This document shows positions 1 through 64,000 of a DNA stretch of 64,000 nucleotides, piece by piece (within the stretch, counting starts at the first letter, position 1; every line of letters starts with the position of its first letter). Below the pieces are notes generated by a model. The model was given only the letters and a program-made list of their open reading frames with translations. It searched no databases and was not told where the DNA came from. The stretch comes from Dehalococcoidia bacterium (GTDB taxonomy: Bacteria; Chloroflexota; Dehalococcoidia; SZUA-161): NCBI GenBank assembly GCA_014874385.1, contig JACWAE010000075.1, forward strand, positions 7,693-71,692, read 5' to 3'. Position numbers and translations under genes: made by a program.

Positions 1-1159
1 CCTCAATAATCGCCCTGTAGATATGCGCCCTGGTGTGTTCTCCGGAGAACCCTATAATCGCACCTTTGGAGAGCGGGTCATTTTCAACCGGGTGCCAGAA
101 AGGCTGCAGGATCAGGCCCATTGAACCGGCGGGTATCGTTGCCATCTCCCTGTCCATTAGCTCCTCAGGCGATATGCCCAGCTTCTTAGCCTCTTCCTCC
201 TTATGCTTGGCGAACTCTCTCTTGAACCACGAGACCATCCAGTATCCCCTGCCGATAAAGCCTTCGAGTGCCCATTGCTTCGGAATGGCCGCGCCCCAGG
301 TGAAGAAATCCATCTTGGGATGAGTAACGTACTTGCTGGAGAGCATTTCTATAACGGCGGCCGTCCCGTAGCTGATTTCAGCGATATCGGGACCAACCAC
401 GCCAGCCCCCAGCAGCTCGGATTGTTTATCACCGGCGCCTATGATTATGGGGAGTCCTTGCGGCACACCGAAACGCTTTGCGCCGTCCTCCGAAACCCTT
501 CCCGCAATTTCCGTTGGAGACACAAGTTGTGGAAGCTTATCTCTCTCCACACCGAAGACCTCGTACACCACTTTCCAGGGATGCCATTGCAGCCCCTTCA
601 GGTCAATGGGGAAAAGCCCCACTATCATCGAGGAACAGTCCTTGAATTCGTTGGTCAGCGCGTGAAAGATATACGACGAGATTGTCAGGAATACATGGGT
701 CCGGTTGTAGCTTTCCGGCTCGTACTTTTTAAGCCAGTTGAACTTTGACCTTCTCTGATACTCCTTCAGCTTCGTCGTCATCCCCGAAACCCGGAAAGCC
801 AGCTTCAGCAGCGGGCTGCCGGGGAGCCTGAGCCCCTCCGTCTTGCGCTCATCGAGCCATGTGATCGCAGGTCGGATAGGTCTCCCCTCCTTATCAACAG
901 GCACAATCGTGCTTCTATGGCTGGTAATGGCCAAGGCGACGAGCTGCTCTCTGGGGATTCCGGATTTCTCCACAACGCTCTTCGTCACATCCTGGGCCAT
1001 CCTCAGATATGCCTCCGCATCCTGCTCGGCGAAATTGGGCTGAGGGGCAGAGTACGGGTTTACAGGTATTCCCTCGCCATATACCTCATTCCCCTTCTCA
1101 TCGAAGATGAATGCCTTGATATTCTGCGTTCCTCCGTCGATGACAACAAAGTACTTCAT
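1..1159 (-). CDS. FGGY-family carbohydrate kinase (runs off the window edge)
   Basis: Not in ORF track. Manual translation from ATG at 1159 gives MKYFVVIDGGTQNIKAFIFDEKGNEV..., the FGGY phosphate-1 motif, and later GAGDKQSELLG. ATGA overlap with the upstream gene. Confidence 0.9.
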   Translation of the reverse strand, partial: MKYFVVIDGGTQNIKAFIFDEKGNEVYGEGIPVNPYSAPQPNFAEQDAEAYLRMAQDVTKSVVEKSGIPREQLVALAITSHRSTIVPVDKEGRPIRPAITWLDERKTEGLRLPGSPLLKLAFRVSGMTTKLKEYQRRSKFNWLKKYEPESYNRTHVFLTISSYIFHALTNEFKDCSSMIVGLFPIDLKGLQWHPWKVVYEVFGVERDKLPQLVSPTEIAGRVSEDGAKRFGVPQGLPIIIGAGDKQSELLGAGVVGPDIAEISYGTAAVIEMLSSKYVTHPKMDFFTWGAAIPKQWALEGFIGRGYWMVSWFKREFAKHKEEEAKKLGISPEELMDREMATIPAGSMGLILQPFWHPVENDPLSKGAIIGFSGEHTRAHIYRAIIE

Positions 1160-2883
1160 TCTCTCACCCTCTTCACCTTACCGTTCAGGATAAAGGACTT
1201 TCCGCCGTTCTTCGTCACCAACTGCTTGCCGATGTTCGACTCCCTGCTGATTATCTCCAGTACCCTGGGCATACAGAAACCACCCTGGCATCTCCCCGAA
1301 CCTGCTCTCGTCCTCCGCTTGATCGCATCGATGCTCTGTGCGGCGATGTCCCCGTGCAGCGCTTTTACAATCTCACCTTCGCTCACGTGCTCACAGCGGC
1401 AAACAATATGTCCGTAGAGAGGGTTACTGCGGATGAGCTCCATTCTCTCCTTCTGATCCAGCTCGCTGAAATGCTTGCTCCTTTTTCTCCTTGACTCGAA
1501 CTTCACATTGTCAGCGGGGTGCCAGTTCTCGACTATGATTTCCTTCGCCCTCTCGGCAATGGCCGGTGCTGCTGCCAGTCCTGGAGACTGTATGCCTACA
1601 ACATGCACCAAACCTTTTACCTTTTTTGAAGGCTCTATAATGAAATCTTCCTTATATGTCGCTGCCCTGCATCCGGCGAACTGCGTTATGATAGCGCCCC
1701 TGTCGGGCTTCGTGTAGTGAGGCTTGACCCGCTCCAGCGACGGAGCAAACCGGCTGAACAGCGTCTCCCTCGCCACTGCGGTAGTGGCGACATCCTCCCT
1801 GTCGTATACCTCTTCGGCTGTGGGCCCGAACTGGAGGTTACCATCTACCGTAGGGATAATGCCTCCCCCTTTGGAATACGCGCTCCTTTCGCCGACCATA
1901 CTGAACGTAGCCAGGACGGTGTTTACCGGACGGTACGCCTTGTCGAAAATAATCGTCTCCCCTTTTCTGGGATGAAGTGAGAAGAACCTGTCTCCGGCCA
2001 ACTCGGCAATTTTGTCAGCGTACAGTCCTGCGGCATTGACCAGGATGCGCGTCTTGAGCGTGCCCCTGGTTGTGTCCACCGCCCTGATGCTTCCATCCTC
2101 GACCTGAACACCTATTACGCTGGTATTAAGGTAGAACTGCACACCGTTTGTCCAGGCGTTCTCCGCGTAGGCTATGACAAGCTCGAACACGCCGATAATC
2201 CCCGTGTTCCACACCAATACGCCTTTCCTGACGTTCGGGGCAAGCCCTGGCTCGATTCTGTCCAGCCCTTCCCTGTCCAGCACCTTCGGCTCCGGGTCGT
2301 TCTGACTTCTGGCGAGGTCTACTACACCGGGCAGGAACAGCTCTTCATCGGAGTTCTCAGCCACAACAAGCGTCCCTATTCGTTTGAAATCTACGTCGAG
2401 CTGGCCCGCGACCTCATCCCACATCGCATTTCCCTTGTAGTTCATCTCCCACTTCAGCGTGCCGCGTTCGGTGAGCAGAGCAGGATGTATCATAGCGTTG
2501 CAGTGCGCCGTCTGGTCCATTCCCAGGTCATGGTGCCTCTCAATGAGTGCTATCCTCAAGTCAAACCGTGACAGCTCCCTGGCGACTGCCAGGCCTATTA
2601 CGCCGCCGCCGACAATAACAACGTCGAACTCCTTTCCGGTCAGCTCATCAGATATTTTGGGCGGCAGGACAACGGGTACTTTCCCCGGGTAATCGATATC
2701 GTTTACCACTTGCCGCACCTGTTCCAGGCCAGCGGCTGTATGCCCGGCATCCACAGCTTTTTGAAGGGAGCCAAACCGCCCCATCAGTTCGGCAATGCCG
2801 TCTCTAACCGATACTGTTACGTCCTCGCCGGTCGCCTGTGCTATCTCACCCTGTATTGCTAGCGCCAGCTTTTCTTCATCCAT
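1156..2883 (-). CDS. FAD-dependent oxidoreductase, GlpA/L-2-hydroxyglutarate oxidase-like, with N-terminal BON-like segment and C-terminal BFD-like [2Fe-2S] domain
   Basis: VVIVGGGVIG FAD motif; C-terminal VCRCE...GRCQGGFC; N-terminal ~65 aa ending VVNDI resembles BON. Confidence 0.85.
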   Translation of the reverse strand: MDEEKLALAIQGEIAQATGEDVTVSVRDGIAELMGRFGSLQKAVDAGHTAAGLEQVRQVVNDIDYPGKVPVVLPPKISDELTGKEFDVVIVGGGVIGLAVARELSRFDLRIALIERHHDLGMDQTAHCNAMIHPALLTERGTLKWEMNYKGNAMWDEVAGQLDVDFKRIGTLVVAENSDEELFLPGVVDLARSQNDPEPKVLDREGLDRIEPGLAPNVRKGVLVWNTGIIGVFELVIAYAENAWTNGVQFYLNTSVIGVQVEDGSIRAVDTTRGTLKTRILVNAAGLYADKIAELAGDRFFSLHPRKGETIIFDKAYRPVNTVLATFSMVGERSAYSKGGGIIPTVDGNLQFGPTAEEVYDREDVATTAVARETLFSRFAPSLERVKPHYTKPDRGAIITQFAGCRAATYKEDFIIEPSKKVKGLVHVVGIQSPGLAAAPAIAERAKEIIVENWHPADNVKFESRRKRSKHFSELDQKERMELIRSNPLYGHIVCRCEHVSEGEIVKALHGDIAAQSIDAIKRRTRAGSGRCQGGFCMPRVLEIISRESNIGKQLVTKNGGKSFILNGKVKRVRE

Positions 2884-3949
2884 GTCTCATGTGCTCAGAA
2901 ATAAGTTCAGCTACGTCTTTGACATCCAGCTCGGATAAAACAGCCTTGCAGCTCGGGCATGACGAAACGTAGACGTCTGCATGCGTCTGCTTGAGCTCAT
3001 TGAGGCGCATCGCCTTCACCTGGTCGGCCAGCTTGCTGAATCCGAGCCTCGACCCGGGCGGCGCGCCGCAGCAATGCGTGTGCTCTTTCGTATACACCGG
3101 CTCTTTTATCTCATACCCCAGTGCTGCAATGATTTGCCTTGGTGCTGCCGTAATATCCATATCGTTTGCGAGGATGCAGGGGTCGTGATAGGTTGCCGTG
3201 CCCCTGGCCTTCTTCACCTTCACCTTCTTTTCCTTAAGCAGAGAAGCCAGAAACTCGGTGGTGTGGACTAACTGCGCGTTCAATTTAACCCCCATCTCGG
3301 GGTAGACCTCTCTCATCATTTTCAGGCAATTGGGACACATAGTGATGACCTTCCCCAGTCTCCTGCGTTCGACCTCCCTTTTCATTTTTTGGGCCACTTT
3401 CTTGAATCCTTTAGTATCTCCGGCATAATAGAGAGGCGCGCCGCAGCAGATATCAGCGCCGCCGAATTGCTGCACCTTCTCTCCGCTCGCTGAGATTATC
3501 CTGTCCATAGCCTTGACCAACGCTTTGTCCTTGTATGCGGAACACGAAATGAAATAACCCACAGTCCCCATTCCCTTTTGAATAAGTTTGCGCTCGCCAT
3601 TCGGGTTACCATAAGCCATGAAAGTTTCCACGCGTTTCTTCGTCTCATCGGGCAACATGCCCTCTTTGAAAGCCTTGCTCCGCCCCATCTGGATAAATTT
3701 CCTCAGGTCATAGTCGCTGTAAATGCAGTGACGTTTGCAGGCCCCGCACATGCAGCTCTGGAACATAACATCGCAGAAGCCCTTCCTGTCTTCCAGAAGT
3801 CCTTTGTCCTCATACACAATGAGACGTGCTATCTTCTGAGGGCTGATGGTCTCGCTACCCGCGGCCAGATAGGTGGGGCAGCTATATTTACACATATCTG
3901 CGCACAGCGCGCAGTTGGTTACCTTTTGCAGCTCTTTCTTATCTTTCAT
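2876..3949 (-). CDS. Fe-S oxidoreductase, GlpC/HdrD-like (4Fe-4S plus two CCG domains)
   Basis: CxxCxxxCxxxCP and CxCxxCxxxC motifs; ICCG, MCPNC, YHDPC, HCCG, SCPSC. Confidence 0.85.
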   Translation of the reverse strand: MKDKKELQKVTNCALCADMCKYSCPTYLAAGSETISPQKIARLIVYEDKGLLEDRKGFCDVMFQSCMCGACKRHCIYSDYDLRKFIQMGRSKAFKEGMLPDETKKRVETFMAYGNPNGERKLIQKGMGTVGYFISCSAYKDKALVKAMDRIISASGEKVQQFGGADICCGAPLYYAGDTKGFKKVAQKMKREVERRRLGKVITMCPNCLKMMREVYPEMGVKLNAQLVHTTEFLASLLKEKKVKVKKARGTATYHDPCILANDMDITAAPRQIIAALGYEIKEPVYTKEHTHCCGAPPGSRLGFSKLADQVKAMRLNELKQTHADVYVSSCPSCKAVLSELDVKDVAELISEHMRHG

Positions 3950-5363
3950 CTTCGATAAGCTTTCCTCGGTTCAGAATGCCGTTTGGATCGAAGGAGGACT
4001 TGATTTTCCGCAGCAAATCCACCCCTTCTTTGCCCAGCTCCTGCTCCATGAACCTCATTCGCCACATTCCAATCCCGTGATGATGGCTGATAGAGCCATT
4101 GTTTCTCAGAGTCGCTTCCATAGCCGCTTCCCATGTGTCCTCATAATAGCGATATGGGTCTTTAGGAAAGCCGACGAAGGTGATGTACAAGCAGGCACCT
4201 TCCCGGTAAAAATGTGAGAAGTGCCCGGAAACAAGCAGCGAACCCTCCACAGCCCTCATTGAGGTTAACATGTCCTTGTAGAGGTTTGCGGCATCTTTGA
4301 ACAGCGACACGACCTCGATTGTATCTACGATTCCACCCTGCTGCATTATGGTGGGACCCAGGCCGATGTCGAAACGCTTCTCAAGCCATATTTCAACAGG
4401 GTTTTCTCCCTGTGACGTCCCTCCATGCTTCACCGCAATGCTTGAGATTAATCTTTTTTCAGGGCGGACAAAATCCGGCTCGCCTTCCGAGATAAAGATG
4501 ACCGTAACCTTTTTTGCTCCGAAATACCTCTCGGCTTCGAGCTCATCGAAAATCCTCACCACCGCTGGCCTCGCATCGGCTCTCAGTATCTTCCGCACTG
4601 CCTCCAGGGCCATTTCAATAGAGGGGAATACGAAGGATTGTTTGGAGGTTAACGCTGGTAAAGGGTGAACCGATACGGCTGCCCTTGTCACAATCCCGAG
4701 GGTCCCCTCCCCGCCCAGGAACAGGTCTTTCAACGAAGGCCCCGTAGACCGTCTGGGCACTGGCCTTATATTGAGCAAACTTCCGTCGGGGAGCACGACC
4801 TCCATACCGAGTACCATGTCCTCGATCTTCCCGTATTTTGTCGAGAACTGGCCCACAGCACGTGTTGAAATCCATCCTCCCAGGGTGGAACAATATAGCG
4901 ACTGGGGGATATTTCCCATAGAGTAGCCTCGGTGATTCAGTTCGAGCTCCAGATTTGCGCCGATTATGCCTGATTCGAACTCAGCAACAAGTGACATTTC
5001 GTCCAGAGAAATGAACCTGTTCATTCGCTGCAGGTTCAGGATGGCGCTCCCGTTTGTCGGTATGGCCCCGCCCAGCACGCCCGAGCCACCGCCGAACGGC
5101 GTAATCTGCACCTTGTACTTGTTAGCGCACTTGAGGATACCCTGTATCTCCTGGGGATTGCCCGGAGAAATTACTACAGAGGGGAGCGAGGGCAGACTGC
5201 CATACTGCGAGAGGAACACGCCGTACATCCAGTAGTCGAGGCTGTATGCGATGAGGTCACATTCTTTAGTCGAGACGTTTTCTGCCCCTATGATACGTCT
5301 CGTTTCATTTATAAAAGCGGAGGGTACGCTCGCCCTCTTAGATAGCCAGATTTTTACATTCAT
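3939..5363 (-). CDS. FAD-binding oxidoreductase, alkyl-dihydroxyacetonephosphate synthase-like (VAO/PCMH family)
   Basis: PFGGGSGVLGG, STLGGWISTR, GGEGTLG, GHFSHFY, SHHHGIG, DPNGILN. Start placed at ATG 5363 after a GGGAAGGG SD. Confidence 0.85.
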   Translation of the reverse strand: MNVKIWLSKRASVPSAFINETRRIIGAENVSTKECDLIAYSLDYWMYGVFLSQYGSLPSLPSVVISPGNPQEIQGILKCANKYKVQITPFGGGSGVLGGAIPTNGSAILNLQRMNRFISLDEMSLVAEFESGIIGANLELELNHRGYSMGNIPQSLYCSTLGGWISTRAVGQFSTKYGKIEDMVLGMEVVLPDGSLLNIRPVPRRSTGPSLKDLFLGGEGTLGIVTRAAVSVHPLPALTSKQSFVFPSIEMALEAVRKILRADARPAVVRIFDELEAERYFGAKKVTVIFISEGEPDFVRPEKRLISSIAVKHGGTSQGENPVEIWLEKRFDIGLGPTIMQQGGIVDTIEVVSLFKDAANLYKDMLTSMRAVEGSLLVSGHFSHFYREGACLYITFVGFPKDPYRYYEDTWEAAMEATLRNNGSISHHHGIGMWRMRFMEQELGKEGVDLLRKIKSSFDPNGILNRGKLIEDER

Positions 5364-5678
5364 AGTCGCCCTTCCCAACATAAGGCCAAGCCCAGGAGTG
5401 GCTTGTTTCGGCGATCACATACTGTCCCTAGTGCCCAGTGCGAATCTGTCATCCGTGTCGGCTCTAGGTTAGCATCTTTCAAGAGGGTTGACAACCTTGT
5501 GCGCTCAGGCACACTGTGATTAGAGATAGGAGGGAGCTTATGCAACTGGCCGGTGTCACTTTCAAGTCGGTGGTCAGAATGTGACAACTTTTTAATCTTT
5601 TGACATCTCAATTTTATGACTATTTGATGGAATCCAGCTAACATGGATACTACCGTAGTCTGGGCTGGAGGTGACAAT

Positions 5679-7427
5679 ATGACCATAGATACTGTATTGG
5701 GTTCGCCGCGATTCCCTGCGGTTTCGACTGGTGTTCTATCATCTACCAGAGATGCAATGGATGCTGCGGTGCAGACTCTCCAGTCCCGAAAGGACGCATG
5801 GGTGGGCACCCCCGTAAGCGAGCGACTCAAACTACTGGACAGGATGATGAAAGACTCTGCCGCTATTGCCTGCCGATGGGTTGACATGTCCCGTCAGGCC
5901 AAGGGTATGCCCGAAAATGCTGCCACGGCTGATGAGTGGAGCGTGGGCCCCTATGCCGTACTCAGGAACCTGCACGGACTGCGCCGTTCTCTGGATGATA
6001 TCAACCGTCACGGACACCCCATAATTCCGGGCCCCATCGTAACCAGGCCGGACGGCCAGGTTATCGCGGGTGTGTTTCCACAAACAGTATACGATGGCAT
6101 CTTCCTTAACGGTGTCACGGCGGAAGTCTGGATGCAGCCCGGTGTCACGGCAACCGAGCTTCCCACGACTCAGGCCCTCGCTTATCAGGACAAGCACCAT
6201 AAAGGTAAAGTTGCACTGGTGCTCGGTGCAGGGAACTACCTGGCCATTCCGGCCATGGACATATTGTACAAGCTGTTTGTGGAAGACCACGTGGTGCTGC
6301 TCAAGCCAAACCCGGTGAACGCACAACTTGGTTCTTTAGTGGAAGAGTGCTTCCGGGCCCTGGTAGAGCAGGGATTTCTGCGCATTGTGTACGGGGGAGC
6401 GGCGGAGGGAGCCTATCTCTGCAACCACGCAGGGGTGGATGAGATTCATATCACCGGTTCGGACAAGAGCTTCGATGCCATCGTCTTCGGGACAGGCCCG
6501 GAGGGCGCCAGGCGCAAGATAGAACGCAATCCATTGCTGAACAAGCGCATCACAGCAGAGCTGGGAAATGTCACCCCGGCGATCGTGGTGCCCGGTCCCT
6601 GGAGTGCCAGCGACCTAGCCTTCCAGGCTGAACACATAGTCTCCATGCTCACCGAAAATGCTGGCTTCAACTGCGTGACCACTCGGATGATCTTGCAGCA
6701 TGCATCCTGGACGCAACGGGACCAACTTTTGCAGGAGATGCGGCGGCGGCTGTCCAGAGTGCCCTTGCGCACTGCCTATTATCCGGGCGCCCATGAACGG
6801 CACAGGGCATTTATCTCGGCACATCCCCAGGCTGAGCTATATGGTAAGCCCACCGATGAGCAGCTTCCCTGGACGCTTATCCCGGGTGTTGACCCCGAAA
6901 ACAAGGACGATGTCTGCTTCACCACGGAGGCTTTCTGCAGTCTCTTTGCCGAGACGCCTATTGAGGCAAAGACTGTCCCTGAATACATCGAGCGCGCTGT
7001 CGAATTCGCTAATGAGCACCTCTGGGGTACACTGGCTGCTACACTTATAGTCCATCCGTCATCACTTAAAGACCACGCGGTGGCCGCTGCAGTTGAACGC
7101 GCGATTTCCAGCTTGCGCTATGGCACAGTAGGCGTAAACTACTGGGCGGCTGCCTCATACTCCATGGCCGTAGCTCCCTGGGGTGCTTTCCCGGGGCACA
7201 CTATCGACAACATCCAATCCGGCATTGACGTTGTCCACAACACGTTCATGTTCTCTCGTCCGCAGAAAACGGTGCTGCGAGCGCCTTTCCGCACCAAACC
7301 TGCGCCAATCTGGTTCGAGACCCGCGCTAAAGCGGGATGGAAGGTTTTCCCGAAACTGGTACAGTTTGAGGCATCTCCATCTGTATGGAAAGTTCCAGCC
7401 ATTGTCTGGGCCGCCTTGAGGGGCTAA
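5679..7427 (+). CDS. Aldehyde dehydrogenase family protein
   Basis: GAGN, ITGS, AELG, NAGFNC (catalytic Cys), TEAF; GGAGGT SD before ATG 5679. Confidence 0.85.
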   Translation: MTIDTVLGSPRFPAVSTGVLSSTRDAMDAAVQTLQSRKDAWVGTPVSERLKLLDRMMKDSAAIACRWVDMSRQAKGMPENAATADEWSVGPYAVLRNLHGLRRSLDDINRHGHPIIPGPIVTRPDGQVIAGVFPQTVYDGIFLNGVTAEVWMQPGVTATELPTTQALAYQDKHHKGKVALVLGAGNYLAIPAMDILYKLFVEDHVVLLKPNPVNAQLGSLVEECFRALVEQGFLRIVYGGAAEGAYLCNHAGVDEIHITGSDKSFDAIVFGTGPEGARRKIERNPLLNKRITAELGNVTPAIVVPGPWSASDLAFQAEHIVSMLTENAGFNCVTTRMILQHASWTQRDQLLQEMRRRLSRVPLRTAYYPGAHERHRAFISAHPQAELYGKPTDEQLPWTLIPGVDPENKDDVCFTTEAFCSLFAETPIEAKTVPEYIERAVEFANEHLWGTLAATLIVHPSSLKDHAVAAAVERAISSLRYGTVGVNYWAAASYSMAVAPWGAFPGHTIDNIQSGIDVVHNTFMFSRPQKTVLRAPFRTKPAPIWFETRAKAGWKVFPKLVQFEASPSVWKVPAIVWAALRG

Positions 7428-7540
7428 ACCGAGACTTTTAAATCAAGTCCTGGCCAGACACTCGCTGCAAAGAGTGAATCGCTGAGAAATTCACTATTTG
7501 CGCTGCGTGAAAGAAGCGAAGGTCAAAAAGGAGGTTGATA

Positions 7541-9094
7541 GTGAACGGCGCTGAATTACTTGTCAAAACTGCTGCAAAAGCCGGTGTTGAGATATGCTTT
7601 GCCAACCCCGGGACCACTGAGATGCCCATAGTCGTAGCGCTTGATTCAGAGCCAGGTATTAAACCCGTTCTGGGTCTATTCGAAGGCGTATGTACCGGCG
7701 CCGCCGATGGTTACGGGAGAATGCTGGATAAACCGGCGATGACCCTGCTTCATCTAGGGCCAGGATTCGCGGACGGAATCGTCAACCTGCATAATGCGCG
7801 CAGGGCAAGGACACCGGTTGTGAACATAGTCGGGGAACACGCTACATGGCACCGGGAGGCTGACCCTCCGCTAGCAATGGATATTGAAAAACTCGCCAGT
7901 ACCGTATCGGGCTGGCAGAGAACAAACGAATCACCGACAGCACTGTCACAGGACCTGGCGGACGCAGTTGCCGCCTCCATGTACGGTCAGATATCAAGCC
8001 TGATAGTACCCAACGACTATCAGTGGGAAGAATCTGCCGGTGACTCTATAGCAACTCCTCGCTTCTCGTTTGCTCCCGTTGGCCCCGATAGCATAGAACA
8101 AGCCTTCCAGCTTATGCGAGCTCATCGGAAGACGGCTCTTATGATAGGAGGCAGGGCTTTGCGCAGGCGGGGTCTGCTTGCTGCTGCCCGGATTAAAGCG
8201 GTTATGGGATGTGACATTTTCACCGATGGCTTCCCTCCGTATATAGAGAGAGGCGCTGGTTTGCCCGATGTAGTGCGTGTCCCCTACTTCCCCGAGCCAG
8301 CGATTTACCTCTTATCCCAATACGAAGTCGCCGTGTTAGCCGGCGTAAAGGAACCCGTGGCCTTTTTCGGTTACAAGGGAATCGCTAGCCAACTGCTGCC
8401 CCAGGAATGCCGGAAGTTTCGCCTAGATACCGACAGCCAAAACGTTATCGAAGCTCTGGAGACCCTGGCGGACGTTTTAAATGCGCCCCCATATTCAAAG
8501 ATTTTGGCCAGTATTCCTTCAGAGCAGGCTCGCCCCGCTGTTCCCGCAGGAGAGCTAACGGCAGAAAAGGCTTGCCTCACTCTGGCAGCAATTCAGCCGG
8601 AGAACGTCATCATTGTAGATGAGGGACTTACCACATCAGTCGGCTATTATCCGCTCACCGCAGGTCTGGCGCCTCACAGCTATCTTACCCTCACAGGGGG
8701 AGCCCTCGGCTACGGTATGCCCTGTGCTGTGGGAGCAGCCCTGGCATGTCCCGACAGGCCGGTGATTGACTTCGAGGCAGACGGAAGCGCTATGTACACA
8801 GTGCAGGCATTATGGACACAAGCCCGCGAATCGCTAAACGTAACCACGCTGATTTGCGCAAACCGAAGCTATAACATTTTAAAAATAGAACTCGCCCACG
8901 TGGGCATTGAGTCAATAGGCCCCAGAGCCTTATCTCTCATCGAGCTTGATCATCCTAACATTAATTGGGTGAGAGTTGCTGAGGGAATGGGCGTTCCGGC
9001 AGTATCCGTGAATACCGCTGAAGGTCTAGCGCACGAGCTCGCTAAAGCGCTTGCGGAGCCAGGGCCCCATCTCATAGAAATGATATTAACCTAG
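7541..9094 (+). CDS. ThDP-dependent enzyme, acetolactate synthase large subunit-like
   Basis: FANPGTTE, LFEGVCTGAADGY, ADGSAMY...N ThDP motif; GGAGG SD before GTG 7541. Confidence 0.85.
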   Translation: MNGAELLVKTAAKAGVEICFANPGTTEMPIVVALDSEPGIKPVLGLFEGVCTGAADGYGRMLDKPAMTLLHLGPGFADGIVNLHNARRARTPVVNIVGEHATWHREADPPLAMDIEKLASTVSGWQRTNESPTALSQDLADAVAASMYGQISSLIVPNDYQWEESAGDSIATPRFSFAPVGPDSIEQAFQLMRAHRKTALMIGGRALRRRGLLAAARIKAVMGCDIFTDGFPPYIERGAGLPDVVRVPYFPEPAIYLLSQYEVAVLAGVKEPVAFFGYKGIASQLLPQECRKFRLDTDSQNVIEALETLADVLNAPPYSKILASIPSEQARPAVPAGELTAEKACLTLAAIQPENVIIVDEGLTTSVGYYPLTAGLAPHSYLTLTGGALGYGMPCAVGAALACPDRPVIDFEADGSAMYTVQALWTQARESLNVTTLICANRSYNILKIELAHVGIESIGPRALSLIELDHPNINWVRVAEGMGVPAVSVNTAEGLAHELAKALAEPGPHLIEMILT

Positions 9095-9135
9095 TTGTGC
9101 CGGAAGGTGCCGGTGGATCAATCTCATACCAGTCC

Positions 9136-9690
9136 CTAGCTTTGTGATTTTTTAAAGCTTTTTTTCAGCGATTCTTCCTGTTCACGCAGCATTTGTTTGA
9201 GGTCGTCAATCGTGTAGGTCCTGGTACCCACCCCATCCTCTTTCATATGCACTGCCACCAGACCGGAATTGATTATCATCTTGGTGCAAATCATGCACGG
9301 GCCATATATCTTGCGCGTTTCCCCGCTCTTCTCATTGTATTGCCCTTTGACCCTCTCGCTGTGGAGGTACATCTCACCGCCTGCTATGTTCATCCCTGTC
9401 CTCGCCGCATTGATGATGGCGTTTTGCTCCGCATGCACGCTCCGGCACAGCTCATACCTCTCCCCCGGGGGTATACCCAGCTCTTTCCGGAGGCACTTCC
9501 CTGTGTCAATACAGTGCTCCGTACCCCTCGGAGACCCCACATAGCCGGAGGCAACCTCCACGCCATCCTTGACTATAATGGCTCCAATCCTCCTCCTCAG
9601 GCAGGTGCTCATCTCTGCTGCCACCCTTGCCCTGTTCAGGAAATGCTCGAACTTGCCAGGCCTTTTGCGCGTTGGGTCGGAGGAACTCAT
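9136..9690 (-). CDS. dCMP deaminase (ComEB-like zinc deaminase)
   Basis: STCLRR, VHAEQNA, PCMIC zinc motifs; AGGAGG SD. Confidence 0.9.
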   Translation of the reverse strand: MSSSDPTRKRPGKFEHFLNRARVAAEMSTCLRRRIGAIIVKDGVEVASGYVGSPRGTEHCIDTGKCLRKELGIPPGERYELCRSVHAEQNAIINAARTGMNIAGGEMYLHSERVKGQYNEKSGETRKIYGPCMICTKMIINSGLVAVHMKEDGVGTRTYTIDDLKQMLREQEESLKKSFKKSQS

Positions 9691-10264
9691 AAGCCTCCTT
9701 CTAATTTCGGTAGCTTGAATTATACTTCAACAGCAGCACATTCTACAAGGACTCGATTGTAAAAGGGGCGGGTTTGAAATCTGTCCGTGGTTGTCCTAAA
9801 GCGTGTCGCCAGATACAAACTAGTGCTTTTGTTTCAAGTGAGAAAACCCTCCTTTGAAGTTAAGATATTTTGGGGTGCTGTCCTGTAACGTCGCGTTCAT
9901 TAGCTATCCGTTAGCTGTTTTCCCTCACAGTCTTTAAGCCAAGGCGACGAGGTTCAGCAGTTTCCTTAGCTTGCACTGCGCCTTTTCGTCTAAGTCTATA
10001 CGGCGGTGAAACCATAATACCACCCCGCTACCCGACCAGGGAGGCAAAAACTGCTTACGAGCTTTCTCGCGGAGAGATATTGCTCAATGATTAGTATAGC
10101 TCCGTCACACGGATCGCACATTAGGATGGGTTGTGACCTAGGGGTAACGCTACAATCTAATGCGCAACGTTGAACATTCTGGACAAACGTTGTTGTCGAA
10201 GTTGAACAATTTGCAAAATTTGGTTTGGGGAGCTATTTGGTAGCAATCTTGAGTTTAACGATGA

Positions 10265-10726
10265 TTATCGCTTACCAAGACGGCTGGCATAAGTTCTTAT
10301 AGCTTCTTCTTGTTCTTTCGTTTCAATAGAACCTGGCCTCTTGGCTCTCACTTCGCTAATAGCTTCTTCCGAACTTAGGCATGAACTAACCAAGTAGCAT
10401 GCTAAGATGGTTCCAGTTCTTCCCAAACCTGCTCCACAGGAGATGCCGACAGGTTTTCCCTCGGCGAGCGATTTCGTAATGAAGATAATCATTCTATCGA
10501 TCTGAGCTTTATCTGGAGCAGTGAAATCAGATACAGGCTCGTGGCAATCGGTAATGCCTAGGCGTTCTATTTGAATATGGTTTACCTTAGCCTTATTCTT
10601 TTCAGCCATCCGCACTAACGCAAGAATGCCTTGACTTTTAAGCCACGTTATATCTTGTTCAGAAGCCGGAGCCTGATGCCCCGCCAATTTACCCTCAATT
10701 ACCCAGCTAAAGTTCAATTTATTCAC
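10265..10726 (-). CDS. Dual-specificity/Cys-based protein phosphatase
   Basis: NFSWV, DFTAP, SCGAGLGRTG (CX5R), RPGSIET..Q. Confidence 0.88.
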   Translation of the reverse strand: MNKLNFSWVIEGKLAGHQAPASEQDITWLKSQGILALVRMAEKNKAKVNHIQIERLGITDCHEPVSDFTAPDKAQIDRMIIFITKSLAEGKPVGISCGAGLGRTGTILACYLVSSCLSSEEAISEVRAKRPGSIETKEQEEAIRTYASRLGKR

Positions 10727-10781
10727 GTGTATTATTCTCTTTCAAATTATCTTAGGACCAAACCGCATTAACTTTATTAAC

Positions 10782-11378
10782 CTATTTAAATTTTATCTCG
10801 CGGCTGAAAACTTGGACAAAAAGGTCAGATTTTTTGTATGCGCGACGAATTTCTTCATCGGTAGGACTCGAGGCAATAACTTTACACACTACCTCATTTT
10901 TTCGAACAGTAAGTGTGGCATCTCTAACTCTTTGATCCAGTTCGTAGTCCAAGGCGTCAGCTATCCTTAAAATACCTGCCAGCCTCTTGGTCACTTCTGT
11001 TTTTTGAGGGATAGCTGTATGGTTCCATTTATCTCCTGTATGAAAAAGTGCGCAGTATTGTATGATGATGGCTTCCTCTTCATTCAGGGGGCCCCCTTTC
11101 AGTTCCTCTTTTAATGTTAAAAAGCTGCACATATTATGTTCGAACTTACCATACCCAACTGCCTTTGGGTTTCGCCCGATGTCATGTGGTAAAGCTATAG
11201 CCTTAGCAAGAAGCAAGTCTGCCTCTTTCTCATCCACTAGCTTTAGCTTGGTGAACTGCTGTAATATTCTCTGCGTTAGCTGGGCTACCTTATCTGCATG
11301 CTCTTTATTCCAGCCATTGTTCCCGTAATTATACTTTTCAGCAATTCGAGTGACATGTTCAAGTTGTTCCGGAGTCAT
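10782..11378 (-). CDS. Stand-alone HD-domain phosphohydrolase (Ppx/GppA C-terminal-like)
   Basis: H...HDIG...H...RIADALD motif set; GGGGAGGT SD. Confidence 0.8.
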   Translation of the reverse strand: MTPEQLEHVTRIAEKYNYGNNGWNKEHADKVAQLTQRILQQFTKLKLVDEKEADLLLAKAIALPHDIGRNPKAVGYGKFEHNMCSFLTLKEELKGGPLNEEEAIIIQYCALFHTGDKWNHTAIPQKTEVTKRLAGILRIADALDYELDQRVRDATLTVRKNEVVCKVIASSPTDEEIRRAYKKSDLFVQVFSREIKFK

Positions 11379-11396
11379 TGCTACCTCCCCCTTATT

Positions 11397-11852
11397 TTAT
11401 GAGTCGAGTAGTGGTTCTATTTCTTCAAACCATATCCCGGCAAGTTCTCCCCATCTTTCCACATAGTTGAACTGGGTATTAATCTCTAAGAAAAAAGGAG
11501 CCGCATTTTTTGCTTCAATTTTGTTTAATTTCAATAGCGACATGTCTGGTGTGACACCTTCTTGCCAGCAATTCCGTAGTAACTTGATAGCCTTATCAGC
11601 CTTATCGCCAAGTCGTTCCTTCACTGCTGGGACTATCAGGTCTCTTATTATGCTCTCTATGCCGTGTCTCGCCAGCAAATCATTGGTCACATTTGAATAT
11701 GAACCTTTATATCTTTGCCCCTCTGCATTTCTATAACCTTTTTTATCTAACCATTCATAATTCTCCCCTTGATTACCAGGGCCCAGTCCCCAGATAAATC
11801 GACTAGAGTTCCTCAAATACCTTTCCAGCTTTGAGCCTTGTTTAGCGTCCAT
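11397..11852 (-). CDS. Hypothetical protein in low-GC islet
   Basis: 151-aa ORF with GGGGG SD, co-oriented with and adjacent to the HD and phosphatase genes. Confidence 0.65.
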   Translation of the reverse strand: MDAKQGSKLERYLRNSSRFIWGLGPGNQGENYEWLDKKGYRNAEGQRYKGSYSNVTNDLLARHGIESIIRDLIVPAVKERLGDKADKAIKLLRNCWQEGVTPDMSLLKLNKIEAKNAAPFFLEINTQFNYVERWGELAGIWFEEIEPLLDS

Positions 11853-12057
11853 ATTAACCCCCTAATTGAAATCTTACGATTCGCTAGATTGTACGTACTA
11901 CCTGCATATTATATACCATATTTAAACAATATTGTCAAGTCATTTCTAAATGTTATATTCTAATATGATATTTAATGATGTGATGGCTAAGTAGACTGAG
12001 GCTAATTGAAATGATGATTTGTCTAAAGCTGTTGATGTCCAAGTTGATATAGTCAGC

Positions 12058-12300
12058 TTATCCTTCGCTGAGACTAAGGCAGAAATCTATGAATTTAGGC
12101 GGGATTCTAGAGGATTCCAACTCATATCTGGTCACATTACCTCTATCTAGCCCCCACTTTATTAAAAAGGAAATCGTCGCTTCATATATCTTTCCCCACC
12201 AATCTAGCGGTGGCCTATTCCAGTCCTTCTGGTATCTCTGGATATATTGTTCCCTTTTGTAAAGGGGACTAGGGGCATTTAACCTGTCATGAATACGGCA
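12058..12300 (-). pseudogene. Probable 3' gene fragment at the islet border
   Basis: AT-rich open frame (..YKREQYIQRYQKDWNRPPLDWWGKIYE..) whose only starts lie antisense inside the transglutaminase gene. Confidence 0.3.
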
Positions 12301-12397
12301 ATCTTTGCTAAAGGGCCAAGGGTTGATAAGAGCATTTGTAAACGCTCCTATCAAAGGCGCTTTGGCATTTCTTGCAACTCCGGCTAAAATAGACCTC

Positions 12398-13051
12398 ATG
12401 AAGACCTCCAGTTTGGAAGAATATCTGCAGCCCAGTGAGCTCTGCGACTTCGACCGCAGCCCTGAAATCAAGGCGAAAGCCAGAGAGCTGACCGAGAGCT
12501 GCCGCACCGCAAGGCAGAAGTTCCAGCATCTCTTTGGTCTCGTCAAAGAGCTGCCTTATGGCCTCGAGGACTGGGACGTGGCAGCCTCGGAGACGCTGGC
12601 CAAAGGCTGGGGGATGTGCTCAGGCAAGAGCAACCTTTTAGTAGCACTGCTCCGGTCTCTGGGCATCCCCGCGAGATATCGCATATACCGCATAAGGGCT
12701 GAGGTGAACCTCTGGATAGAAGTTACCGAAGAGCGTGCCCTGTCGCAGCGTTTGGGTGCTGCCCCCAGCGAGCAGGACCACGTTGACTGTCAGGTCTGGC
12801 TCGGTAAATGGCATCCCTGCGACCCCGCGCGGGACACGCCTCTGGAGCGCGGGATGGCAGCGCTGGGTTTGCCACTGAAGCGTGAAATTATTCCCGATGC
12901 ATCAGGCCGCATTCATCACACCATCCTTGCTAATTTCGACAATTGGGCAAAACAGAGACAAAACAGGAGGATGGTCCGACAAGATAGAGTGGAGACCTTT
13001 GCCAGAGTCAATGAGCAGTTCTCGCGGATAAGAGCCTTGGGTCAAAGCTGA
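12398..13051 (+). CDS. Transglutaminase-like domain protein
   Basis: GMCSGKSNLLVALLRSLGIPAR, H and W..CD triad; ATG 7 nt after TAAAAT (probably leaderless). Confidence 0.85.
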   Translation: MKTSSLEEYLQPSELCDFDRSPEIKAKARELTESCRTARQKFQHLFGLVKELPYGLEDWDVAASETLAKGWGMCSGKSNLLVALLRSLGIPARYRIYRIRAEVNLWIEVTEERALSQRLGAAPSEQDHVDCQVWLGKWHPCDPARDTPLERGMAALGLPLKREIIPDASGRIHHTILANFDNWAKQRQNRRMVRQDRVETFARVNEQFSRIRALGQS

Positions 13052-13086
13052 GCCAATTTCTGGCAAATGAGAGACTGTTTACCAAT

Positions 13087-13184
13087 GGGGGAGTGCAGAG
13101 GGGGATTCTCCCCCTCTGCCGGGGGTTTGGGGGTGTCCCCCAAATTTCCCATTCCCCCAAGACTGGGGGCTAGGGGGTTGAAAA
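13087..13184. repeat. Palindromic repeat family GCAGAGGGG-CCCCTCTGC / GGGGGTGTCCCCC, copy 1
   Basis: Three stacked hairpins; similar copy at 19768-19866. Confidence 0.8.
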
Positions 13185-13228
13185 ATGATTGCCACAGAGC
13201 ATTTTCAAGGTTAATATAGTAAACTGCA

Positions 13229-13795
13229 ATGCATCAGAATAAAAATCCCCTCCTCGTGATTGTGGGTATGGCCGGTGCGGGAAAGTCCTCGGCAGCGCGC
13301 CATCTCGAAAAAAAAGGCTGGCACGTGATACGCTTCGGGGCATTAACCATGCAGGAACTGGAAAAAAGAGGCCTACCCATCAACGAAGCGAACGAAAAGG
13401 CTGTCCGCGAGGAGTTGAGGGCAACGCATGGTATGGATGCCTATGCCAGGCTGTTGCTTCCCCAGATATTAGAAAGTCTCTCGGTCAGGCCCACAGTCAT
13501 CGATGGACTCTATTCCTGGGCCGAGTATAAGTTTCTGAGAGGCCATTTCCGAGAGCAAATGAAGCTTGTCGCCATATGCACGACGCGCTCTGTACGTTAT
13601 GCCCGGTTATCTCGGAGGCGTGATCGCCCCTTATCCATCGCAGAAGCCGAACAGCGGGACTATGCCGAGATCGAGAACGTGGAAAAAGGCGGGCCCATCG
13701 CCATAGCGGACCACACCATAGTCAACGACGGCACCGAAAAAGAGCTATTCCAGGCCGTGGACAAACTCCTGTCCACCCTGTACACAGCCTCATGA
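13229..13795 (+). CDS. P-loop nucleotide kinase (archaeal-type dephospho-CoA kinase/UPF0200-like)
   Basis: IVGMAGAGKS Walker A, VIDGLYS, EKGGPIAIAD. Confidence 0.75.
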   Translation: MHQNKNPLLVIVGMAGAGKSSAARHLEKKGWHVIRFGALTMQELEKRGLPINEANEKAVREELRATHGMDAYARLLLPQILESLSVRPTVIDGLYSWAEYKFLRGHFREQMKLVAICTTRSVRYARLSRRRDRPLSIAEAEQRDYAEIENVEKGGPIAIADHTIVNDGTEKELFQAVDKLLSTLYTAS

Positions 13796-13829
13796 AACTG
13801 CTAACAATAATTACTTAGGAACTTAGGTG

Positions 13830-13917
13830 CCGTTCGTGGTGAGCCTGTCGAACCATGAACGGCCCTTCGACAAGCCTGTCCTGAGCTAGCCGAAGGGCTC
13901 AGGGCGAACGGTTAAAA
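13830..13917. repeat. Palindromic repeat family CCCTTCGACA-GCTCAGGGCGAACGG, with nested insert
   Basis: Related copies at 28633-28660, 44088-44123, 61454-61487, 62756-62802. Confidence 0.8.
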
Positions 13918-14028
13918 TTGTGCTTCTCCACTTTTTAACGGGGGATGAAGAAGAGTTCGTAGGGGCGAAGCTACCCATCCCCATCATAGTGGGGTCATCT
14001 ACGCTTCATTTTTGCTACAGGCTGCTGT

Positions 14029-14454
14029 CTACTTTATCCCCAGCTTCTTAAGGGTCTTCTTCCACCACGGCTCCCGGCGAGTGGCGAGCAGCATCACCTG
14101 GCTCTCCAGCTCACGTATCCTCTCCTGGGCAGCCCCGAGCTGGCCTGCAAGCTGGAGGTTCGTCTTCTGCAGGTCGTTGATGAGGTCTACAGCCCAATTG
14201 GTGCCGCTGTCAGCCTGAGAAGCATTGTCCGCAGCAGGTTCACCTTCCAGCGTGGCCTTATCTTCGCCAGAGGTATCCAGGGTTTCCACCTTTATGCTCG
14301 GCAGGTCGAGGATGCGGTACTCCTCGCCGAACTTACCCTGGACAAGCACGTGGGGAATTTTGCCGTCCTTGATATGACGGCGTATGGTTTTGGGGGATAC
14401 TCCGAGGGTCTTAGCAGCCTGCGCAATGGTAACACCCTGCTCAGGTATATCCAT
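14029..14454 (-). CDS. MerR/excisionase-type HTH DNA-binding protein with coiled-coil C-terminus
   Basis: TIAQAAKTLGVSPKTIRRHIKDGKI HTH; coiled coil and PWWKK tail; start placed at ATG 14454. Confidence 0.8.
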   Translation of the reverse strand: MDIPEQGVTIAQAAKTLGVSPKTIRRHIKDGKIPHVLVQGKFGEEYRILDLPSIKVETLDTSGEDKATLEGEPAADNASQADSGTNWAVDLINDLQKTNLQLAGQLGAAQERIRELESQVMLLATRREPWWKKTLKKLGIK

Positions 14455-14601
14455 GCGCCATAGGCTATACCCAACATGGGCTTTCGTCAAGGGGTTTGTA
14501 GAACAAATTTCACAAAAATTCGCCTTTTTGCCACATTTGGCTAAAACTGGTACCAGAAACCAGCTTGACAAAAGCATGAGGTCGAAATATAAATGGATAG
14601 T

Positions 14602-15432
14602 ATGATCCAGATTAGTCAGTTCGGAGAAATCACGCAGTTCAAGATGGGACGCGAATCCCAGGGGCAGGCGCCCTGGGGACCTCCGGGGCAAGTGCTCTAC
14701 TGGACCGCAGCATATCTTATAGACGGGCTACTCATAGACACAGGCTGCCCCCATACCGCAGAGGAGTTTGTGCGTTCCCTGGAAGGCTGCTCTATCAAGA
14801 TTGTTGTGAATACCCACTATCATGAAGACCACATTGGCGCTAATTACCTTCTGCAGCAGAAATTCGGCCTCAAGATACTGGCTTCCCCTGAATCTATCCC
14901 TCTCATCAACGGGGTCTACAAACTGTACCCGTATCAGGAGTTGGTCTGGGGCTATCCTGTGCCCACTAAAGTCGAACTCCTGCCTGATAAAATTGAGACT
15001 GAGCATTTCCACTTCGATGTAGTTCCCACGCCCGGTCACTGCAAGGGTCATGTCGCATTGGTGGAGCCTGCCCGGGGCTGGTGTTTTTCCGGAGACCTTT
15101 ACCTTTCTCGAGAGCCCAAGGCAATCCGCCCGGAGGAGGATATAGCTGAGATCGCAAGGTCTATGCAGAAACTGGTAAATCTCAAGACCGACCAGCTTGT
15201 TCTATTCACCTCTCTGGGCAATGTGGTTCAGGATGGGCGCGAAGCTCTGCAATCATGCATAGCGTACTTGAAAGACTTGTCCCTGAGAGCAAAACAGCTC
15301 GAGAAACAAGGGCTTTCAGCAGGCGCCATTAGGGACAAGCTTTTCGGTAGGGAAACGGTTCTCGCCGGGCTTACCGAAGGACAGCTCTCTGCGGAGAACA
15401 TGATTCGAGCTGCCCTGCGTGCCCAGATATGA
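14602..15432 (+). CDS. MBL-fold metallo-hydrolase
   Basis: LIDTG, THYHEDHIG, TPGH, FSGD; TTGACA-17-TATAAA promoter just upstream. Confidence 0.9.
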   Translation: MIQISQFGEITQFKMGRESQGQAPWGPPGQVLYWTAAYLIDGLLIDTGCPHTAEEFVRSLEGCSIKIVVNTHYHEDHIGANYLLQQKFGLKILASPESIPLINGVYKLYPYQELVWGYPVPTKVELLPDKIETEHFHFDVVPTPGHCKGHVALVEPARGWCFSGDLYLSREPKAIRPEEDIAEIARSMQKLVNLKTDQLVLFTSLGNVVQDGREALQSCIAYLKDLSLRAKQLEKQGLSAGAIRDKLFGRETVLAGLTEGQLSAENMIRAALRAQI

Positions 15433-15465
15433 GGTTCACACCTGCCCTGGGATGTGCAGGTTTTT

Positions 15466-16353
15466 TCAAATGAGACTGTGCTGTCTCAGATAATCCAACC
15501 CTAACTCCCTGCCTTTGGCAATCATATCGGCTGTATGCCCGAAATCCCAGATTCTGACATTCTCAAAAGCTTCAATGTAGATATGATGGATAGCGTCCTT
15601 GGGCAGTTTGCTTGACCAACTATACTCGTCAACCAACTGATGGCTAATTACGGCATCTATCGTCTGTCCGACAACACGCAGCATACCTCTGGGGGCTCGC
15701 TTGGCGAACTGGAGAGGTCCTATATCAATGGCATAGAGTTCCGTAGCGCCCGCATCTACAGCCACTCTCATCGGCAAGTCGCTGACCACGCCGCCATCCA
15801 CATATTGACGGCCTTCGTATTTCCAGGGGACAAGAAGAATGGGCAGTGCGGCGCTCGCCATGATGGCATCGAGAATTGACTCGGAACGGTCTATGCCGAA
15901 GACATACAGTTCGCCACTACTGAGGTCAACTGCCGTTATGTAGAGTTCAACGGCTTTTATATCGGAGAACTGGCGTATGTCCTGAGGGAAAAATGACTCC
16001 AGCAGCCCTTCTAATTTTTTGCTATCGTAGAGACTGCTCTTACCGGTAATCAGCCGCCACATAGCCGATATGTAGTCTCTACGCACAACGACTCTCTCTG
16101 AAGCCTCGCGCCATATCTTCTCCAGATGGCGCGCTCCTTCCAGAGTGGGATTGACGGCAAGAAACGCAGCGTTTATAGCTCCTACAGAGGTTCCGACCAG
16201 AATTTGAGGTCGAATATCGTGCTCCATGAGGGCCAACAGGACTCCAACCTCCAGGGCACCACGGTTCGCCCCGCCGCTGAGCACAAAGGCAACTTTTTTA
16301 ACCGGTTTGTCCTTCTCAGGAGTGCTATGCTCCCGCCCGCTTTCAGCTTCCAT
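15466..16353 (-). CDS. Patatin-like phospholipase
   Basis: SGGANRG, GTSVG nucleophile, DGG motif. Confidence 0.9.
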   Translation of the reverse strand: MEAESGREHSTPEKDKPVKKVAFVLSGGANRGALEVGVLLALMEHDIRPQILVGTSVGAINAAFLAVNPTLEGARHLEKIWREASERVVVRRDYISAMWRLITGKSSLYDSKKLEGLLESFFPQDIRQFSDIKAVELYITAVDLSSGELYVFGIDRSESILDAIMASAALPILLVPWKYEGRQYVDGGVVSDLPMRVAVDAGATELYAIDIGPLQFAKRAPRGMLRVVGQTIDAVISHQLVDEYSWSSKLPKDAIHHIYIEAFENVRIWDFGHTADMIAKGRELGLDYLRQHSLI

Positions 16354-16453
16354 CCCAAGAATCCGCCACCGCCAAGCAGGATAACAGACGACTGCAAACG
16401 TGTCAACGCGAGTGTAGGGATGGTTCGCGAACCCCCTATCGCGGGATTATCGA

Positions 16454-16732
16454 CTAATATGTCCCCGGCGCGGGCTTTTCACCTGGATGCAACCTGCGCC
16501 ATTTTGCCAGCAGTTGCTTCTTCGTCTCACGATGTGCCGGGTCGGGCACGCAGGCATCTGCGGGGCATATCTCAGCACAATGAGGCCTCTCGTAGACTCC
16601 CACGCACTCGGTGCACCGGTTTGGATCAATAGAGTGCGCAGTGCCGATAGCTTTGTTGGGGCATTCTGGACGGCAGTCTCCACACAGCCAGGGGACTGTA
16701 GCGCACTTTTCAGTGATGATTTTGTAGGCTAT
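16454..16732 (-). CDS. YfhL/Alvin-type 2[4Fe-4S] ferredoxin, apparent ATA start (missing from ORF track)
   Basis: Manual translation: (M)AYKIITEKCATVPWLCGDCRPECPNKAIGTAHSIDPNRCTECVGVYERPHCAEICPADACVPDPAHRETKKQLLAKWRRLHPGEKPAPGTY; GAGAGGA upstream. Confidence 0.88.
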   Translation of the reverse strand: MAYKIITEKCATVPWLCGDCRPECPNKAIGTAHSIDPNRCTECVGVYERPHCAEICPADACVPDPAHRETKKQLLAKWRRLHPGEKPAPGTY

Positions 16733-16765
16733 CGCCTTAGCTTCCTCTCGAGTCTCATCTTTACG

Positions 16766-16794
16766 ATTGTCACATTTCCAGTTTGGAATGTCAA
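16766..16794 (-). promoter_or_regulatory. Sigma70-type promoter of the ferredoxin gene with an internal inverted repeat
   Basis: Minus strand TTGACA-17 nt-GACAAT with extended TG; overlapping imperfect palindrome ACATTCCA-aac-TGGAAATGT. Confidence 0.6.
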
Positions 16795-16895
16795 TCAGGA
16801 AGCTGGGGGCTGAATTTCACCATGTTTAGTCAGGGGTCAGGACATGATGCACATTGTAGATGAGGAGGCAATTCGTTTGTCTCAATAAAACAAAC

Positions 16896-16936
16896 AGACC
16901 GTGGCATCGCCTTTCGAAGCCGTCACGGTCTTTTTT
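16896..16936. terminator. Probable bidirectional intrinsic terminator
   Basis: AGACCGTGGC...GTCACGGTCT stem with T6 on plus and a T-rich tail on minus; lies downstream of the 16973-17164 ORF. Confidence 0.7.
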
Positions 16937-16972
16937 CTGTTTGTGAGGAGTACAAATACAAACTAAAAGAAA

Positions 16973-17164
16973 TTAAGCAATAAGGTAGGGTCGCAGCATC
17001 GCTAGTTCTGCCGCCATCTCCCTTTCATCGTCCACTATGACCTTAAGTCTTCGCCCGGAGGGCAGCATATAGATGTACTTCTTCACCGCGCCTATCACCG
17101 GGATTTCGCTAGGACGGTCGTTTTCAGCTAGCTCCTTCTCAGCACCTGCAGTTGTAGTTTCCAT
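16973..17164 (-). CDS. Small hypothetical protein (63 aa)
   Basis: GAGGAGGT SD before ATG; followed by a terminator. Confidence 0.65.
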   Translation of the reverse strand: METTTAGAEKELAENDRPSEIPVIGAVKKYIYMLPSGRRLKVIVDDEREMAAELAMLRPYLIA

Positions 17165-18035
17165 GGAACTGTACCTCCTCAGCTACCATTGTGTCCGATA
17201 GGAAAGGAGCTAACAATCCCTCTCAGGTACTTTTTTTGCTATACTTTAGTCAGACCAGCCCAAATACTGTTGGAGCATCAAAGTTGAGGTCAAAAACGGG
17301 GAAAATAAGAGGGTTACCGTGAGACACGAGACAGAAGAGAACGACCCTTTTTCGATCTCCTGACGCCTATGCCAGAGACATTGTCTGCCAGATACCATTC
17401 GAGGTCCTTGATTTTAGCTCTGGCCTCCGATGTAACCTGTTTACGGGGTATGGCCTCTCTTCCCTGTTACCATATGCGCGAGGGCTATCCATCCTCTAAC
17501 CAGCCTGAGCAGCCTGTTCACATCCCCTCCTTCAGGCAAGCTTCACTCCTAGAGACTTCAGTCCAAATGTAATCTCCGTGGCTGGAATTTTGACCTGAAA
17601 GGCAGAGGCTGACAATCTTACGAGAGTACCTTTGTTCACCGTACTTTGGTTTTCCAGACAGAACCAAACTGAGGTTGACGCGGATATAATGACCACAAAA
17701 GGGTTTGGTTGGGGTGAATTAAGTATGAAGACCGACAGGCTGAGCCTAAGTAGTCTTTGACATTTCTGTTGTGGCGTCTCTCTCTCCATCGAGATGAGAC
17801 TTTTGTTACAGACATTTCAAACATTGATTGAATAGAATATTACGATGACTGGGCCAGGCTCCCAGCCAGCCTCGCTCGCTCTGGATGGGTTCTCTCCTTC
17901 CTACCCTGGAGCGGGCGAGGGGCTTTACTAGACAAGATTTATCAGCTTTTATACACCAAACCACTCTACCTTTTGGGCAAGCCCTGACCTCGGATTCAAC
18001 GTTAAGCCGAAGCTGCCCGCCATCTAGACAATAAC

Positions 18036-18061
18036 GTAGGGGCGACCCGGTGGGCCATCCT
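18036..18061. repeat. GTAG-type REP palindrome (degenerate)
   Basis: GTAGGGGCGACCCGGTGGG..., similar to 58608-58633. Confidence 0.6.
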
Positions 18062-18102
18062 CTTCGTTGCCTTAGCGTACTCAGTATGATATAGTTTGAA
18101 AT

Positions 18103-19320
18103 ATGAGTGCTGAAGTTATACACGGCGGTACAATCACCTCGCCGCAGGGTTTTATCGCCGGTGCCACCTACGCGGGCATCAAGAGCAAGGGCGACAATCT
18201 CTTAGACCTGGGTATTCTCTGCTCGGAGGTGCCCTGCATCGCTGCTGGCGTCTTCACCACGAACAAGATCAGAGCAGCCCCGGTCCTGCTGTGCCAGCGT
18301 AATCTCAAGGGCAGCCAGGCTCAAGCTATCGTAGTCAACAGCGGCTGCGCCAATGCCTGCACCGGCCAGCAGGGCATGGCCGGCGCTGAGCAGATGACGG
18401 CCTTGACCGCCCGAAACCTGGGGCTGCTGCCCGAAGAGGTGCTGGTCGCCAGCACCGGCGTTATCGGCAAGCAGCTCCCGATGCAGAAAATTCGAGATGG
18501 CATCGAAAGCATAGTGCTATCTCCAGAAGGCGGACATACTCTGGCGAAGGCCATCATCACCACCGATACCCTCCCCAAAGAGATCGCAGTGAAAGTTAAT
18601 CTGGGGCAGAATGAGGGCGAGATTATCATCGGCGGCATCGCCAAGGGAGCCGGCATGATCCACCCCGACATGGCTACCTTGCTCTGCTTCCTGACCACAG
18701 ATGCCGCTGTCTCACCTGCTTTCCTCAAGAAAGCGCTTCAGAGGGCTGTCGATGCCTCTTTCAATATGATTACCGTAGACGGGGACACCAGCCCCAATGA
18801 CTCCGCAATCATACTGGCCAACGGACTCGCCGCAAACAAGGTACTCAAGGAAGGGAGCTCCAGAGCGAAGGAGTTCGAAGAGGCTCTGACTGAGGTCTGC
18901 CTTTTCCTCGCCAAGTCTATCGCCAGAGACGGAGAAGGCGCTACCAAGCTCATTCAAATCACCGTTGAAGGCGCGCTCACCATCGCCCAGGCGCGCAGCG
19001 GCGCTCGCATAGTTGCGGGCTCACCCCTGGTGAAATCGGCAGTGCACGGCTCCGACCCCAACTGGGGGCGCATCATCGCTGCGCTGGGGAGGAGCGGAGT
19101 GGATATGGAGGAGACCAAGGTAGACCTCTACCTGGATAGCCTCTGCCTGATGAAAGAAGGCCGCCCGCTGCCCTTCGACCAGGCCCGGGCCAGGTCCATC
19201 CTGGACAGGGCAGGGGTGCCGATTAGGATATGCCTCAACCTTGGCGATGCCTCAGCCACCGCCTGGGGCTGCGACCTCTCCGAGGAGTACGTCACCATCA
19301 ACAGCGAATATACGACCTAG
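18103..19320 (+). CDS. argJ: Bifunctional ornithine acetyltransferase/N-acetylglutamate synthase
   Basis: NSGCANA, STGVIG, TTDT, KGAGMIHPDMAT, DGEGATK, INSEYTT. Confidence 0.97.
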   Translation: MSAEVIHGGTITSPQGFIAGATYAGIKSKGDNLLDLGILCSEVPCIAAGVFTTNKIRAAPVLLCQRNLKGSQAQAIVVNSGCANACTGQQGMAGAEQMTALTARNLGLLPEEVLVASTGVIGKQLPMQKIRDGIESIVLSPEGGHTLAKAIITTDTLPKEIAVKVNLGQNEGEIIIGGIAKGAGMIHPDMATLLCFLTTDAAVSPAFLKKALQRAVDASFNMITVDGDTSPNDSAIILANGLAANKVLKEGSSRAKEFEEALTEVCLFLAKSIARDGEGATKLIQITVEGALTIAQARSGARIVAGSPLVKSAVHGSDPNWGRIIAALGRSGVDMEETKVDLYLDSLCLMKEGRPLPFDQARARSILDRAGVPIRICLNLGDASATAWGCDLSEEYVTINSEYTT

Positions 19321-19348
19321 GTTTTTCGCACATGACGTCAGAATTTGG

Positions 19349-19376
19349 GTAGGTTGGAGCACCCGCTCCAATCTAT
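19349..19376. repeat. GTAG-type REP palindrome (GTAGGTTGGAGC-GCTCCAA subfamily)
   Basis: Related copies at 58366-58389 and 59473-59496. Confidence 0.75.
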
Positions 19377-19464
19377 CAAAAGAAACCTGCCATACACACC
19401 TTGCCCGCTCCCTAACTAGGTGCTAGAATTGGGTCAGACGCGGTAAGCCGGTCAAGGAGGACAC

Positions 19465-19746
19465 ATGCCAATACCGAGAGAACAGTTCGACGAAGGTCTG
19501 GACGGTACCAGTTATAAAGTAATCGACTTCCTCAAGTCACATTCTACAGAGGCTTTCGAGGTCGATGAGGTAGTGGGGGGAGTATTCGCTCCGGCACCAG
19601 GCTCGAAGCAGGCCGCCCCTACTTCACCTGAAATGATGGCTAAATCGAAAAGGATGGAGTTCTTCCTGGCAGACCTGGTGCAGAAAGGGATGGTAGATAA
19701 GAGGACGATCGGTGATAAGACCTACTACTGCATTCACAAAGACTAG
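19465..19746 (+). CDS. Small hypothetical protein, possibly winged-helix
   Basis: AGGAGG SD; LADLVQKGMVDKRTIGDKTYY resembles a wHTH wing. Confidence 0.65.
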   Translation: MPIPREQFDEGLDGTSYKVIDFLKSHSTEAFEVDEVVGGVFAPAPGSKQAAPTSPEMMAKSKRMEFFLADLVQKGMVDKRTIGDKTYYCIHKD

Positions 19747-19767
19747 CACAACAGGATATCAACAACA

Positions 19768-19866
19768 GGGAAGTGCAGAGGGGTAGAGCCCCTTTGCCAG
19801 GAGACTTGGGGGTGTCCCCCAGATCCTTTAAGTCCCCCCAAGAGTGGGGGATTTAGAGAGTCAAAA
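19768..19866. repeat. Palindromic repeat family, copy 2 (see 13087-13184)
   Basis: GTGCAGAGGGG..CCCCTTTGCC, GGGGGTGTCCCCC, CCCCCAAGAGTGGGGG. Confidence 0.8.
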
Positions 19867-19991
19867 AGATGCTTGTAAACGCCCTCGGCCCAACAGAGAG
19901 CATAGAAAGCTAATAACCTCATTGGCTTGCCCACTATCTCAACTTTCGTGATTTCATCGGTGTTAAATTGGCCTTGGGGAGAGGAAAGAAA

Positions 19992-20513
19992 ATGGAGTTT
20001 ATGGAGGTCATTCGCAAAAGGAGGAGCATCAGGAGATTCAAGCCCGATCCCGTCCCCGAAGAAGAGCTTAAATATATTCTGGAAGCTGCCAGACTAGCGC
20101 CCTCATGGGCTAATACCCAGTGCTGGCATTTCATAGTAGTGACCGACCCTGAAATCAAGGGGAAGATAGGCGAAGCTGGATTCAGATGGAGTGCCAGAGG
20201 TCCGGCGATGATAGTGGCCTGCGCCGACCCCGCACAGTCTGGTTTTAGAGAAGACCAGTATTACTATCTCACGGACATAGGCATCGCCCTGGAACACCTG
20301 GTGCTGGCAGCGGTGGACCGAGGCCTGGGCACATGCTGGGTAGTGGGTTTTCACGAGGACCAGGTAAAAGAAATACTGGGTATCCCTGAGAACATACGCG
20401 TCATCGCACTAACTCCTCTGGGCTATCCTGCTGAAGAGCCGTCTGCCAGGAGCAGGAAGAGCCTTGAGCAGATATTCAGCTACAACCGGTACGAGCAAAA
20501 ACAGAGCAAATAA
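19992..20513 (+). CDS. Nitroreductase family protein
   Basis: RRSIRRF, ARLAPSWANTQCW, GLGTCWV, LGYP. Confidence 0.92.
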   Translation: MEFMEVIRKRRSIRRFKPDPVPEEELKYILEAARLAPSWANTQCWHFIVVTDPEIKGKIGEAGFRWSARGPAMIVACADPAQSGFREDQYYYLTDIGIALEHLVLAAVDRGLGTCWVVGFHEDQVKEILGIPENIRVIALTPLGYPAEEPSARSRKSLEQIFSYNRYEQKQSK

Positions 20514-20558
20514 TGCCGATAAGTTATCACGATATAAGCGACAATACAGGAGAAGAAA

Positions 20559-21155
20559 GTGGCAGATAGTTCTCAGCAAGGACATTACCACGCGGGCATG
20601 TCCAGCAAAGCATTTCTCAACGCAGAACGCGTTATCCAGGAAATCAGCCTTAAGAATGGTGATAAGTTCCTGGATGTCGGATGTGGAGAAGGGCGTTTCT
20701 CGCTTGCTGTCTCAAAGCTCGTCGGCAACAAGGGTAAAGTGTATGCTCTTGATAGCTACGAAAAATCGATTGCTGTCTTGAAAGAACAGATACATCGAGA
20801 TAATATCAGCAACATCGAAGCAATCGTAGCCGATGTGACCAAAAAGATGCCGCTGCCCGATGCCATTATAGATGTGTGCCTGATGGCAAACGTAATGCAC
20901 GGCTTCCTCGCTAACGGAGAGGTACCGGCTGTCATGACAGAGGCAGCCAGAGTCATGAAGGTAGGAAGTACGCTCGTTGTAGTGGAGTTCAAGAAAATCG
21001 CTGGTCCTCCGGGTCCTCCCATATCCATAAGGATGACCCCTGAGGAACTTGAGAACCTGATATCTGGATACGGCTTCGAAAAGCTTAGGGCCGTTGAGGT
21101 TGGCCAGATTCACTATGCCGCCATGTTCCGTACCGTGCCCCGGCACAGTAACTGA
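20559..21155 (+). CDS. Class I SAM-dependent methyltransferase
   Basis: LDVGCGEG motif I, VYALD, PGPP. Confidence 0.9.
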   Translation: MADSSQQGHYHAGMSSKAFLNAERVIQEISLKNGDKFLDVGCGEGRFSLAVSKLVGNKGKVYALDSYEKSIAVLKEQIHRDNISNIEAIVADVTKKMPLPDAIIDVCLMANVMHGFLANGEVPAVMTEAARVMKVGSTLVVVEFKKIAGPPGPPISIRMTPEELENLISGYGFEKLRAVEVGQIHYAAMFRTVPRHSN

Positions 21156-21162
21156 GATAGCG

Positions 21163-21456
21163 TTAGGCTTCTGAGAACGGCTCCATCCAGAAAGAGAGAT
21201 TATCAATCCCTTGCTGGCATCTGAAAAGCTCCCTTATCTCATTTTGCTCTTCTTCATTAAGCGGCTTCTGGGAATCTAAGTAGCCTATAACCTGAGTAAA
21301 AGTAGAGGCGAACCTGCTGCCATCGTCACTCAGCGTGAATCTGCCGCATACATACAGGAGTTTTTTCCCCTTATGTTCTAACTCATTCCATTGATACCCG
21401 CTCAGCATGTCTCCATACCATTCTTCCCATTTTTTCTTAAATTCGTTGTCTATCAT
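21163..21456 (-). CDS. Hypothetical protein
   Basis: GAGGAG SD before ATG 21456; 97 aa. Confidence 0.55.
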   Translation of the reverse strand: MIDNEFKKKWEEWYGDMLSGYQWNELEHKGKKLLYVCGRFTLSDDGSRFASTFTQVIGYLDSQKPLNEEEQNEIRELFRCQQGIDNLSFWMEPFSEA

Positions 21457-21499
21457 GACAAATCTCCTCAAATGAATTATTTGACATAACAACCAGGGC

Positions 21500-21958
21500 T
21501 CAGCCACGGCTTGCCGACTTCATCGCCCTGCCCGCCTGCTCCAGAAAAACGTCCCTGTTGGCCGGGGATATGACCACATTGCAGCCCCTGCTGCGCCTTA
21601 TCTCCACCACGTTTTTAGACGAGGTAGCGAAACGGACCCCGCTGTAGGCAAACGCTTTCGCTCCCGAAGCAGACCTGACCTCCTCTATCGTGGAGAAAGG
21701 GATATTCCAGGCGAAAGGCCCTCCGAAAACTATTCTGATCTTATCGCTGTATATCTGATAGCGCTGTGGCATGATTACCCTAAATAGCAGCGCATAGAAG
21801 ACGGCTATCCCGAACATCCCGAAAGCATCCGCCTTATTCTGGAAAAGTAGAACGCCGCCCATCACCAGAAACAAAACCAGGATGCCCCCCAGTAGTATCT
21901 TGAGCCATAGGTCCATTCCGGGTTTGTCCTCATAAAGCAAGAAAGCCGGACTTTTCAT
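21500..21958 (-). CDS. Membrane protein with bacterial PH-like domain
   Basis: Two TM helices followed by a IPFSTIEEV...VISP beta domain. Confidence 0.7.
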   Translation of the reverse strand: MKSPAFLLYEDKPGMDLWLKILLGGILVLFLVMGGVLLFQNKADAFGMFGIAVFYALLFRVIMPQRYQIYSDKIRIVFGGPFAWNIPFSTIEEVRSASGAKAFAYSGVRFATSSKNVVEIRRSRGCNVVISPANRDVFLEQAGRAMKSASRG

Positions 21959-22117
21959 CTTAATGCCTGATTCAATTTAAACATATCACGCACCTGCCTG
22001 TCCAGGGGTTTGTCCATACCCTTCAAAAATAACGGTGAAAGCTATGAGGCAGCTGGTGATAATCAACAGAGCTACGGCATCTGGAAAATCTCCGGAGTGG
22101 AATCATTCTCTGGTTGC

Positions 22118-22912
22118 TCATACCGTGAACCTGGCGACCCTTGGTGCTTCTAATAGCTCCCATCTGCCTTTTACGCCGCTGTCCAGCGCAGCCACCTCAA
22201 TATGCAGCATGGCGATACCGCAATCAAGGCGCTTGGATACGCCAAAGTCCAGCAGGGGGCTGTCTACCGAGACCGTGATACTGTCAGGTTCCACATTAAA
22301 GCGCCACGGCTGCCTGTTCACAGCGGAAGGCGCCAGCCTTGCAGCCTCCAGAGCAGCCTTAATCCAATTGGGCCATTCCTTCTCACCCAGCCCCGAAACC
22401 ATCTCCGCCAGTGGTTTGCGCCGGTGGAACATCCCGAAGCCCGTCTGCGCCCTTTCCCCCAAAGAGGAGACCTTTGCGGTGTGACCCACAGGGGTTACTG
22501 CAAATACTCTCTCTTTTTCTCCAGCGCTGACTGCTGATTCAGCGACCTCGCGGCGGAAAAACATAGAACCACCCACCCAGCACGTGCCCAGTCCCATAGC
22601 CGTGGCTTCGAGGACAATACCCTCTCCCGTATAGCCGATCTTCTCGTTGACATAAGGATCGTCAATATCCCCGATGAAAGCGATGAGAGAGGGAGCGCCT
22701 TTGACCTTGCCGTACGAGCCGGCTATGCCCCTGAGTACTCTGTCGGGTGATTCGGAGACCATCTCGGCACGAGCCTCAGTGTAGGGTCGGAATCCCCCGC
22801 AAACCGTTTGAAGCTGGTTCAGTTGAGCTGGCTCCAAAGGGATGGAGTCGTATCTGCGTCTTGACCTTCTGAGCGGTATGGCATCATGCCATCGGGAAAA
22901 CGGTATCTCCAT
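22118..22912 (-). CDS. Nitroreductase family protein (two-domain type)
   Basis: RRSRRRY, GLGTCWVGG, ARLAPSAVNRQPW, LDCGIAMLH. Confidence 0.9.
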   Translation of the reverse strand: MEIPFSRWHDAIPLRRSRRRYDSIPLEPAQLNQLQTVCGGFRPYTEARAEMVSESPDRVLRGIAGSYGKVKGAPSLIAFIGDIDDPYVNEKIGYTGEGIVLEATAMGLGTCWVGGSMFFRREVAESAVSAGEKERVFAVTPVGHTAKVSSLGERAQTGFGMFHRRKPLAEMVSGLGEKEWPNWIKAALEAARLAPSAVNRQPWRFNVEPDSITVSVDSPLLDFGVSKRLDCGIAMLHIEVAALDSGVKGRWELLEAPRVARFTV

Positions 22913-23010
22913 GTATGTTACGCTCTTTTCAATGGCATGATGGCACTTTTTGAATAAAACTGCAATGATAAGGTGCGTAAGGTAATGCCATGAAGTGAAC
23001 AGTGATATAA

Positions 23011-24114
23011 CTAACTCAGCAAAGTCTTCTGGGTCTCCTCATCGAAGGCCTGCATGTTAGCCATATTGAAGACGAGTTCGATCTCTTGTCCGGGCCTTGC
23101 CGGCGTGCGAGCATCGACCCGTGCTAAAAATGGCTTGTCGTCGCTTAACATATGGAGGAAGAACTCGTTCCCCATTAACTCGGTAACATCCACCTTGGCA
23201 CGGATTGACGAGGCAATTATTCCCGGTGCCATGTATGCCGGAGAATGGATATCTTCCGGCCGGATGCCGAAAACGATTTTTTTGTCCAGGTATTTATCAA
23301 GTATGCCCGCTTTTTCTTTGGGCACTGGCATCTGGAATGTCCCCGCATCCAGATAAATACCGTCCTGCCCGCTTTTCACAATTACATCGAAGAAGTTCAT
23401 CGCTGGACTTCCGATGAAGCCCGCCACGAAGACGTTGCCAGGCTTTTCATACAGCTCCTGAGGTTTGCCGACCTGCTGCAAAACACCCGTTTTCATCACA
23501 GCGATGACCGTAGCCATAGTCATGGCTTCCACCTGGTCGTGGGTTACGTAAATGAAGGTAGTGCCCAGCCGCTGGTAGAGTTTGCTCAGCTCAGCGCGAG
23601 TCTGCACCCGGAGTTTTGCATCGAGATTGGAGAGAGGCTCATCGAGCAAGAACACCACTGGCTCCCGCACAATGGCTCGTCCCAGTGCCACTCGCTGGCG
23701 CTGTCCCCCGGAGAGCTGACGGGGCTTTCGTTTAAGCAGTTCCTCGATCCCCAGAATTCGTGCTGCTTCCTTTACTCTGCGCTCTATCTCAGGCTTAGGA
23801 GTTTTCCTAAGGCTGAGGCCGAACGCCATGTTATCGCGTACCGACATGTGCGGATAAAGGGCATATGATTGAAACACCATCGCTATGTCCCGGTCCTTGG
23901 GAGCTACATCATTGACCAGTTTTTCCCCGATATATATATTGCCGCTGGTGGGTACTTCCAGGCCTGAGATGAGGCGTAAAGCAGTGGTTTTTCCACAGCC
24001 AGAAGGCCCGACCAGGACCAGAAACTCCTTGTCGGGTATAGTTAGAGTCAAGTCGTTGACTGCTACAGTCTCACCGAATCGCTTGGTAATGTGCTCAAAA
24101 CGTACTTCAGACAT
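23011..24114 (-). CDS. Sugar ABC transporter ATP-binding protein (MalK/MsmK family)
   Basis: GPSGCGKT, LSGGQRQR, LLDEPLSNLD, GFIGSPAMN. Confidence 0.96.
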   Translation of the reverse strand: MSEVRFEHITKRFGETVAVNDLTLTIPDKEFLVLVGPSGCGKTTALRLISGLEVPTSGNIYIGEKLVNDVAPKDRDIAMVFQSYALYPHMSVRDNMAFGLSLRKTPKPEIERRVKEAARILGIEELLKRKPRQLSGGQRQRVALGRAIVREPVVFLLDEPLSNLDAKLRVQTRAELSKLYQRLGTTFIYVTHDQVEAMTMATVIAVMKTGVLQQVGKPQELYEKPGNVFVAGFIGSPAMNFFDVIVKSGQDGIYLDAGTFQMPVPKEKAGILDKYLDKKIVFGIRPEDIHSPAYMAPGIIASSIRAKVDVTELMGNEFFLHMLSDDKPFLARVDARTPARPGQEIELVFNMANMQAFDEETQKTLLS

Positions 24115-24207
24115 ATCTCAATACCTATTTGGAACCGAACTTTGATTAACTGAATCAAAAGACCGATTACAAATTTTATCCTTTCCGCTGCTTTAAGTAA
24201 ACCGCTC

Positions 24208-25104
24208 CTACCCTTTAAGCGCTCCCGCTGTGATGCCCTCGACAAAGTACCGCTGCAGCGCGAAGAAGACGATCAGCGGTAATATCATCGAGATGAATGC
24301 GGCCGCAGTGAGCAGCTGCCACTGCGTGCCAAAAGAGCTGACCAGATTGTTTATTGTCAGGGTCATCGGCGCCTTGCTGGGAACCTGCAGGTAGACAAGA
24401 GCGACCAGCAGGTCATTCCATACCCAGAGGAACTGGAAAATAGCCAGCGAGGCGATTGCCGGAACCGACAATGGCAAGATTAGTCGGTAAAACACCCGCA
24501 TATTCGAGGCGCCGTCGAGATACGCCGATTCCAGCAGCTCTTTCGGCAGAGTGCCAAAAAACGTCGTCAGCAAGAAAACCGCAAAGGGCAGACCATAAGC
24601 AGTGTGTGCCAACCATATCCCAGGGAAACTACCCACTAAATGTGTATCTGTAAAGAAGCGCAATATCGGTATCAGGGTCGCCTGGATGGGCACAACAATC
24701 AGGGCGACCACCAAGATGAATAGAATGTTGCGTCCCGGGAATTTCATCCAGGCAAATGCGAATCCGGCGAAGGCCGCCACTATTACAGGAATTATTGTTC
24801 CGGGTACGGAGATTATCAGGCTGTTGATGAAGCTGCGTCCCATCCCATTCTGCGAAATTACAGTACTGTAGTTGTCCAGAGTGAACTTGAAAGGAGTTTG
24901 GAATGCCGTCCACCATCCTGACGCGGCTACCTCTGTTGAGGGGCGGAAAGAGCTTACCAGCAAGCCAATGGTCGGAGTCAGCCACAATAAGCCTATGACG
25001 ATTATAATGACATGCAGGGGCAATCTTGAGAGGAACCTTCTCAGATGCACCAATATTCTCAAGAAGGTAGGCCTCATATCTACTGCTTCTTCAGCAGTAC
25101 TCAT
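24208..25104 (-). CDS. Sugar ABC transporter permease (MalG/AglG-like)
   Basis: ESAYLDGAS EAA loop, WNDLL, TM helices. Confidence 0.93.
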   Translation of the reverse strand: MSTAEEAVDMRPTFLRILVHLRRFLSRLPLHVIIIVIGLLWLTPTIGLLVSSFRPSTEVAASGWWTAFQTPFKFTLDNYSTVISQNGMGRSFINSLIISVPGTIIPVIVAAFAGFAFAWMKFPGRNILFILVVALIVVPIQATLIPILRFFTDTHLVGSFPGIWLAHTAYGLPFAVFLLTTFFGTLPKELLESAYLDGASNMRVFYRLILPLSVPAIASLAIFQFLWVWNDLLVALVYLQVPSKAPMTLTINNLVSSFGTQWQLLTAAAFISMILPLIVFFALQRYFVEGITAGALKG

Positions 25105-26078
25105 TCCGTCCCTCCTTGAAATCTAACGCGGCGAATGCTGATGAACATTATGGGCAATATTGCCACAAAAAGTAACACAGCAAGAGCGCCGGCCTTGCCA
25201 AAATCCGAATAATTAAACATCTCTTTGTACATCATGGTGGCTATTACATCTGTGTTGAAGTTGCCCGACGTCATCACCCACACTATGTCGAAGATCTTTA
25301 AGGCCTGGATGACCAGCGTAATCACGACAAGTGCAATCGTGGGAGCCAGCATTGGAATAATGATTCGCCGCGCTACCTGCAGTTCGTTCGCTCCGTCCAC
25401 TCGCGCCGCTTCGATTACTTCGGTGGATATGCTCTTCAAGCCGGCAGAGAGAACTACCATAGCAAATCCTGTCCACATCCAGACGCCCACTATTATGATG
25501 GCAACGTTGTTGGTGTGAAATGGCGCCGGTAATATATGGTTAGTAAAAGGGACCGCCTGCTGCACCAGCCAGGCCTGGGGCTGAAGGCCGACCTTTGTGG
25601 TGATCTCGTTGACAAGTCCAATTTGTTCGAACCCACCCGGTTTATAAGCGTACATAAACCTCCAGATAACGGATGCAGCCACAAAGGAGATAGCCATGGG
25701 AATAAAAATAACTGCCTTTGCTACAGCCTCATATCGCACCCGTCCGGTCAGGATAGCGAAGAGGAGACCAAGGCCGACAGCGAGTAAAGTGAACAACGCT
25801 ATCCACAATATGTTGTTAAATATAGCATCCAGTGTGATCCGGTTGGTGAAGACGTAGATGTAGTTGCTAAAACCAACGTACGAAGAAGAATTCGCGTTCA
25901 TGAAGCTCAGACGTATAGTGGCGACTACGGGATAGACCAGGAATATTGAGAGAAAGAGAAACGCCGGCAGCAGCCACAGCCAGGTAGATAAACGCCCTCG
26001 CCTGTTGATGGAGCGCCAATTTACGTGGATTTTGCCGGTGAGCCGGCTCCTGATGGTTGAACGGTGGCGGTCATTCAT
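25101..26078 (-). CDS. Sugar ABC transporter permease (MalF/AglF-like)
   Basis: EAARVDGAN, PMAISFV. Confidence 0.93.
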   Translation of the reverse strand: MNDRHRSTIRSRLTGKIHVNWRSINRRGRLSTWLWLLPAFLFLSIFLVYPVVATIRLSFMNANSSSYVGFSNYIYVFTNRITLDAIFNNILWIALFTLLAVGLGLLFAILTGRVRYEAVAKAVIFIPMAISFVAASVIWRFMYAYKPGGFEQIGLVNEITTKVGLQPQAWLVQQAVPFTNHILPAPFHTNNVAIIIVGVWMWTGFAMVVLSAGLKSISTEVIEAARVDGANELQVARRIIIPMLAPTIALVVITLVIQALKIFDIVWVMTSGNFNTDVIATMMYKEMFNYSDFGKAGALAVLLFVAILPIMFISIRRVRFQGGTE

Positions 26079-26103
26079 TGCATAACCATATCACGATACT
26101 GTT

Positions 26104-26139
26104 GCGGGGCAACCCCAATGGTTTTAAGGATTGCCCCGC
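26104..26139. promoter_or_regulatory. Intercistronic stem-loop between the binding-protein and permease genes
   Basis: GCGGGGCAA...TTGCCCCGC inverted repeat, a typical mRNA stabiliser or partial terminator position. Confidence 0.55.
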
Positions 26140-26182
26140 GCTTCTTCGGGCAGCAATTCGTTAGACTTTTACGCTTATTTCA

Positions 26183-27517
26183 TCAATAGTTGGCTACAGC
26201 CACAGACTCGATGTTCTGCAGGATACTATCGAGCTGGTCCGGATTCTGCAGGTAGTTCAGGACACCGGCCCAAAACGCATTCTCCACCGGTGCAGGCATA
26301 GCATCATCCTGGCTGAAGCGGAAGATAGCAGCACTGCTCAGCTGCTTTGCTGCATTTTGCGTTACGATGTTGGGGTAATCGCTCAGCGGGACCTTGTTAT
26401 TGACCGAGGTGAAGCCGCCGCGCTTTACCCAGATGGCCTGCGCGCCTGCGGTAGATAGGTAGGTGACTAACGAGCGGACAGCCGGCGTATCCTTGAACGC
26501 TACCACCAGGTCAGCACCGCCGGTTACCGCGTTCTGGTAAGCAGAGCTAATGACGGGGAAGGGGTAGAAGTTGTAGTCCGCACCGGCCACCAGGCTGGGG
26601 AATTGCGTTGAGATGAACCCAGCTGCGAAGTCTCCCAAATAGTCCATAGCTGCCTTGGGTGGTGTCTCATAGGGCAGGTAAGTGCCGTCCTGGAAGTTTG
26701 TGGCTAGAATCGCAGTAGCTCCTCCAGGAACATAGCCCTGGGTCAATGCAACCTGGCCGAACATCTGGAAGGCGTCCTTGACCCTTGGATCTGTCCAGGG
26801 AATCTGGTGGTTGACCCACTGGTCGCTGACGTCAGGGCCGTACTTACTTAACAGAATCTGATCGATCCAGTCGGCACCCGGCCAGCCGCTAGCCGCGCCG
26901 CTTTCCACCGCTATGGACCACGGGTATGCCGGTGTCGCCTTCGCCGCTACGATTTGATCGGAAAGCGCTATCATTTCATCCCAGGTCTGGGGAGTGGTCC
27001 AGTTGTTAGCTGTAAACGTTTTGGGGTTGTACCATATAGTCCCCTTGCTAGAGGCTTTCATGAAGATGGCATACAAGTTCCCACTCACAGTTCCGAGATC
27101 GACCCACCCTTTCGCATAGTCCTGGTTGATCGTTGTCATGTCGAGGAAATTATTCAGTGGTATCAAATCTCCTTCATTGGCCAGTGTCTGCATCAGCCCC
27201 GGATTGGGGAGTATAGCGATGTCAGGAGGGGTACCAGCCTCTATGCGAGTCTTAAGGATAGCATTCAGGTCTCGAGTACCGGTAAAATATACGATACCAC
27301 CTGTATCATGTTGCCACGGCTCGACCATGGCGTTGAAACTAGCCAGCTCTTCGCCTCCCCACGTTCCGAGTACCTCAACGTCGCCAATCGGCGATACGGT
27401 AGGTGTGGGAGTCGTCGTGGGCGTTGTCGTACAGGCAAAAGAGCCCAGCAAAGCCACGACAATCACCATCACCACCCCCAGCCAGAGCTTGCCGCGATGT
27501 AATGGAACCTTTCTCAT
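26183..27517 (-). CDS. Sugar ABC transporter substrate-binding lipoprotein (AglE alpha-glucoside-like)
   Basis: Lipobox SFAC, Thr/Pro linker, PPDIAILPNPG, ESGAASGWP. Confidence 0.9.
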   Translation of the reverse strand: MRKVPLHRGKLWLGVVMVIVVALLGSFACTTTPTTTPTPTVSPIGDVEVLGTWGGEELASFNAMVEPWQHDTGGIVYFTGTRDLNAILKTRIEAGTPPDIAILPNPGLMQTLANEGDLIPLNNFLDMTTINQDYAKGWVDLGTVSGNLYAIFMKASSKGTIWYNPKTFTANNWTTPQTWDEMIALSDQIVAAKATPAYPWSIAVESGAASGWPGADWIDQILLSKYGPDVSDQWVNHQIPWTDPRVKDAFQMFGQVALTQGYVPGGATAILATNFQDGTYLPYETPPKAAMDYLGDFAAGFISTQFPSLVAGADYNFYPFPVISSAYQNAVTGGADLVVAFKDTPAVRSLVTYLSTAGAQAIWVKRGGFTSVNNKVPLSDYPNIVTQNAAKQLSSAAIFRFSQDDAMPAPVENAFWAGVLNYLQNPDQLDSILQNIESVAVANY

Positions 27518-27793
27518 TACGGATACCTCCTTTCATTGTGCTGCCCAAAAGAATCGTATCAGATTATAGATTACAAAGTCATAACATGTAACACTTGAAA
27601 TGTCAAATTTTCATTACATTTCTTAATTTTATGCACGAGGTTAAGACATAGTACTTCTCCTGGACAGACCTCGGACATTTTCAAACACGAAATTCTCGCC
27701 AGGTTGGGAAAGAGGTTGTAAGCACTCTCTCAGATATGGTAATATTGATGCTCATTTTGTGTTATGATTAAGTGTCAAATAAGGTACAAGCGG

Positions 27794-28594
27794 ATGCAAC
27801 GCAGGCATAGTTCAGGCAAAACAATCGTAGTCAAGATCGGCGGCTCGACGCTGGGCAGTCACGACACCACGCTCGATGACTTGGTGTCCCTCCAGAAGAA
27901 AGGCATCCTGCCCGTAGTTGTTCACGGCGGCGGCAGCAAGATCACCGAGTGGCTCAAGAAAATGGGGGCTGCCACCACCTTCGTCCGTGGCATGAGGATG
28001 ACCGATGCCGCAACTCTCGAGGTGGTCATCGCCGTGCTCGCCGGGCTGGTCAACAAGGAGCTTGTGGCTGCAATCATGTCCAGGGGTGGCAAAGCTATCG
28101 GACTGAGCGGTGTAGATGGCGGACTGATTCAGGGCAGGGTGGAGAACCCCGAGCTTGGCTATGTGGGCGAGGTAGTGAAAGTCAATGCCGAACCTGTTAA
28201 AGCTGTTCTCAGCGCCGGATATATCCCTGTGATCGCTCCCGGCGGATTAAGGGCAGCGAGCGGGGACAGCGACCCCGTGAAGCTTCTTAACATAAATGGG
28301 GATGTCGTGGCCAGCGAGATCGCAGGTGCGCTTAAGGCGGAGAGGCTTATCTTCCTCACCGATGTACCAGGGGTACGTGACAGCGAGGGTAAATTCCTGC
28401 CCGGGCTATCCGCCGCTGAAGCTAAGAACATGATAGCCTCCGGGGTTATCTCGGGGGGCATGATACCCAAGGTGGAGGCATGTCTTAATGCCCTCTCGCG
28501 TGTGCCCTCGACTCAGATTGTCGACGGCCGCTCCGCCCGTGCACTGCTCTCCGCCATCGAAGAGGAGAACATAGGAACAAGAATCGAGCCATAA
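27794..28594 (+). CDS. argB: Acetylglutamate kinase
   Basis: VVKIGGS, VHGGG, NINGD, LTDVPGV, GGMIPKV. Confidence 0.96.
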   Translation: MQRRHSSGKTIVVKIGGSTLGSHDTTLDDLVSLQKKGILPVVVHGGGSKITEWLKKMGAATTFVRGMRMTDAATLEVVIAVLAGLVNKELVAAIMSRGGKAIGLSGVDGGLIQGRVENPELGYVGEVVKVNAEPVKAVLSAGYIPVIAPGGLRAASGDSDPVKLLNINGDVVASEIAGALKAERLIFLTDVPGVRDSEGKFLPGLSAAEAKNMIASGVISGGMIPKVEACLNALSRVPSTQIVDGRSARALLSAIEEENIGTRIEP

Positions 28595-28603
28595 TTTCAG
28601 AAT

Positions 28604-28660
28604 GTAGGGGCGAGGTGACCTCGCCCAAGTAGCCCGTTCGCCCTGAGCCTGTCGAAGGGC
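28604..28660. repeat. GTAG REP plus CCTGAGCCTGTCGAAGGG repeat
   Basis: GTAGGGGCGAGGTGACCTCGCCC followed by CCCGTTCGCCCTGAGCCTGTCGAAGGGC. Confidence 0.8.
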
Positions 28661-28689
28661 AAATCACCATAGAAGGTTAGGATAAGGAA

Positions 28690-29871
28690 ATGACCGACTG
28701 GCAGAAACTCGAAAAAAATTACTTTATGCCCACCATCAAACGCATGCCTGTGACCCTGGTCAAGGGCAAAGGGGTGCAGGTGTGGGACGACAAAGGCAGG
28801 GAATACCTGGACTTCACTGCAGGCTGGGGAGTGAACAGCCTGGGACACTGCCACCCTGTGTTGGTAAAAGCTCTCACTGAGCAAGCCAAAACCCTCATCC
28901 AGACATCTAACCAGTTTTACACCATACCCCAGATACAGCTCGCCGGGCTGCTTATAGAGAATAGCTGCTTTGACAAAGTATTTTTCTGCAACAGCGGCGC
29001 CGAGGCCAACGAGGGCGCGGTGAAGCTGGCCCGCCGCTATGGTAAGCTCCATCTGAACGGCGCTTACAAGGTGGTCACCGCGTTGAACTCCTTCCACGGG
29101 CGTACACTGGCGATGACCGCTGCCACCGGACAACGCAAATTCCATGAGCCGTATTTGCCCATCCCCGACGGCTTCATAAACGTGGAGTACAATAACATCG
29201 GCGCTATCAAGAAAGGAACCTCTTCACAGACTTGCGCTGTGATGCTGGAGCCTGTCCAGGGCGAGGGCGGCGTCAATATCCCGGATGACAGTTATCTCAA
29301 AGCAGTGCGGGCCTGGTGCGACCGGAAGGGGATTCTTCTCATCCTCGACGAGGTACAGACAGGGATAGGACGCATCGGGACACTCTTTGGCTACGAGCAA
29401 TTCAATGTCGAGCCCGATATTATCACCCTGGCCAAAGGACTGGGCGGGGGCATACCCATCGGGGCGTTCCTGGCTAAAGAGAAAGCGGCCGTCTTTGCTC
29501 TGGGCGAGCATGGCTCCACCTTCGGCGGAAACCCGCTGGCCTGCGCTGTGGGCTACGCAACCTTGCAGTTTGTCATCGAAAATGATATACCAGATAAGGT
29601 GAAAAGGAACGGAGCTTACCTGCTATCCCAGCTTAACAAGCTCAAGTCTAAATACGATTTCATCGTAGAGGTGCGAGGTCGCGGGCTTCTGGCTGCCATC
29701 CAGTTCAATAGCGACCTCACCCAGGATATAGTTAAATCATGTATGGAGCGCGGGCTCCTGCTCAATCCGGTGAAACCGAACGCTATTCGCTTCATGCCTC
29801 CGCTGACCGTAGCCAAAAAGGATATAGACGCAGCGATAGGCATACTGGATAAAGTTCTGGCAAAAGCGTAG
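28690..29871 (+). CDS. argD: Acetylornithine aminotransferase
   Basis: NSGAEANE, SFHGRT, DEVQTG, LAKGLGGG, HGSTFGGN; arg operon context. Confidence 0.95.
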   Translation: MTDWQKLEKNYFMPTIKRMPVTLVKGKGVQVWDDKGREYLDFTAGWGVNSLGHCHPVLVKALTEQAKTLIQTSNQFYTIPQIQLAGLLIENSCFDKVFFCNSGAEANEGAVKLARRYGKLHLNGAYKVVTALNSFHGRTLAMTAATGQRKFHEPYLPIPDGFINVEYNNIGAIKKGTSSQTCAVMLEPVQGEGGVNIPDDSYLKAVRAWCDRKGILLILDEVQTGIGRIGTLFGYEQFNVEPDIITLAKGLGGGIPIGAFLAKEKAAVFALGEHGSTFGGNPLACAVGYATLQFVIENDIPDKVKRNGAYLLSQLNKLKSKYDFIVEVRGRGLLAAIQFNSDLTQDIVKSCMERGLLLNPVKPNAIRFMPPLTVAKKDIDAAIGILDKVLAKA

Positions 29872-29891
29872 GGGCGAGGTTGCCTCGCCCT
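29868..29891. repeat. GTAG REP overlapping the argD stop codon
   Basis: GTAGGGGCGAGGTTGCCTCGCCCT. Confidence 0.8.
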
Positions 29892-29926
29892 GGAAACCAA
29901 AGGTGAACGGAAAGCGAGGAACAACA

Positions 29927-31162
29927 TTGAAGGACAAGGTAGTGCTGGCATATAGCGGCGGACTCGATACCTCCGTCGCCATCCGATGGATCGGCGAGAA
30001 ATACCAGATGAAAGTTATCGCCCTAAGCATAGACCTCGGTGCTGAGAAGGACTATGAGGGTATTCGCCAGAAGGCGCTCAAGGTAGGAGCAGCCAAAGCG
30101 CTGGTAGTGGATGCCAAAGAAGCGTTCATCAACGATTTCGTCTTCCCCGCCCTCCAGGCGGATGCCATATATGAGGGGCAATACACCCTTGCTACCGCAC
30201 TGGCGCGCCCTCTCATAACAAAGCTCATGGTACAGACAGCTCTCAGAGAAAAGGCATCTGCGGTAGCTCACGGCTGCACCGGTAAGGGCAACGATCAGGT
30301 CAGGTTCGATGTAACCGTACTTGCCCTGGCCCCACAACTTGACGTAATAGCGCCGGCGCGCGAGTGGGGTTTTACCCGAGAAGAAACTATGGAATATGCT
30401 AAACGCTACGGCATACCTGTGCCGGTCACTGTGAAAAGCCCTTATTCCATAGACGAGAACCTCTGGGGCAAAAGCATCGAGTGCGGCATACTCGAGGACC
30501 CCTGGGCCGAGCCTCCCGAGGAGGTGTTCACCTGGACCAAATCGCCACAGAAGGCTCCCAACAAACCGCAGTATGTCGAGATAGGCTTCAATCAGGGCAT
30601 CCCCATCAGCCTTGGCGGAAAGACAATGGGCGGTGTAGAGCTGGTGGAGAAGCTAAACGCTATCGCCGGAGAGCACGGCGTGGGCAGGATAGACCACCTG
30701 GAAAACCGCCTGGTAGGTATAAAGTCGAGGGAGGTCTACGAGGCTCCGGCAGCTACGGTGCTGCTCGCAGCTCACCTTGCCCTGGAGCAGATGACGCTGG
30801 GCAAAGACCAGCTTCGCTTCAAAGCGCGGGTGGCCCAAGAGTATGCCGACATCGTATACAACGGCCTCTGGTTCTCAGCTATGCACGAAGACCTTACGGC
30901 TTATGTAAAGAGCACACAAATCCATGTCGAAGGAACAATTCGGGTGAAGCTATTCAAGGGCAAGGCGACCGTGGTCGGGCGCAAGTCGCCCAAGTCGCTC
31001 TACAGCTATCACCTTGCCACCTATGACAAAGAGGACAAATTCGACCAGAGCGCCTCGGTGGGCTTCATCCAGATATTCGGCCTGCCGGTGAAAACGCAGG
31101 CGCAGGTACAGAGGAAGCTGGACGAGAGTCTGCGCAAAATCGGGGAGAGCGAATTCGTTTGA
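29927..31162 (+). CDS. argG: Argininosuccinate synthase
   Basis: AYSGGLDTS, HGCTGKGNDQVRF, SIDENLWG; GAGGA SD before TTG. Confidence 0.98.
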   Translation: MKDKVVLAYSGGLDTSVAIRWIGEKYQMKVIALSIDLGAEKDYEGIRQKALKVGAAKALVVDAKEAFINDFVFPALQADAIYEGQYTLATALARPLITKLMVQTALREKASAVAHGCTGKGNDQVRFDVTVLALAPQLDVIAPAREWGFTREETMEYAKRYGIPVPVTVKSPYSIDENLWGKSIECGILEDPWAEPPEEVFTWTKSPQKAPNKPQYVEIGFNQGIPISLGGKTMGGVELVEKLNAIAGEHGVGRIDHLENRLVGIKSREVYEAPAATVLLAAHLALEQMTLGKDQLRFKARVAQEYADIVYNGLWFSAMHEDLTAYVKSTQIHVEGTIRVKLFKGKATVVGRKSPKSLYSYHLATYDKEDKFDQSASVGFIQIFGLPVKTQAQVQRKLDESLRKIGESEFV

Positions 31163-31191
31163 AATCGAGCTAAACTCAGAGGTCTAGATAT

Positions 31192-32568
31192 ATGGATAAA
31201 CCTATGCGCGATCGTTTCAGTAAAGAACCCAATAAGCTGGCGAAGGGCTACACCGTCTCGGTACCCTTCGACAAACGCCTCTATCGCCATGACATCGCTG
31301 GCTCCGTAGCTCATGCCCGCATGCTCTGGAAACAGGGCATCATCCCCGATAAGGATGCCGAGCTAATCATAATGGGGCTCACTTCTATCAGGGAGGAGAT
31401 TGAGAAGGGACAGTTCCAGTTTAATAAGGAGCTTGAAGATATCCACATGAACATCGAGGCCCGCCTCATTGAGAAGATAGGCGATACCGGGGGCATGCTT
31501 CATACCGCCCGTTCCCGAAACGACCAGGTCGCCCTGGACATGAGGCTGTTCACTAAAGAAGCGATAAACGAGACCATTGACGGTCTAAAGGCTTTCCAGA
31601 GTGCGCTCTTAGACCTTGCCGAAGCTAATACGGGCGTGTCCATACCAGGGTATACCCATCTTCAGAGGGCACAGCCGGTTTTATTTGCACATTATCTCCT
31701 CGCCTATTTCGAGATGTTTCAGCGCGACATCGAGCGCCTCCAGCAATGTCTCGAACGCACCGATGTCATGCCTCTGGGCAGCGGCGCTTTAGCAGGTGTG
31801 TCTTATCCCATAGACCGCAGCTCTGTAGCCAGGGAGCTGGGCTTCAGCAAGGTGAGCGCTAACAGCATAGATGCCGTTTCTGATCGCGACTTCGTCATAG
31901 AGTATCAGGCGGCAGCCAGCATAATCATGATGCACCTCTCGCGCCTGGCCGAGGAGATTGTACTCTGGTCTACAGCCGAGTTTGGCTTCATTGAGCTTGA
32001 CGATGCCTTCGCCACAGGCTCAAGCATCATGCCCCAGAAGAAAAACCCGGATGTGGCTGAGCTGGCGCGAGGCAAGGCAGGCAGGGTTTACGGCCATCTC
32101 GTAGCTATCCTTACCACGATGAAAGGCCTGCCCCTGTCCTATAACCGCGATTTGCAGGAGGATAAAGAAGGGCTTTTTGACTCTGTAGATACCGTGCTCT
32201 CCACGCTCGAGGTATTCACCGCCATGATAGCCGGTGTGCACATAAATGCAGAGCGTACCCACAGCGCCGCCGGCGGCAACTACAGCCTCGCTACAGACAT
32301 TGCAGATTACCTGGCCAAGAAAGGCATACCCTTCCGCCAGGCTCATGCCATCGTGGGCAAGCTGGTGCGCTACGCCATCGAAAACAAAAAGTCCTTGTCC
32401 GAACTGGAAATAAAAGAATACAAAACGTTCAGCCCCAAGTTTGAGGCGGATGTAAAGTCCATCACCGTGGAGTCCTCGCTGGTATCGCGCAATGTTCCCG
32501 GGGGGACTGCCCCCGAGCAAGTCCGGATAGCCCTGGCGGCAGCTAGAAGGATGCTCAATGGCAAATAA
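31192..32568 (+). CDS. argH: Argininosuccinate lyase
   Basis: HTARSRNDQ, GYTHLQ, GSSIMPQKKNPD. Confidence 0.98.
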   Translation: MDKPMRDRFSKEPNKLAKGYTVSVPFDKRLYRHDIAGSVAHARMLWKQGIIPDKDAELIIMGLTSIREEIEKGQFQFNKELEDIHMNIEARLIEKIGDTGGMLHTARSRNDQVALDMRLFTKEAINETIDGLKAFQSALLDLAEANTGVSIPGYTHLQRAQPVLFAHYLLAYFEMFQRDIERLQQCLERTDVMPLGSGALAGVSYPIDRSSVARELGFSKVSANSIDAVSDRDFVIEYQAAASIIMMHLSRLAEEIVLWSTAEFGFIELDDAFATGSSIMPQKKNPDVAELARGKAGRVYGHLVAILTTMKGLPLSYNRDLQEDKEGLFDSVDTVLSTLEVFTAMIAGVHINAERTHSAAGGNYSLATDIADYLAKKGIPFRQAHAIVGKLVRYAIENKKSLSELEIKEYKTFSPKFEADVKSITVESSLVSRNVPGGTAPEQVRIALAAARRMLNGK

Positions 32569-33238
32569 AATCAAGCTGGCCCCCTCTATACTGTCAGCCG
32601 ACTTCGGCCGGCTGGGTGAGCAGGTAGTGGAGGCCACCAGGGCAGGCGCCGATTATATACACGTAGATGTCATGGACGGGCACTTCGTGCCCAATATCAC
32701 CATCGGCCCTCTGGTAGTGGCAGCCATCCGCCCTCACACCAATCTCCCTCTTGATGTCCACCTGATGATAGAATCGCCGGAGAAGTATGTCCAGCAGTTC
32801 GCTCAGGCCGGCGCCAATATCATCACGGTTCACGTTGAGGTATGCCCCCACTTGCATAGAGTGGTAGAATCAATAAAAGAGCTGGGGGTCAAGGCAGGGG
32901 TCTCCCTGAATCCGAGCACCCCCTTGACCACAGTGGATGAGGTATTGTCGGCTCTGGACTTGGTGTTGCTGATGTCTGTCAACCCCGGTTTCGGGGGACA
33001 ACAGTTTATCGAGGGCACAGTTGGCAAAATCGCCCGTCTCAGGCGTAGACTCGATGAACTGGGGCTGGCTGCTGAACTGGAGGTAGATGGGGGCATTAAT
33101 GCCGAGATAGCGCCTAGAGTAGCCAGAGCGGGGGCGCGGGTGCTGGTGGCCGGCGCTGCCGTGTTCAACAAAAAGGAAGGCGTCTCACAAGCGTTGGGGA
33201 GGATTAGAAAGAGCCTGCGCAGGCTTAATGATGGATGA
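32558..33238 (+). CDS. rpe: Ribulose-phosphate 3-epimerase
   Basis: APSILSADF, HVDVMDGHFVPN, MSVNPGFGGQ, VDGG. Confidence 0.98.
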   Translation: MANKIKLAPSILSADFGRLGEQVVEATRAGADYIHVDVMDGHFVPNITIGPLVVAAIRPHTNLPLDVHLMIESPEKYVQQFAQAGANIITVHVEVCPHLHRVVESIKELGVKAGVSLNPSTPLTTVDEVLSALDLVLLMSVNPGFGGQQFIEGTVGKIARLRRRLDELGLAAELEVDGGINAEIAPRVARAGARVLVAGAAVFNKKEGVSQALGRIRKSLRRLNDG

Positions 33239-33245
33239 AAGGGAG

Positions 33246-33428
33246 CTAGCCGCTAACCTTTTGCCGGGTGCGCAGACACCTGGTGCAGATGTTAATCCGC
33301 TTCCTTTTGCCGTCTATGACGATGGTGGTTTTGCTGATATTAGGCAACCAGCGCCGCTGGGTATGGCGCTTGGAATGGGATATATTATCTCCAACCTGTG
33401 GTTCCTTTCCACACAACTCGCACTTCAA
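33246..33428 (-). CDS. rpmB: 50S ribosomal protein L28
   Basis: CELCGK..GDNISHS..T.RRWLPN..CTRCLR; AGGAG SD. Confidence 0.96.
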   Translation of the reverse strand: MKCELCGKEPQVGDNISHSKRHTQRRWLPNISKTTIVIDGKRKRINICTRCLRTRQKVSG

Positions 33429-33511
33429 CGCCTTCTCCTTTGACTAAGACTCCATTTTCTTGTAGAATTCACTGTAAAATATAACACAATCAAGCCGAGA
33501 TAGCAAGTAAA

Positions 33512-35167
33512 ATGAAGAGAGGCCAAGAAATCAAGAAGAGTATTGTTGTGAATAAAAAAACTCGTTGCAATGGACATGACTTGAACGGCATGTTCAACGC
33601 TGCTACCCGCCTACTGGAACGCAACGCCCAGTCGATCAACGCACTCAACGTTTTCCCCGTGCCGGATGGCGATACAGGCATCAACATGCTCTTAACTATG
33701 CGGGCAGCGATAGATGAGGCCAGCCGCAACGATAATGGGAGCGCAACAGTGGTCGCTCAGGCGATAGCCAGGGGCTCCCTCATGGGAGCTCGCGGGAACA
33801 GCGGCGTGATATTATCCCAGATATTTCGGGGGTTGGCACACGGGCTGGATGGTAAGCGCACCTTCACCGCCCCTGATTTTGCTAATGCCCTTGCTCAGTC
33901 AGCCGACTTCGCATATAAAGGGGTAACCAAGCCCGTGGAAGGAACCATCCTCACCGTCATACGCGAAGCTGCGGCTGCGGCTCAGGCCAAAAGCTCCTCC
34001 AATAACACGGACATGCTGTCAGTAATGGAGACAGTAGTCGAAGAGGCCAAAGCCTCCGTGGCGAGGACACCCACTCTGCTGCCCGTGTTGCGCCAGGCCG
34101 GGGTGGTGGATGCCGGAGGACAAGGGCTCTATGTCGTATTTGAAGGCGCTCTTCGCTATCTGCGGGGCGAAACGGAGGAAGCCGAGCCTGTAGAGACAGC
34201 ACCGCCAGAGGCAACCCCGATTATCACTGCCCCAAAGCCCCCCGAAAACGTCCAATACGGATACTGCACCGAGTTTCTGCTTCATGGCAAAGGCCTCGAT
34301 CCGGAAGGCATAAGAGAGAAGCTAACCACCCTCGGCGAATCCGTTCTGGTAGTCGGCGATGAAGCTATGATAAGAGTACATCTCCACACCTTTGACCCCG
34401 GGACTGCCTTGAGCTACGCTTCCGCTTTGGGCACCCTGCAGCAGGTGAAAGTGGAGAATATGGACGATCAGCATCAGGATTTCCTCGCCGCCAAGCTGCA
34501 ACAGCCGATAGGCAATGTCTCTACCATTGCTGTAGCCTCGGGAGAGGGACTCATCCAGGTATTCTACAGCGTCGGAGCAACGATAGTCGTTTCCGGCGGT
34601 CAGACCATGAACCCCAGCGTCCAGGAGCTTCTCCAGGCCGTGGAATCAGTTTACTCAGACAGAGTTATCATCCTGCCCAACAACGCTAATATCGTGATGG
34701 CAGCCCGTCAGGTTCCGGAGTTGACCAAAAAGCAGGTCGAGGTTGTGCACACAGAGACCATACCTCAGGGAATAGCCGCGCTCCTGGTCTTCAATTACGA
34801 AGCTGACCTTGAGACAAACGTTGCTGCCATGAAGACAGCTATATCAACAGTTCACAGCGGCGAGGTCACCACCGCAGTGAGATCGATGAGCCTCGACGGC
34901 ATGACAGTGAAAGAAGGGCAGGCCATCGCCTTTCTCGACGGCGAACTGGTGGTCGCAGATGATAGCATGCCGCAGGTCGTCCACAAGCTTTTGGACAGGG
35001 TGGATGTTGAGAAAGCAGGATTGGTCACTATCTACTATGGGGCCGATACCGAGCAAGCCGAGGCTGAGCGCATAGGGGAGTCAGTCCGGGAGAAATACCC
35101 CGCTCTGGAAGTAGAAGTGGTTGCCGGTGAGCAGCCATACTATAATTACATCATCTCTGTTGAGTAA
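33512..35167 (+). CDS. fakA: DAK2-domain fatty acid kinase catalytic subunit (FakA/YloV)
   Basis: NALNVFPVPDGDTG, GARGNSG, YGYCTEF, GGQTMNPS; lies between rpmB and recG. Confidence 0.9.
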   Translation: MKRGQEIKKSIVVNKKTRCNGHDLNGMFNAATRLLERNAQSINALNVFPVPDGDTGINMLLTMRAAIDEASRNDNGSATVVAQAIARGSLMGARGNSGVILSQIFRGLAHGLDGKRTFTAPDFANALAQSADFAYKGVTKPVEGTILTVIREAAAAAQAKSSSNNTDMLSVMETVVEEAKASVARTPTLLPVLRQAGVVDAGGQGLYVVFEGALRYLRGETEEAEPVETAPPEATPIITAPKPPENVQYGYCTEFLLHGKGLDPEGIREKLTTLGESVLVVGDEAMIRVHLHTFDPGTALSYASALGTLQQVKVENMDDQHQDFLAAKLQQPIGNVSTIAVASGEGLIQVFYSVGATIVVSGGQTMNPSVQELLQAVESVYSDRVIILPNNANIVMAARQVPELTKKQVEVVHTETIPQGIAALLVFNYEADLETNVAAMKTAISTVHSGEVTTAVRSMSLDGMTVKEGQAIAFLDGELVVADDSMPQVVHKLLDRVDVEKAGLVTIYYGADTEQAEAERIGESVREKYPALEVEVVAGEQPYYNYIISVE

Positions 35168-35243
35168 ACGAGTCCCAAGGCCTCCAATATATTGGCCAGG
35201 AATGCACCCGTATCCCCAATCTACTAGCAAGGGAAAAATTGCT

Positions 35244-37652
35244 TTGAATCAGACTATTGAAAGCTTGCGCAAAGTCCTGAAGCTGGAACAGGCCAAAGGA
35301 TACAGCGATAAAGCCGTTATGGGAGGGCTGGACAGATTCCTGCGTAACCTGTCCCCGCCCGATGAGAGGCTCTCTCGACTGCTCTCGCTCAATTACTCGG
35401 CCCTGGACACTGGGGCACGAGAAAGATGGATTAAGAATATACTCGGTCAGCTTGACTCAGGAGAACTGAGAGTGCAGCCCCCGCCTGAAATCATCGCCCC
35501 TGAACAGAAACACCTGGCTACACATGCCAGACATGGCAGCAAGCAATCCCTGGACGCCCCAATCACCTCAATTAAAGGCATAAACTTAAGTCTCGCCAGT
35601 AAATTTGACAAGCTGGGGGTGAAGACGGTTCGCCAGCTTCTCTACTTCTTCCCCCGCCGCCACATAGACTACAGCCAAAGAAAGCTCATCTCGGAGCTGG
35701 AGGTAGGCGCAGAGCAGACTATCGTGGCCACCATCTGGGAAGCCGCCCAGAAGGGCAAAGGATACAGGATGCGCAACACGGAGGCCGTAGTCGGCGACGA
35801 GTCAGGCAACATAAGGGTTATCTGGTTCAACCAGCCCTATCTGGCCAAGAAGCTCACCACCAACAGCCGGATTGTGCTCAGCGGCAGGGTAGCAGAATTC
35901 CGGGGCAGAAAGGTTTTCCAATCACCAGAGTGGGAGCTTCTGGAGTCCGACGACCTGATTCATACCGGCAGGCTGGTTCCTGTCTATCCGCTTACCGCAG
36001 GGCTCTATCCCCGGACAGTGCGCAGGTTAGTCAAAGGGACATTGGACCGCTGGCTGCCTGAACTGACCGATTTTCTTCCTGAAAATGTGAAAAGAAGTGC
36101 GGCATTGCTGCCGCTTCCCGAAGCTATTCGGCAAGCTCACTACCCGGATAATGAACTCAGCAAAGACCAAGCCAGGAAGCGCTTGGCTTTCGACGAACTC
36201 TTCCTCATCCAGCTTGGAGTGCTGGCCAAGAAACGGGACTGGCAGGAAGACGGTATAGGAAATGCCTTCAATGTAGACAGCAGCCATCTTGAGCCGTTTT
36301 TCAATTCCCTGCCTTTCAAATTGACCTCTGCCCAGATACGCATCCTGGCCGAGATTCAGAGCGACCTGAGCAAAGCGAAGCCGATGAGCCGGCTCCTGCA
36401 GGGTGAGGTCGGCAGCGGCAAAACAGTGGTGGCTACAGCCGCGCTGCTGCTGGCTACCGCCAACGGCTATCAGGCTGCACTCATGGCGCCGACAGAGATT
36501 CTGGCCGAGCAGCACTTCTATACTATTTGTGGCTTGTTGAGTAGAGCAGGCGGTGAATCCAGCGATGACAGGCCTGTTCGCACATTCTCCTCAATGCTTC
36601 CTCACCCCATCAGCGTGGGACTCATAATAGGAGGCCTCAAAGAGAGCTCAAAGCAGGAGCTTCAGGAGCGTGTCTCAGCAGGGGAGATAAACATCGTTAT
36701 CGGCACTCACGCCCTTATTCAGAAAGGGGTTGATTTCCAGAATCTGGGGTTTTGCGTGGTCGACGAGCAGCACCGCTTCGGAGTTATGCAGCGTGCTGCG
36801 CTGCGCTCCAAAGGCTCCTGTCCTCATGTCCTGGTGATGAGCGCCACTCCCATCCCGCGTACCCTGGCGCTCACCTTATACGGCGACCTCGACCTCTCAA
36901 TGCTGGACGAGCTGCCACCGGGCAGAATTGAGATAAAAACCAGGTTCCTCAGCCCGGAGCAACGGCAGAAAGCTTACGATTTCGTCCGCAAACAGGTTGC
37001 TGAGGGACGCCAGGCCTTCATTATCTGCCCCTTAATCGAGGAGTCCGAGGCAATCGTGACCAAGGCAGCCATCACGGAACATGAGCACCTCTCCAGAAGC
37101 GTATTCCCTGACCTGCGACTGGGATTGCTCCACGGTCGCCTCAACAGCGCAGAGAAAGATGAGGTAATGCAGCGCTTCCGCAACGGCGACATAGACATAC
37201 TGGTATCGACGCCAGTGGTAGAGGTAGGCGTAGATGTCCCTAACGCCACGGTGATGCTGATAGAAGGCGCTGACCGCTTCGGCCTGGCGCAGTTGCACCA
37301 GTTTCGCGGCCGCGTGGGCCGGGGGCAACACCAGAGTTACTGCCTGCTCCTTGCTGAGACGCCCTCGGCGGAAGCTAAAGAGCGGCTATCGTTACTCGAA
37401 CGTATACGCAATGGATTTACCCTTGCCGAAGAGGACTTGAGGCTCAGGGGGCCGGGAGAGTTCTTCGGCACCCGCCAGAGCGGGCTCCCTGACCTGAAGA
37501 TGGCAAAGCTCTCCGATGTCGAACTTTTGGAGCTTGCCCGCAGTGAAGCAATTCATCTTTTCGAGGCTGACCCCTACCTCAAGCAGCCGGAGCACAGACT
37601 CCTTGCCAGGGAGGTCAGCCGCCTATGGTATACTGAAGGGGAGTTAAGCTAG
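35244..37652 (+). CDS. recG: ATP-dependent DNA helicase RecG
   Basis: [35 protein letters not shown]; start placed at TTG 35244. Confidence 0.97.
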
Positions 37653-37654
37653 CT

Positions 37655-39313
37655 ATGCTTAAATATAAAATCGCTCGACTTCTGGAACAAGCAGCCAAAG
37701 CAGCCCAGGTGGAGGGACTGCTTCCTGCGATAGCCTTACCTGAGGTCATCGTAGAGCGCCCTCAGAACCCGGAACACGGTGACTATGCCTCCAGCCTCCC
37801 CTTGAAGCTAGCGAAAGCAGCGCGGATGGACCCGCTGGCTATCGCCAAAACCCTGGCAGACCTGATGACCGAGACCAGGGAAGTGGAAAAGGTCTCGGTA
37901 GCAGCGCCGGGCTTTCTAAACTTCTTCCTCACAGATAAATGGCTTGCTGAGCAGGTCGAGGAGATTTTGAGTGCAGGAAAGAGCTACGGAAACCTCGCTA
38001 TAGGCAAAGGCACCAGGGTCCAGATTGAATTCGTCAGTGTCAATCCCACAGGGCCCATTCACGTCGGGCACGGGCGAGGCGCTGTACTTGGCAGCACCCT
38101 GGCTAATGTACTCAGCGCCGCTGGCTATGCTGTGGAGAGAGAATATTATGTAAATGATGCCGGTAACCAGATGGATGCCTTCTTTCGCTCCCTCTATTGT
38201 CGTTACCTGCAAGCCCTGGGCAGAGAGTGCGAGATGCCCGCCGACGGCTACCAGGGCTACTACCCGGTAGAGTTGGCTAAAAAGATAGGCGACGAGAAGG
38301 GGAAGGCTTTCCTCGATATGCCCGCTGAGCAGGCAGTTCAGGAGATCGGTAAAATTGCGCTGCCCCGGGTCATAGCCGACATTAAGTCTGATTTAAAACT
38401 TCTGGGCGTGGAGTTCGATGTCTGGTTCAGCGAGCGCACACTCTTCGAGAAGGGCCAGTACGAACGGGCCATGGCTTTGTTGAGGAAGGGTGGCTATATC
38501 GAAGAAAGAGAAGGCGCGCAATGGTTCGTCTCCACTGCTCTGGGTGAGGACAAGGACAACGTCCTGGTGCGCACCAATGGCGCTCCGACCTACTTTGCCT
38601 CGGATGTTGCCTACCATTACAACAAGTTTCTGGAGCGCGGGTTCAACCAGGTGATCAACATCTGGGGGGCCGACCACCAGGGGCACGTTTCACGGATGAA
38701 AGCTGTAGTGGGTGCGTTGGGCATAAAGCCAGAGAGGCTGAAAATAATAATCTCGCAGATGGTTACGCTGCGCCGCGGTGAAACGCTGATCAGGGTATCT
38801 AAGCGTACCGGCGAATTGATTACCCTGCGCGAGCTGGTGGAGGAGGTAGGAGCTGACGCCTGCCGTTTCTTCTTCCTCTCTCGTTCCGCAGACAGCCAGA
38901 TGGATTTCGACCTGGAGCTGGCGAAGAAGGAATCGGTTGACAATCCTGTTTACTATGTCCAATACGCCCACGCCCGCATCTGCAGCATTCTGCGCCTTGC
39001 CCAGGAACAGAAAATAGACTGCTCCAAAGGCGATGTGGGGTTACTGACTCATAAGGCTGAACTCGACCTGATACGCCAGATGATGTCGCTACCGGAGATA
39101 ATAGAGCTTACAGCACAAAAGCTTGAGCCCCACCACCTGCCATACTTCGCCCAGGACCTGGCGACCTTGTTCCACACCTTCTACAAGCAGTGCCGTGTCG
39201 TCTCAAAAGATGGAGCTTTGACAGGTGCACGACTCAAGCTGGTCAAAGCGGCGCAAATCATCCTCGCTAAGACACTGGGCCTCATGGGGATGACCGCGCC
39301 GGAGCGCATGTGA
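37655..39313 (+). CDS. argS: Arginine--tRNA ligase
   Basis: [33 protein letters not shown] end. Confidence 0.98.
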
Positions 39314-39317
39314 GCCG

Positions 39318-39824
39318 CTAAAGCTTCTCGTCCTTGTACTGCTTCGCTAGCGGTGGATAAAAAGCATGATGCCCGTCCGTCCACCCTCTCTGCTTCTCAG
39401 TAACCTGCCCTTTGACTCTTGCCGGTACACCCACAACAAAAGAGTTGGAAGGTATTTTCATGCCCTCGATAACCACCGAGCCCGCAGCGATAACGCAGTT
39501 ATCGCCGATCTCTGAGTTGTGCAGGGTAGTGGCGTTCATGCCGATTAGCACATTGTTCCCTATCCTGGTGCTGTGCACTACAGAACCATGCCCCAGTATT
39601 ACATTATTGCCAATCTCCATATTGTTCCCGGCATGCAGCGTGCAGTTATCCTCGATATCTACATAGCGCCCTATCTTTATCCTGGCAAAATCCGCCCTGA
39701 CCACTGCACCGGGCCAGACATTGGAGTAATCGCCAATCTCGACATCCCCTACAATATAGGCTGCCTCGCTGATAAAAGCTGACTCAGCTATCTTGGGTGC
39801 TTTTCCGTTGAAACTCCTGATCAC
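39318..39824 (-). CDS. Gamma carbonic anhydrase-like hexapeptide-repeat protein
   Basis: Hexapeptide repeats with three His (TLH, GH, VVH); AGGAGG SD before GTG 39824. Confidence 0.9.
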   Translation of the reverse strand: MIRSFNGKAPKIAESAFISEAAYIVGDVEIGDYSNVWPGAVVRADFARIKIGRYVDIEDNCTLHAGNNMEIGNNVILGHGSVVHSTRIGNNVLIGMNATTLHNSEIGDNCVIAAGSVVIEGMKIPSNSFVVGVPARVKGQVTEKQRGWTDGHHAFYPPLAKQYKDEKL

Positions 39825-40018
39825 CTGAAACCTCCTAGTCTCCGGGAAAGAATGTGCGGGTATTATAGCTTCTTTCCCCAAGCGCTGCAAAGGTGATTCC
39901 TCGATTCATCTCCCTCAACGGGAGAGGTAGGGAGGTGACAAGAGTGATTAGCACTCTTTCTTGACAGATGAGCACTCGAGTAGTATAAGCAGTCAGATAA
40001 TCAAAACAGGAGAGCATT

Positions 40019-41353
40019 ATGACCGAGCCTGCCAGCAACTCGCCCATCTACCAGCGCCCCGTCGAACTATTGCAAAACCTCATCCGCTTCGACACCACCA
40101 ACCCGCCGGGCAACGAAGCCGAGTGTGTTGCTTATATCGACAGCTTGCTGAAAGAGGCAGGTATTGAATCTACCCTGCTGGCCAAAGACCCCAACCGTAC
40201 CAACCTCATCGCCCGACTGAAGGGTCAGGGCAATTCCCCTCCGTTCCTGCTCTATGGACACGTAGACGTGGTCACTACCCTTGGACAGGTCTGGACACAT
40301 CCTCCTTTCGAAGGAAAAGTTGTAGACGGCTATGTCTGGGGGCGGGGCGCGCTGGATATGAAAGGTGGCGTCGCCATGATGCTGGCTGCTTTCCTCCGAG
40401 CAAAGGCCGAGGGCTTGTCACTATCGGGCGACGTTGTGCTGGCTATCCTGTCAGACGAGGAGGGAGGCGGTGATTACGGGGCCAAGTACCTGGCGGAGAA
40501 CCACCCGGAGCAGTTTAAAGGTATCCGCTACGCCCTGGGAGAGTTCGGTGGCGCTACAATTCACATCTGCAAGAGAAAGCTCTATCCGATCATGGTTGCA
40601 GAAAAACAGATCTGCTGGATGAAGGCATACGTGCGCGGGCCCGGCGGTCATGGTTCGGTACCCATGAGGGGCGGCGCTATGGCGAAACTGGCCCGTCTGC
40701 TTCAGCAGTTGGAGCAGCGACGCCTGCCGGTGCATATCACACCAGCAGCACGTCGCATGGTTGAGGGCATAGCCTCTGCCTTTTCATTTCCCGGGAACCT
40801 GCTTCTGCGCCAGCTCCTCAATCCCAGGCTCACCTCCCTGACGCTGAGACTTCTCGGCACCAGAGGGCAAGGCCTGGAACCATTGTTGCGTAACACTGTC
40901 AACGCAACCATTGTCCGCGGCGGCGAGAAAATCAATGTGATCCCCAGCGAAATCGCCCTGGAACTGGACGGCCGTCTGCTCCCCGGCTACAGCCCTGACG
41001 ATATGATGGCTGAGCTGCATCGTATAGTTGGTAATGAGGTAGAGTTCGAAGTAGCACGGCACGATCCCGGCCCCGCTGAGCCGGACATGGGATTTTTTGA
41101 CACCCTGGCAGGTATTCTACGCGAGGCAGACCCGGGCGCTATGCCCGTTCCTATGTTCATGCCCGGAGTTACAGATGGCCGCCATTTTTCTCTGCTGGGC
41201 ATTCAGACTTATGGCTTCACTCCGATGAACCTGCCGCCGGGTTTGGAATTGCTGCAAAGGGTGCACGCCGCCGATGAATGCATCCCTCTCGAATGTGTGG
41301 ACTTCGGCACCAGCGCCATCTACAAAGCCCTGCAACTTTATGGGAAAACGTAA
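40019..41353 (+). CDS. M20/M25/M40 family metallopeptidase
   Basis: GHVDVV, GRGALDMKG, DEE, GE, HAADE. Confidence 0.92.
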   Translation: MTEPASNSPIYQRPVELLQNLIRFDTTNPPGNEAECVAYIDSLLKEAGIESTLLAKDPNRTNLIARLKGQGNSPPFLLYGHVDVVTTLGQVWTHPPFEGKVVDGYVWGRGALDMKGGVAMMLAAFLRAKAEGLSLSGDVVLAILSDEEGGGDYGAKYLAENHPEQFKGIRYALGEFGGATIHICKRKLYPIMVAEKQICWMKAYVRGPGGHGSVPMRGGAMAKLARLLQQLEQRRLPVHITPAARRMVEGIASAFSFPGNLLLRQLLNPRLTSLTLRLLGTRGQGLEPLLRNTVNATIVRGGEKINVIPSEIALELDGRLLPGYSPDDMMAELHRIVGNEVEFEVARHDPGPAEPDMGFFDTLAGILREADPGAMPVPMFMPGVTDGRHFSLLGIQTYGFTPMNLPPGLELLQRVHAADECIPLECVDFGTSAIYKALQLYGKT

Positions 41354-41559
41354 AGGCGGGTTTGAAACCAGCTTAACTCAACAATGACGTCTCTCTATGA
41401 GTTGCGAACAAACCTCGCGCTGGCTATCAGCAGCAGATGCCTTGTAATTAAACGCAGGGGCACAGCGCGAAGAAGGGCTTTGATAACGACTCACATAAAA
41501 GGTTATAATAATCACTGTTGTCTGGCAAGCTAATCATATAGAAGAAAACGGGAGTCCGA

Positions 41560-43719
41560 ATGCAAATATTAAAGCAAATCAAATATGAACCCGCCAGAGT
41601 TATAGGCGGATACACAGACCGTATACTCATAGTTGACCTGGGCACTCGGCAAATCGCTATTCAAGAACTGCCACCCGACTTTAAGAACAAATACGTAGGT
41701 GGACGGGGATATGCTTTAAAGCTCATCTGGGACGGCACGACACGGAGTACTCGTTATGACAGTCCTGAAAATATCCTTGTCATGGCCAGCGGACCGCTCG
41801 GCAATGAGCCCGGATTCCCCGGAACCGGTAAATTCATAGTCGGCACTATCTCGCCCCTGACAGACACGTTCATCGATTCCAATGTCGGCGGCCATTTCGC
41901 ACCGCTGCTGAAACTTGCAGGTTTCGATGCCCTAGCTGTTTCCGGCATATCTAAGGAAGATGTGGTCATTCTGGTTGATGGCGATGCAGGGACTATCAGC
42001 ATCGCCGCTGCGCCTTCTTACAGCAAGGAAATAGATGATGGCTCCCTCTCCTTTGGCCAGAGGCTGCTCAAAGATGTCAACGGCGATGAATACAGCGACT
42101 CCGTTGCTGCCGTGAGTGTGGGGAAAGGCGCGTGCAATGCCAGGTTCGGGATTGTTAACAGCCTCTTTTTTGATAGAAAGCGCAGCCGCATCCGCAGCAA
42201 GCAGGCTGGCAGGGGTGGTACAGGGACAGTCATGCGATTCAAGGGACTTCGCGCCATTGTTGCCCGCTCCAGCCTGGCAAAAGCGAATGGAAATAATGCC
42301 GTAGACAGGGAAGGCGTGCGGCAGGCAGGCTCGCTGCTCAAAGAGGTTGTTTCCCAAGCTGACCCCAAGCAGCTCCACCTCTCCGCATGGGGCACCACCG
42401 TTTTATCCGAGTACATGGACAAGTTCCATCTCTTCCCCATCGACAACTACCAGTACGGTCAAAGCCCTGAGTCCTCGAAGCTCTTCGCCAGCGTCTTTCT
42501 TGACAGGTACTTTAGCAAGAAAATACCCGATGGCTGCTACTACGGATGCAACCTTGCCTGCGCCAAGGGTGCTGAAAACGTCGAGCTGACGCGGGGCCCC
42601 CGCGCCGGTCAGAAAGTCTCTATTGACGGACCTGAGTATGAAACCGTGGGCGCAGTCTGCTGCATGGGAATCTTTGACCCTCATTTTGTCATGGAATATA
42701 ACTGGTACTGCGATGAATACAGCCTCGATACCATTTCTACGGGCGTCACAATTGCGTTCTTTATGGAGTGCTTCCAGCGCGGATTTCTGACTGCCGCTGA
42801 CGTAGGTTATGAGTTGACATTCGGCAACATCGAGGCTGTGGACAGGCTGCTGCACGAAATAGCCAGCGGAGAAGGTTTCGGCAAAGTCGTGGGCCAGGGT
42901 GTAGCCAGGGGCAAGAAATGGGTTGCTCAGAAGTATGCTGCCCGACACGGCACTTCTGAACATAATGTTATGGCCGAGCTGAACAAATTCGGCATGGAAG
43001 TAAAAGGGCTCGAGTTCTCCATGTACATTAGCAAAGAGTCACTCGCCCAGCAGGGCGGCTATGGCTTCGCTCTCAAGGGGCCGCAGCATGACGAGGCATG
43101 GCTCATCTTCATAGACCAGGTCCACAAGGAGATGCCCACCCTTGAGCAAAAGGCCAACGCGCTCAAGTGGTTTCCCCTCATCCGCACCTGGTTCAACGCT
43201 ACCGGGCTATGCAAGCTCCCCTGGATAGACGTGCGCAATCCGGAGGCAGCCAGTACCAGTGAGCCTGCCAAGAATCTTCCCACACTGGCCTATTACGTCA
43301 AGTACCTCAATGCGACCACAGGAAGCAACAAGAAGCTGGAAGACATTCTGGAAGATTCCGAGAGACTCTACATCCTGCAGAAACTGATCAATCTGCGTCA
43401 GGGAAAAGGGACCCGGGCCAGCGACCAGATTCCCTGGAGGGCAATAGGGCCGGCCTATTTCAATGAATACGAATTTCGAGCCGAATATTATGATGAATGG
43501 TTAAAAAAACAGCTTGACGGCGATCAAATCCCTGCGAGTCCGGAAGAGCGGCATAGACTTCTCATGGAGAAAAGAATACAGGCCTATCAGAAGCTCTGCG
43601 ACATTGTCTACAAAGAGAAAGGTTTCACCTCCGAGGGTATACCCAGGCGTGAAACCGTGACCAAGTTCGGGCTCATGGACGAACAGGCAAGCCGGCTACT
43701 TAAGGAATTCGGCGTCTGA
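41560..43719 (+). CDS. Aldehyde:ferredoxin oxidoreductase (W/Mo-pterin AOR family)
   Basis: DSNVGG, AGRGG.G, CYYGCNLAC, GPEYE, DTISTG, GPQH, GLCK. Confidence 0.92.
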   Translation: MQILKQIKYEPARVIGGYTDRILIVDLGTRQIAIQELPPDFKNKYVGGRGYALKLIWDGTTRSTRYDSPENILVMASGPLGNEPGFPGTGKFIVGTISPLTDTFIDSNVGGHFAPLLKLAGFDALAVSGISKEDVVILVDGDAGTISIAAAPSYSKEIDDGSLSFGQRLLKDVNGDEYSDSVAAVSVGKGACNARFGIVNSLFFDRKRSRIRSKQAGRGGTGTVMRFKGLRAIVARSSLAKANGNNAVDREGVRQAGSLLKEVVSQADPKQLHLSAWGTTVLSEYMDKFHLFPIDNYQYGQSPESSKLFASVFLDRYFSKKIPDGCYYGCNLACAKGAENVELTRGPRAGQKVSIDGPEYETVGAVCCMGIFDPHFVMEYNWYCDEYSLDTISTGVTIAFFMECFQRGFLTAADVGYELTFGNIEAVDRLLHEIASGEGFGKVVGQGVARGKKWVAQKYAARHGTSEHNVMAELNKFGMEVKGLEFSMYISKESLAQQGGYGFALKGPQHDEAWLIFIDQVHKEMPTLEQKANALKWFPLIRTWFNATGLCKLPWIDVRNPEAASTSEPAKNLPTLAYYVKYLNATTGSNKKLEDILEDSERLYILQKLINLRQGKGTRASDQIPWRAIGPAYFNEYEFRAEYYDEWLKKQLDGDQIPASPEERHRLLMEKRIQAYQKLCDIVYKEKGFTSEGIPRRETVTKFGLMDEQASRLLKEFGV

Positions 43720-43763
43720 GGTAAGCCGGGAAGAAACATCGATTACAACGTAACGGCTCCGGC

Positions 43764-44015
43764 ATGAAGATAGTAGTTTCAATTAAGTTCTTCGGGATGC
43801 AGCGTGCTCTAACTAAAACCGATGGTATAGATATGCCTATCACGGAAACGGCGAGAGTGACCGATGTCCTGGAATACGTCAGGAGCCGATATCCCGAACT
43901 CCCTTTAGACCAGGAGACGGTCCTTATCACCGTCAACCACGAACAGGCATCTCTTGACACACTGCTGAAGCCCAATGACACCGTCTCATTTCTGCCCTTC
44001 ATCTCTGGCGGTTAG
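43764..44015 (+). CDS. MoaD/ThiS-family sulfur carrier
   Basis: Ubiquitin-like size with C-terminal SGG; follows the AOR gene. Confidence 0.9.
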   Translation: MKIVVSIKFFGMQRALTKTDGIDMPITETARVTDVLEYVRSRYPELPLDQETVLITVNHEQASLDTLLKPNDTVSFLPFISGG

Positions 44016-44062
44016 CCGCAATCTGCTCAAAGCTCAGCAACCCTATCGCGCCTAATAACATT

Positions 44063-44164
44063 TCCCTCCCTTGACGTGAGAGGCTAGAGCTTGTCCTGAG
44101 CTCGTCGAAGGATTGTCGAAGGATGAGGGTGAAACGTAGGGGGCGTTCAATTGAACGCCCCTAC
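44063..44164. repeat. Composite repeat cluster (CCCTTGACG..GAGAGG element with nested TCCTGAG..CGAAGGA insert, plus GTAG REP)
   Basis: GTAGGGGGCGTTCAATTGAACGCCCCTAC at 44136-44164; a related CCCTCAACGGGAGAGG copy lies near 39910. Confidence 0.7.
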
Positions 44165-44229
44165 AATTTTACCTTGCCCTCACTCTCATTCTGTGTTACA
44201 CTCAATGGGATATTTTCAGGAGGTCTCCT

Positions 44230-45207
44230 TTGAAAAAAGGTCGTGTCTTCTCCGGAGCCAGGCCTACGGGCAAGCAGCATATCGGTAACTATCTGGGGGC
44301 TATTCAGAATTATGTCAAGCTTCAGCAGGACTACGATTGCATCTACTGCATCGTGGACATCCATGCCCTGACCACCCTCGAGGATACCCATATGCTCAAG
44401 GCCAATACCTACGATATGATGCTGGACTGGCTGGCAGCAGGGCTCGACCCCGAGAAAAGCATCCTCTTCGTGCAGTCCCATGTCCCCGAGGTTATGGAGC
44501 TTCACACTCTGCTCAGCATGGTCACTCCTCTGGGCTGGCTGCTCCGCGTCACCACCTTCAAGGAAAAGGTCAAGATGCAGCCTCACAACGTAAACTACGG
44601 TCTTGTTGGCTACCCGGTGCTGATGACCGCAGACATCGTGCTCTACAAAGCGGACACCGTGCCCGTGGGCGAAGACCAGTTGCCCCACCTGGAGATAGCG
44701 CGCGAGATCGTGCGCCGCTTCAACAACATCTTCGGCCCCACCTTCCCCGAGCCCCAGGCCAAGCTTACCAACTTCCCCATGGTGCTGGGTCTGGATGGTG
44801 AAAAGAAAATGAGCAAGAGCCTCGATAACCAGATCGAACTCGCAGCCTCTGCCGAGGAGACCACCAGGAGGATAATGGCCGCCTTCACCGACCCTGCCCG
44901 CAAGTTTCGCAACGACCCCGGCCATCCAGAGGTGTGCAATGTCTATAGCCTGCACCATTTCTACACATCTTTGAAACTGGACGAAATCGCAAAGAAGTGC
45001 AGAGCAGCGGAAATCGGCTGCGTCGAGTGCAAGCGAATGCTCGCTGAGAACATAAACAAAGCCCTTGCCCCATTCCGAGAGAAAAGGGCGCAATTAGCCG
45101 AGAAATCCGGGTATGTAGATGAAGTTCTCGCGGACGGGGCTCGTCGCGCCCATGCCATAGCCAGAGAGACCATCATAGAGGTCAGGGGTAAGATAGGATT
45201 ACCATGA
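44230..45207 (+). CDS. trpS: Tryptophan--tRNA ligase
   Basis: PTGKQHIGNY (HIGH), YPVLMTADI, VGEDQ, KMSKS. Confidence 0.97.
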   Translation: MKKGRVFSGARPTGKQHIGNYLGAIQNYVKLQQDYDCIYCIVDIHALTTLEDTHMLKANTYDMMLDWLAAGLDPEKSILFVQSHVPEVMELHTLLSMVTPLGWLLRVTTFKEKVKMQPHNVNYGLVGYPVLMTADIVLYKADTVPVGEDQLPHLEIAREIVRRFNNIFGPTFPEPQAKLTNFPMVLGLDGEKKMSKSLDNQIELAASAEETTRRIMAAFTDPARKFRNDPGHPEVCNVYSLHHFYTSLKLDEIAKKCRAAEIGCVECKRMLAENINKALAPFREKRAQLAEKSGYVDEVLADGARRAHAIARETIIEVRGKIGLP

Positions 45208-46010
45208 CTGCCCTGCCTTTGTCCCAAAGTGGTAGAAGCGCTCTCGAGGTAGCTGCGGAGGCAGCGAGGCAAGCCGGCGAAACCCTCAAAACACATTTCC
45301 AGGAGAAAACGCAGGTAAAGTACAAGGGTCGAGCCAATATCGTTACCGATACAGACCTGCGTTCAGAGGAAATACTCAAATCGTTCCTGCTAGCCGAGTA
45401 CCCCGACCATAGCATACTCTCTGAGGAATCTCAGGCTATCAATGGCAACTCAAGCTATAAATGGATTCTCGACCCACTTGACGGCACGAATAACTACTCC
45501 TTCGGCATACCCTTCTTCTCCATAGTAATCGCCCTCACCGAGGGGAAAGACGTTTTACTGGGCATTGTCTACGACCCCCTGCGCGATGAGATGTTCTCAG
45601 CCCAAAGGCGCAAGGGGGCTACCCTCAACAACTCGCCCATCCACGTCACCAGGAAAAAGACTGTTCGGGAGTCGCTCATCGGCCTGGACCTGGGCTATGT
45701 CGATGAAAAAGGCCAAAAGTCGCTCGAGTTTATAACCTCACTCTGGCCAGAAATGTACGCTTACAGAATTATGGGCTCCGCGGCGCTGGGCATGGCTTAC
45801 GCTGCCTGCGGACGGCTCGATATTTACTTTCATCTTCTGTTATACCCCTGGGAGCTAGCCTGCGGTCAATTGCTGGTAACTGAAGCCGGTGGGGTGGCGA
45901 CCGACCTGGACGGCAAGCCGTTGAAAGTAGGGCAGGGCTCCGTCATCGCCTCCAACAAGGCAGTTCACGCCGATTTCCTCCGGATACTCAAAGAAAGAAA
46001 CCTGGGGTAA
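45204..46010 (+). CDS. suhB: Inositol monophosphatase family protein
   Basis: SEE, WILDPLDGTNN, GSAAL; PWE in place of PWD. Confidence 0.85.
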   Translation: MTALPLSQSGRSALEVAAEAARQAGETLKTHFQEKTQVKYKGRANIVTDTDLRSEEILKSFLLAEYPDHSILSEESQAINGNSSYKWILDPLDGTNNYSFGIPFFSIVIALTEGKDVLLGIVYDPLRDEMFSAQRRKGATLNNSPIHVTRKKTVRESLIGLDLGYVDEKGQKSLEFITSLWPEMYAYRIMGSAALGMAYAACGRLDIYFHLLLYPWELACGQLLVTEAGGVATDLDGKPLKVGQGSVIASNKAVHADFLRILKERNLG

Positions 46011-46013
46011 TTT

Positions 46014-46094
46014 GTAGAGGCAATTCATGAATTGCCCCTACCTATCGCACTCCCGACATGATTAAGGTAGAGGCACAGTATACTGTGCCTCTAC
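46014..46094. repeat. Two GTAG REP palindromes between convergent genes
   Basis: GTAGAGGCAATTCATGAATTGCCCCTAC and GTAGAGGCACAGTATACTGTGCCTCTAC. Confidence 0.85.
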
Positions 46095-46138
46095 CTATTC
46101 TCCTCGTGGCTAGCGGGAAACCCCAACCCAGCCTTTTT

Positions 46139-46819
46139 TCATTCGCCCTCTTTGTGCTTCTTGGTTTCAGCCATGAATTGTTCCAGCTTGTCATCGCTTC
46201 CTGATACTATCAGAACATCACCCTGCCTTACTATCTCCACCCGGTCAGGTGTAACTATTACCTCTTTTCCTCTTTGAATTAACAAAACTGCCAGACTCCA
46301 TTTGCCCCCACGACCCAACCCTATATCAGACAACGATTTCCCCACGAAGTATGGCGATACTGCCAGTTTAGAGACCCCATAGCTGGGGGCCACCGGTATA
46401 TAGTCCTGAACGTCTGTCAAAATCAGACTATGCGCAACTCTAATCCCCATCTCGCGCTCAGGGTAAACAACCTTATCCACCCCGATTTTGTCAAGTATGG
46501 TCCCATGCAAATCATTCTCAGCTCTGGCTATCACATAGGGAATCCCCAGCTTTTTCAGCAGGATTGCACACAACACACTATTCTGAATCGCCTCCCCCAT
46601 CGTCACTATAGCCACATCGAAGTTGGCGACACCAAGCTCCCTGAGCACAGCCTCGTCTGTGGCATCTGCCTGCACAGCATGCGTTATCTGAGTTGATATG
46701 TTTTGAACCTTTTTCTCATCATCGTCCACGGCCATCACATCATGCCCCATGCTGAAAAGCGTGGTAGCCAGACTTATTCCGAACCTTCCCAGTCCTATAA
46801 TCAACACCTGCCTTTTCAT
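46139..46819 (-). CDS. ktrA: Ktr/Trk potassium uptake regulatory subunit (RCK domains)
   Basis: IIGLGRFG, ADATDE, PEREMG, C-terminal RCK_C. Confidence 0.88.
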   Translation of the reverse strand: MKRQVLIIGLGRFGISLATTLFSMGHDVMAVDDDEKKVQNISTQITHAVQADATDEAVLRELGVANFDVAIVTMGEAIQNSVLCAILLKKLGIPYVIARAENDLHGTILDKIGVDKVVYPEREMGIRVAHSLILTDVQDYIPVAPSYGVSKLAVSPYFVGKSLSDIGLGRGGKWSLAVLLIQRGKEVIVTPDRVEIVRQGDVLIVSGSDDKLEQFMAETKKHKEGE

Positions 46820-46828
46820 GTCAGCCTC

Positions 46829-48391
46829 CTATCCTATCCTTACTTGATCTTGCGGGTACCGATATTCACTCGGCTGCTGACGCTGGATGAGGGCCAATAC
46901 CAAAACGAGAGGCCCCAGCCGCCCGATAAACATAACAGCGGTAATAATCAACCGACCCGCCACAGATAAATCAGGGGTTATCCCTGTTGATAAGCCAACG
47001 GTTCCGAAGGCGGAAACCGTCTCAAACAAAAGCCTTAAAAATCCGAATCCCTTATCGGTGATTGTCAGCACGAAAACTACTATGAAAATGAGAGTTATAG
47101 ACAACATCACCAATGATAGCGCCCGGTGTATCTGCTGATTTGCGAATTCCCTGCCAAATGCTCCGGCATGTTCCTTTCCCCTGATTGTACTCCATATTGT
47201 TGCGACAAGCATGCCAAAGGTATTGACTTTTATACCTCCTGCGGTCGACCCTGCGGCCCCGCCAACGAACATGAGAAGTATAGTAAAGAATTGCGAATAG
47301 CTTTCCATACTGCCTATGTTAATACTGGAGAATCCCGCAGTTCTAGGGGTCACAGACTGGAAGAAGGCGTTAAGGACCTTATAGGGAAGTGAGAGAGGGC
47401 CAAGAGTATCCGCGTTACCGTACTCCGTCAATAAAATAGCCACAGTACCTAAAACCAGTAGCCCTAAAGTGGTGACCAGCACTATCTTGGTATCAAGGGA
47501 GAGTCTGCCGAAGCGTCGCATCCTGCCCACATCGGCCACGACTATAAAGCTGATGCCGCCGAGAATAATAAGCGCTGCGGTCGTAAGTATTACCGTTGTA
47601 TCCGTTTGATAGCCCAATAAACTGCGAAAATTGCCAAAGAGGTCTAGCCCGCAGTTGTTGAAAGCCGAAACGGCATGAAATATTGCCCTCCATGCGGCTG
47701 TCCCCGTCGGATTCTGCACGGAGAACCGGATATAAAAGATTGCAGCGCCTATGGCTTCAACTATGAAGGTAAAAAGTAGAATCCTTCTCACCAGCTTGAC
47801 CATGCCCCCCAGCCTCTCCGTGCCTAATGACTGTCCGATTAGCCACCTCTCCCGAAGCCCGATCCTACGGCCTAATAACAGTAACAGGAGAGTAGCACTG
47901 GTCATGAACCCCAGGCCGCCGACCTGAATCAGTACCAGAATAACCCCTTGGCCGAAGCTGCTCCAGTAGGTCCCTGTGTCTACTACGGCCAGCCCCGTAA
48001 CGCATACGGCTGAAGCTGCGGTAAAGAGAGTGTTAACAGGAGAGGTAAATTGCCCCGTTTTGCTCGCTACAGGTAGCATAAGCAGAATAGTGCCGAGGAT
48101 TATTACACCAGCAAAGCCATATATCATCATCAAAGGGGACAAGCCAGGTTGCTTAGGTCTGGGGATTGGAGGCAGAGGGATAAGCCACGGCCTGACCCTG
48201 GCTACACGGAATACCCTGTCTCCGAGCCTTCGCTCTGCTGGCTTTCGCTTCCAAACCGGCGGTATCTCGGGCAGTTCCAGTTCAATCTCTTCTTTTTTAG
48301 AAGACGATGTGAGCTTATCTTTTAGCCACCTGCCAATTCGTCCGATATTCATATTGCTCCCTATTTTACCTCTTTTGTCCACCTGAGTCAT
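46829..48391 (-). CDS. ktrB: Ktr/Trk potassium uptake membrane subunit
   Basis: SAVCVTGL, SAFNNCG, PRTAGF, STAGGIK, SAFGTVGLS pore loops; long basic N-terminal extension. Confidence 0.9.
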   Translation of the reverse strand: MTQVDKRGKIGSNMNIGRIGRWLKDKLTSSSKKEEIELELPEIPPVWKRKPAERRLGDRVFRVARVRPWLIPLPPIPRPKQPGLSPLMMIYGFAGVIILGTILLMLPVASKTGQFTSPVNTLFTAASAVCVTGLAVVDTGTYWSSFGQGVILVLIQVGGLGFMTSATLLLLLLGRRIGLRERWLIGQSLGTERLGGMVKLVRRILLFTFIVEAIGAAIFYIRFSVQNPTGTAAWRAIFHAVSAFNNCGLDLFGNFRSLLGYQTDTTVILTTAALIILGGISFIVVADVGRMRRFGRLSLDTKIVLVTTLGLLVLGTVAILLTEYGNADTLGPLSLPYKVLNAFFQSVTPRTAGFSSINIGSMESYSQFFTILLMFVGGAAGSTAGGIKVNTFGMLVATIWSTIRGKEHAGAFGREFANQQIHRALSLVMLSITLIFIVVFVLTITDKGFGFLRLLFETVSAFGTVGLSTGITPDLSVAGRLIITAVMFIGRLGPLVLVLALIQRQQPSEYRYPQDQVRIG

Positions 48392-48485
48392 CCATCAGAC
48401 GATGTCATCCGCCAGATAGCAAGTGTAGCGTGGCCATTCGCTTACGAAAGATGGGGGCCATCCCCATATTCATCGCTGCGCAAGT

Positions 48486-48514
48486 TTGAAAAAGGCACTT
48501 TTTGATGCTATATT
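48486..48514 (+). promoter_or_regulatory. Sigma70-type promoter of the leader/double-cubane reductase transcript
   Basis: TTGAAA-17 nt-TATATT with extended -10 TG. Confidence 0.7.
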
Positions 48515-48556
48515 ATTTGCAGACCTTTGAAAATAAATGACCAGGAGGTGAGAGCA

Positions 48557-48685
48557 GTGACCTGTGCGCGTCTTTACTTCACTTGAGTTTGAACCAAAAG
48601 GCCTGATGCAGGTTCTGCATCAGTCATCTGCTCGAAGGATCTCCGTGTCCAGAGAGAGGCGAGGGAGGTAGCCATAGCGTTTTAG
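48557..48685 (+). CDS. Putative selenocysteine-containing leader peptide MTCARLYFTUVUTKRPDAGSASVICSKDLRVQREAREVAIAF
   Basis: AGGAGGTG SD 6 nt before GTG; in-frame TGA at 48584 and 48590; SECIS-like hairpin immediately downstream; frame then open to TAG 48683-48685. Confidence 0.65.
48603..48623 (+). promoter_or_regulatory. Putative bacterial SECIS element
   Basis: Perfect 9-bp stem CTGATGCAG-GTT-CTGCATCAG. Counting the second UGA as 1-3, positions 19-24 are GCAGGT, as in E. coli fdhF SECIS (G23/U24). Confidence 0.7.
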
Positions 48686-48707
48686 CCATTGGGCTTAAGA
48701 CGCCTGT

Positions 48708-48745
48708 AAAGCGGTGGTGCGGAGTCTTCGGCCATCGCTTTTTTG
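48708..48745 (+). terminator. Intrinsic terminator in the 5' leader (attenuator)
   Basis: AAAGCGGTGGT(G)CGGA-gtc-TTCGGCCATCGCTTT followed by a T run, about 40 nt before the downstream ATG. Confidence 0.8.
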
Positions 48746-48781
48746 TTTGCTTCAAAGTAACTGAAAGGAGTTTAGTACATA

Positions 48782-50056
48782 ATGACAAACGATAACAGGC
48801 AAATGTGGACTGATTTAGGAATAGACCTCGAGCGACACGAAATGCTGCTTAATGCCCTGGGGCCGGCTTATAAAGAGATCTATCTCGCCCAGATGAATCG
48901 TCCTGAAGGGATGGAGTTTTTTGACTTCGTCGTTGGAGATATTCACGGCATTAGAGTGCGAGAGTTGCGCCAGCACGCCAAGGAAGGCGGGAAAGTAGTA
49001 GCCACCTACTGCGTCTTTGTACCAGATGAGATAGTTCTGGCTGCAGGCGCCGTTCCGGTGGGTCTTTGCGCGGGGACTAATTTTTCCATTCAGGCAGCAG
49101 AGCAAGTTCTACCGCGCAACACCTGCGACCTGATCAAGTCCTCCTTCGGCTTCAAGCTGGGACGCACCTGCCCGTATATTCAGACAAGTCATCTCATTGT
49201 GGGGGAGACTACCTGTGACGGCAAGAAAAAGATGTTTGAGATCCTGTCTGAGTACCAGCCTGTCTATGTGATGGAGGTGCCCAACAAGAAGAACAGAATA
49301 AGTCGTGACCTGTGGCTATCAGAAGTAGTTGCCTTCAAAGACGTTGTTGAGAAGCTGACTGGCAACAAGATCACGGAGGAGAAGCTAGCCCAGGCCATCA
49401 AGCTGGTGAATGGCAAGCGTCGTGCTCTCCAGCGACTGTATCAAGCCCGAAAAGCTAACCCAGTTCCCATCAGCGGAAAGGATGCACTACTGGTAACCCA
49501 GGTTTCCTTCTACGATGACGTTGCTCGTGACACCCAACAGATCAATGCTCTTTGCGATGAGTTGGAGAAACGAATTACCAATAGAAAGGGAGTCTTTCCG
49601 CCAAACTGCCCTCGTATCCTCATCTCGGGGTGTCCTATGGCTATCCCCAATTGGAAGCTGCACCATCTTCTGGAAACGTCTGGTGCTGCCGTGGTTTGCG
49701 AAGAGTCATGCATCGGCACGCGGGCTTTCAGCGACCTGGTGGCTGAGGACAAGCGGAGCATGGACGACCTGCTTAAAGCCATCGCCGATCGCTACATGCA
49801 AATCCACTGTGCCTGTTTCACGCCGAACACTGAGCGGATAGAAGATATCTTAAGGCTGGCGAAGGAGTACAAAGTTGACGGTGTGGTTCATTACAACTTG
49901 CTGTACTGTCATACCTACGCAAATGAAGCGGTGAGGGTAGACAAAGCCCTGGAGAAGGAGGGCATACCACTCCTCCGCGTGGAGACTGACTATAGTGATG
50001 ATTCGGGGCAACTAAGGAACAGAATCGATGCCTTCCTGGAGATGATACAGGAGTAG
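48782..50056 (+). CDS. Double-cubane-cluster anaerobic reductase (2-hydroxyacyl-CoA dehydratase/HgdB superfamily)
   Basis: YCVFVP, GLCAG, NTCDLIKS, ETTCDGKKK, CEESC, CACF, YCHTY, ETDYS; AAGGAG SD. Confidence 0.8.
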   Translation: MTNDNRQMWTDLGIDLERHEMLLNALGPAYKEIYLAQMNRPEGMEFFDFVVGDIHGIRVRELRQHAKEGGKVVATYCVFVPDEIVLAAGAVPVGLCAGTNFSIQAAEQVLPRNTCDLIKSSFGFKLGRTCPYIQTSHLIVGETTCDGKKKMFEILSEYQPVYVMEVPNKKNRISRDLWLSEVVAFKDVVEKLTGNKITEEKLAQAIKLVNGKRRALQRLYQARKANPVPISGKDALLVTQVSFYDDVARDTQQINALCDELEKRITNRKGVFPPNCPRILISGCPMAIPNWKLHHLLETSGAAVVCEESCIGTRAFSDLVAEDKRSMDDLLKAIADRYMQIHCACFTPNTERIEDILRLAKEYKVDGVVHYNLLYCHTYANEAVRVDKALEKEGIPLLRVETDYSDDSGQLRNRIDAFLEMIQE

Positions 50057-50239
50057 CTATCAAGGCATGACGGCACGGTCAAATTCCAGTCGAGAGAATA
50101 ATGATGCTGGTTGTAGATGGCTACCGACAACCTTTGCGGGCACCACCTTTCGAACCTAAACAAGAAGCCCAGAATGTCTACAGCGTAGGGCTCTCAACCT
50201 CTCGGTTTTTTCTGAACGCTTTACGATTGCCTGTAAAAA

Positions 50240-50293
50240 TTGACAACAAACAAAACAGGTGTAATAATGAATTAGCAACTACGCAGATGTTAA
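50240..50293 (+). promoter_or_regulatory. Promoter and probable ArsR/SmtB operator
   Basis: TTGACA-17-AATAAT followed by TTAGCAACTACGCA, repeated (13/14) at 50693-50706. Confidence 0.6.
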
Positions 50294-50303
50294 GGAGTAA
50301 GCC

Positions 50304-50666
50304 ATGATGACTAAAGCTGAAGACAAATGCGAGATATGGGCGGTGGACCAAAAGAAAGTGACCAAGACGAAGAATCGCCTGCCTACTGATGAGACATTTA
50401 CAGTTCTGGCAGAGACTTTTGGGGCGCTGGCTGATTCTAACCGGGCTAAGATACTGCATTCTTTAGTAGACCAGGAATTATGCGTCTGCGATATTGCGTG
50501 TGTCGTTGGAATCTCGGAATCTGCCATATCACAGCACCTTCGAATACTGCGAACTCTTCGCCTGGTCAAGCAACGCAAGGAAGGGCGCATGATGTATTAT
50601 TCTTTGAATGACGACCATATCCGTCAGCTTCTAGATATATGCTTAGAGCATACAAAGCATACTTAG
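50304..50666 (+). CDS. ArsR/SmtB (CadC/CzrA-like) metal-sensing repressor
   Basis: ELCVCDIA, SAISQHLR, YSLNDDHI...EH. Confidence 0.93.
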   Translation: MMTKAEDKCEIWAVDQKKVTKTKNRLPTDETFTVLAETFGALADSNRAKILHSLVDQELCVCDIACVVGISESAISQHLRILRTLRLVKQRKEGRMMYYSLNDDHIRQLLDICLEHTKHT

Positions 50667-50685
50667 TGGAGCTTTTTATTTTGCA

Positions 50686-50713
50686 TATCGATTTAGCTAC
50701 TACGCAATCGATA
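50686..50713. promoter_or_regulatory. Second probable ArsR operator before the ATPase gene
   Basis: TATCGATT-tagctactacgc-AATCGATA inverted repeat whose core matches the upstream site. Confidence 0.55.
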
Positions 50714-50736
50714 AATCAAGAAAGGAAGGCACCAGG

Positions 50737-53046
50737 ATGATAAGAGAAAGAGCCTTTAGAGTGGAGGGTATGGACTGTGCTGACTGCGCTCTTAAGATAG
50801 AAAGCGCTGTTTCTAAGGTTAAGGAGGTAGCATCAGCTCAGGTTTTCCTATCATCCTCAAAATTGGTGGTCAAACCTGCCAGCGATGGGCTGGACATAGG
50901 AGAAATAGTCAAAGCAGTGGAGAGGCTTGGCTATAAAGCGGAGCCAGAGGAGGCCACCCAATCCCTATCCCTTTATGTCGAGGGCATGGACTGTGCTGAC
51001 GAGGTGGCAGTCATCCAGAAGAAATTCAAAAGCTTGCCCGGACTCCTGAATTCCGAAGTGAATCTTGCCAGTCAGAAAGTGGACGTTACCTACGACCCCT
51101 CTCGGCTTTCTTCTCAGGATATTATCAAATCTATTGCGGAAACTGGTATGAATGCTCGGCTGGCTAAGGCCAGAACCAGGGCAAAAGCCTGGTGGCAGGA
51201 CTTTCGGGTTAAGCTCATTGCAGCTTCAGGCATTCTCTTACTTATTGCTTTTGTCCTGGAACGAGTGGGTTTAGACCATAATATAGCCAGGTCCATATAT
51301 GGCGCCTCGATTCTCGTTGGGGGTTATTATCCGGCTAAAATGGCTCTGGCCGGACTCCGTGCCAGAACACTCAACATTTATACGCTGCTGGTAGTAGCCA
51401 CAATCGGAGCCATTGTCCTGGGGTTCTGGGATGAAGCAGCCGTTCTTGTTTTTGTCTATACATGGGGAGCCATCCTCGAAACTTATGCCACAGAAAGAGC
51501 GAGAGGCTCTTTGAGGCTTTTAATGGAACTGGTACCCCGGGAAGCACTGGTGAAAAGAAATGGCCAGGAGCTAACCCTGCCGGTGGAGGAAGTACAGGTG
51601 GGGGAGACCGTAATTGTACGACCTGGCGAGAAGGTCCCTCTTGATGGAACAGTTGTAGCTGGTTCTTCTTCGGTAGATCAAGCTCCCATAACCGGTGAAT
51701 CAATCCCGGTAAGTAAGACTCCAGGTGACTTAGTCTTCGCTGCCAGCATTAACCAGCGTGGTTCTCTGGAAGTAAAAGTTGGCAAACTGTCCCAGGATAC
51801 GACCCTGGCCCGGATAATCCATTCGGTGGAGAGGTCAGAGGCTAAAAAGTCCAGCTACCAGCACTTCGCCGAGCGATTCGGCCGGATATACACACCCACA
51901 ATGTTTTGCGTAGCAGTAATTGTCGCTGTGGTACCCTGGCTATTGGGTGAGCCTTTTACTCCCTGGTTCTACCGGGCACTAGTGGCACTGGTGGTCTCTT
52001 GTTCCTGCGGCCTGGCACTCTCGGTGCCTATCTCGGTGCTAGCTGCCGTAAGCGCCGCGGCCAGAAAGGGCGTTCTAATCAAAGGCGGTGCCGACCTCGA
52101 AGCCGCTGGCCGTGTTGAAGCAGTGGTTTTTGATAAGACAGGGACACTGACAATAGGTCTGCCCAGGGTGACGGATGTTATTGCCTTAAATGGCACAGCC
52201 CCTGGGCTTCTTTCTGTAGCAGCTTCCGTTGAGTCGCGCTCGGAGCACCCGCTGGCAGATGCTATCCTGAGAAAGGCACGTGAAGATGGAGCCGAGGTGA
52301 TACCGTTGAAAGAGTTTGAAGCTTTAGTCGGAATGGGAGCCAGAGGCCGGATTAATGGCAAGGATTACTATGTTGGGAGTAAGCGCCTCGCTGACCAGAT
52401 GTTGATTCCCCTGGTCAAAGCGGAGAAGGAGATAACCCGACTTCAGTATGAAGGTAAGACTACCATCCTGGTAACAGGTGAGGGTAATATCCTGGGAATA
52501 ATCGGCGTTGCGGACCAATTACGACCGGAGGCTAAAGACACGATAGTCAAGCTCAAAAAAGCCGGAATGAAGCGAGTCGGCATGTTGACCGGAGATAATG
52601 AAGGGACTGCTCGGGCAATTGCAGCCCAAGCCGGTCTAGACGAATATCGGTCTCAACTGATGCCGGAAGATAAAGTGGAGGCGGTCAGGCAGTTAAAACA
52701 GAAATATGGCAGGATTGCCATGGTGGGTGATGGAGTCAATGATGCCCCGGCTATGGCAGCCGCCGATGTAGGAATCGCCATGGGCGCGGCCGGTACCGAT
52801 GTGGCTCTGGAGACTGCTGACCTAGCGCTGATGTCAGACGATCTTTCTAAGATATCCTTTGCCCTTGGTATCAGCCGGAAGGCCATGAACATTATCAAAC
52901 AGAATGTGGCCGTCTCACTGGCTATTGTCGCCTTAGTCGTCACGCTGGCTCTAATTGGTAAGATAGGTCTGGTACCAGGGCTTCTCATAAACGAAGGTAG
53001 CGCGCTTCTGGTTATGATTAACGGCCTACGCTTGCTGAGGAGCTAG
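50737..53046 (+). CDS. Heavy-metal P1B-type ATPase (CadA/ZntA-like) with two HMA domains
   Basis: GMDCADC and GMDCADE, TGES, SCSC, DKTGTLT, SEHP, GDGVNDAP. Confidence 0.93.
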   Translation: MIRERAFRVEGMDCADCALKIESAVSKVKEVASAQVFLSSSKLVVKPASDGLDIGEIVKAVERLGYKAEPEEATQSLSLYVEGMDCADEVAVIQKKFKSLPGLLNSEVNLASQKVDVTYDPSRLSSQDIIKSIAETGMNARLAKARTRAKAWWQDFRVKLIAASGILLLIAFVLERVGLDHNIARSIYGASILVGGYYPAKMALAGLRARTLNIYTLLVVATIGAIVLGFWDEAAVLVFVYTWGAILETYATERARGSLRLLMELVPREALVKRNGQELTLPVEEVQVGETVIVRPGEKVPLDGTVVAGSSSVDQAPITGESIPVSKTPGDLVFAASINQRGSLEVKVGKLSQDTTLARIIHSVERSEAKKSSYQHFAERFGRIYTPTMFCVAVIVAVVPWLLGEPFTPWFYRALVALVVSCSCGLALSVPISVLAAVSAAARKGVLIKGGADLEAAGRVEAVVFDKTGTLTIGLPRVTDVIALNGTAPGLLSVAASVESRSEHPLADAILRKAREDGAEVIPLKEFEALVGMGARGRINGKDYYVGSKRLADQMLIPLVKAEKEITRLQYEGKTTILVTGEGNILGIIGVADQLRPEAKDTIVKLKKAGMKRVGMLTGDNEGTARAIAAQAGLDEYRSQLMPEDKVEAVRQLKQKYGRIAMVGDGVNDAPAMAAADVGIAMGAAGTDVALETADLALMSDDLSKISFALGISRKAMNIIKQNVAVSLAIVALVVTLALIGKIGLVPGLLINEGSALLVMINGLRLLRS

Positions 53047-53106
53047 TCAACTCGTGTTAATGGCCGACGCTGAGCGTTATCAAAAGCAGAACGGAGATCA
53101 GTAGCC

Positions 53107-53355
53107 ATGGAATGCATAGGGTGGCACTGGACTCAGAAAATGTCCTTGAGAGAGATTGCATCCCGAATGAAACTAAGCGAGGTTACAGAGTTTTCGACTG
53201 GGGACATTGCTGGTGTTTTTAAAAAGAGCATAGTTGTTGTGGTACATCCTATTTGGGGCTCCTCCAAGGAAGCCGAGAAAATATTAATATACGCCCATCA
53301 TATTCCTGACGGAGGAAAGAACGTGCTATTTGAGGAATTAACTAGAGAATTATAG
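53107..53355 (+). CDS. Small hypothetical protein
   Basis: GGAG SD; 82 aa, co-oriented with its neighbours. Confidence 0.45.
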   Translation: MECIGWHWTQKMSLREIASRMKLSEVTEFSTGDIAGVFKKSIVVVVHPIWGSSKEAEKILIYAHHIPDGGKNVLFEELTREL

Positions 53356-53416
53356 GAAAGAGCGAAATACCTTGACAGCCTGCTAGAAGCAGTCTAGCAT
53401 GTTAGCTAATAAAAAA

Positions 53417-53701
53417 ATGAATGATATAGCTTGGTATGCTGTTGGGGCGGTAGCAGCGGCTCTCACCAGCTTCGGTTTTGTGCCACAGATTGTGAAAATA
53501 TGGCAGACAAAGTCGGTTAGAGACGTAAGCCCTATCACCATTCTCCAATTTATTGCCGGGGTATTGCTCTGGACTGTCTACGGAGTGCATCTTAGAGACC
53601 CTGTAGTAATAGCTGCAAACCTGGTATCGCTAGCTATCCTGATCGTAGCTCTGCTCCTCTACTTCCGCTTCTTCAAAAAGAGCAAGCCCGAAAACCGCTA
53701 G
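53417..53701 (+). CDS. SemiSWEET/PQ-loop family transporter
   Basis: FVPQIVK..TKSVRDVS, LWTVYG, AN; 3 TM helices. Confidence 0.88.
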   Translation: MNDIAWYAVGAVAAALTSFGFVPQIVKIWQTKSVRDVSPITILQFIAGVLLWTVYGVHLRDPVVIAANLVSLAILIVALLLYFRFFKKSKPENR

Positions 53702-53714
53702 CTGAACACCCTTG

Positions 53715-55409
53715 CTAAATCCCCTCCTCTCTTAGAGCGTTGACAATGTACTGAATCTCCTGAGTAGTCAGGCCAAAGCGGTGCAGTGTATGACGGATAA
53801 TCTCCAGCCCCGCCTCCAGCTCGGGGCGCACCATCTCAGCGACCCCCAATTCACGCAATGTCTTAATATCCTCATCTCGATGCACCCGGGCCACTACGTC
53901 GAGCCTGGGATTTATTCTGCGAGCATTCGCCATTGCCAGCCTTGTAGCTATCGGGTCGGGGAACGTAATCACCATCACCCTGGCCCTTTCCAGCCCTGCC
54001 CGCGCCAGGATTTCAGGATTAGCAGCATCACCATATATACAAGGAACACCCCTGGCACGCACCGGATCTAAATTTTTGGGGTCTATATCTACAACCAAAT
54101 AAGGGAAATTTCTACGTTCCAGCACCTTCCCCAGGTTTCGAGCCACCTGTCCGTAGCCGCAGATCACCACATGTCCCGACAGGCGCTTGCTTTCATCCGA
54201 AAAACCGGGGTCGGTATGCGAGGCAAATAGCCGCGACACCCCTCTCACCTGAATCAGTCGATGATACAACCCCGATACCAGGCCCATGCCAAAGGGTGTC
54301 AGCAACATGGTGATGCCTGCAGCAGCCAGGGTCAAAGAGTACAGGTGTTTGGAGATGATACCCATGTCCAGGGCAACAGCAGCTATTACAAAGCTGAACT
54401 CTCCTATCTGGAACAGGCCGCTCCCCGCAAAGAGAGTGGTCTTGCTGCTGTAGCCGAAAGCCCAAACTATAACAGAGACTATGATAAACTTGCCTACCAC
54501 TATTGCCGCCACTACACTCCCAACTTCCGCTGGATTCGCCACAATGAAATGGGGGTCCGCGAGCATGCCCAAAGAGACGAAGAAAAGAATGGCAAATATG
54601 TCCCTCAAAGGCCCGATGTCCGCACGAGCCTGGTGAGCATACTCAGCTTCACTCACCAGCAGCCCGGCCAGGAATGCGCCCAGCGCTACGGAGAGCCCGA
54701 CATAGTAAGCTCCAAAGGCTGCTCCAAAGACCAGGCACACCACTGTCAGCACGAAAAGCTCCCTGGAGCGTCTTTCGGTCACCCTTCTCATGAACCAGGG
54801 CAGCACCCATAATCCCAGCACGAATATCATCGCTAGAAACGAGAGAGCTCTCAGGAGATCCCATCCCCAGGCCCTCGTAAATACGCCCCCGTCGCCCCCC
54901 AGAGAAGGGAGGATAAGCATTACAATGACCACGCTGAGGTCCTGCACCAGAAGGATGCCAGCCATCACCCGCCCGTGAGGGCTTCCCAGTTCGCCGCGCT
55001 CTATGAGCGTTTTCAGCACTATGATAGTGCTGCTCATGGATATGAAAAGGCCGAACAGGAGAGACTCTCTAACCGGCCAGTGAAGCAGCCAGCCTAAACC
55101 AAAGCCCAATCCCGTAGTAGCGATTATCTGGGCAGCGCCTCCTAACGTAGCGACCCTGCCTATCTGCCTGAGGGTCTTCAGGGAAAACTCCATACCCAGA
55201 GTGAACATCAGAAGCACCACGCCGATGGTAGCGAGGGTTTCAACATCAGCCACATCGTGAATCAAGTGCAGACCGTAAGGCCCGATGGCAATGCCCACCA
55301 GGAGATAGCCCACAATGACGGGCAGCCTAAGGTGGTGCGCTATCATGCCGCCGACAAGGGCAGCCCCCAGTACTATGGCCATGTCCTCCAACAAGCTCAG
55401 CTCAGTCAT
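53715..55409 (-). CDS. CPA2 cation:proton antiporter with TrkA-N domain (KefC/YbaL-like)
   Basis: GYLLVGIAIGP, LLVQD, FFVSLG, QIGEFSF, ICGYG, YGDA. Confidence 0.92.
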   Translation of the reverse strand: MTELSLLEDMAIVLGAALVGGMIAHHLRLPVIVGYLLVGIAIGPYGLHLIHDVADVETLATIGVVLLMFTLGMEFSLKTLRQIGRVATLGGAAQIIATTGLGFGLGWLLHWPVRESLLFGLFISMSSTIIVLKTLIERGELGSPHGRVMAGILLVQDLSVVIVMLILPSLGGDGGVFTRAWGWDLLRALSFLAMIFVLGLWVLPWFMRRVTERRSRELFVLTVVCLVFGAAFGAYYVGLSVALGAFLAGLLVSEAEYAHQARADIGPLRDIFAILFFVSLGMLADPHFIVANPAEVGSVVAAIVVGKFIIVSVIVWAFGYSSKTTLFAGSGLFQIGEFSFVIAAVALDMGIISKHLYSLTLAAAGITMLLTPFGMGLVSGLYHRLIQVRGVSRLFASHTDPGFSDESKRLSGHVVICGYGQVARNLGKVLERRNFPYLVVDIDPKNLDPVRARGVPCIYGDAANPEILARAGLERARVMVITFPDPIATRLAMANARRINPRLDVVARVHRDEDIKTLRELGVAEMVRPELEAGLEIIRHTLHRFGLTTQEIQYIVNALREEGI

Positions 55410-55584
55410 CTCGCTCCTTAGAGAATTCGGGCACTGCTATGGCAGCCGGGCACGCGTGGAAAGCATGATACATATTAGACGTCTTAAAAGCTACGGGTGG
55501 AAAGAATATTAAAGGATAGACGAAACAGTTCGTGACTAAAACAGATGCCTCGTGCTCCAAAGATATATAATCAGTCATTTCGCA

Positions 55585-55794
55585 CTAGGATAGCCCGTGT
55601 ATGGCGATACGGCGTATGGTTGAGGCAGGTATAGGAACACCCTTCACCATAGCCCCATCATAGCCCCACCTCCGCCACAGGCGTGGGTGACGTTTAAGCT
55701 CCCGCCGGATGAACTCTATCTCGCTATCCGAAAGCTGGCCTGCCCATCCCGGCTGAAGCAGTTTCCTATCTGGGCGTATCGCAGTAACTGCCAT
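55585..55794 (-). CDS. Small hypothetical protein
   Basis: GAAGGA SD; 69 aa. Confidence 0.5.
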   Translation of the reverse strand: MAVTAIRPDRKLLQPGWAGQLSDSEIEFIRRELKRHPRLWRRWGYDGAMVKGVPIPASTIRRIAIHGLS

Positions 55795-55880
55795 ATCGTT
55801 CCTTCAGCGCTGCACCGTTTTTGTTCTCCTATCCTCAGTAGTGCAGCTTTTCCGTGGCTGCTCCACATTGGACGACACAT

Positions 55881-56288
55881 TCAATCCTTCTTACCTTTGT
55901 AAATCGAGAACGTTCCCATCGCCTTAGCCGCCAGATGCCCCCCGTTTTTTATCTCTGCTTCCATCACCGCAATCCTCTTACCCCTGTGAATAACTCTCGA
56001 CTCACAGGTAAGGATACCAGATGACACAGCCTTAAAATAGCAGATGCTAATCTCAATCGTCAAGAATAACTCATCTTCATTTACAAGAGAATACAGTGCT
56101 GCACCCATGCCCGAGTCAGCCAGAGTATAGATGGCTCCTCCGTGCACGATCCCGGCAGCGTTAAGCAACTTTTTGTCCACTTCCAGGACGCACAGACTGT
56201 TACCATCCTCGACCTTGGTGTAAGTTACGCCTACCATGTCACGGAATGGACTGAGGCCTTTTGCCGCTATAGAGTATTGCCTTGCCAT
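55881..56288 (-). CDS. PaaI-family hotdog thioesterase
   Basis: NAAGIVHGGAIYTLAD. Confidence 0.92.
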   Translation of the reverse strand: MARQYSIAAKGLSPFRDMVGVTYTKVEDGNSLCVLEVDKKLLNAAGIVHGGAIYTLADSGMGAALYSLVNEDELFLTIEISICYFKAVSSGILTCESRVIHRGKRIAVMEAEIKNGGHLAAKAMGTFSIYKGKKD

Positions 56289-56425
56289 AGATACCCCTCG
56301 CTATCCGGCTATCTTCACACAGTATTGCCCGCCGACTTTTTGTGCTATTATACCATCGGTCGCAGCGGAATACCGCAAACAATACCTGACGGAGCTCAAT
56401 ATCCCGGAAAATGAATAGAGAATAG

Positions 56426-57124
56426 ATGAAATTCGTTAAACGCGAAATAGGGTATTTTATATATGGTTTGATTTTCTGGCTTCCTATTGGCATAGCGTTT
56501 GTTATCGGCCTCTACATCTTTGGCGACCTTGAAAACCTGGGAAGAGGGTTTCTCGCCTTCTTCCTTCCTGAACGGTTTGTTTACCCCGGTCTGGGAATAG
56601 GCTTCTGGTTCATTCTCTTCTATGCGACCGGACTCATCGCGCAAGGAACCATTATAGGCAACTCTCTTTGGGGGATACCATTATTTGGCGCTATCTTCAG
56701 AAAAGGCGGGAAGACAGTTACCATCGATAACTTGCTCAATCTAAGCCCCTGCTTATGCCTGCGTTCCGAGACCTGTATCTGCTACGCCTTTATACTCTGG
56801 GAAGAAAAGGTCAGGCCGGGTAACGAGAGCGCAGATTTCGACCTGATAGATATCTATCAGCCCCACCCGCCTGCCCTGGTGACTGGCCGGGTCTTCTCGG
56901 TAAGGAAAGGGACGATAATCAAATTGGGCAACAAATCGGGGGACATCATCAATATCCTGCTCTACGGGCTGAAAAGGCCGGAGGAGCTTAAGTATCTCCC
57001 CTGGGAAGGTGAAACTGAAGAGGAGTTTAAAGAAAGAGTCAAGCATTTTGGGTTAGATATCGAACCCTCACCGCTGCTGCAATCTGCGCTGGACAAGATT
57101 GAAAGAACGAGGAGGCTATTATGA
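56426..57124 (+). CDS. Membrane protein, DUF502-like N-terminus
   Basis: FIYGLIFWLP, two TM helices, IPLFGAIF, YQPHPP..TG. Confidence 0.6.
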   Translation: MKFVKREIGYFIYGLIFWLPIGIAFVIGLYIFGDLENLGRGFLAFFLPERFVYPGLGIGFWFILFYATGLIAQGTIIGNSLWGIPLFGAIFRKGGKTVTIDNLLNLSPCLCLRSETCICYAFILWEEKVRPGNESADFDLIDIYQPHPPALVTGRVFSVRKGTIIKLGNKSGDIINILLYGLKRPEELKYLPWEGETEEEFKERVKHFGLDIEPSPLLQSALDKIERTRRLL

Positions 57125-57582
57125 AGACGAGTGAAGGACGGCTGGGACGTGTCTTCGTGATACGGCTTGAGGATGGTGACGTGCTCCCCGGATGTATCGA
57201 GAGATTCGCCGAGGAGAAAGGCGTATCTGTAGGTCACGCCATACTGGTGGGCGGCATCGGGCAGGGTCAAATCGTGGTCGGCCCGCGATATTCCCCTAAA
57301 ATGCCTCCCGAGCCCATGCTGCTGCCCATCGATGGCGCTCATGAGGTGGCCGGTGTGGGCGTGCTCGCACCCGGCGAGGACGGCAAGCCTGTATTGCACA
57401 TGCACGCCGCCCTGGGCCGCTCCGGACAGACCATGACGGGCTGCCTGCGCCCCGGCGTCACCACCTGGGTAGTGGGCGAGGTCATCCTCTATGAAATCCT
57501 CGGTGCCAGAGTAGGCCGCATCAAAGACAAAAAGAGCGGCTTCGCCCTGCTGCAACCACTGAAGGGCAAATCCAAAACGTAG
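57121..57582 (+). CDS. PPC-domain (DUF296) protein
   Basis: RVFVIRLEDGD, LHMHAALG, GE. Confidence 0.85.
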   Translation: MKTSEGRLGRVFVIRLEDGDVLPGCIERFAEEKGVSVGHAILVGGIGQGQIVVGPRYSPKMPPEPMLLPIDGAHEVAGVGVLAPGEDGKPVLHMHAALGRSGQTMTGCLRPGVTTWVVGEVILYEILGARVGRIKDKKSGFALLQPLKGKSKT

Positions 57583-57734
57583 GGGCGATTCACAAACCGT
57601 CTTGTAGGGAACCCCCACTGAAATGTGATAAATTTTTAATCTTTCACCCCTCCCATTTTATGACTTCTTCATTCTACAGGCTTAATATTTATCCTGTATC
57701 ACCATAAAGATGTGCCTCCAGGGGGTTGAAAAGT

Positions 57735-58346
57735 ATGAATTGGGACAAAATACCTGACCAGCCCGCGATCGACAGCGTCATCGCCGGAATGCGCGAACGC
57801 AACTTCAACCCTGTGCTTGTGCCGGACAAACAGAGCGCGCTGGAGAAACTGAAACAGATGATCCCTGCCGGGGCTGAGGTCATGACCGGCAGCTCAACGA
57901 CACTGGAGGAGATAGGCTTCATCGACTACCTCGCCGAGAGAAAACACCCCTGGCGCAACCTCAAGGACGGCATCATCGCCGAAAAAGACCCTCAGAAGCA
58001 GCGGGACCTGAGGCGAGCCAGCACCATTTCTGAGTATTTCGTCGGCAGCGTTCAGGCCATAACCGAGACCGGGCAAGTACTGGGCGTGGACGCCACAGGC
58101 AGCCGTCAGGGCGGCTATGTATTTGGCGCCAGGAATGTCATCTGGGTAGTGGGAATCAACAAGATAGTCTCCGACCTGGAGAAAGCGATGAAGCGGCTTA
58201 TTGAACACTGCGTGCCTCTGGAAGATGCCCGAATGAAAAGCACAGGCGGTGCGGGCACCTTCATCGGCAAGATAGTCATTTATGAACGGGAAGGCTTACC
58301 GCAGCGCATCTCCACCATCCTGGTCAAAGAGAAGTTGGGCTACTGA
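57735..58346 (+). CDS. LUD-domain (lactate utilization-like) protein
   Basis: GSSTTLEEIG, SVQAITETG..VDATGSR, VGINKIV, LGY end. Confidence 0.85.
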   Translation: MNWDKIPDQPAIDSVIAGMRERNFNPVLVPDKQSALEKLKQMIPAGAEVMTGSSTTLEEIGFIDYLAERKHPWRNLKDGIIAEKDPQKQRDLRRASTISEYFVGSVQAITETGQVLGVDATGSRQGGYVFGARNVIWVVGINKIVSDLEKAMKRLIEHCVPLEDARMKSTGGAGTFIGKIVIYEREGLPQRISTILVKEKLGY

Positions 58347-58365
58347 GCCTGAACAATTTTAACGG

Positions 58366-58633
58366 GTAGGTTGCAGCATCCGCTCCAACTGAGTTATTTC
58401 CCCTCTCTCTATTCATGATGCGCCGCCGCCTCTTGAAATAGTGAAGGTTACGCCTATAATCACATGTAGGGGCGGTTCGTGAACCGCCCCTACGATGAAA
58501 AAACCGGAGCCATAATCGGTAGGACAGACGCCCCCGTCTATCCTTCATATCATTGTTCGCCTCTGGTGTACGAAGCAATCTCATCGCCACCCTTAACAAC
58601 GAACACTGTAAGGGCGACCCGTTGGGTCGCCCA
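58366..58633. repeat. Cluster of REP palindromes upstream of the TIR gene
   Basis: 58366-58389; GTAGGGGCGGTTCGTGAACCGCCCCTAC at 58466-58493; GAAGCAATCTC at 58572; 58608-58633. Confidence 0.8.
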
Positions 58634-58703
58634 ACTTGCCCTTGATTCCTATGTGAGTGTAGCATATAATCTCGACAGGCTGATTGAGAAAGGTTAATTA
58701 TCA

Positions 58704-59423
58704 ATGGCATTGAATTTGAAGGAGCTAATTCGGCGAGCCAAAGACTACGTAGAGCTTGAATGCAACACAAAGGTGACCAAGATCATTTTTGCAGAGCGCT
58801 TCATTCTCATGGGACAAGAGGACGTCGTCCTATCGGTGAATACTATAGATACTGAAGAACCAGAATGGTGGGTAGTTGGTGGCTCAACGCCGATGAACCT
58901 TTATCCCAAATCGCGTTTCCCATCACCTGATGAAGTATTTTCAATGCACACAGGTTTGATGTTACGCTTAACTGCACGTAATTTCGAGCAATCTTATGAG
59001 GCACCTAAAGAAATTGGTTACGATGCTTTCATTTGCCATGCAGGCGAGGACAAAGAGCAAGTTGCACGACCTCTCGCAGAAGCCCTTGAGCATATGGGAT
59101 TTAGTGTTTGGTACGATGAGTTTGAACTTAGACTAGGAGACAGCCTCCGAAAGTCCATTGATAAAGGCCTTGTTAATTCACGATACGGAATTGTGGTTCT
59201 CTCAAAGCCTTTTTTTGCGAAGAACTGGCCTCAATACGAACTACATGGACTGATTGCGCGCGAGATAAGCGGCCATAAAGTTGTTCTCCCTATTTGGCAC
59301 GACATAGAGAAAGAAGATATCCTTACGTACAGCCCGACACTCGCTGACAAAGTCGCAGTAAGCACAAAACAAATGAATATCCACGAAATTGCTCACGCTT
59401 TAGCAAAAGTCCTAAATGAATAG
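58704..59423 (+). CDS. TIR-domain protein with uncharacterised N-terminal domain
   Basis: YDAFICHAGEDK, VWYDEF, GDSLRKSIDKGL, KNWPQYEL (catalytic Glu), LPIWH. Confidence 0.9.
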   Translation: MALNLKELIRRAKDYVELECNTKVTKIIFAERFILMGQEDVVLSVNTIDTEEPEWWVVGGSTPMNLYPKSRFPSPDEVFSMHTGLMLRLTARNFEQSYEAPKEIGYDAFICHAGEDKEQVARPLAEALEHMGFSVWYDEFELRLGDSLRKSIDKGLVNSRYGIVVLSKPFFAKNWPQYELHGLIAREISGHKVVLPIWHDIEKEDILTYSPTLADKVAVSTKQMNIHEIAHALAKVLNE

Positions 59424-59538
59424 TATCAGCGGGTGGGCTCCATTTTATTCCACTTGCCCTATTTTCTACGAATAGGTTGGAGCACCTGCTCCAACCGTTA
59501 ACAGATAGGCTAAGGAATATGATATTGAGGAAAAGAGT

Positions 59539-60072
59539 ATGTTAGACCCTGAAGAAAGACAGCAACTTAAGAGAAAAATGCTGGTTTTGAAGATCCTCTG
59601 GGGCTTTTTCACGGTAGCATTAGTCGCCTATGTGGTTGTAGCTCACCTAATAGGTAATGAAACGGTAATAATAGGCTATAGCAATACCACCCTCTTGATT
59701 ATCAAGATCGTTCTCGCCGTAGCTGCATTTTCGGCCTTAGTGAATGCTTATTTTTGGAGGAAGTCCATGCTCACAGCCTGGCAGAAACGCCCCAAATCAG
59801 GATTCATTCGACAGATGTTCACTATGAAGACCCTAGCGCCCACGTCAAGCAGCGATGCAGCAGTCAAATACGCAACTGCAACAAGGATCTCTATTGCGTT
59901 TGCGGAAAGCGTGGGAATCTACGGGTTAATTCTGTTCATCATGAGTGGTGAGTTCGTAACACTTTATTCATTTATAGGTGTCTCAGCTCTGGCCCTCTTC
60001 TATTTACGCCCTAAATTTGAAGATCTTGAGCAGCTAGTCATAAATATGAAGCGCATGGAGAATTCAAATTAG
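59539..60072 (+). CDS. Hypothetical membrane protein (4 TM)
   Basis: Hydrophobic segments; AESVGIYG; GAGGA SD. Confidence 0.7.
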   Translation: MLDPEERQQLKRKMLVLKILWGFFTVALVAYVVVAHLIGNETVIIGYSNTTLLIIKIVLAVAAFSALVNAYFWRKSMLTAWQKRPKSGFIRQMFTMKTLAPTSSSDAAVKYATATRISIAFAESVGIYGLILFIMSGEFVTLYSFIGVSALALFYLRPKFEDLEQLVINMKRMENSN

Positions 60073-60146
60073 TCTCGTCTGCATTCAGTGTAGGGGTATG
60101 TTAGAGTACCTGCTCTAGGCCACTGAGTCAGACGAATGACACAAAT

Positions 60147-60174
60147 GTAGGGGCACGGCATGCCGTGCCCCTAC
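60147..60174. repeat. GTAG REP palindrome
   Basis: Perfect palindrome GTAGGGGCACGGCATGCCGTGCCCCTAC. Confidence 0.9.
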
Positions 60175-60216
60175 ATAAATTACAGAACCAAGCCTTGTCC
60201 ACACCCTGTCCAGGCT

Positions 60217-61275
60217 CTATTCCTGGTACTCGGCGGGCGTTATGGTCATCTCCAACCTTGTGGTGAAGTTCCGCAGCACTACCATGTCCAGCTTTTTGCC
60301 GATAACGTCCCCGGTCAGCATGTGGTGTATGTCGTCCACCCCGGCCACCGGCTCCTGCCCCAGCGAGATGATGATGTCGCCCTCCCTCAAACCCGCAGCC
60401 TGAGCCGGACTACGGGGCGCTACGTTCATCACCTGTACGCCTGACTCGTTCTTCAGCAGGTAATACCTCACCACACGCACAGGCAGCGGCACCATCTGTC
60501 CCGAGATGCCCAGGTAGCCCCGGGTGATCTTGCCCTCTCTGATGAGCACGCTCACCACCCAGCGCAGCGTGTTCACCGGTATAGAGAAGCAAATGCCCTG
60601 CGCGAACTGGATAATCGCCGTATTTATGCCCACCACCAGGCCACGCGAGTCCACCAGCGGCCCGCCGCTGTTGCCCGGATTGAGCGCAGCATCCGTCTGT
60701 ATCATGTTCTCGATTAGCCTGCCGCTGCGGCTGCGCAGAGAGCGCCCCAGTGCGCTCACCACCCCTGCCGTAACCGTGCTCTGGAAGCCCAGCGGGTTGC
60801 CGATGGCGATGACCAACTGTCCCACCTTCAGCTTGCTCGAATCGCCCAGTTGCGCAATGGGCAGGCCCGAACCGGTGACCCTCACCAGGGCCAGGTCCGT
60901 AGCTGAGTCCTGGCCCACCAGATGGGCACTGTAATCGCTGCCGTCCGCCAGGCTCACCTCTATCTCGCCCGCGCCCTCCACAACGTGGCTGTTGGTCACC
61001 ACATACCCGTCGGGAGCTATGATTACCCCGGATGCGCTGCCTTCCCCCTCATTCGGCCATCTCCGGGGACGGTCAGAAGCTTTCTTCCTCACCCGTATGC
61101 TCACCACAGCAGGCCCTACCCTGGCCACTACGTTCGTCACAGCTTTAGAATAGGAATCCAGGAAGTCCGCTCCCTCCTCGAAAGAAGAAGGAGCCGGCTT
61201 CTCCGCCTCCGCAGCAGCCGGGTAATCCAGAAACTTAAGTTCGAAATCCGATGCTCCACCAGCTACATCCATCAC
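60217..61275 (-). CDS. HtrA/DegS-like serine protease with PDZ domain, no evident signal peptide
   Basis: TNSHVV, DLAL, QTDAALNPGNSGGPL, C-terminal PDZ. Confidence 0.93.
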   Translation of the reverse strand: MMDVAGGASDFELKFLDYPAAAEAEKPAPSSFEEGADFLDSYSKAVTNVVARVGPAVVSIRVRKKASDRPRRWPNEGEGSASGVIIAPDGYVVTNSHVVEGAGEIEVSLADGSDYSAHLVGQDSATDLALVRVTGSGLPIAQLGDSSKLKVGQLVIAIGNPLGFQSTVTAGVVSALGRSLRSRSGRLIENMIQTDAALNPGNSGGPLVDSRGLVVGINTAIIQFAQGICFSIPVNTLRWVVSVLIREGKITRGYLGISGQMVPLPVRVVRYYLLKNESGVQVMNVAPRSPAQAAGLREGDIIISLGQEPVAGVDDIHHMLTGDVIGKKLDMVVLRNFTTRLEMTITPAEYQE

Positions 61276-61453
61276 ATCCCTCCAGATTCCATGTTATCCC
61301 AACAGCGCGTCGAACGCAATCAAGCCAGTTAACGAAGCAGGAATCCGTCATGAAAATTACGATATTCACCAAGAAGAATGAAAATAGTCTTTCCCAGAGC
61401 AAAGACAACTAATAGGCTGTGGATGATAACATCCACAGAGAGCATAGAACGGG

Positions 61454-61851
61454 CCGTTCACCCTTCGACAGGCTCAGGGCGAACGGTAAAAACACTATTT
61501 CCAAAGGAATTACCTAACATAATCCCCCCTTTTTTAAACTTGTCCCTGACTCGTTCAGGGAGGGGGCAAGGGGGATTAGGCGCCTGAATCCTTCCTCGGT
61601 GTAGGAGCAGGTTGGAAACCTGCCCTACCGGTTATCTCAGGGCAAGAAGAACACCGGAAGGGGCGAGAGGATTGTGGTGAGGAGATTGCTTCGTCGTCCG
61701 GCAGTGTGTAAGGGCGAGTTAGAAACCAGATGTGTAGGGGTAGGGAGCGCGAATTATTCTCCCCCCTTTTCTAAAGGGGGCAAGGGGGATTAGGCACCTG
61801 AATCCTTTCTCGGTGTAGGGGCAGGTTGGAAACCTGCCCCTACTGGTTATC
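61454..61851. repeat. Repeat-rich intergenic region including a ~76-bp imperfect direct duplication
   Basis: 61561-61636 is nearly identical to 61775-61851; each has a GGGGGCAAGGGGGATT element and a GTAG REP. Confidence 0.85.
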
Positions 61852-62001
61852 ATCCCGAAGCCTGGTGACCTTAGACGAAGCCAGCAGCGCCACCCAATTA
61901 CGAACAACTATTTCCTCTTTTCTTACTTTCCTCTTGATTCTCACGGGAGCGACTCCTATAATCTCAACAGGCGTAAATTTCCTGAAAGAGGGGAGGCAGT
62001 C

Positions 62002-62697
62002 ATGGCAGAGCAAAGAAAACCTCCTTATATCGAGAAGGTTGACGAGAGAGGCAATTTAGAGGTGTGGATTGTCGACGGCACTTACATTCGCGGCAATATG
62101 GACGAGGAGTTCACCAATTTCGGCCAGCACTATCGCTACCACTACATTCCGATGAACGAATTCTGGATCGACCACGAAGCCGAGAATGATGAGCGACAGT
62201 TTTTCATTGAGCACCTGCTTATGGAACGCCGCCTCATGGCCAAGGGCATGCCTTATGAAGAAGCCATCGTAATTGCTGACCGTGCCGAGCGTAAAGAGCG
62301 CCGCCGCGCCGGCGACTTGAAAATCATGACCCACAAGGGAAAGACATTGCCCGAAGGCAAAGACGTTCACGAGAGGCTGTGGCGCAAACTGGAGGGCCGC
62401 CTCAGCGTCTGGATAGTCAACGGCAGGCTGGTGCGCAGCGCCTTCGACATCGACTTCACCGAAGGCGGGCATGACTACGTTTATGAGTTCGTGCCTGAGA
62501 ACGAGGCATGGATAGACAACGATATCGAGGAAGCCGAGCGCGGCTATGTGCTGCTGCACGAGCTCCACGAGCGAAACCGCATGGCCAGTGGCTGGCCTTA
62601 CAACAAGGCCCACGCCGAATCGAGCCGCCTGGAATACCACTGCCGCCATCACCCCGACGAGCTTCACGACAAGCTGGTAGACGAAGGCTGGGTCTAA
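62002..62697 (+). CDS. Hypothetical protein with an internally duplicated domain and His/Glu motifs
   Basis: VWIV(D/N)G..R...D..FT..G..Y.Y..(I/V)P.NE.WID occurs twice; LLHELHE in the second copy; GGGAGG SD. Confidence 0.8.
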   Translation: MAEQRKPPYIEKVDERGNLEVWIVDGTYIRGNMDEEFTNFGQHYRYHYIPMNEFWIDHEAENDERQFFIEHLLMERRLMAKGMPYEEAIVIADRAERKERRRAGDLKIMTHKGKTLPEGKDVHERLWRKLEGRLSVWIVNGRLVRSAFDIDFTEGGHDYVYEFVPENEAWIDNDIEEAERGYVLLHELHERNRMASGWPYNKAHAESSRLEYHCRHHPDELHDKLVDEGWV

Positions 62698-62716
62698 CCA
62701 CCCTATGCTCAAATTC

Positions 62717-62802
62717 GGGCAGACACACGGGTCTGCCCCTACGCCTGTGAGGACACGCCCTTCGATGGGGCTCAGGACAGGGCTTAGGGCGAACGGTTAA
62801 AA
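62717..62802. repeat. REP palindrome plus nested CCCTTCGA..TCAGG repeat
   Basis: GGGCAGAC..GTCTGCCCCTAC; CCCTTCGATGGGGCTCAGGACAGGGCTTAGGGCGAACGG. Confidence 0.75.
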
Positions 62803-62898
62803 GGCTATTTTCAAAGCAATCAAAGAGCTGTGGAGGACCCTTCTACGGAAAGGTCACAGCGGGCAGAAAAAGCCGGACGAATCTCAGAGTAGCAGACA

Positions 62899-63486
62899 AT
62901 GGAAAACGAAGTCCTTCTAACCGATGGTTCGATAACGCTCCGGCCTCTCCAACCCAGCGACGCTTTGCCCCTCTATCAGGCGGTGCGGGAATCCCTCCCC
63001 GAGCTCCTGCCCTGGATGCCTTGGGCATATGCCGATTACTCCATCAAGGATAGCAGGAAATGGTTAGAGTCATGTGCCAGGACATGGGCCAAAGGCAAAG
63101 AGTACAATTTCGTCATAATAGATTCCAGGGACGGCAGCCTCCTCGGCGGCTGCGGCCTGAACCAGGTCAGGCGCAGGACACGCTTCGCCAACCTCGGCTA
63201 CTGGGTGCGGAGCAAATACACCGGGAAAGGGGTTGCCACCGCAGCGGCGCTGCTGGTATCGCGTTTCGGATTCGACGAGCTGGGTTTGACCCGTATCGAG
63301 ATCGGCGCTGCCACCAGCAACAATGCCAGCCTGCGTGTGGCGGAGAAGGTGGGCGCTGCCCGGCAGGGGATTCAAAAGAGAAAGATAACCTTCCGCAACA
63401 AGGTCTACGACAGGGAGGTGTTTTCACTGACTCCGAAAGACCTCGAAAACCGCGGGCAGAGCGAGCTGTCCAGGGCTTGTCCATAG
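62899..63486 (+). CDS. GNAT acetyltransferase, RimJ/RimL family
   Basis: LLPWMPWA, NLGYWV, GKGVAT, NNASLRVAEKVG. Confidence 0.92.
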   Translation: MENEVLLTDGSITLRPLQPSDALPLYQAVRESLPELLPWMPWAYADYSIKDSRKWLESCARTWAKGKEYNFVIIDSRDGSLLGGCGLNQVRRRTRFANLGYWVRSKYTGKGVATAAALLVSRFGFDELGLTRIEIGAATSNNASLRVAEKVGAARQGIQKRKITFRNKVYDREVFSLTPKDLENRGQSELSRACP

Positions 63487-63599
63487 TCTGTCCAACGGCG
63501 TAACCACCTCTGGATTCATACTTGCACCGTTCCATAATTAGGTGCATAATATCCCCCCTGATTCTATCATTTATGTAATCTTGTTACAGAGATATTGAA

Positions 63600-64000
63600 G
63601 TGCAGCACATACCCTCGACAAAGCTATCAAGGCTTGCTCAGGAACTGGGGATCGAGACCTGCCTGGAATTCGATGCGGGGCTGCTTGTTCCGGAGCAAAG
63701 GATAAGAGACCTTTGCTTTGAAAACAGATGCGGTAACTACGGCAATAACTATATGTGTCCGCCTCATATAGGCTCAGTGGAGGAAATCAAGGTTCGACTC
63801 AAGGAGTTCCGGCAGGGTGTCTTGCTGCAATATTCGAAAGCGCTGGATGTTACCAGCGACATCAAAGGGCTGAGGCAGACCAAGGTTGACTTTCATAATA
63901 TGGTGCTGCGACTGGAAGAGTGCCTGAGAAGCAGAGGGCTAAAGCAGGTATGGGGGATGATCGGAGGTAACTGCGCACTCTGCGAGATTTGCAAAGCCGA
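63600..64000 (+). CDS. DUF2284 Cys-rich metal-binding protein (runs off the window edge)
   Basis: Not in ORF track; GTG 63600 gives ...RIRDLCFENRCGNYGNNYMCPPH...GGNCALCEIC. Confidence 0.8.
   Translation, partial: MQHIPSTKLSRLAQELGIETCLEFDAGLLVPEQRIRDLCFENRCGNYGNNYMCPPHIGSVEEIKVRLKEFRQGVLLQYSKALDVTSDIKGLRQTKVDFHNMVLRLEECLRSRGLKQVWGMIGGNCALCEICKA

What the first reader, a model, noticed from the sequence alone, without database searches (positions are those of the whole stretch)
48486..48782. Candidate selenocysteine-sensing transcription attenuator (Sec leader peptide, SECIS, antiterminator, terminator)
Seen, in order: promoter TTGAAA-17-TATATT (48486-48514); SD AGGAGGTG; GTG at 48557; codons M-T-C-A-R-L-Y-F-T-UGA-V-UGA; a SECIS-like hairpin (48603-48623); an open frame to TAG at 48685; an intrinsic terminator (48708-48745); then the SD and ATG of the double-cubane reductase. 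Established: amino-acid attenuators (trp, his, leu) use clustered sensing codons in a leader peptide so that ribosome position selects terminator versus antiterminator, and bacterial UGA recoding needs SelB-Sec-tRNA bound to a hairpin just 3' of the UGA. Inference: when Sec-tRNA is plentiful, the ribosome reads both UGAs, covers the antiterminator segments and the terminator forms (OFF). When selenium is limiting, the ribosome stalls or releases at UGA and transcription continues (ON). I know of SelB/SECIS-like autoregulation of E. coli selAB but not of a Sec leader-peptide attenuator, so this may be undescribed.
Basis: partly seen in the sequence, partly recalled or inferred. Interest (0 to 1): 0.95.

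Follow-up and report, generated by a model that had tools for sequence, protein, structure and literature searches.

The report
Selenocysteine-sensing leader-peptide transcription attenuator
A conserved RNA leader in Dehalococcoidia bacteria carries a tiny upstream reading frame with selenocysteine (UGA) codons and a selenocysteine-insertion hairpin in front of a transcription terminator, and it sits before selenium-uptake and selenium-handling genes, so it most likely lets the cell gauge its selenocysteine supply by whether a ribosome can read through UGA.

Summary
The leader belongs to a conserved family. I found 57 distinct copies by DNA pattern, 14 more divergent ones with a covariance model, and a few more in genome samples. 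All named records are Dehalococcoidia or Chloroflexota.

In 57 of 57 copies a strong Shine-Dalgarno and start codon lead, after 9-10 variable codons, to an in-frame UGA. In 49 of them the motif is UGA-N-UGA. A hairpin follows whose loop G-U lies 22-26 nt from the last UGA in 53 of 57. Five real selenoprotein genes of this genome show the same geometry.

The segment after the hairpin is complementary both to the uORF ribosome-binding site and to the apex and 3' side of an intrinsic terminator. This gives the three mutually exclusive structures of a classical attenuator.

The downstream genes are selenium genes: double-cubane reductase with its activase, YedE, YedF, DUF3343, and an ArsP/SaoE-like permease. 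The genome has selA, selB, selC and selD.

There was no Rfam match, and eight completed literature searches found no description. Function and polarity (ON when Sec-tRNA is scarce) are inferred, not shown. I class it as a new variant of leader-peptide attenuation.

The parts
48486..48514 (+). Promoter: -35 TTGAAA, 17-nt spacer, TG-extended -10 TATATT
   Evidence: Consensus scan, 10 of 12 matches. Similar TG-extended -10 boxes lie 40-65 nt upstream of the uORF start in other family members. I saw these by eye in the sequences printed and did not count them.
48544..48561 (+). Segment A: the uORF Shine-Dalgarno, spacer and start codon (GGAGGTGAGAGCAGTGAC). It is the 5' strand of helix P1, the anti-antiterminator.
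   Evidence: Nearly invariant in 49 and 53 aligned leaders. A is the best upstream partner of segment B in 49 of 49 leaders. The A:B' duplex is -15 to -27 kcal/mol, z -2.4 to -6.2 against shuffles.
48557..48685 (+). uORF (leader peptide). GTG start, 9 sense codons, then TGA (48584-48586), GTT, TGA (48590-48592). If both UGAs are recoded the frame runs to TAG at 48683-48685, giving 42 codons.
   Evidence: The in-frame UGA lies at codon 10 or 11 in 57 of 57 family members, and 49 have UGA-N-UGA. Codons 2-10 vary in sequence, and length differences are multiples of 3.
48603..48623 (+). P2: SECIS-like hairpin with a 9-bp stem and loop GTT. Counting the U of the second UGA as 1, the loop G and U are at positions 23 and 24.
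   Evidence: There are compensatory changes at 2 of the 7 conserved pairs in the main family, and more once the divergent subfamily is added. Five genuine selenoprotein genes of this genome have their loop G-U at 22-24.
48623..48645 (+). Segment B' (GTCATCTGCTCGAAGGATCTCCG). It can pair with A (forming P1), with the terminator apex (forming the antiterminator), or through its CTCC with the downstream GGAGG (forming P3). It is translated only if the UGAs are read through.
48640..48668 (+). P3: a pyrimidine-rich arm (TCTCC) pairing with a purine-rich arm (GGGAGG). The hairpin is variable and its role is unclear.
   Evidence: A CCUCC...GGRGG arrangement is visible in the sequences printed. It was not tested formally.
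48677..48704 (+). Spacer hairpin directly 5' of the terminator. Its sequence and length vary among family members.
   Evidence: Fold; the variable region is seen in the alignment.
48709..48744 (+). Intrinsic terminator: 5' arm AAGCGGTGG (D), apex, 3' arm CCATCGCTT (E), then the T-tract.
   Evidence: The 10 D:E pairs hold in 97.3% of cells, and 4 pairs have compensatory changes. The terminator is present in the unconstrained fold of 48 of 49 leaders.
48720..48733 (+). Terminator apex and the start of its 3' arm (CGGAGTCTTCGGCC). This is the 3' strand of the antiterminator and pairs with B'.
   Evidence: In the window the B':apex duplex is -16.0 kcal/mol (z -2.0). Over 49 leaders the mean is -18.2 kcal/mol and the mean z is -3.0.
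48765..50056 (+). Regulated gene: SD (AAAGGAG) and ATG at 48782 of a double-cubane-cluster anaerobic reductase of 424 aa.
   Evidence: Pfam HGD-D 6e-126. NCBIfam NF040772, 510 bits against a cut-off of 350.

Best explanation
This is a ribosome-mediated transcription attenuator whose sensing codons are selenocysteine UGA codons.

Structures (shown in silico). The leader RNA can adopt three mutually exclusive structures.
1. P1: the uORF ribosome-binding site (A) pairs with the segment just after the SECIS-like hairpin (B').
2. Antiterminator: B' pairs with the apex and 3' side of the terminator. This pairing crosses the terminator stem D:E and so excludes it.
3. Terminator: D pairs with E, followed by a U-tract.

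Mechanism (inferred). A ribosome loads on the very strong SD as soon as A is made and translates 9-10 codons to UGA-N-UGA.
- If SelB-GTP-Sec-tRNA(Sec), held on hairpin P2, is plentiful, both UGAs are decoded. Ribosomes then run through P2 and B' to a stop codon upstream of the terminator. B' is either occupied or re-pairs with A. The terminator forms and the selenium genes stay OFF.
- If Sec-tRNA is scarce, ribosomes stall or are released at UGA. B' is never translated, while A stays engaged by ribosomes. The constant 30-nt distance from AUG to UGA is one ribosome length, so a second ribosome could sit on A behind a stalled one. B' then captures the emerging terminator apex and transcription reads into the selenium uptake and trafficking genes (ON).
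- With no translation at all, A:B' forms and the terminator forms (OFF).

Two UGAs served by one hairpin would make read-through depend steeply on the concentration of the SelB ternary complex. This last point is speculation.
For: **Anatomy.** All elements were verified at the stated coordinates.

**Sec machinery in the genome.**
- selB 376 bits, over the cut-off.
- selA 549 bits.
- selD 396 bits, with 1 in-frame TGA.
- tRNA-Sec.

**Family size.**
- The pattern scan of 185,579 species genomes gave 10 loci, all Dehalococcoidia, Chloroflexia or Dehalococcoidales MAG titles.
- The metagenome scan gave 69 loci.
- With the window these make 80 stretches, of which 71 are distinct. Of those, 57 have the SD-start motif, 13 are unrelated chance matches and 1 is truncated.
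- A covariance model found 14 more divergent copies in 29 loci that carry reductase orthologues or sel genes.
- It also found 8 of 151 genomes in a class sample and 4 of 151 in a phylum sample, under strict filters.

**Translation signature.**
- The start and the UGA are in frame in 57 of 57.
- The first UGA is at codon 11 in 52 copies and at codon 10 in 4. In L108, UGC stands at codon 11.
- 49 copies have UGA-N-UGA.
- The intervening codons vary, and indels are 3 or 6 nt.
- UGC (Cys) replaces one UGA in L108 and in L054/L055.
- The frame across the hairpin differs in 7 of 57 copies while the nucleotides stay conserved. This points to RNA-level rather than peptide-level constraint.

**SECIS likeness.**
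- The distance from the last UGA to the loop G is 23 in 35 copies, 26 in 14, 25 in 2 and 22 in 2, out of 57.
- Genuine SECIS elements of this genome have their loop G-U at 22-24: selD, two fdhA genes, a peroxiredoxin and a GrdB-like gene.
- In the divergent genus g102 the stem is entirely different in sequence. The loop G is 23-26 nt from a single UGA in 8 of 9 copies.

**Structures.**
- OFF structure: 96.2% of cells paired, against 36-54% when slid.
- P1 plus P2 over 73 rows: 94.8% paired. 14 of 23 pairs show compensatory changes, against a shuffled mean of 6.8, and 0 of 500 shuffles reach the observed value. That alignment was fitted to the model and holds 3 antisense rows.
- Antiterminator: its two helices hold in 82.8% and 73.8% of cells. 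The 86.3% for the whole structure counted includes P2, against 26-56% when slid.
- Duplex energies: A:B' is -15 to -27 kcal/mol. B':apex has mean -18.2 kcal/mol and mean z -3.0, with 35 of 49 below z -2.

**Constraint folding.**
- No ribosome: P1 in 43 of 49, terminator in 48 of 49, antiterminator in 1 of 49.
- 5' part blocked up to UGA1+15, RNA cut before the terminator 3' arm: antiterminator in 41 of 49.
- Ribosome at the read-through stop: P1 in 41 of 49, terminator in 48 of 49.

**Regulon.** Of the 57 copies:
- 30 (31 counting a truncated one) precede the double-cubane reductase, often followed by its activase TIGR00241.
- 14 precede YedE-type genes.
- 4 precede YedF-type genes.
- 3 precede an ArsP_1/SaoE-like permease.
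- 1 precedes an unknown gene, and 4 have no downstream sequence.
- DUF3343 (PF11823) is the second gene after YedE.

**Literature on these families.** Lin et al. 2015 link YedE, YedF, DUF3343, the HGD-D subunit and the activase to selenium use (PMC5322559, passages read). A 2022 preprint reports 955 of 970 NF040772 proteins in SelD-containing genomes (10.1101/2022.07.06.499078, passages read).
Against: - There is no experimental or expression evidence of any kind. Sec insertion, SelB binding, termination and polarity are all inferred.
- The antiterminator is weak in some members: window -16.0 kcal/mol (z -2.0, reached by 5% of shuffles), L062 z -1.2, L069 z -0.6.
- Cognate B':apex pairs are only modestly better than non-cognate ones (-18.2 against -16.1 kcal/mol; permutation p = 0.0245 over 8 terminator families).
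- B alone pairs best with the terminator 5' arm in only 16 of 49 leaders.
- At equilibrium under the 'stalled' constraint the terminator still wins in 33 of 49 full-length leaders. Antitermination would therefore have to be kinetic.
- A stalled ribosome does not physically cover segment A. The exclusion of P1 rests on an inferred second ribosome or on steric arguments.
- All three reading frames are open across P2 and B'. The open read-through frame is therefore not independent evidence.
- The UGA-to-loop distance ranges up to 29-39 nt in some variants. Whether one hairpin can serve two UGAs is untested.
- GC-rich variants (L067, L083, L105, L121, L051, L052) show no recognisable intrinsic terminator.
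- One g102 member (L042) has a loop without G-U.
- One leader-bearing MAG (G057, 90% complete) had no selB match.
- Sequence conservation is high, so much of the pairing support is conservation rather than covariation.
Confidence: 0.7

Rival explanations
1. Same architecture, opposite polarity. Read-through of the UGAs when selenium is replete opens P1 and leads to antitermination, so the selenium-handling genes are induced when selenium is available.
For: After a read-through ribosome reaches its stop codon, B' lies 13-46 nt behind that stop. In most members that puts it outside the ribosome footprint, by my own estimate of footprint size rather than by any search. In principle B' could then pair with the terminator apex if A is held by the next ribosome. 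Polarity cannot be derived from sequence alone.
Against: - B' lies wholly inside the part of the uORF that is translated only on read-through. In classical attenuators, ribosome passage masks the antiterminator strand (established knowledge of trp, his and leu).
- With a ribosome placed at the read-through stop, the fold gives P1 in 41 of 49 and the terminator in 48 of 49.
- Uptake genes such as YedE are normally induced by scarcity (general knowledge).
Confidence: 0.12
2. A SelB-dependent RNA operator that involves no Sec insertion. SelB, with or without Sec-tRNA, binds hairpin P2 and by its bulk or by stabilising P2 shifts the balance between P1 and the antiterminator. The uORF simply ends at UGA.
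For: P2 has SECIS geometry and directly abuts P1. E. coli SelB is known to repress selAB translation through a SECIS-like element in the 5' UTR.
Against: - A plain protein operator would not need an SD and start kept in frame with UGA in 57 of 57 copies, a fixed 27-30 nt AUG-UGA distance, tandem UGAs in 49 of 57, or a UGA-to-loop spacing equal to that of functional SECIS elements.
- UGC substitutions at the UGA positions (L108, L054/L055) suggest that these positions are decoded.
Confidence: 0.12
3. A metabolite riboswitch for a selenium compound, in which the uORF and the UGAs are incidental.
For: It is a long, structured, conserved 5' leader with a terminator, upstream of transport genes for one element.
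Against: - No Rfam family matches at gathering thresholds, and permissive hits are chance-level.
- Besides the helices, the conserved single-stranded parts are an SD, a start codon and UGA codons.
- The stretch between start and UGA varies in sequence but keeps its length in multiples of three.
- No conserved multi-helix junction or pocket is apparent.
Confidence: 0.04
4. A functional small selenoprotein (a U-x-U peptide of about 40 aa) that is co-transcribed with selenium genes rather than acting as a sensor.
For: UGA-N-UGA with a SECIS-like hairpin would encode a U-x-U motif. The residues just before it are fairly conserved (F/I-T-U).
Against: - The N-terminal 9-10 residues differ between subfamilies.
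- The part after the UGAs is read in different frames in 7 of 57 copies while the nucleotides are conserved.
- The read-through stop position varies (47-80 nt after the loop where the frame ends at UAA or UAG).
- 7 of 57 main-family copies and the 9 g102 copies have a single UGA.
- The terminator between this frame and the next gene, and the B' complementarities, are not explained by a coding role.
Confidence: 0.04

Closest known systems
Leader-peptide transcription attenuators of amino-acid operons (trp, his, leu, thr, ilv; E. coli and others)
   Same: - A short uORF with clustered sensing codons.
- A segment (here B') that pairs with an upstream segment (1:2), or with terminator sequences (2:3) to prevent the terminator (3:4).
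- A default of termination without translation.
- Regulated genes that serve the supply of the sensed amino acid.
   Different: - The sensing codons are stop codons that need recoding by SelB and an mRNA hairpin. The read-out is read-through against stalling or release at UGA, not slow decoding of a sense codon.
- Segment 1 is the uORF's own ribosome-binding site.
- The antiterminator invades the apex and 3' side of the terminator rather than its 5' arm.
- The controlled genes are for element uptake and trafficking, not an amino-acid pathway.
E. coli selAB 5'-UTR SECIS-like element bound by SelB
   Same: A SECIS-like hairpin in a 5' leader that couples the status of the Sec-decoding machinery to gene expression.
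   Different: - That element acts on translation initiation of selA, has no decoded UGA or leader peptide, has no terminator, and controls the Sec machinery itself.
- Here the hairpin follows in-frame UGAs of a uORF, a terminator and antiterminator follow it, and the targets are selenium transport and handling genes.
Selenium control of fdhF(Sec) transcription in Treponema primitia by translational coupling (Matson et al. 2013, PMC3892789; passages read)
   Same: Failure to decode a Sec UGA uncouples translation from transcription and changes transcript completion.
   Different: - There the UGA lies inside the selenoprotein gene, and scarcity truncates that gene's own transcript.
- There is no dedicated leader, no antiterminator, and the physiological sign is the opposite.
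[quoted passage not shown]
LysR_Se / HrsM transcription factors next to Sec genes (Lin et al. 2015, PMC5322559; passages read)
   Same: They are candidate selenium-responsive regulators of the same gene set. In this genome the paralogous double-cubane gene beside selD has a divergent upstream gene that reads as LysR-type, in place of the leader (LysR assigned by eye only).
   Different: That is a protein regulator acting at promoters. The leader is a cis-acting RNA and ribosome device.
T-box leaders
   Same: They sense the state of a specific tRNA and choose between terminator and antiterminator.
   Different: T-boxes bind uncharged tRNA directly without translation. No T-box match was found here, even at E up to 10.

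Membership tests
Ribosome-mediated (leader-peptide) transcription attenuator | A translatable short ORF in the leader, with an SD and start codon at proper spacing | tested here: met
   AGGAGGTG lies 6 nt before GTG in the window. The motif is nearly invariant in 53 aligned leaders.
Ribosome-mediated (leader-peptide) transcription attenuator | Clustered regulatory codons for the sensed amino acid within the leader ORF | tested here: met
   An in-frame UGA is present in 57 of 57 copies, and 49 of 57 have tandem UGA-N-UGA.
Ribosome-mediated (leader-peptide) transcription attenuator | Mutually exclusive RNA structures, including an intrinsic terminator and an antiterminator, whose choice depends on ribosome position | tested here: met
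   P1, the antiterminator and the terminator are supported by pair counts, duplex energies and constraint folding. This support is computational only. Six GC-rich variants lack a recognisable terminator.
Ribosome-mediated (leader-peptide) transcription attenuator | Regulated genes belong to the supply pathway of the sensed amino acid | tested here: met
   The downstream genes are YedE, YedF, DUF3343, and the double-cubane reductase with its activase. They are linked to selenium use.
Ribosome-mediated (leader-peptide) transcription attenuator | Termination frequency responds to the charged-tRNA level in vivo or in vitro | not testable with these tools
   This needs Term-seq or reporters with and without selenium. 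No RNA run was listed for this DNA.
Bacterial SECIS element | A hairpin immediately 3' of an in-frame UGA within a translated frame | tested here: met
   In the window the stem begins 11 nt after the second UGA. The arrangement is conserved.
Bacterial SECIS element | An apical loop presenting G-U at a fixed distance, about 20 nt after the UGA | tested here: met
   - The loop G is at position 23 in 35 of 57 leaders and at 22-26 in 53 of 57.
- Five genuine SECIS elements of this genome have G-U at 22-24.
- The E. coli G23/U24 rule is recalled knowledge, not from a call.
- Some variants have the loop G at 29-39.
Bacterial SECIS element | Binds SelB and directs Sec insertion | not testable with these tools
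   This needs SelB binding assays, 75Se labelling or mass spectrometry.
Metabolite riboswitch (any Rfam class) | Match to a curated aptamer family | tested here: not met
   There were no matches at gathering score in the 64-kb window. In 47800-49300 at E up to 10 only chance-level hits appeared, the best at E = 0.3.
T-box leader | T-box consensus and specifier-loop architecture | tested here: not met
   No T-box hit, even at E up to 10.

The most novel reading that the evidence does not exclude
This would be a natural regulatory device that measures the cell's supply of SelB-GTP-Sec-tRNA(Sec) by programmed recoding. A leader peptide with tandem UGA codons is served by a single SECIS hairpin. 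The ribosome's success or failure at reading 'stop' as selenocysteine sets a three-way RNA switch: RBS:B', B':terminator apex, or terminator. The switch controls a selenium acquisition regulon comprising YedE, YedF, DUF3343, the double-cubane reductase with its activase, and an ArsP/SaoE-like permease. It would be the first attenuator known to use a recoded stop codon as its sensing codon, and it would give the first defined cis-regulatory logic for bacterial selenium homeostasis.
Probability: 0.65. Interest if true: 0.92.

Novelty: new variant of a known kind. Interest (0 to 1): 0.88.

Why it matters
**An open question in selenium regulation.** How bacteria regulate selenium uptake and trafficking is largely unknown. 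Lin et al. 2015 state that selenium homeostasis and its regulatory network are not understood. A 2026 review of prokaryotic selenoproteomes contains none of the words leader, attenuation or riboswitch.

**A testable answer.** This leader defines a selenium regulon by a shared cis element. That independently ties YedE, YedF, DUF3343, the double-cubane reductase with its activase, and an ArsP/SaoE-like permease to selenium supply.

**A wider principle.** It extends leader-peptide attenuation to a 21st amino acid that is decoded by recoding a stop codon. [quoted passage not shown]

**Practical uses.**
- The element is a ready-made selenium or Sec-tRNA biosensor.
- It offers a natural test bed for SelB-against-RF2 competition and for tandem Sec insertion.
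- It is a marker for finding further selenium genes.
- Divergent copies lie in nine genomes of one genus (g102), seven of them single-contig.

Tried and rejected
- **Rfam.** No family matched at gathering score in the window. Permissive hits (wcaG, SAM-Chlorobi, a viral pseudoknot) are at chance level.
- **First antiterminator idea, demoted.** I first proposed that B (11 nt) pairs with the terminator 5' arm. It was demoted because its mean energy is only -7.1 kcal/mol and it is the best downstream partner in only 16 of 49 leaders. The extended B':apex pairing replaced it.
- **SD pairing with the CACCUGA before the UGA.** I counted this with wrong columns and did not pursue it.
- **DNA search of relatives.** Searching 61 related genomes with the whole leader gave only two short matches. 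Same-genus genomes carry the reductase behind a divergently transcribed gene that I read as a LysR-type regulator instead. That reading is by eye from the upstream sequence, and no family scan was run.
- **Own genome.** It holds a single leader copy.
- **Scan for TGA-interrupted ORFs with hairpins.** Among 4,984 candidates, 143 passed the filter and most were noise. I used only those with hallmark selenoprotein motifs.
- **Automatic terminator calls in genus g102.** The calls were unreliable, and two scripts stopped with errors after partial output. Only the rows that printed are used.
- **Expression.** No RNA holder was listed for this DNA. This says nothing for or against expression.
- **Literature.** Eight completed searches and passages of five papers gave no description of a Sec leader-peptide attenuator or selenium riboswitch. 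Only listings, abstract openings and matched passages were seen. Supplements are closed, and subscription journals are not covered.
- **Not used.** Structure prediction, complex prediction, fold search, the search for homologous proteins and the protein-atlas search, because they do not bear on an RNA mechanism.
- **Chance.** Rejected by recurrence in 57 distinct sequences.

Full report
**1. The observation**

- A TG-extended sigma-70-type promoter lies at 48486-48514 and matches 10 of 12 consensus positions.
- AGGAGGTG is at 48543-48550 and GTG at 48557.
- Nine sense codons lead to TGA (48584), GTT, TGA (48590).
- A perfect 9-bp hairpin with loop GTT lies at 48603-48623.
- The frame stays open to TAG at 48683-48685.
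- A terminator hairpin at about 48709-48739 is followed by TTTTTT.
- The SD and ATG (48782) belong to a 424-aa protein. Pfam calls it HGD-D (6e-126). NCBIfam calls it a double-cubane-cluster anaerobic reductase (NF040772, 510 bits against a cut-off of 350).

The fold of the single leader is not exceptional (z = -1.68). No Rfam family matches.

The genome is 2.8 Mb in 118 contigs, 95% complete. It has selB and selA, a selD that is itself a selenoprotein gene, and tRNA-Sec.

**2. It is a family**

A DNA search of 61 relatives gave one telling hit, a 38-nt match to the hairpin region in a genome of another genus. There the same ordered elements precede the orthologous reductase.

Among reductase orthologues from 401 genomes of the class, seven upstream regions shared the same layout:
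- SD and start;
- 9-10 codons;
- TGA-NNN-TGA;
- hairpin;
- a conserved segment;
- terminator.

An IUPAC pattern over the hairpin and the following segment found 10 loci in 185,579 species genomes. All are titled Dehalococcoidia, Dehalococcoidales, Dehalococcoidaceae or 'Chloroflexia' MAGs. A slightly looser pattern found 69 metagenome contigs.

With the window these make 80 stretches, of which 71 are distinct. Of those, 57 carry the SD-start motif, 13 are unrelated chance matches and 1 is cut off.

A covariance model of the 5' half (R1) found further copies:
- 14 more divergent copies among 29 loci searched, all upstream of reductase orthologues. Nine are in genomes of one genus, g102, seven of them single-contig.
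- 8 of 151 genomes in a class sample and 4 of 151 in a phylum sample, one of them outside the class. Both used strict filters that miss weak copies.

The window's genome has one copy.

**3. Signs that the uORF is translated and that UGA is the point**

In 57 of 57 copies the start codon and the UGA are in frame.
- The first UGA is codon 11 in 52 copies and codon 10 in 4. In L108, codon 11 is UGC and the UGA follows at codon 13.
- 49 copies have UGA-N-UGA, 7 have one UGA, and 1 has UGA-N-N-UGA.
- The 9-10 codons before the UGA differ in sequence between subfamilies. Length differences are 3 nt (27 against 30) or 6 nt (the single-UGA forms L111 and L118).
- UGC (Cys) also replaces the second UGA in L054 and L055. 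CGA replaces it in L070 and L059.
- Downstream of the UGAs the nucleotides are nearly invariant, yet they are read in another frame in 7 of 57 copies. The constraint is therefore on RNA, not on peptide.

One caveat applies. All three frames are open across this conserved stretch, so the open read-through frame is not independent evidence.

**4. The hairpin is SECIS-like by the standard of this genome**

Counting the U of the last UGA as 1, the loop G sits at the following positions:

| Loop G position | Copies (of 57) |
|---|---|
| 23 | 35 |
| 26 | 14 |
| 25 | 2 |
| 22 | 2 |
| 29 | 1 |
| 37 | 3 |

I located genuine Sec codons in the same genome by their hallmark protein motifs:
- selD (GAG-U-ACK);
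- two formate dehydrogenases (CARL-U-H);
- a peroxiredoxin (FTFV-U-PTE);
- a GrdB-like protein.

Their hairpin loops present G-U at positions 22-24.

The stem of P2 covaries.
- Within the main family the loop-closing pair is G-C in 32 rows and A-U in 13. Another pair is U-A in 42 rows and C-G in 5.
- In genus g102 the whole stem has a different GC-rich sequence. The loop G lies 23-26 nt from a single UGA in 8 of 9 copies, and one copy lacks G-U in the loop.

The E. coli G23/U24 numbering is recalled, not checked here.

**5. Three alternative structures**

The segment after P2 is called B'. In the window it is 48623-48645.

*P1 (A:B').* B' is complementary to segment A, which comprises the uORF SD, spacer and start codon.
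- A is the best upstream partner of B in 49 of 49 leaders.
- The duplex energy is -15 to -27 kcal/mol, z -2.4 to -6.2.

*Antiterminator (B':apex).* An unbiased duplex search showed that B' is also complementary to the apex and the beginning of the 3' arm of the terminator.
- The mean energy is -18.2 kcal/mol and the mean z is -3.0. 35 of 49 leaders fall below z -2.
- B' lies 5' of the terminator's 5' arm, so this pairing crosses the terminator stem and excludes it.
- The terminator apices fall into 8 sequence families that all keep the complementarity. Cognate pairs are only modestly better than non-cognate ones (p = 0.0245).

*Pair counts.*
- OFF structure (P1, P2 and terminator): 96.2% of cells paired against 36-54% when slid. 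8 pairs have compensatory changes.
- Antiterminator with P2: 86.3% against 26-56% when slid. The two antiterminator helices themselves hold in 82.8% and 73.8% of cells.
- P1 plus P2 over 73 model-fitted rows: 94.8% paired. 14 of 23 pairs are compensatory against a shuffled mean of 6.8, and 0 of 500 shuffles reach that. This alignment leans towards the structure and holds 3 antisense rows.

*Constraint folding of 49 full leaders.*

| State | P1 | Terminator | Antiterminator |
|---|---|---|---|
| No ribosome | 43 of 49 | 48 of 49 | 1 of 49 |
| 5' part blocked to UGA1+15, 3' arm not yet made | not scored | not scored | 41 of 49 |
| 5' part blocked to UGA1+15, full length | not scored | 33 of 49 | 16 of 49 |
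| Ribosome at the read-through stop | 41 of 49 | 48 of 49 | 1 of 49 |

In the stalled state at full length the terminator wins in 33 of 49, so any antitermination must be kinetic.

**6. What it controls**

First downstream genes of the 57 copies (with family scans):

| Downstream gene | Copies |
|---|---|
| Double-cubane reductase, by N-terminal likeness to the window's scanned protein | 30 (31 with a truncated one) |
| YedE-type (TIGR04112 scanned in L067 and L101; YedE/FdhT-like in L079) | 14 |
| YedF-type (TIGR03527 scanned in L063 and L107) | 4 |
| ArsP_1 permease with weak SaoE likeness (L072 scanned) | 3 |
| Unknown | 1 |
| Contig ends, no downstream sequence | 4 |

Second genes include the reductase activase (TIGR00241, L069), DUF3343/Se_S_carrier (PF11823, L067 and L097) and a YedF C-terminal domain (L119).

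These are the families that Lin et al. 2015 tied to selenium use by gene neighbourhood (YedE, YedF, DUF3343, an HGD-D subunit, an activase; passages read). A 2022 preprint found 955 of 970 NF040772 proteins in SelD-containing genomes (passages read).

In the class sample 99 of 151 genomes have SelB, and 7 of the 8 leader-bearing genomes do. The eighth is a 90%-complete MAG.

**7. Mechanism**

Shown in silico:
- the conserved uORF with in-frame UGA;
- the SECIS-like hairpin;
- the three competing pairings;
- the selenium regulon.

Inferred:
- UGA is read as Sec when SelB-Sec-tRNA is available.
- Read-through carries ribosomes across B', so the terminator forms (OFF).
- When Sec-tRNA is scarce, ribosomes stop at UGA. 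B' stays untranslated and A stays busy with ribosomes, so B' captures the terminator apex (ON).

The fixed 30-nt distance from AUG to UGA equals one ribosome spacing. That would let a second ribosome hold A behind a stalled one. This is my inference.

Tandem UGAs on one hairpin could sharpen the response. This is speculation.

Polarity is the least secure step, and I give the reverse polarity about 0.12.

**8. Comparison and novelty**

The device works like a trp-type attenuator, but its sensing codon is a recoded stop codon. It differs from each near relative:
- The E. coli selAB SECIS-like operator has no uORF and no terminator (recalled).
- The within-gene coupling seen in T. primitia fdhF(Sec) has no dedicated leader and no antiterminator.
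- T-boxes bind tRNA directly without translation (no match).

Eight completed literature searches and the passages read gave no prior description. [quoted passage not shown]

I rate it a new variant of a known kind. My confidence is 0.7 in the mechanism and above 0.9 that it is a real cis-regulatory leader of selenium genes.

**9. Limits**
- No expression or wet-lab data were available.
- High sequence conservation limits covariation.
- Some members have weak antiterminators, including the window's (-16 kcal/mol, z -2.0).
- Six GC-rich variants lack a recognisable terminator.
- Paper supplements could not be seen.

Noticed in passing
G000 contig C112:27799-29070 and 30449-31375 (locus L032): The genome has a second double-cubane reductase, 79% identical to the window's. 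It lies about 1.4 kb upstream of selD. It has no leader. Instead a gene is transcribed divergently upstream of it, and that gene's translation reads like a LysR-type regulator. The same layout occurs in G005, G001 and G024. So two different control systems serve one gene family, possibly LysR_Se against the leader. The LysR assignment is by eye only.
   Followed up: partly
Loci L067, L083, L105, L121 (YedE upstream) and L051, L052: These GC-rich leader variants have a longer insert between the UGA and the hairpin, putting the loop G at 25-39 nt. They have no recognisable intrinsic terminator. In L067 the ribosome-binding site of the main gene closely mimics segment A of the uORF, so B' could pair with it. 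This may be a translational version of the switch.
   Followed up: partly
Loci L072, L117, L118 and L146 (G057): [quoted passage not shown] That makes it a new candidate selenium-related transporter.
   Followed up: partly
G000 contigs C93:23129(+), C97:22575(-), C8:28190(+), C112:46233(+): These are genuine selenoprotein genes with in-frame TGA: two formate dehydrogenase alpha subunits, a peroxiredoxin, and a GrdB/PrdB-like protein. A standard gene caller would truncate them.
   Followed up: partly
window 50101-53046: Downstream of the reductase lie a 68-aa ORF with no family match, an ArsR-family regulator, and a P-type ATPase with two HMA domains, i.e. a heavy-metal efflux unit. Many other leader loci have the reductase followed by its activase, but the window's copy does not.
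   Followed up: no
window 46139-48391 (- strand) and 53715-55409 (- strand): TrkH and TrkA potassium-uptake genes are transcribed divergently from the leader promoter. A Na+/H+ exchanger with a TrkA_N domain lies further on. These are ordinary genes.
   Followed up: no
Locus L042 (genus g102): The loop of the SECIS-like hairpin reads CUUGC and has no G-U, unlike the eight other copies in that genus. It could be a decaying copy or a tolerated variant.
   Followed up: no
Locus L101: The YedE gene behind the leader appears split. A 90-aa ORF without a family match is followed by a 285-aa ORF that matches only positions 60-336 of TIGR04112. This could be a frameshift, an assembly error, or an in-frame Sec codon.
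   Followed up: no
window 48689-48779: A weak permissive Rfam hit to the wcaG RNA (17.4 bits against a gathering score of 42, E = 2.4) overlaps the terminator through a shared UGGUGCGGA string. I judge it a chance match.
   Followed up: yes

Follow-up and report, generated by a model that had tools for sequence, protein, structure and literature searches.

A conserved leader with tandem in-frame UGA codons and one SECIS-like hairpin upstream of selenium-related genes in Chloroflexota: a candidate selenocysteine-codon attenuator

Results

We found a conserved leader upstream of a putative double-cubane-cluster anaerobic reductase gene and other selenium-related genes of Chloroflexota, and from its sequence we favor, at slightly better than even chances, the reading that it is a ribosome-mediated transcription attenuator whose regulatory codons are two selenocysteine (Sec) UGAs served by a single SECIS, and which would be OFF when Sec is ample. 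The original prediction for this site, that a tandem UGA is served by one fdhF-like SECIS in exact register and senses Sec supply, is supported in part. Its parts are apparent in the sequence, together with their conservation and covariation, a hairpin register that matches the SECIS elements of the host, and target genes related to selenium.

In the window (the whole 64,000-nt stretch of DNA that was analysed), the leader ORF occupies 48557..48685 on the plus strand. It starts at GTG and comprises nine codons, a first UGA (48584..48586), GUU (48587-48589), a second UGA (48590..48592), 30 further codons, and TAG (48683..48685). Both TGAs share the reading frame of GTG 48557, so the TAG is reached only if both UGAs are read through, which would give 42 sense or Sec codons. 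The sequence shows the TGA-GTT-TGA and the hairpin letters at 48584-48623 as they had been quoted. Upstream is the Shine-Dalgarno (SD) sequence of the leader, AGGAGGTGA (48543..48551, plus strand): its GGAGGT core (48544-48549) is separated from GTG 48557 by 7 nt, and the full AGGAGGTGA motif by 5 nt. A promoter-like site (TTGAAA, 17 nt, TG-TATATT; 48486..48514, plus strand) is predicted farther upstream by a consensus scan, with 10 of 12 matches. The leader is a short SD-led ORF 5′ of a gene and holds codons for the amino acid that would be sensed, as in known attenuators. An alternative ORF in another frame (48564-48671, 35 aa) was rejected: no SD is suitably spaced from it, and its frame shows early stops in eight of 19 relatives.

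The bare pattern is not rare. TGA-NNN-TGA followed within 4-20 nt by a hairpin of at least 8 bp occurs three times in the window, compared with 0.93 ± 0.96 occurrences in 200 first-order Markov surrogates, 60% of which contain at least one. The significance of the site therefore rests on its conservation and context.

The SECIS-like hairpin (48603..48623, plus strand), which is supported by folding and covariation, has a 9-bp stem without mismatch, formed by 48603-48611 and 48615-48623, and the loop GUU (GTT, 48612-48614). Its stem begins 10 nt past the second UGA and 16 nt past the first, the former spacing being in line with the ∼11 nt of a SECIS. With the U of the second UGA as nt 1, GCAGGT occupies nt 19-24, the stem spans nt 14-34, and the loop is G23-U24-U25, placing G23/U24 in the canonical register; from the U of the first UGA to the loop G there are 29 nt.

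The host genome encodes the selA/selB/selC/selD set: selB, selA, selD (with one in-frame TGA), and a tRNA-Sec that adjoins selB and selA. It also has two formate-dehydrogenase alpha genes, fdhA1 and fdhA2, with a TGA at the classical Sec position that is spanned by Pfam domains. A naive genome-wide search for in-frame TGA plus hairpin proved too noisy, and only fdhA1, fdhA2, and selD were kept and verified. The stem begins 10 nt past the UGA in selD and 11 nt past it in fdhA1, and the core stem of fdhA2 begins 14 nt past it. G23/U24 are in the apical loop in all three of these native SECIS, as in the leader hairpin seen from the second UGA. The fdhA1 element (stem nt 15-33, loop G23-U24-C25) is nearly superimposable on the leader hairpin in this numbering. 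The comparison with SECIS elements of the same genome, which had been proposed as a check, thus bears out the claim of an exact register: G23/U24 hold the same position in the leader as in fdhA1, fdhA2, and selD.

The features of the Escherichia coli fdhF element on which the prediction drew, G23/U24 and the U17 bulge, agree with those named in the relevant part of a review (PMC8659212), where the upper stem-loop is placed 11 nt after the UGA, with a bulged U17 and with G23/U24 in the loop. The leader hairpin, a perfect 9-bp stem, does lack the U17 bulge, as had been noticed, but this is not a defect: The hairpins of fdhA1, fdhA2, and selD have no bulged U either, so that a bulged U does not define a SECIS in this host. 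A search of positions 40000-56000 against Rfam, with E up to 10, returned no SECIS or other credible family and equally missed the host selD SECIS; in the control, the family SECIS_3 matched both fdhA elements (63.4 and 36.5 bits) and no family matched that of selD, so that the miss on the leader is uninformative. By blastn, the Sec region of the host fdhA had no match in E. coli genomes. The sequence comparisons within the host support the view that the leader hairpin is SECIS-like and stands in the canonical register for the second UGA.

We surveyed other genomes for the leader in several ways. A DNA search of 40 relatives gave one match only, in a genome of another genus (G021), where the leader is also 5′ of an ortholog 74% identical to the reductase of the window. 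A protein-anchored scan, for which 80 loci were kept, found the same leader in 10 of 79 scanned. The alignment of the first 12 leaders shows an invariant TGA-NNN-TGA. The covariance model derived from these 12 matched eight of 151 genomes across the class and four of 151 across the phylum, one of the latter from another class; in the genome of the window, at E up to 1, it returned this site only and no second copy. Two further leaders, both with a single UGA, came from a relaxed scan. The 22 genome leaders collected comprise 18 with UGA-x-UGA and four with one UGA. The search pattern for metagenomes specified nothing beyond the SD motif and the core of the hairpin, and did not demand a UGA. 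It yielded 80 loci: 72 leaders, four copies of one unrelated sequence, and four false loci. Tandem UGAs are present in 59 of these 72 leaders and a single UGA in 13.

The first stop codon is a UGA, never UAA or UAG, in all 22 genome and all 72 metagenome leaders, and leaders without any UGA were found in neither set (0/22 and 0/72). Tandem UGAs are always separated by exactly one codon, which takes 16 different values among the metagenome leaders, and the distance from start codon to first UGA is 8-10 codons. Counted from the second UGA, the loop G is nt 23 in 10, nt 26 in six, and nt 25 in two of the 18 tandem genome leaders; for the 59 tandem metagenome leaders it is nt 23 in 48, nt 22 in six, and nt 26 in five. 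In both sets, most insertions and deletions in the spacer between the second UGA and the loop change its length by multiples of three. Where there is a single UGA, it may be 23-26 nt from the loop G (L048, L052, L120, L182, and L187) or farther away (29 nt in 10 metagenome loci, 32 nt in L118, and 37 nt in L177). Each position of the tandem is thus used alone somewhere, and both UGAs may therefore be served by one hairpin; this distribution argues for, but does not prove, such a double capacity. The arrangement itself, one hairpin behind two in-frame UGAs 6 nt apart, is conserved (18/22 genome and 59/72 metagenome leaders).

The conservation is of the RNA rather than of the peptide. The codons that precede the first UGA have entropies of 1.35, 1.51, and 1.60 bits at codon positions 1, 2, and 3 (22 genome leaders), although a Thr codon (ACC, ACU, or ACG) stands directly before the first UGA in 18 of 22. 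Cys does not occur at either UGA position in any leader (0/22 genome, 0/72 metagenome). The residues conserved past UxU are those imposed by the RNA helices. Of the 18 tandem genome leaders, 16 retain the reading frame behind the UGAs; G021 and L117 have it shifted over the hairpin, with wholly different residues there. Variable codons before the UGAs, residues dictated by helices, and shifted frames together disfavor a functional selenopeptide, and we find neither the conserved peptide nor the Cys homologs expected of a small selenoprotein in the 22 genome and 72 metagenome leaders. The check on what is conserved, peptide or structure, has thus come out on the side of the UGAs and the RNA structure, and of the two readings that had been offered the sensor fits far better than the peptide. 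The further suggestion that a Cys at codon 3 could add sulfur sensing is not supported, since Cys is present there in only three of the first 12 leaders.

RNAalifold consensus folding and pair counts support four helices in the 12 leaders. In helix P1, whose 5′ strand is the leader SD, GGAGGU pairs with an anti-SD ∼90 nt downstream; the SD hardly varies among the 12 leaders, and 94.4% of cells are paired. In P2/P3, GAGC and the start-codon region pair with GUCAU...GCUC just 3′ of the hairpin (90.6% of cells). The SECIS-like stem has 97.9% of cells paired and three pairs with compensatory changes; its loop-closing pair is G-C in seven leaders and A-U in five. The last of the four is the stem of an intrinsic terminator (48711..48744, plus strand; stem-loop 48711-48738, T6 48739-48744), which is conserved, with 98.3% of cells paired and three compensatory pairs, followed by a U-run. 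All helices together have 95.4% of cells paired, compared with 35%-54% in slid controls, and nine compensatory pairs. The observed pairing and covariation were reached by none of 500 shuffles, which overstate the significance because the leader sequences are mutually related.

Segment A (48623..48650, plus strand), delimited with alifold, contains the 3′ strands of P3 (GUCAU), P2 (GCUC), and P1 (the anti-SD AUCUCC), and is also the proposed 5′ strand of an antiterminator. The proposed partner, segment C (about 48715-48730, plus strand), was recognized by complementarity and corresponds to the 5′ side and the apex of the terminator. A:C pairing is possible in 73.5% of cells, compared with 41%-50% in slid controls, and includes five compensatory pairs; its covariation is weaker than that of the other helices (14 of 500 shuffles reach the observed value). 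The terminator loop deviates in G021 and L116, and segment A deviates to match. Cognate A:C duplexes have a mean of −18.7 kcal/mol, non-cognate ones −15.1 kcal/mol, and none of 10,000 permutations was as low. This is replicated in 53 metagenome leaders (−16.3 vs. −14.6 kcal/mol; 0/5000 permutations as low). The duplex of A with the SD region ranges from −19.2 to −30.1 kcal/mol, with a z-score below −1.9 in 11 of 12 leaders, and is more stable than A:C, likewise in 11 of 12. We take these data as moderate support for an antiterminator A:C that would exclude the terminator and whose 5′ strand is inside the translated leader.

Minimum free energy (MFE) folding with masked ribosome footprints gave mixed results and does not decide the polarity of such a switch: The terminator was lost in four of 12 leaders when the SD and 5′ ORF were masked, and in six of 12 when this mask was combined with a ribosome at the readthrough stop. 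A second GGAGG-like tract 3′ of A (segment B) was considered as an anti-antiterminator and rejected, its duplex z-scores being near 0 in most leaders.

The reading frame entered by readthrough is constrained. In every one of 19 genome leaders, its stop codon lies between the core of A and the terminator, compared with 20 of 38 cases in the two remaining frames; in the metagenome leaders it is open over A and closed before the terminator in 52 of 53, as against 29 and 34 of 53 for the other frames. Together with the spacer indels in steps of three, this is the signature of a region through which ribosomes do pass. The readthrough stop is 15-45 nt past the core of A, and a ribosome waiting there would not cover A in most leaders. 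In the window, the TAG is 3′ of segment A and 25 nt 5′ of the terminator stem.

The gene putatively regulated in the window (48782..50056, plus strand) encodes a double-cubane-cluster anaerobic reductase of the HGD-D family (NF040772, 510.5 bits with a cut-off of 350; PF06050). The same genome has a reductase paralog, 79% identical, without the leader. This paralog is divergent from a LysR_Sec_metab regulator (NF040786, 283 bits), and then come an activase, a DsrE-like protein, and selD. Other genes preceded by the leader encode a YedF-like selenium-metabolism protein (TIGR03527, 130 bits) and ArsP_1-type permeases, and on metagenome contigs the leader is also 5′ of YedE-family putative selenium transporters (TIGR04112, 321-386 bits in five of seven proteins tested). 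Among 41 callable downstream ORFs, 19 are reductases, nine are YedF-like, one is a permease, and 12 are unclassified, about 10 of which look YedE-like. By these family assignments, the leader targets selenium-related genes. Double-cubane reductases are described as co-occurring tightly, and without explanation, with SelD in the portion of Haft (2022) concerned with them, where a selenium-containing cofactor is listed as a formal possibility; the part of Lin et al. (2015; PMC5322559) on selenium-gene neighbors includes a 2-hydroxyglutaryl-CoA dehydratase subunit and its activase.

Discussion

From the arrangement of the parts we infer a switch in which SelB binds the hairpin, Sec may be inserted at either UGA, and expression changes at a threshold, with the polarity that follows. 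A ribosome would load on the strong SD and translate 8-10 codons to UGA-x-UGA. When SelB-GTP-Sec-tRNA(Sec) is scarce, RF2 would end translation at a UGA; ribosomes would then cycle on the short 5′ ORF and occupy the SD region, leaving segment A uncovered and not captured. Free segment A would pair with segment C of the terminator, allowing transcription into the reductase gene (ON). When Sec is plentiful, both UGAs would be decoded, and the ribosome would melt the SECIS, translate over A, and stop between A and the terminator, which would form (OFF). In a leader that is not translated, A would pair with the SD and start region (P1-P3), and the terminator would form as well (OFF). With two UGAs, the OFF decision would hinge on two successive Sec insertions.

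The polarity in this scheme is suggested by the readthrough-frame constraint and by the covariation between A and C, as well as by the sense it makes to induce an importer when supply is short. Because A:SD is stronger than A:C, the ON state needs an SD region that is continuously occupied by ribosomes, which we assume. Sec insertion is reported to be inefficient in E. coli; if the same is true here, ribosomes would seldom get past two UGAs in series, making for a weak OFF state.

A more specific version can be put forward tentatively, and we hold it to be less probable than not by some way: one SECIS behind two UGAs could gauge the Sec-tRNA(Sec) pool kinetically, and the regulon could identify the double-cubane enzyme as one that acquires selenium for SelD. 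The first UGA could be served by a SelB complex that is docked on the hairpin beforehand, and passage of the second would require fresh SelB-GTP-Sec-tRNA to reload this hairpin ahead of RF2 action. What the switch reads would then be the flux of charged tRNA(Sec) and not its mere presence.

The same parts could work with the opposite polarity, expression following selenium sufficiency, for example if the double-cubane enzyme needs selenium. Slow UGA decoding in the presence of Sec would then stall the lead ribosome while a second one queues on the SD and start codon, freeing A (ON), and under Sec scarcity RF2 would release quickly, A would capture the SD, and the terminator would form (OFF). 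The fixed distance of 8-10 codons from start to first UGA is about one ribosome footprint, in keeping with this, and the strength of A:SD as an alternative pairing means that ribosome release should give OFF. The formal possibility of a selenium-containing cofactor, as listed in that portion of Haft's work, points the same way, and the part of Matson et al. (2013; PMC3892789) on selenium control provides a precedent in the selenium-dependent, translation-coupled transcription of fdhF-Sec in Treponema primitia. A pure stall, however, leaves the constraint on the readthrough frame unexplained (19/19 and 52/53 leaders). Moreover, the targets include the putative importer YedE, importers usually being induced on shortage, and segment B, as a downstream partner of A, is unsupported (z-scores near 0 in most leaders). 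We consider the opposite polarity unlikely, yet a live rival in view of the mixed masking results, the greater stability of A:SD than A:C, the uncovering of A at the final stop, and the efficiency demanded of serial insertion.

Less probable again, and in our estimate improbable, is a SelB-binding operator or decoy that involves no productive Sec insertion, SelB altering the folding or translation of the leader and the UGAs being mere stops. The SECIS-like loop is conserved, the hairpin abuts helix P3, so that bound SelB could affect formation of P1-P3, and there is a precedent in the selAB 5′ UTR of E. coli. An operator of this kind does not explain that the first stop is always UGA (22/22 and 72/72 leaders), and mostly twice, that indels between the second UGA and the loop are mostly multiples of three, 16 of the 18 tandem genome leaders having a register of 23 or 26, or that the readthrough frame is constrained; and its placement is not that of selAB, the hairpin being ∼160 nt from the RBS of the regulated gene with a terminator between. 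We give still less credence, very little in all, to a functional UxU mini-selenoprotein of 34-46 residues, a redox or selenium-carrier peptide coexpressed with selenium genes. UxU is conserved, the Thr codon precedes it in 18 of 22 leaders, and the frame past it is kept in 16 of 18, but the stretch ahead of UxU is variable at every codon position, 16 different codons occur as x, Cys is found at neither position in any leader, the residues past UxU follow the helices and change completely in G021 and L117, and an intrinsic terminator stands between the ORF and the downstream gene. That the two TGAs and the palindrome are a chance juxtaposition, or that the palindrome is a minus-strand terminator, has practically no probability left. 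The bare pattern is indeed common (three in the window, 0.93 expected), and a scan scores the palindrome as terminator-like on the minus strand; chance is refuted by conservation of the whole architecture, with covariation, at 22 genome and 72 metagenome loci. As for a minus-strand terminator, no gene on that strand reads into the palindrome, trkH (46829-48391, minus strand) pointing away from it.

To our knowledge, how bacteria sense their own selenium status is largely unknown. In the sections of Lin et al. (2015; PMC5322559) that bear on selenium status, only a LysR-type regulator is proposed. In the open full-text literature searched, we found no account of a leader or attenuator built on Sec codons, and none of a single bacterial SECIS shared by two UGAs. 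The same holds for the parts covered of two 2026 overviews (PMC13188914 and PMC13326102), of Lin et al. (2015), and of the Haft preprint, in which the word "leader" is absent. New here, so far as we are aware, are the tandem UGA as the prevailing form of a Chloroflexota-wide family, the double-cubane reductase as its main target, the register match to host SECIS elements, and an architecture of terminator, antiterminator, and SD-sequestering helices with covariation.

If the proposed attenuator is real, Sec decoding would itself be the readout, giving a direct and protein-free means of sensing the 21st amino acid. The principle of classical attenuation would then reach to a stop codon that is recoded, and two UGAs sharing one bacterial SECIS would have a natural example. 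Should the kinetic gauge also prove correct, the double-cubane enzyme would gain a physiological role, which is not yet known for it. The regulon in any case offers testable functional leads for double-cubane reductases, and the element, being short and modular, could report Sec-insertion capacity.

The closest classical relatives of the proposed mechanism are trpL, hisL, and pheL of E. coli, leader-peptide transcription attenuators of amino-acid operons. The resemblance includes a short SD-led ORF with tandem sensed codons, a mutually exclusive terminator and antiterminator, a third pairing that terminates when the leader is untranslated, and targets that supply the sensed amino acid. In contrast to those systems, the sensing codons here are stops that need recoding through a SECIS hairpin and SelB, a shortage would lead to release or waiting at UGA in place of a stall at a sense codon, and the protector helix sequesters the SD and start codon of the leader itself. 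A second relative is the 5′ UTR of E. coli selAB, in which a SECIS-like element mediates SelB-dependent translational repression. There, as proposed here, a SECIS-type hairpin in a leader feeds the status of the Sec machinery back onto selenium genes; unlike that of selAB, the present hairpin lies behind in-frame UGAs in a translated ORF, is followed by a terminator, and is remote from the regulated RBS.

As a SECIS, the leader hairpin resembles elements of the fdhF type, as presented in the part of the review cited above (PMC8659212), and those of host fdhA1, fdhA2, and selD, starting 10-11 nt after the UGA with G23/U24 apical. It differs from the SECIS of selenoprotein genes in that it is located in a non-conserved mini-ORF and behind two UGAs 6 nt apart. 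In T. primitia, according to the account of fdhF-Sec in Matson et al. (2013; PMC3892789), transcription is under selenium control by translational coupling, so that the decoding of UGA as Sec decides downstream transcription, as we propose for the leader. The UGA of T. primitia is inside the enzyme gene and acts through a polarity effect (PMC3892789), whereas the Chloroflexota element is a dedicated leader with its own terminator switch and would control genes that do not encode selenoproteins.

Two selenium-linked contexts for the double-cubane reductase family

Besides the double-cubane reductase gene of the window, which follows the leader, the same genome carries a paralog in a second selenium cluster (contig C112; 2747-7478 of locus L032), where a divergent LysR_Sec_metab gene accompanies the reductase paralog, an activase, a DsrE-like protein and selD(Sec). 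Since one copy is preceded by the leader and the other lies in this LysR_Sec_metab/selD(Sec) cluster, a single enzyme family in this genome is under two differing putative selenium-linked control systems. The genome also has two formate dehydrogenase alpha genes with Sec, on contigs C93 (20670-24779) and C97 (13277-16243); one of them is a fusion of 1369 aa with an N-terminal 2Fe-2S/pyridine-nucleotide-disulphide-oxidoreductase module.

Three ORFs lie immediately after the window reductase (50101-53046): one of 68 aa that matched no family, a metalloregulator of the ArsR/SmtB type, and a P-type ATPase carrying two HMA domains.

Conservation and probable decay of the leader

In all leaders the first UGA keeps a distance of 8-10 codons, approximately one ribosome footprint, from the start codon, and a Thr codon precedes it in 18 of 22 (the corresponding stretch of the window is 48572-48583). 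The leader at locus L118 (about 1620-1830) is probably a decayed copy, because its second UGA is lost (TGA to CGA) and tandem repeat units of ~60 nt stand in place of the terminator.

The pattern scan of the window found two further coincidences of TGA-NNN-TGA with a hairpin, at 44124 (+) and 44188 (-), just 5′ of the tryptophanyl-tRNA synthetase gene (44230-45207); an Rfam scan called no family at either site.

A tRNA-Cys gene beside a reductase homolog

A neighboring tRNA-Cys ties the double-cubane reductase family once more to selenium or Cys recoding. At locus L024 of genome G046, a tRNA-Cys with anticodon GCA (1362-1455) lies immediately 5′ of a 53%-identical reductase gene, and a similar sequence is located 5′ of the reductase homolog at locus L023 of genome G045. 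The L024 tRNA, whose 94 nt suffice for a long variable arm, resembles the tRNA-Sec-like tRNA-Cys species reportedly described by Mukai and co-workers.
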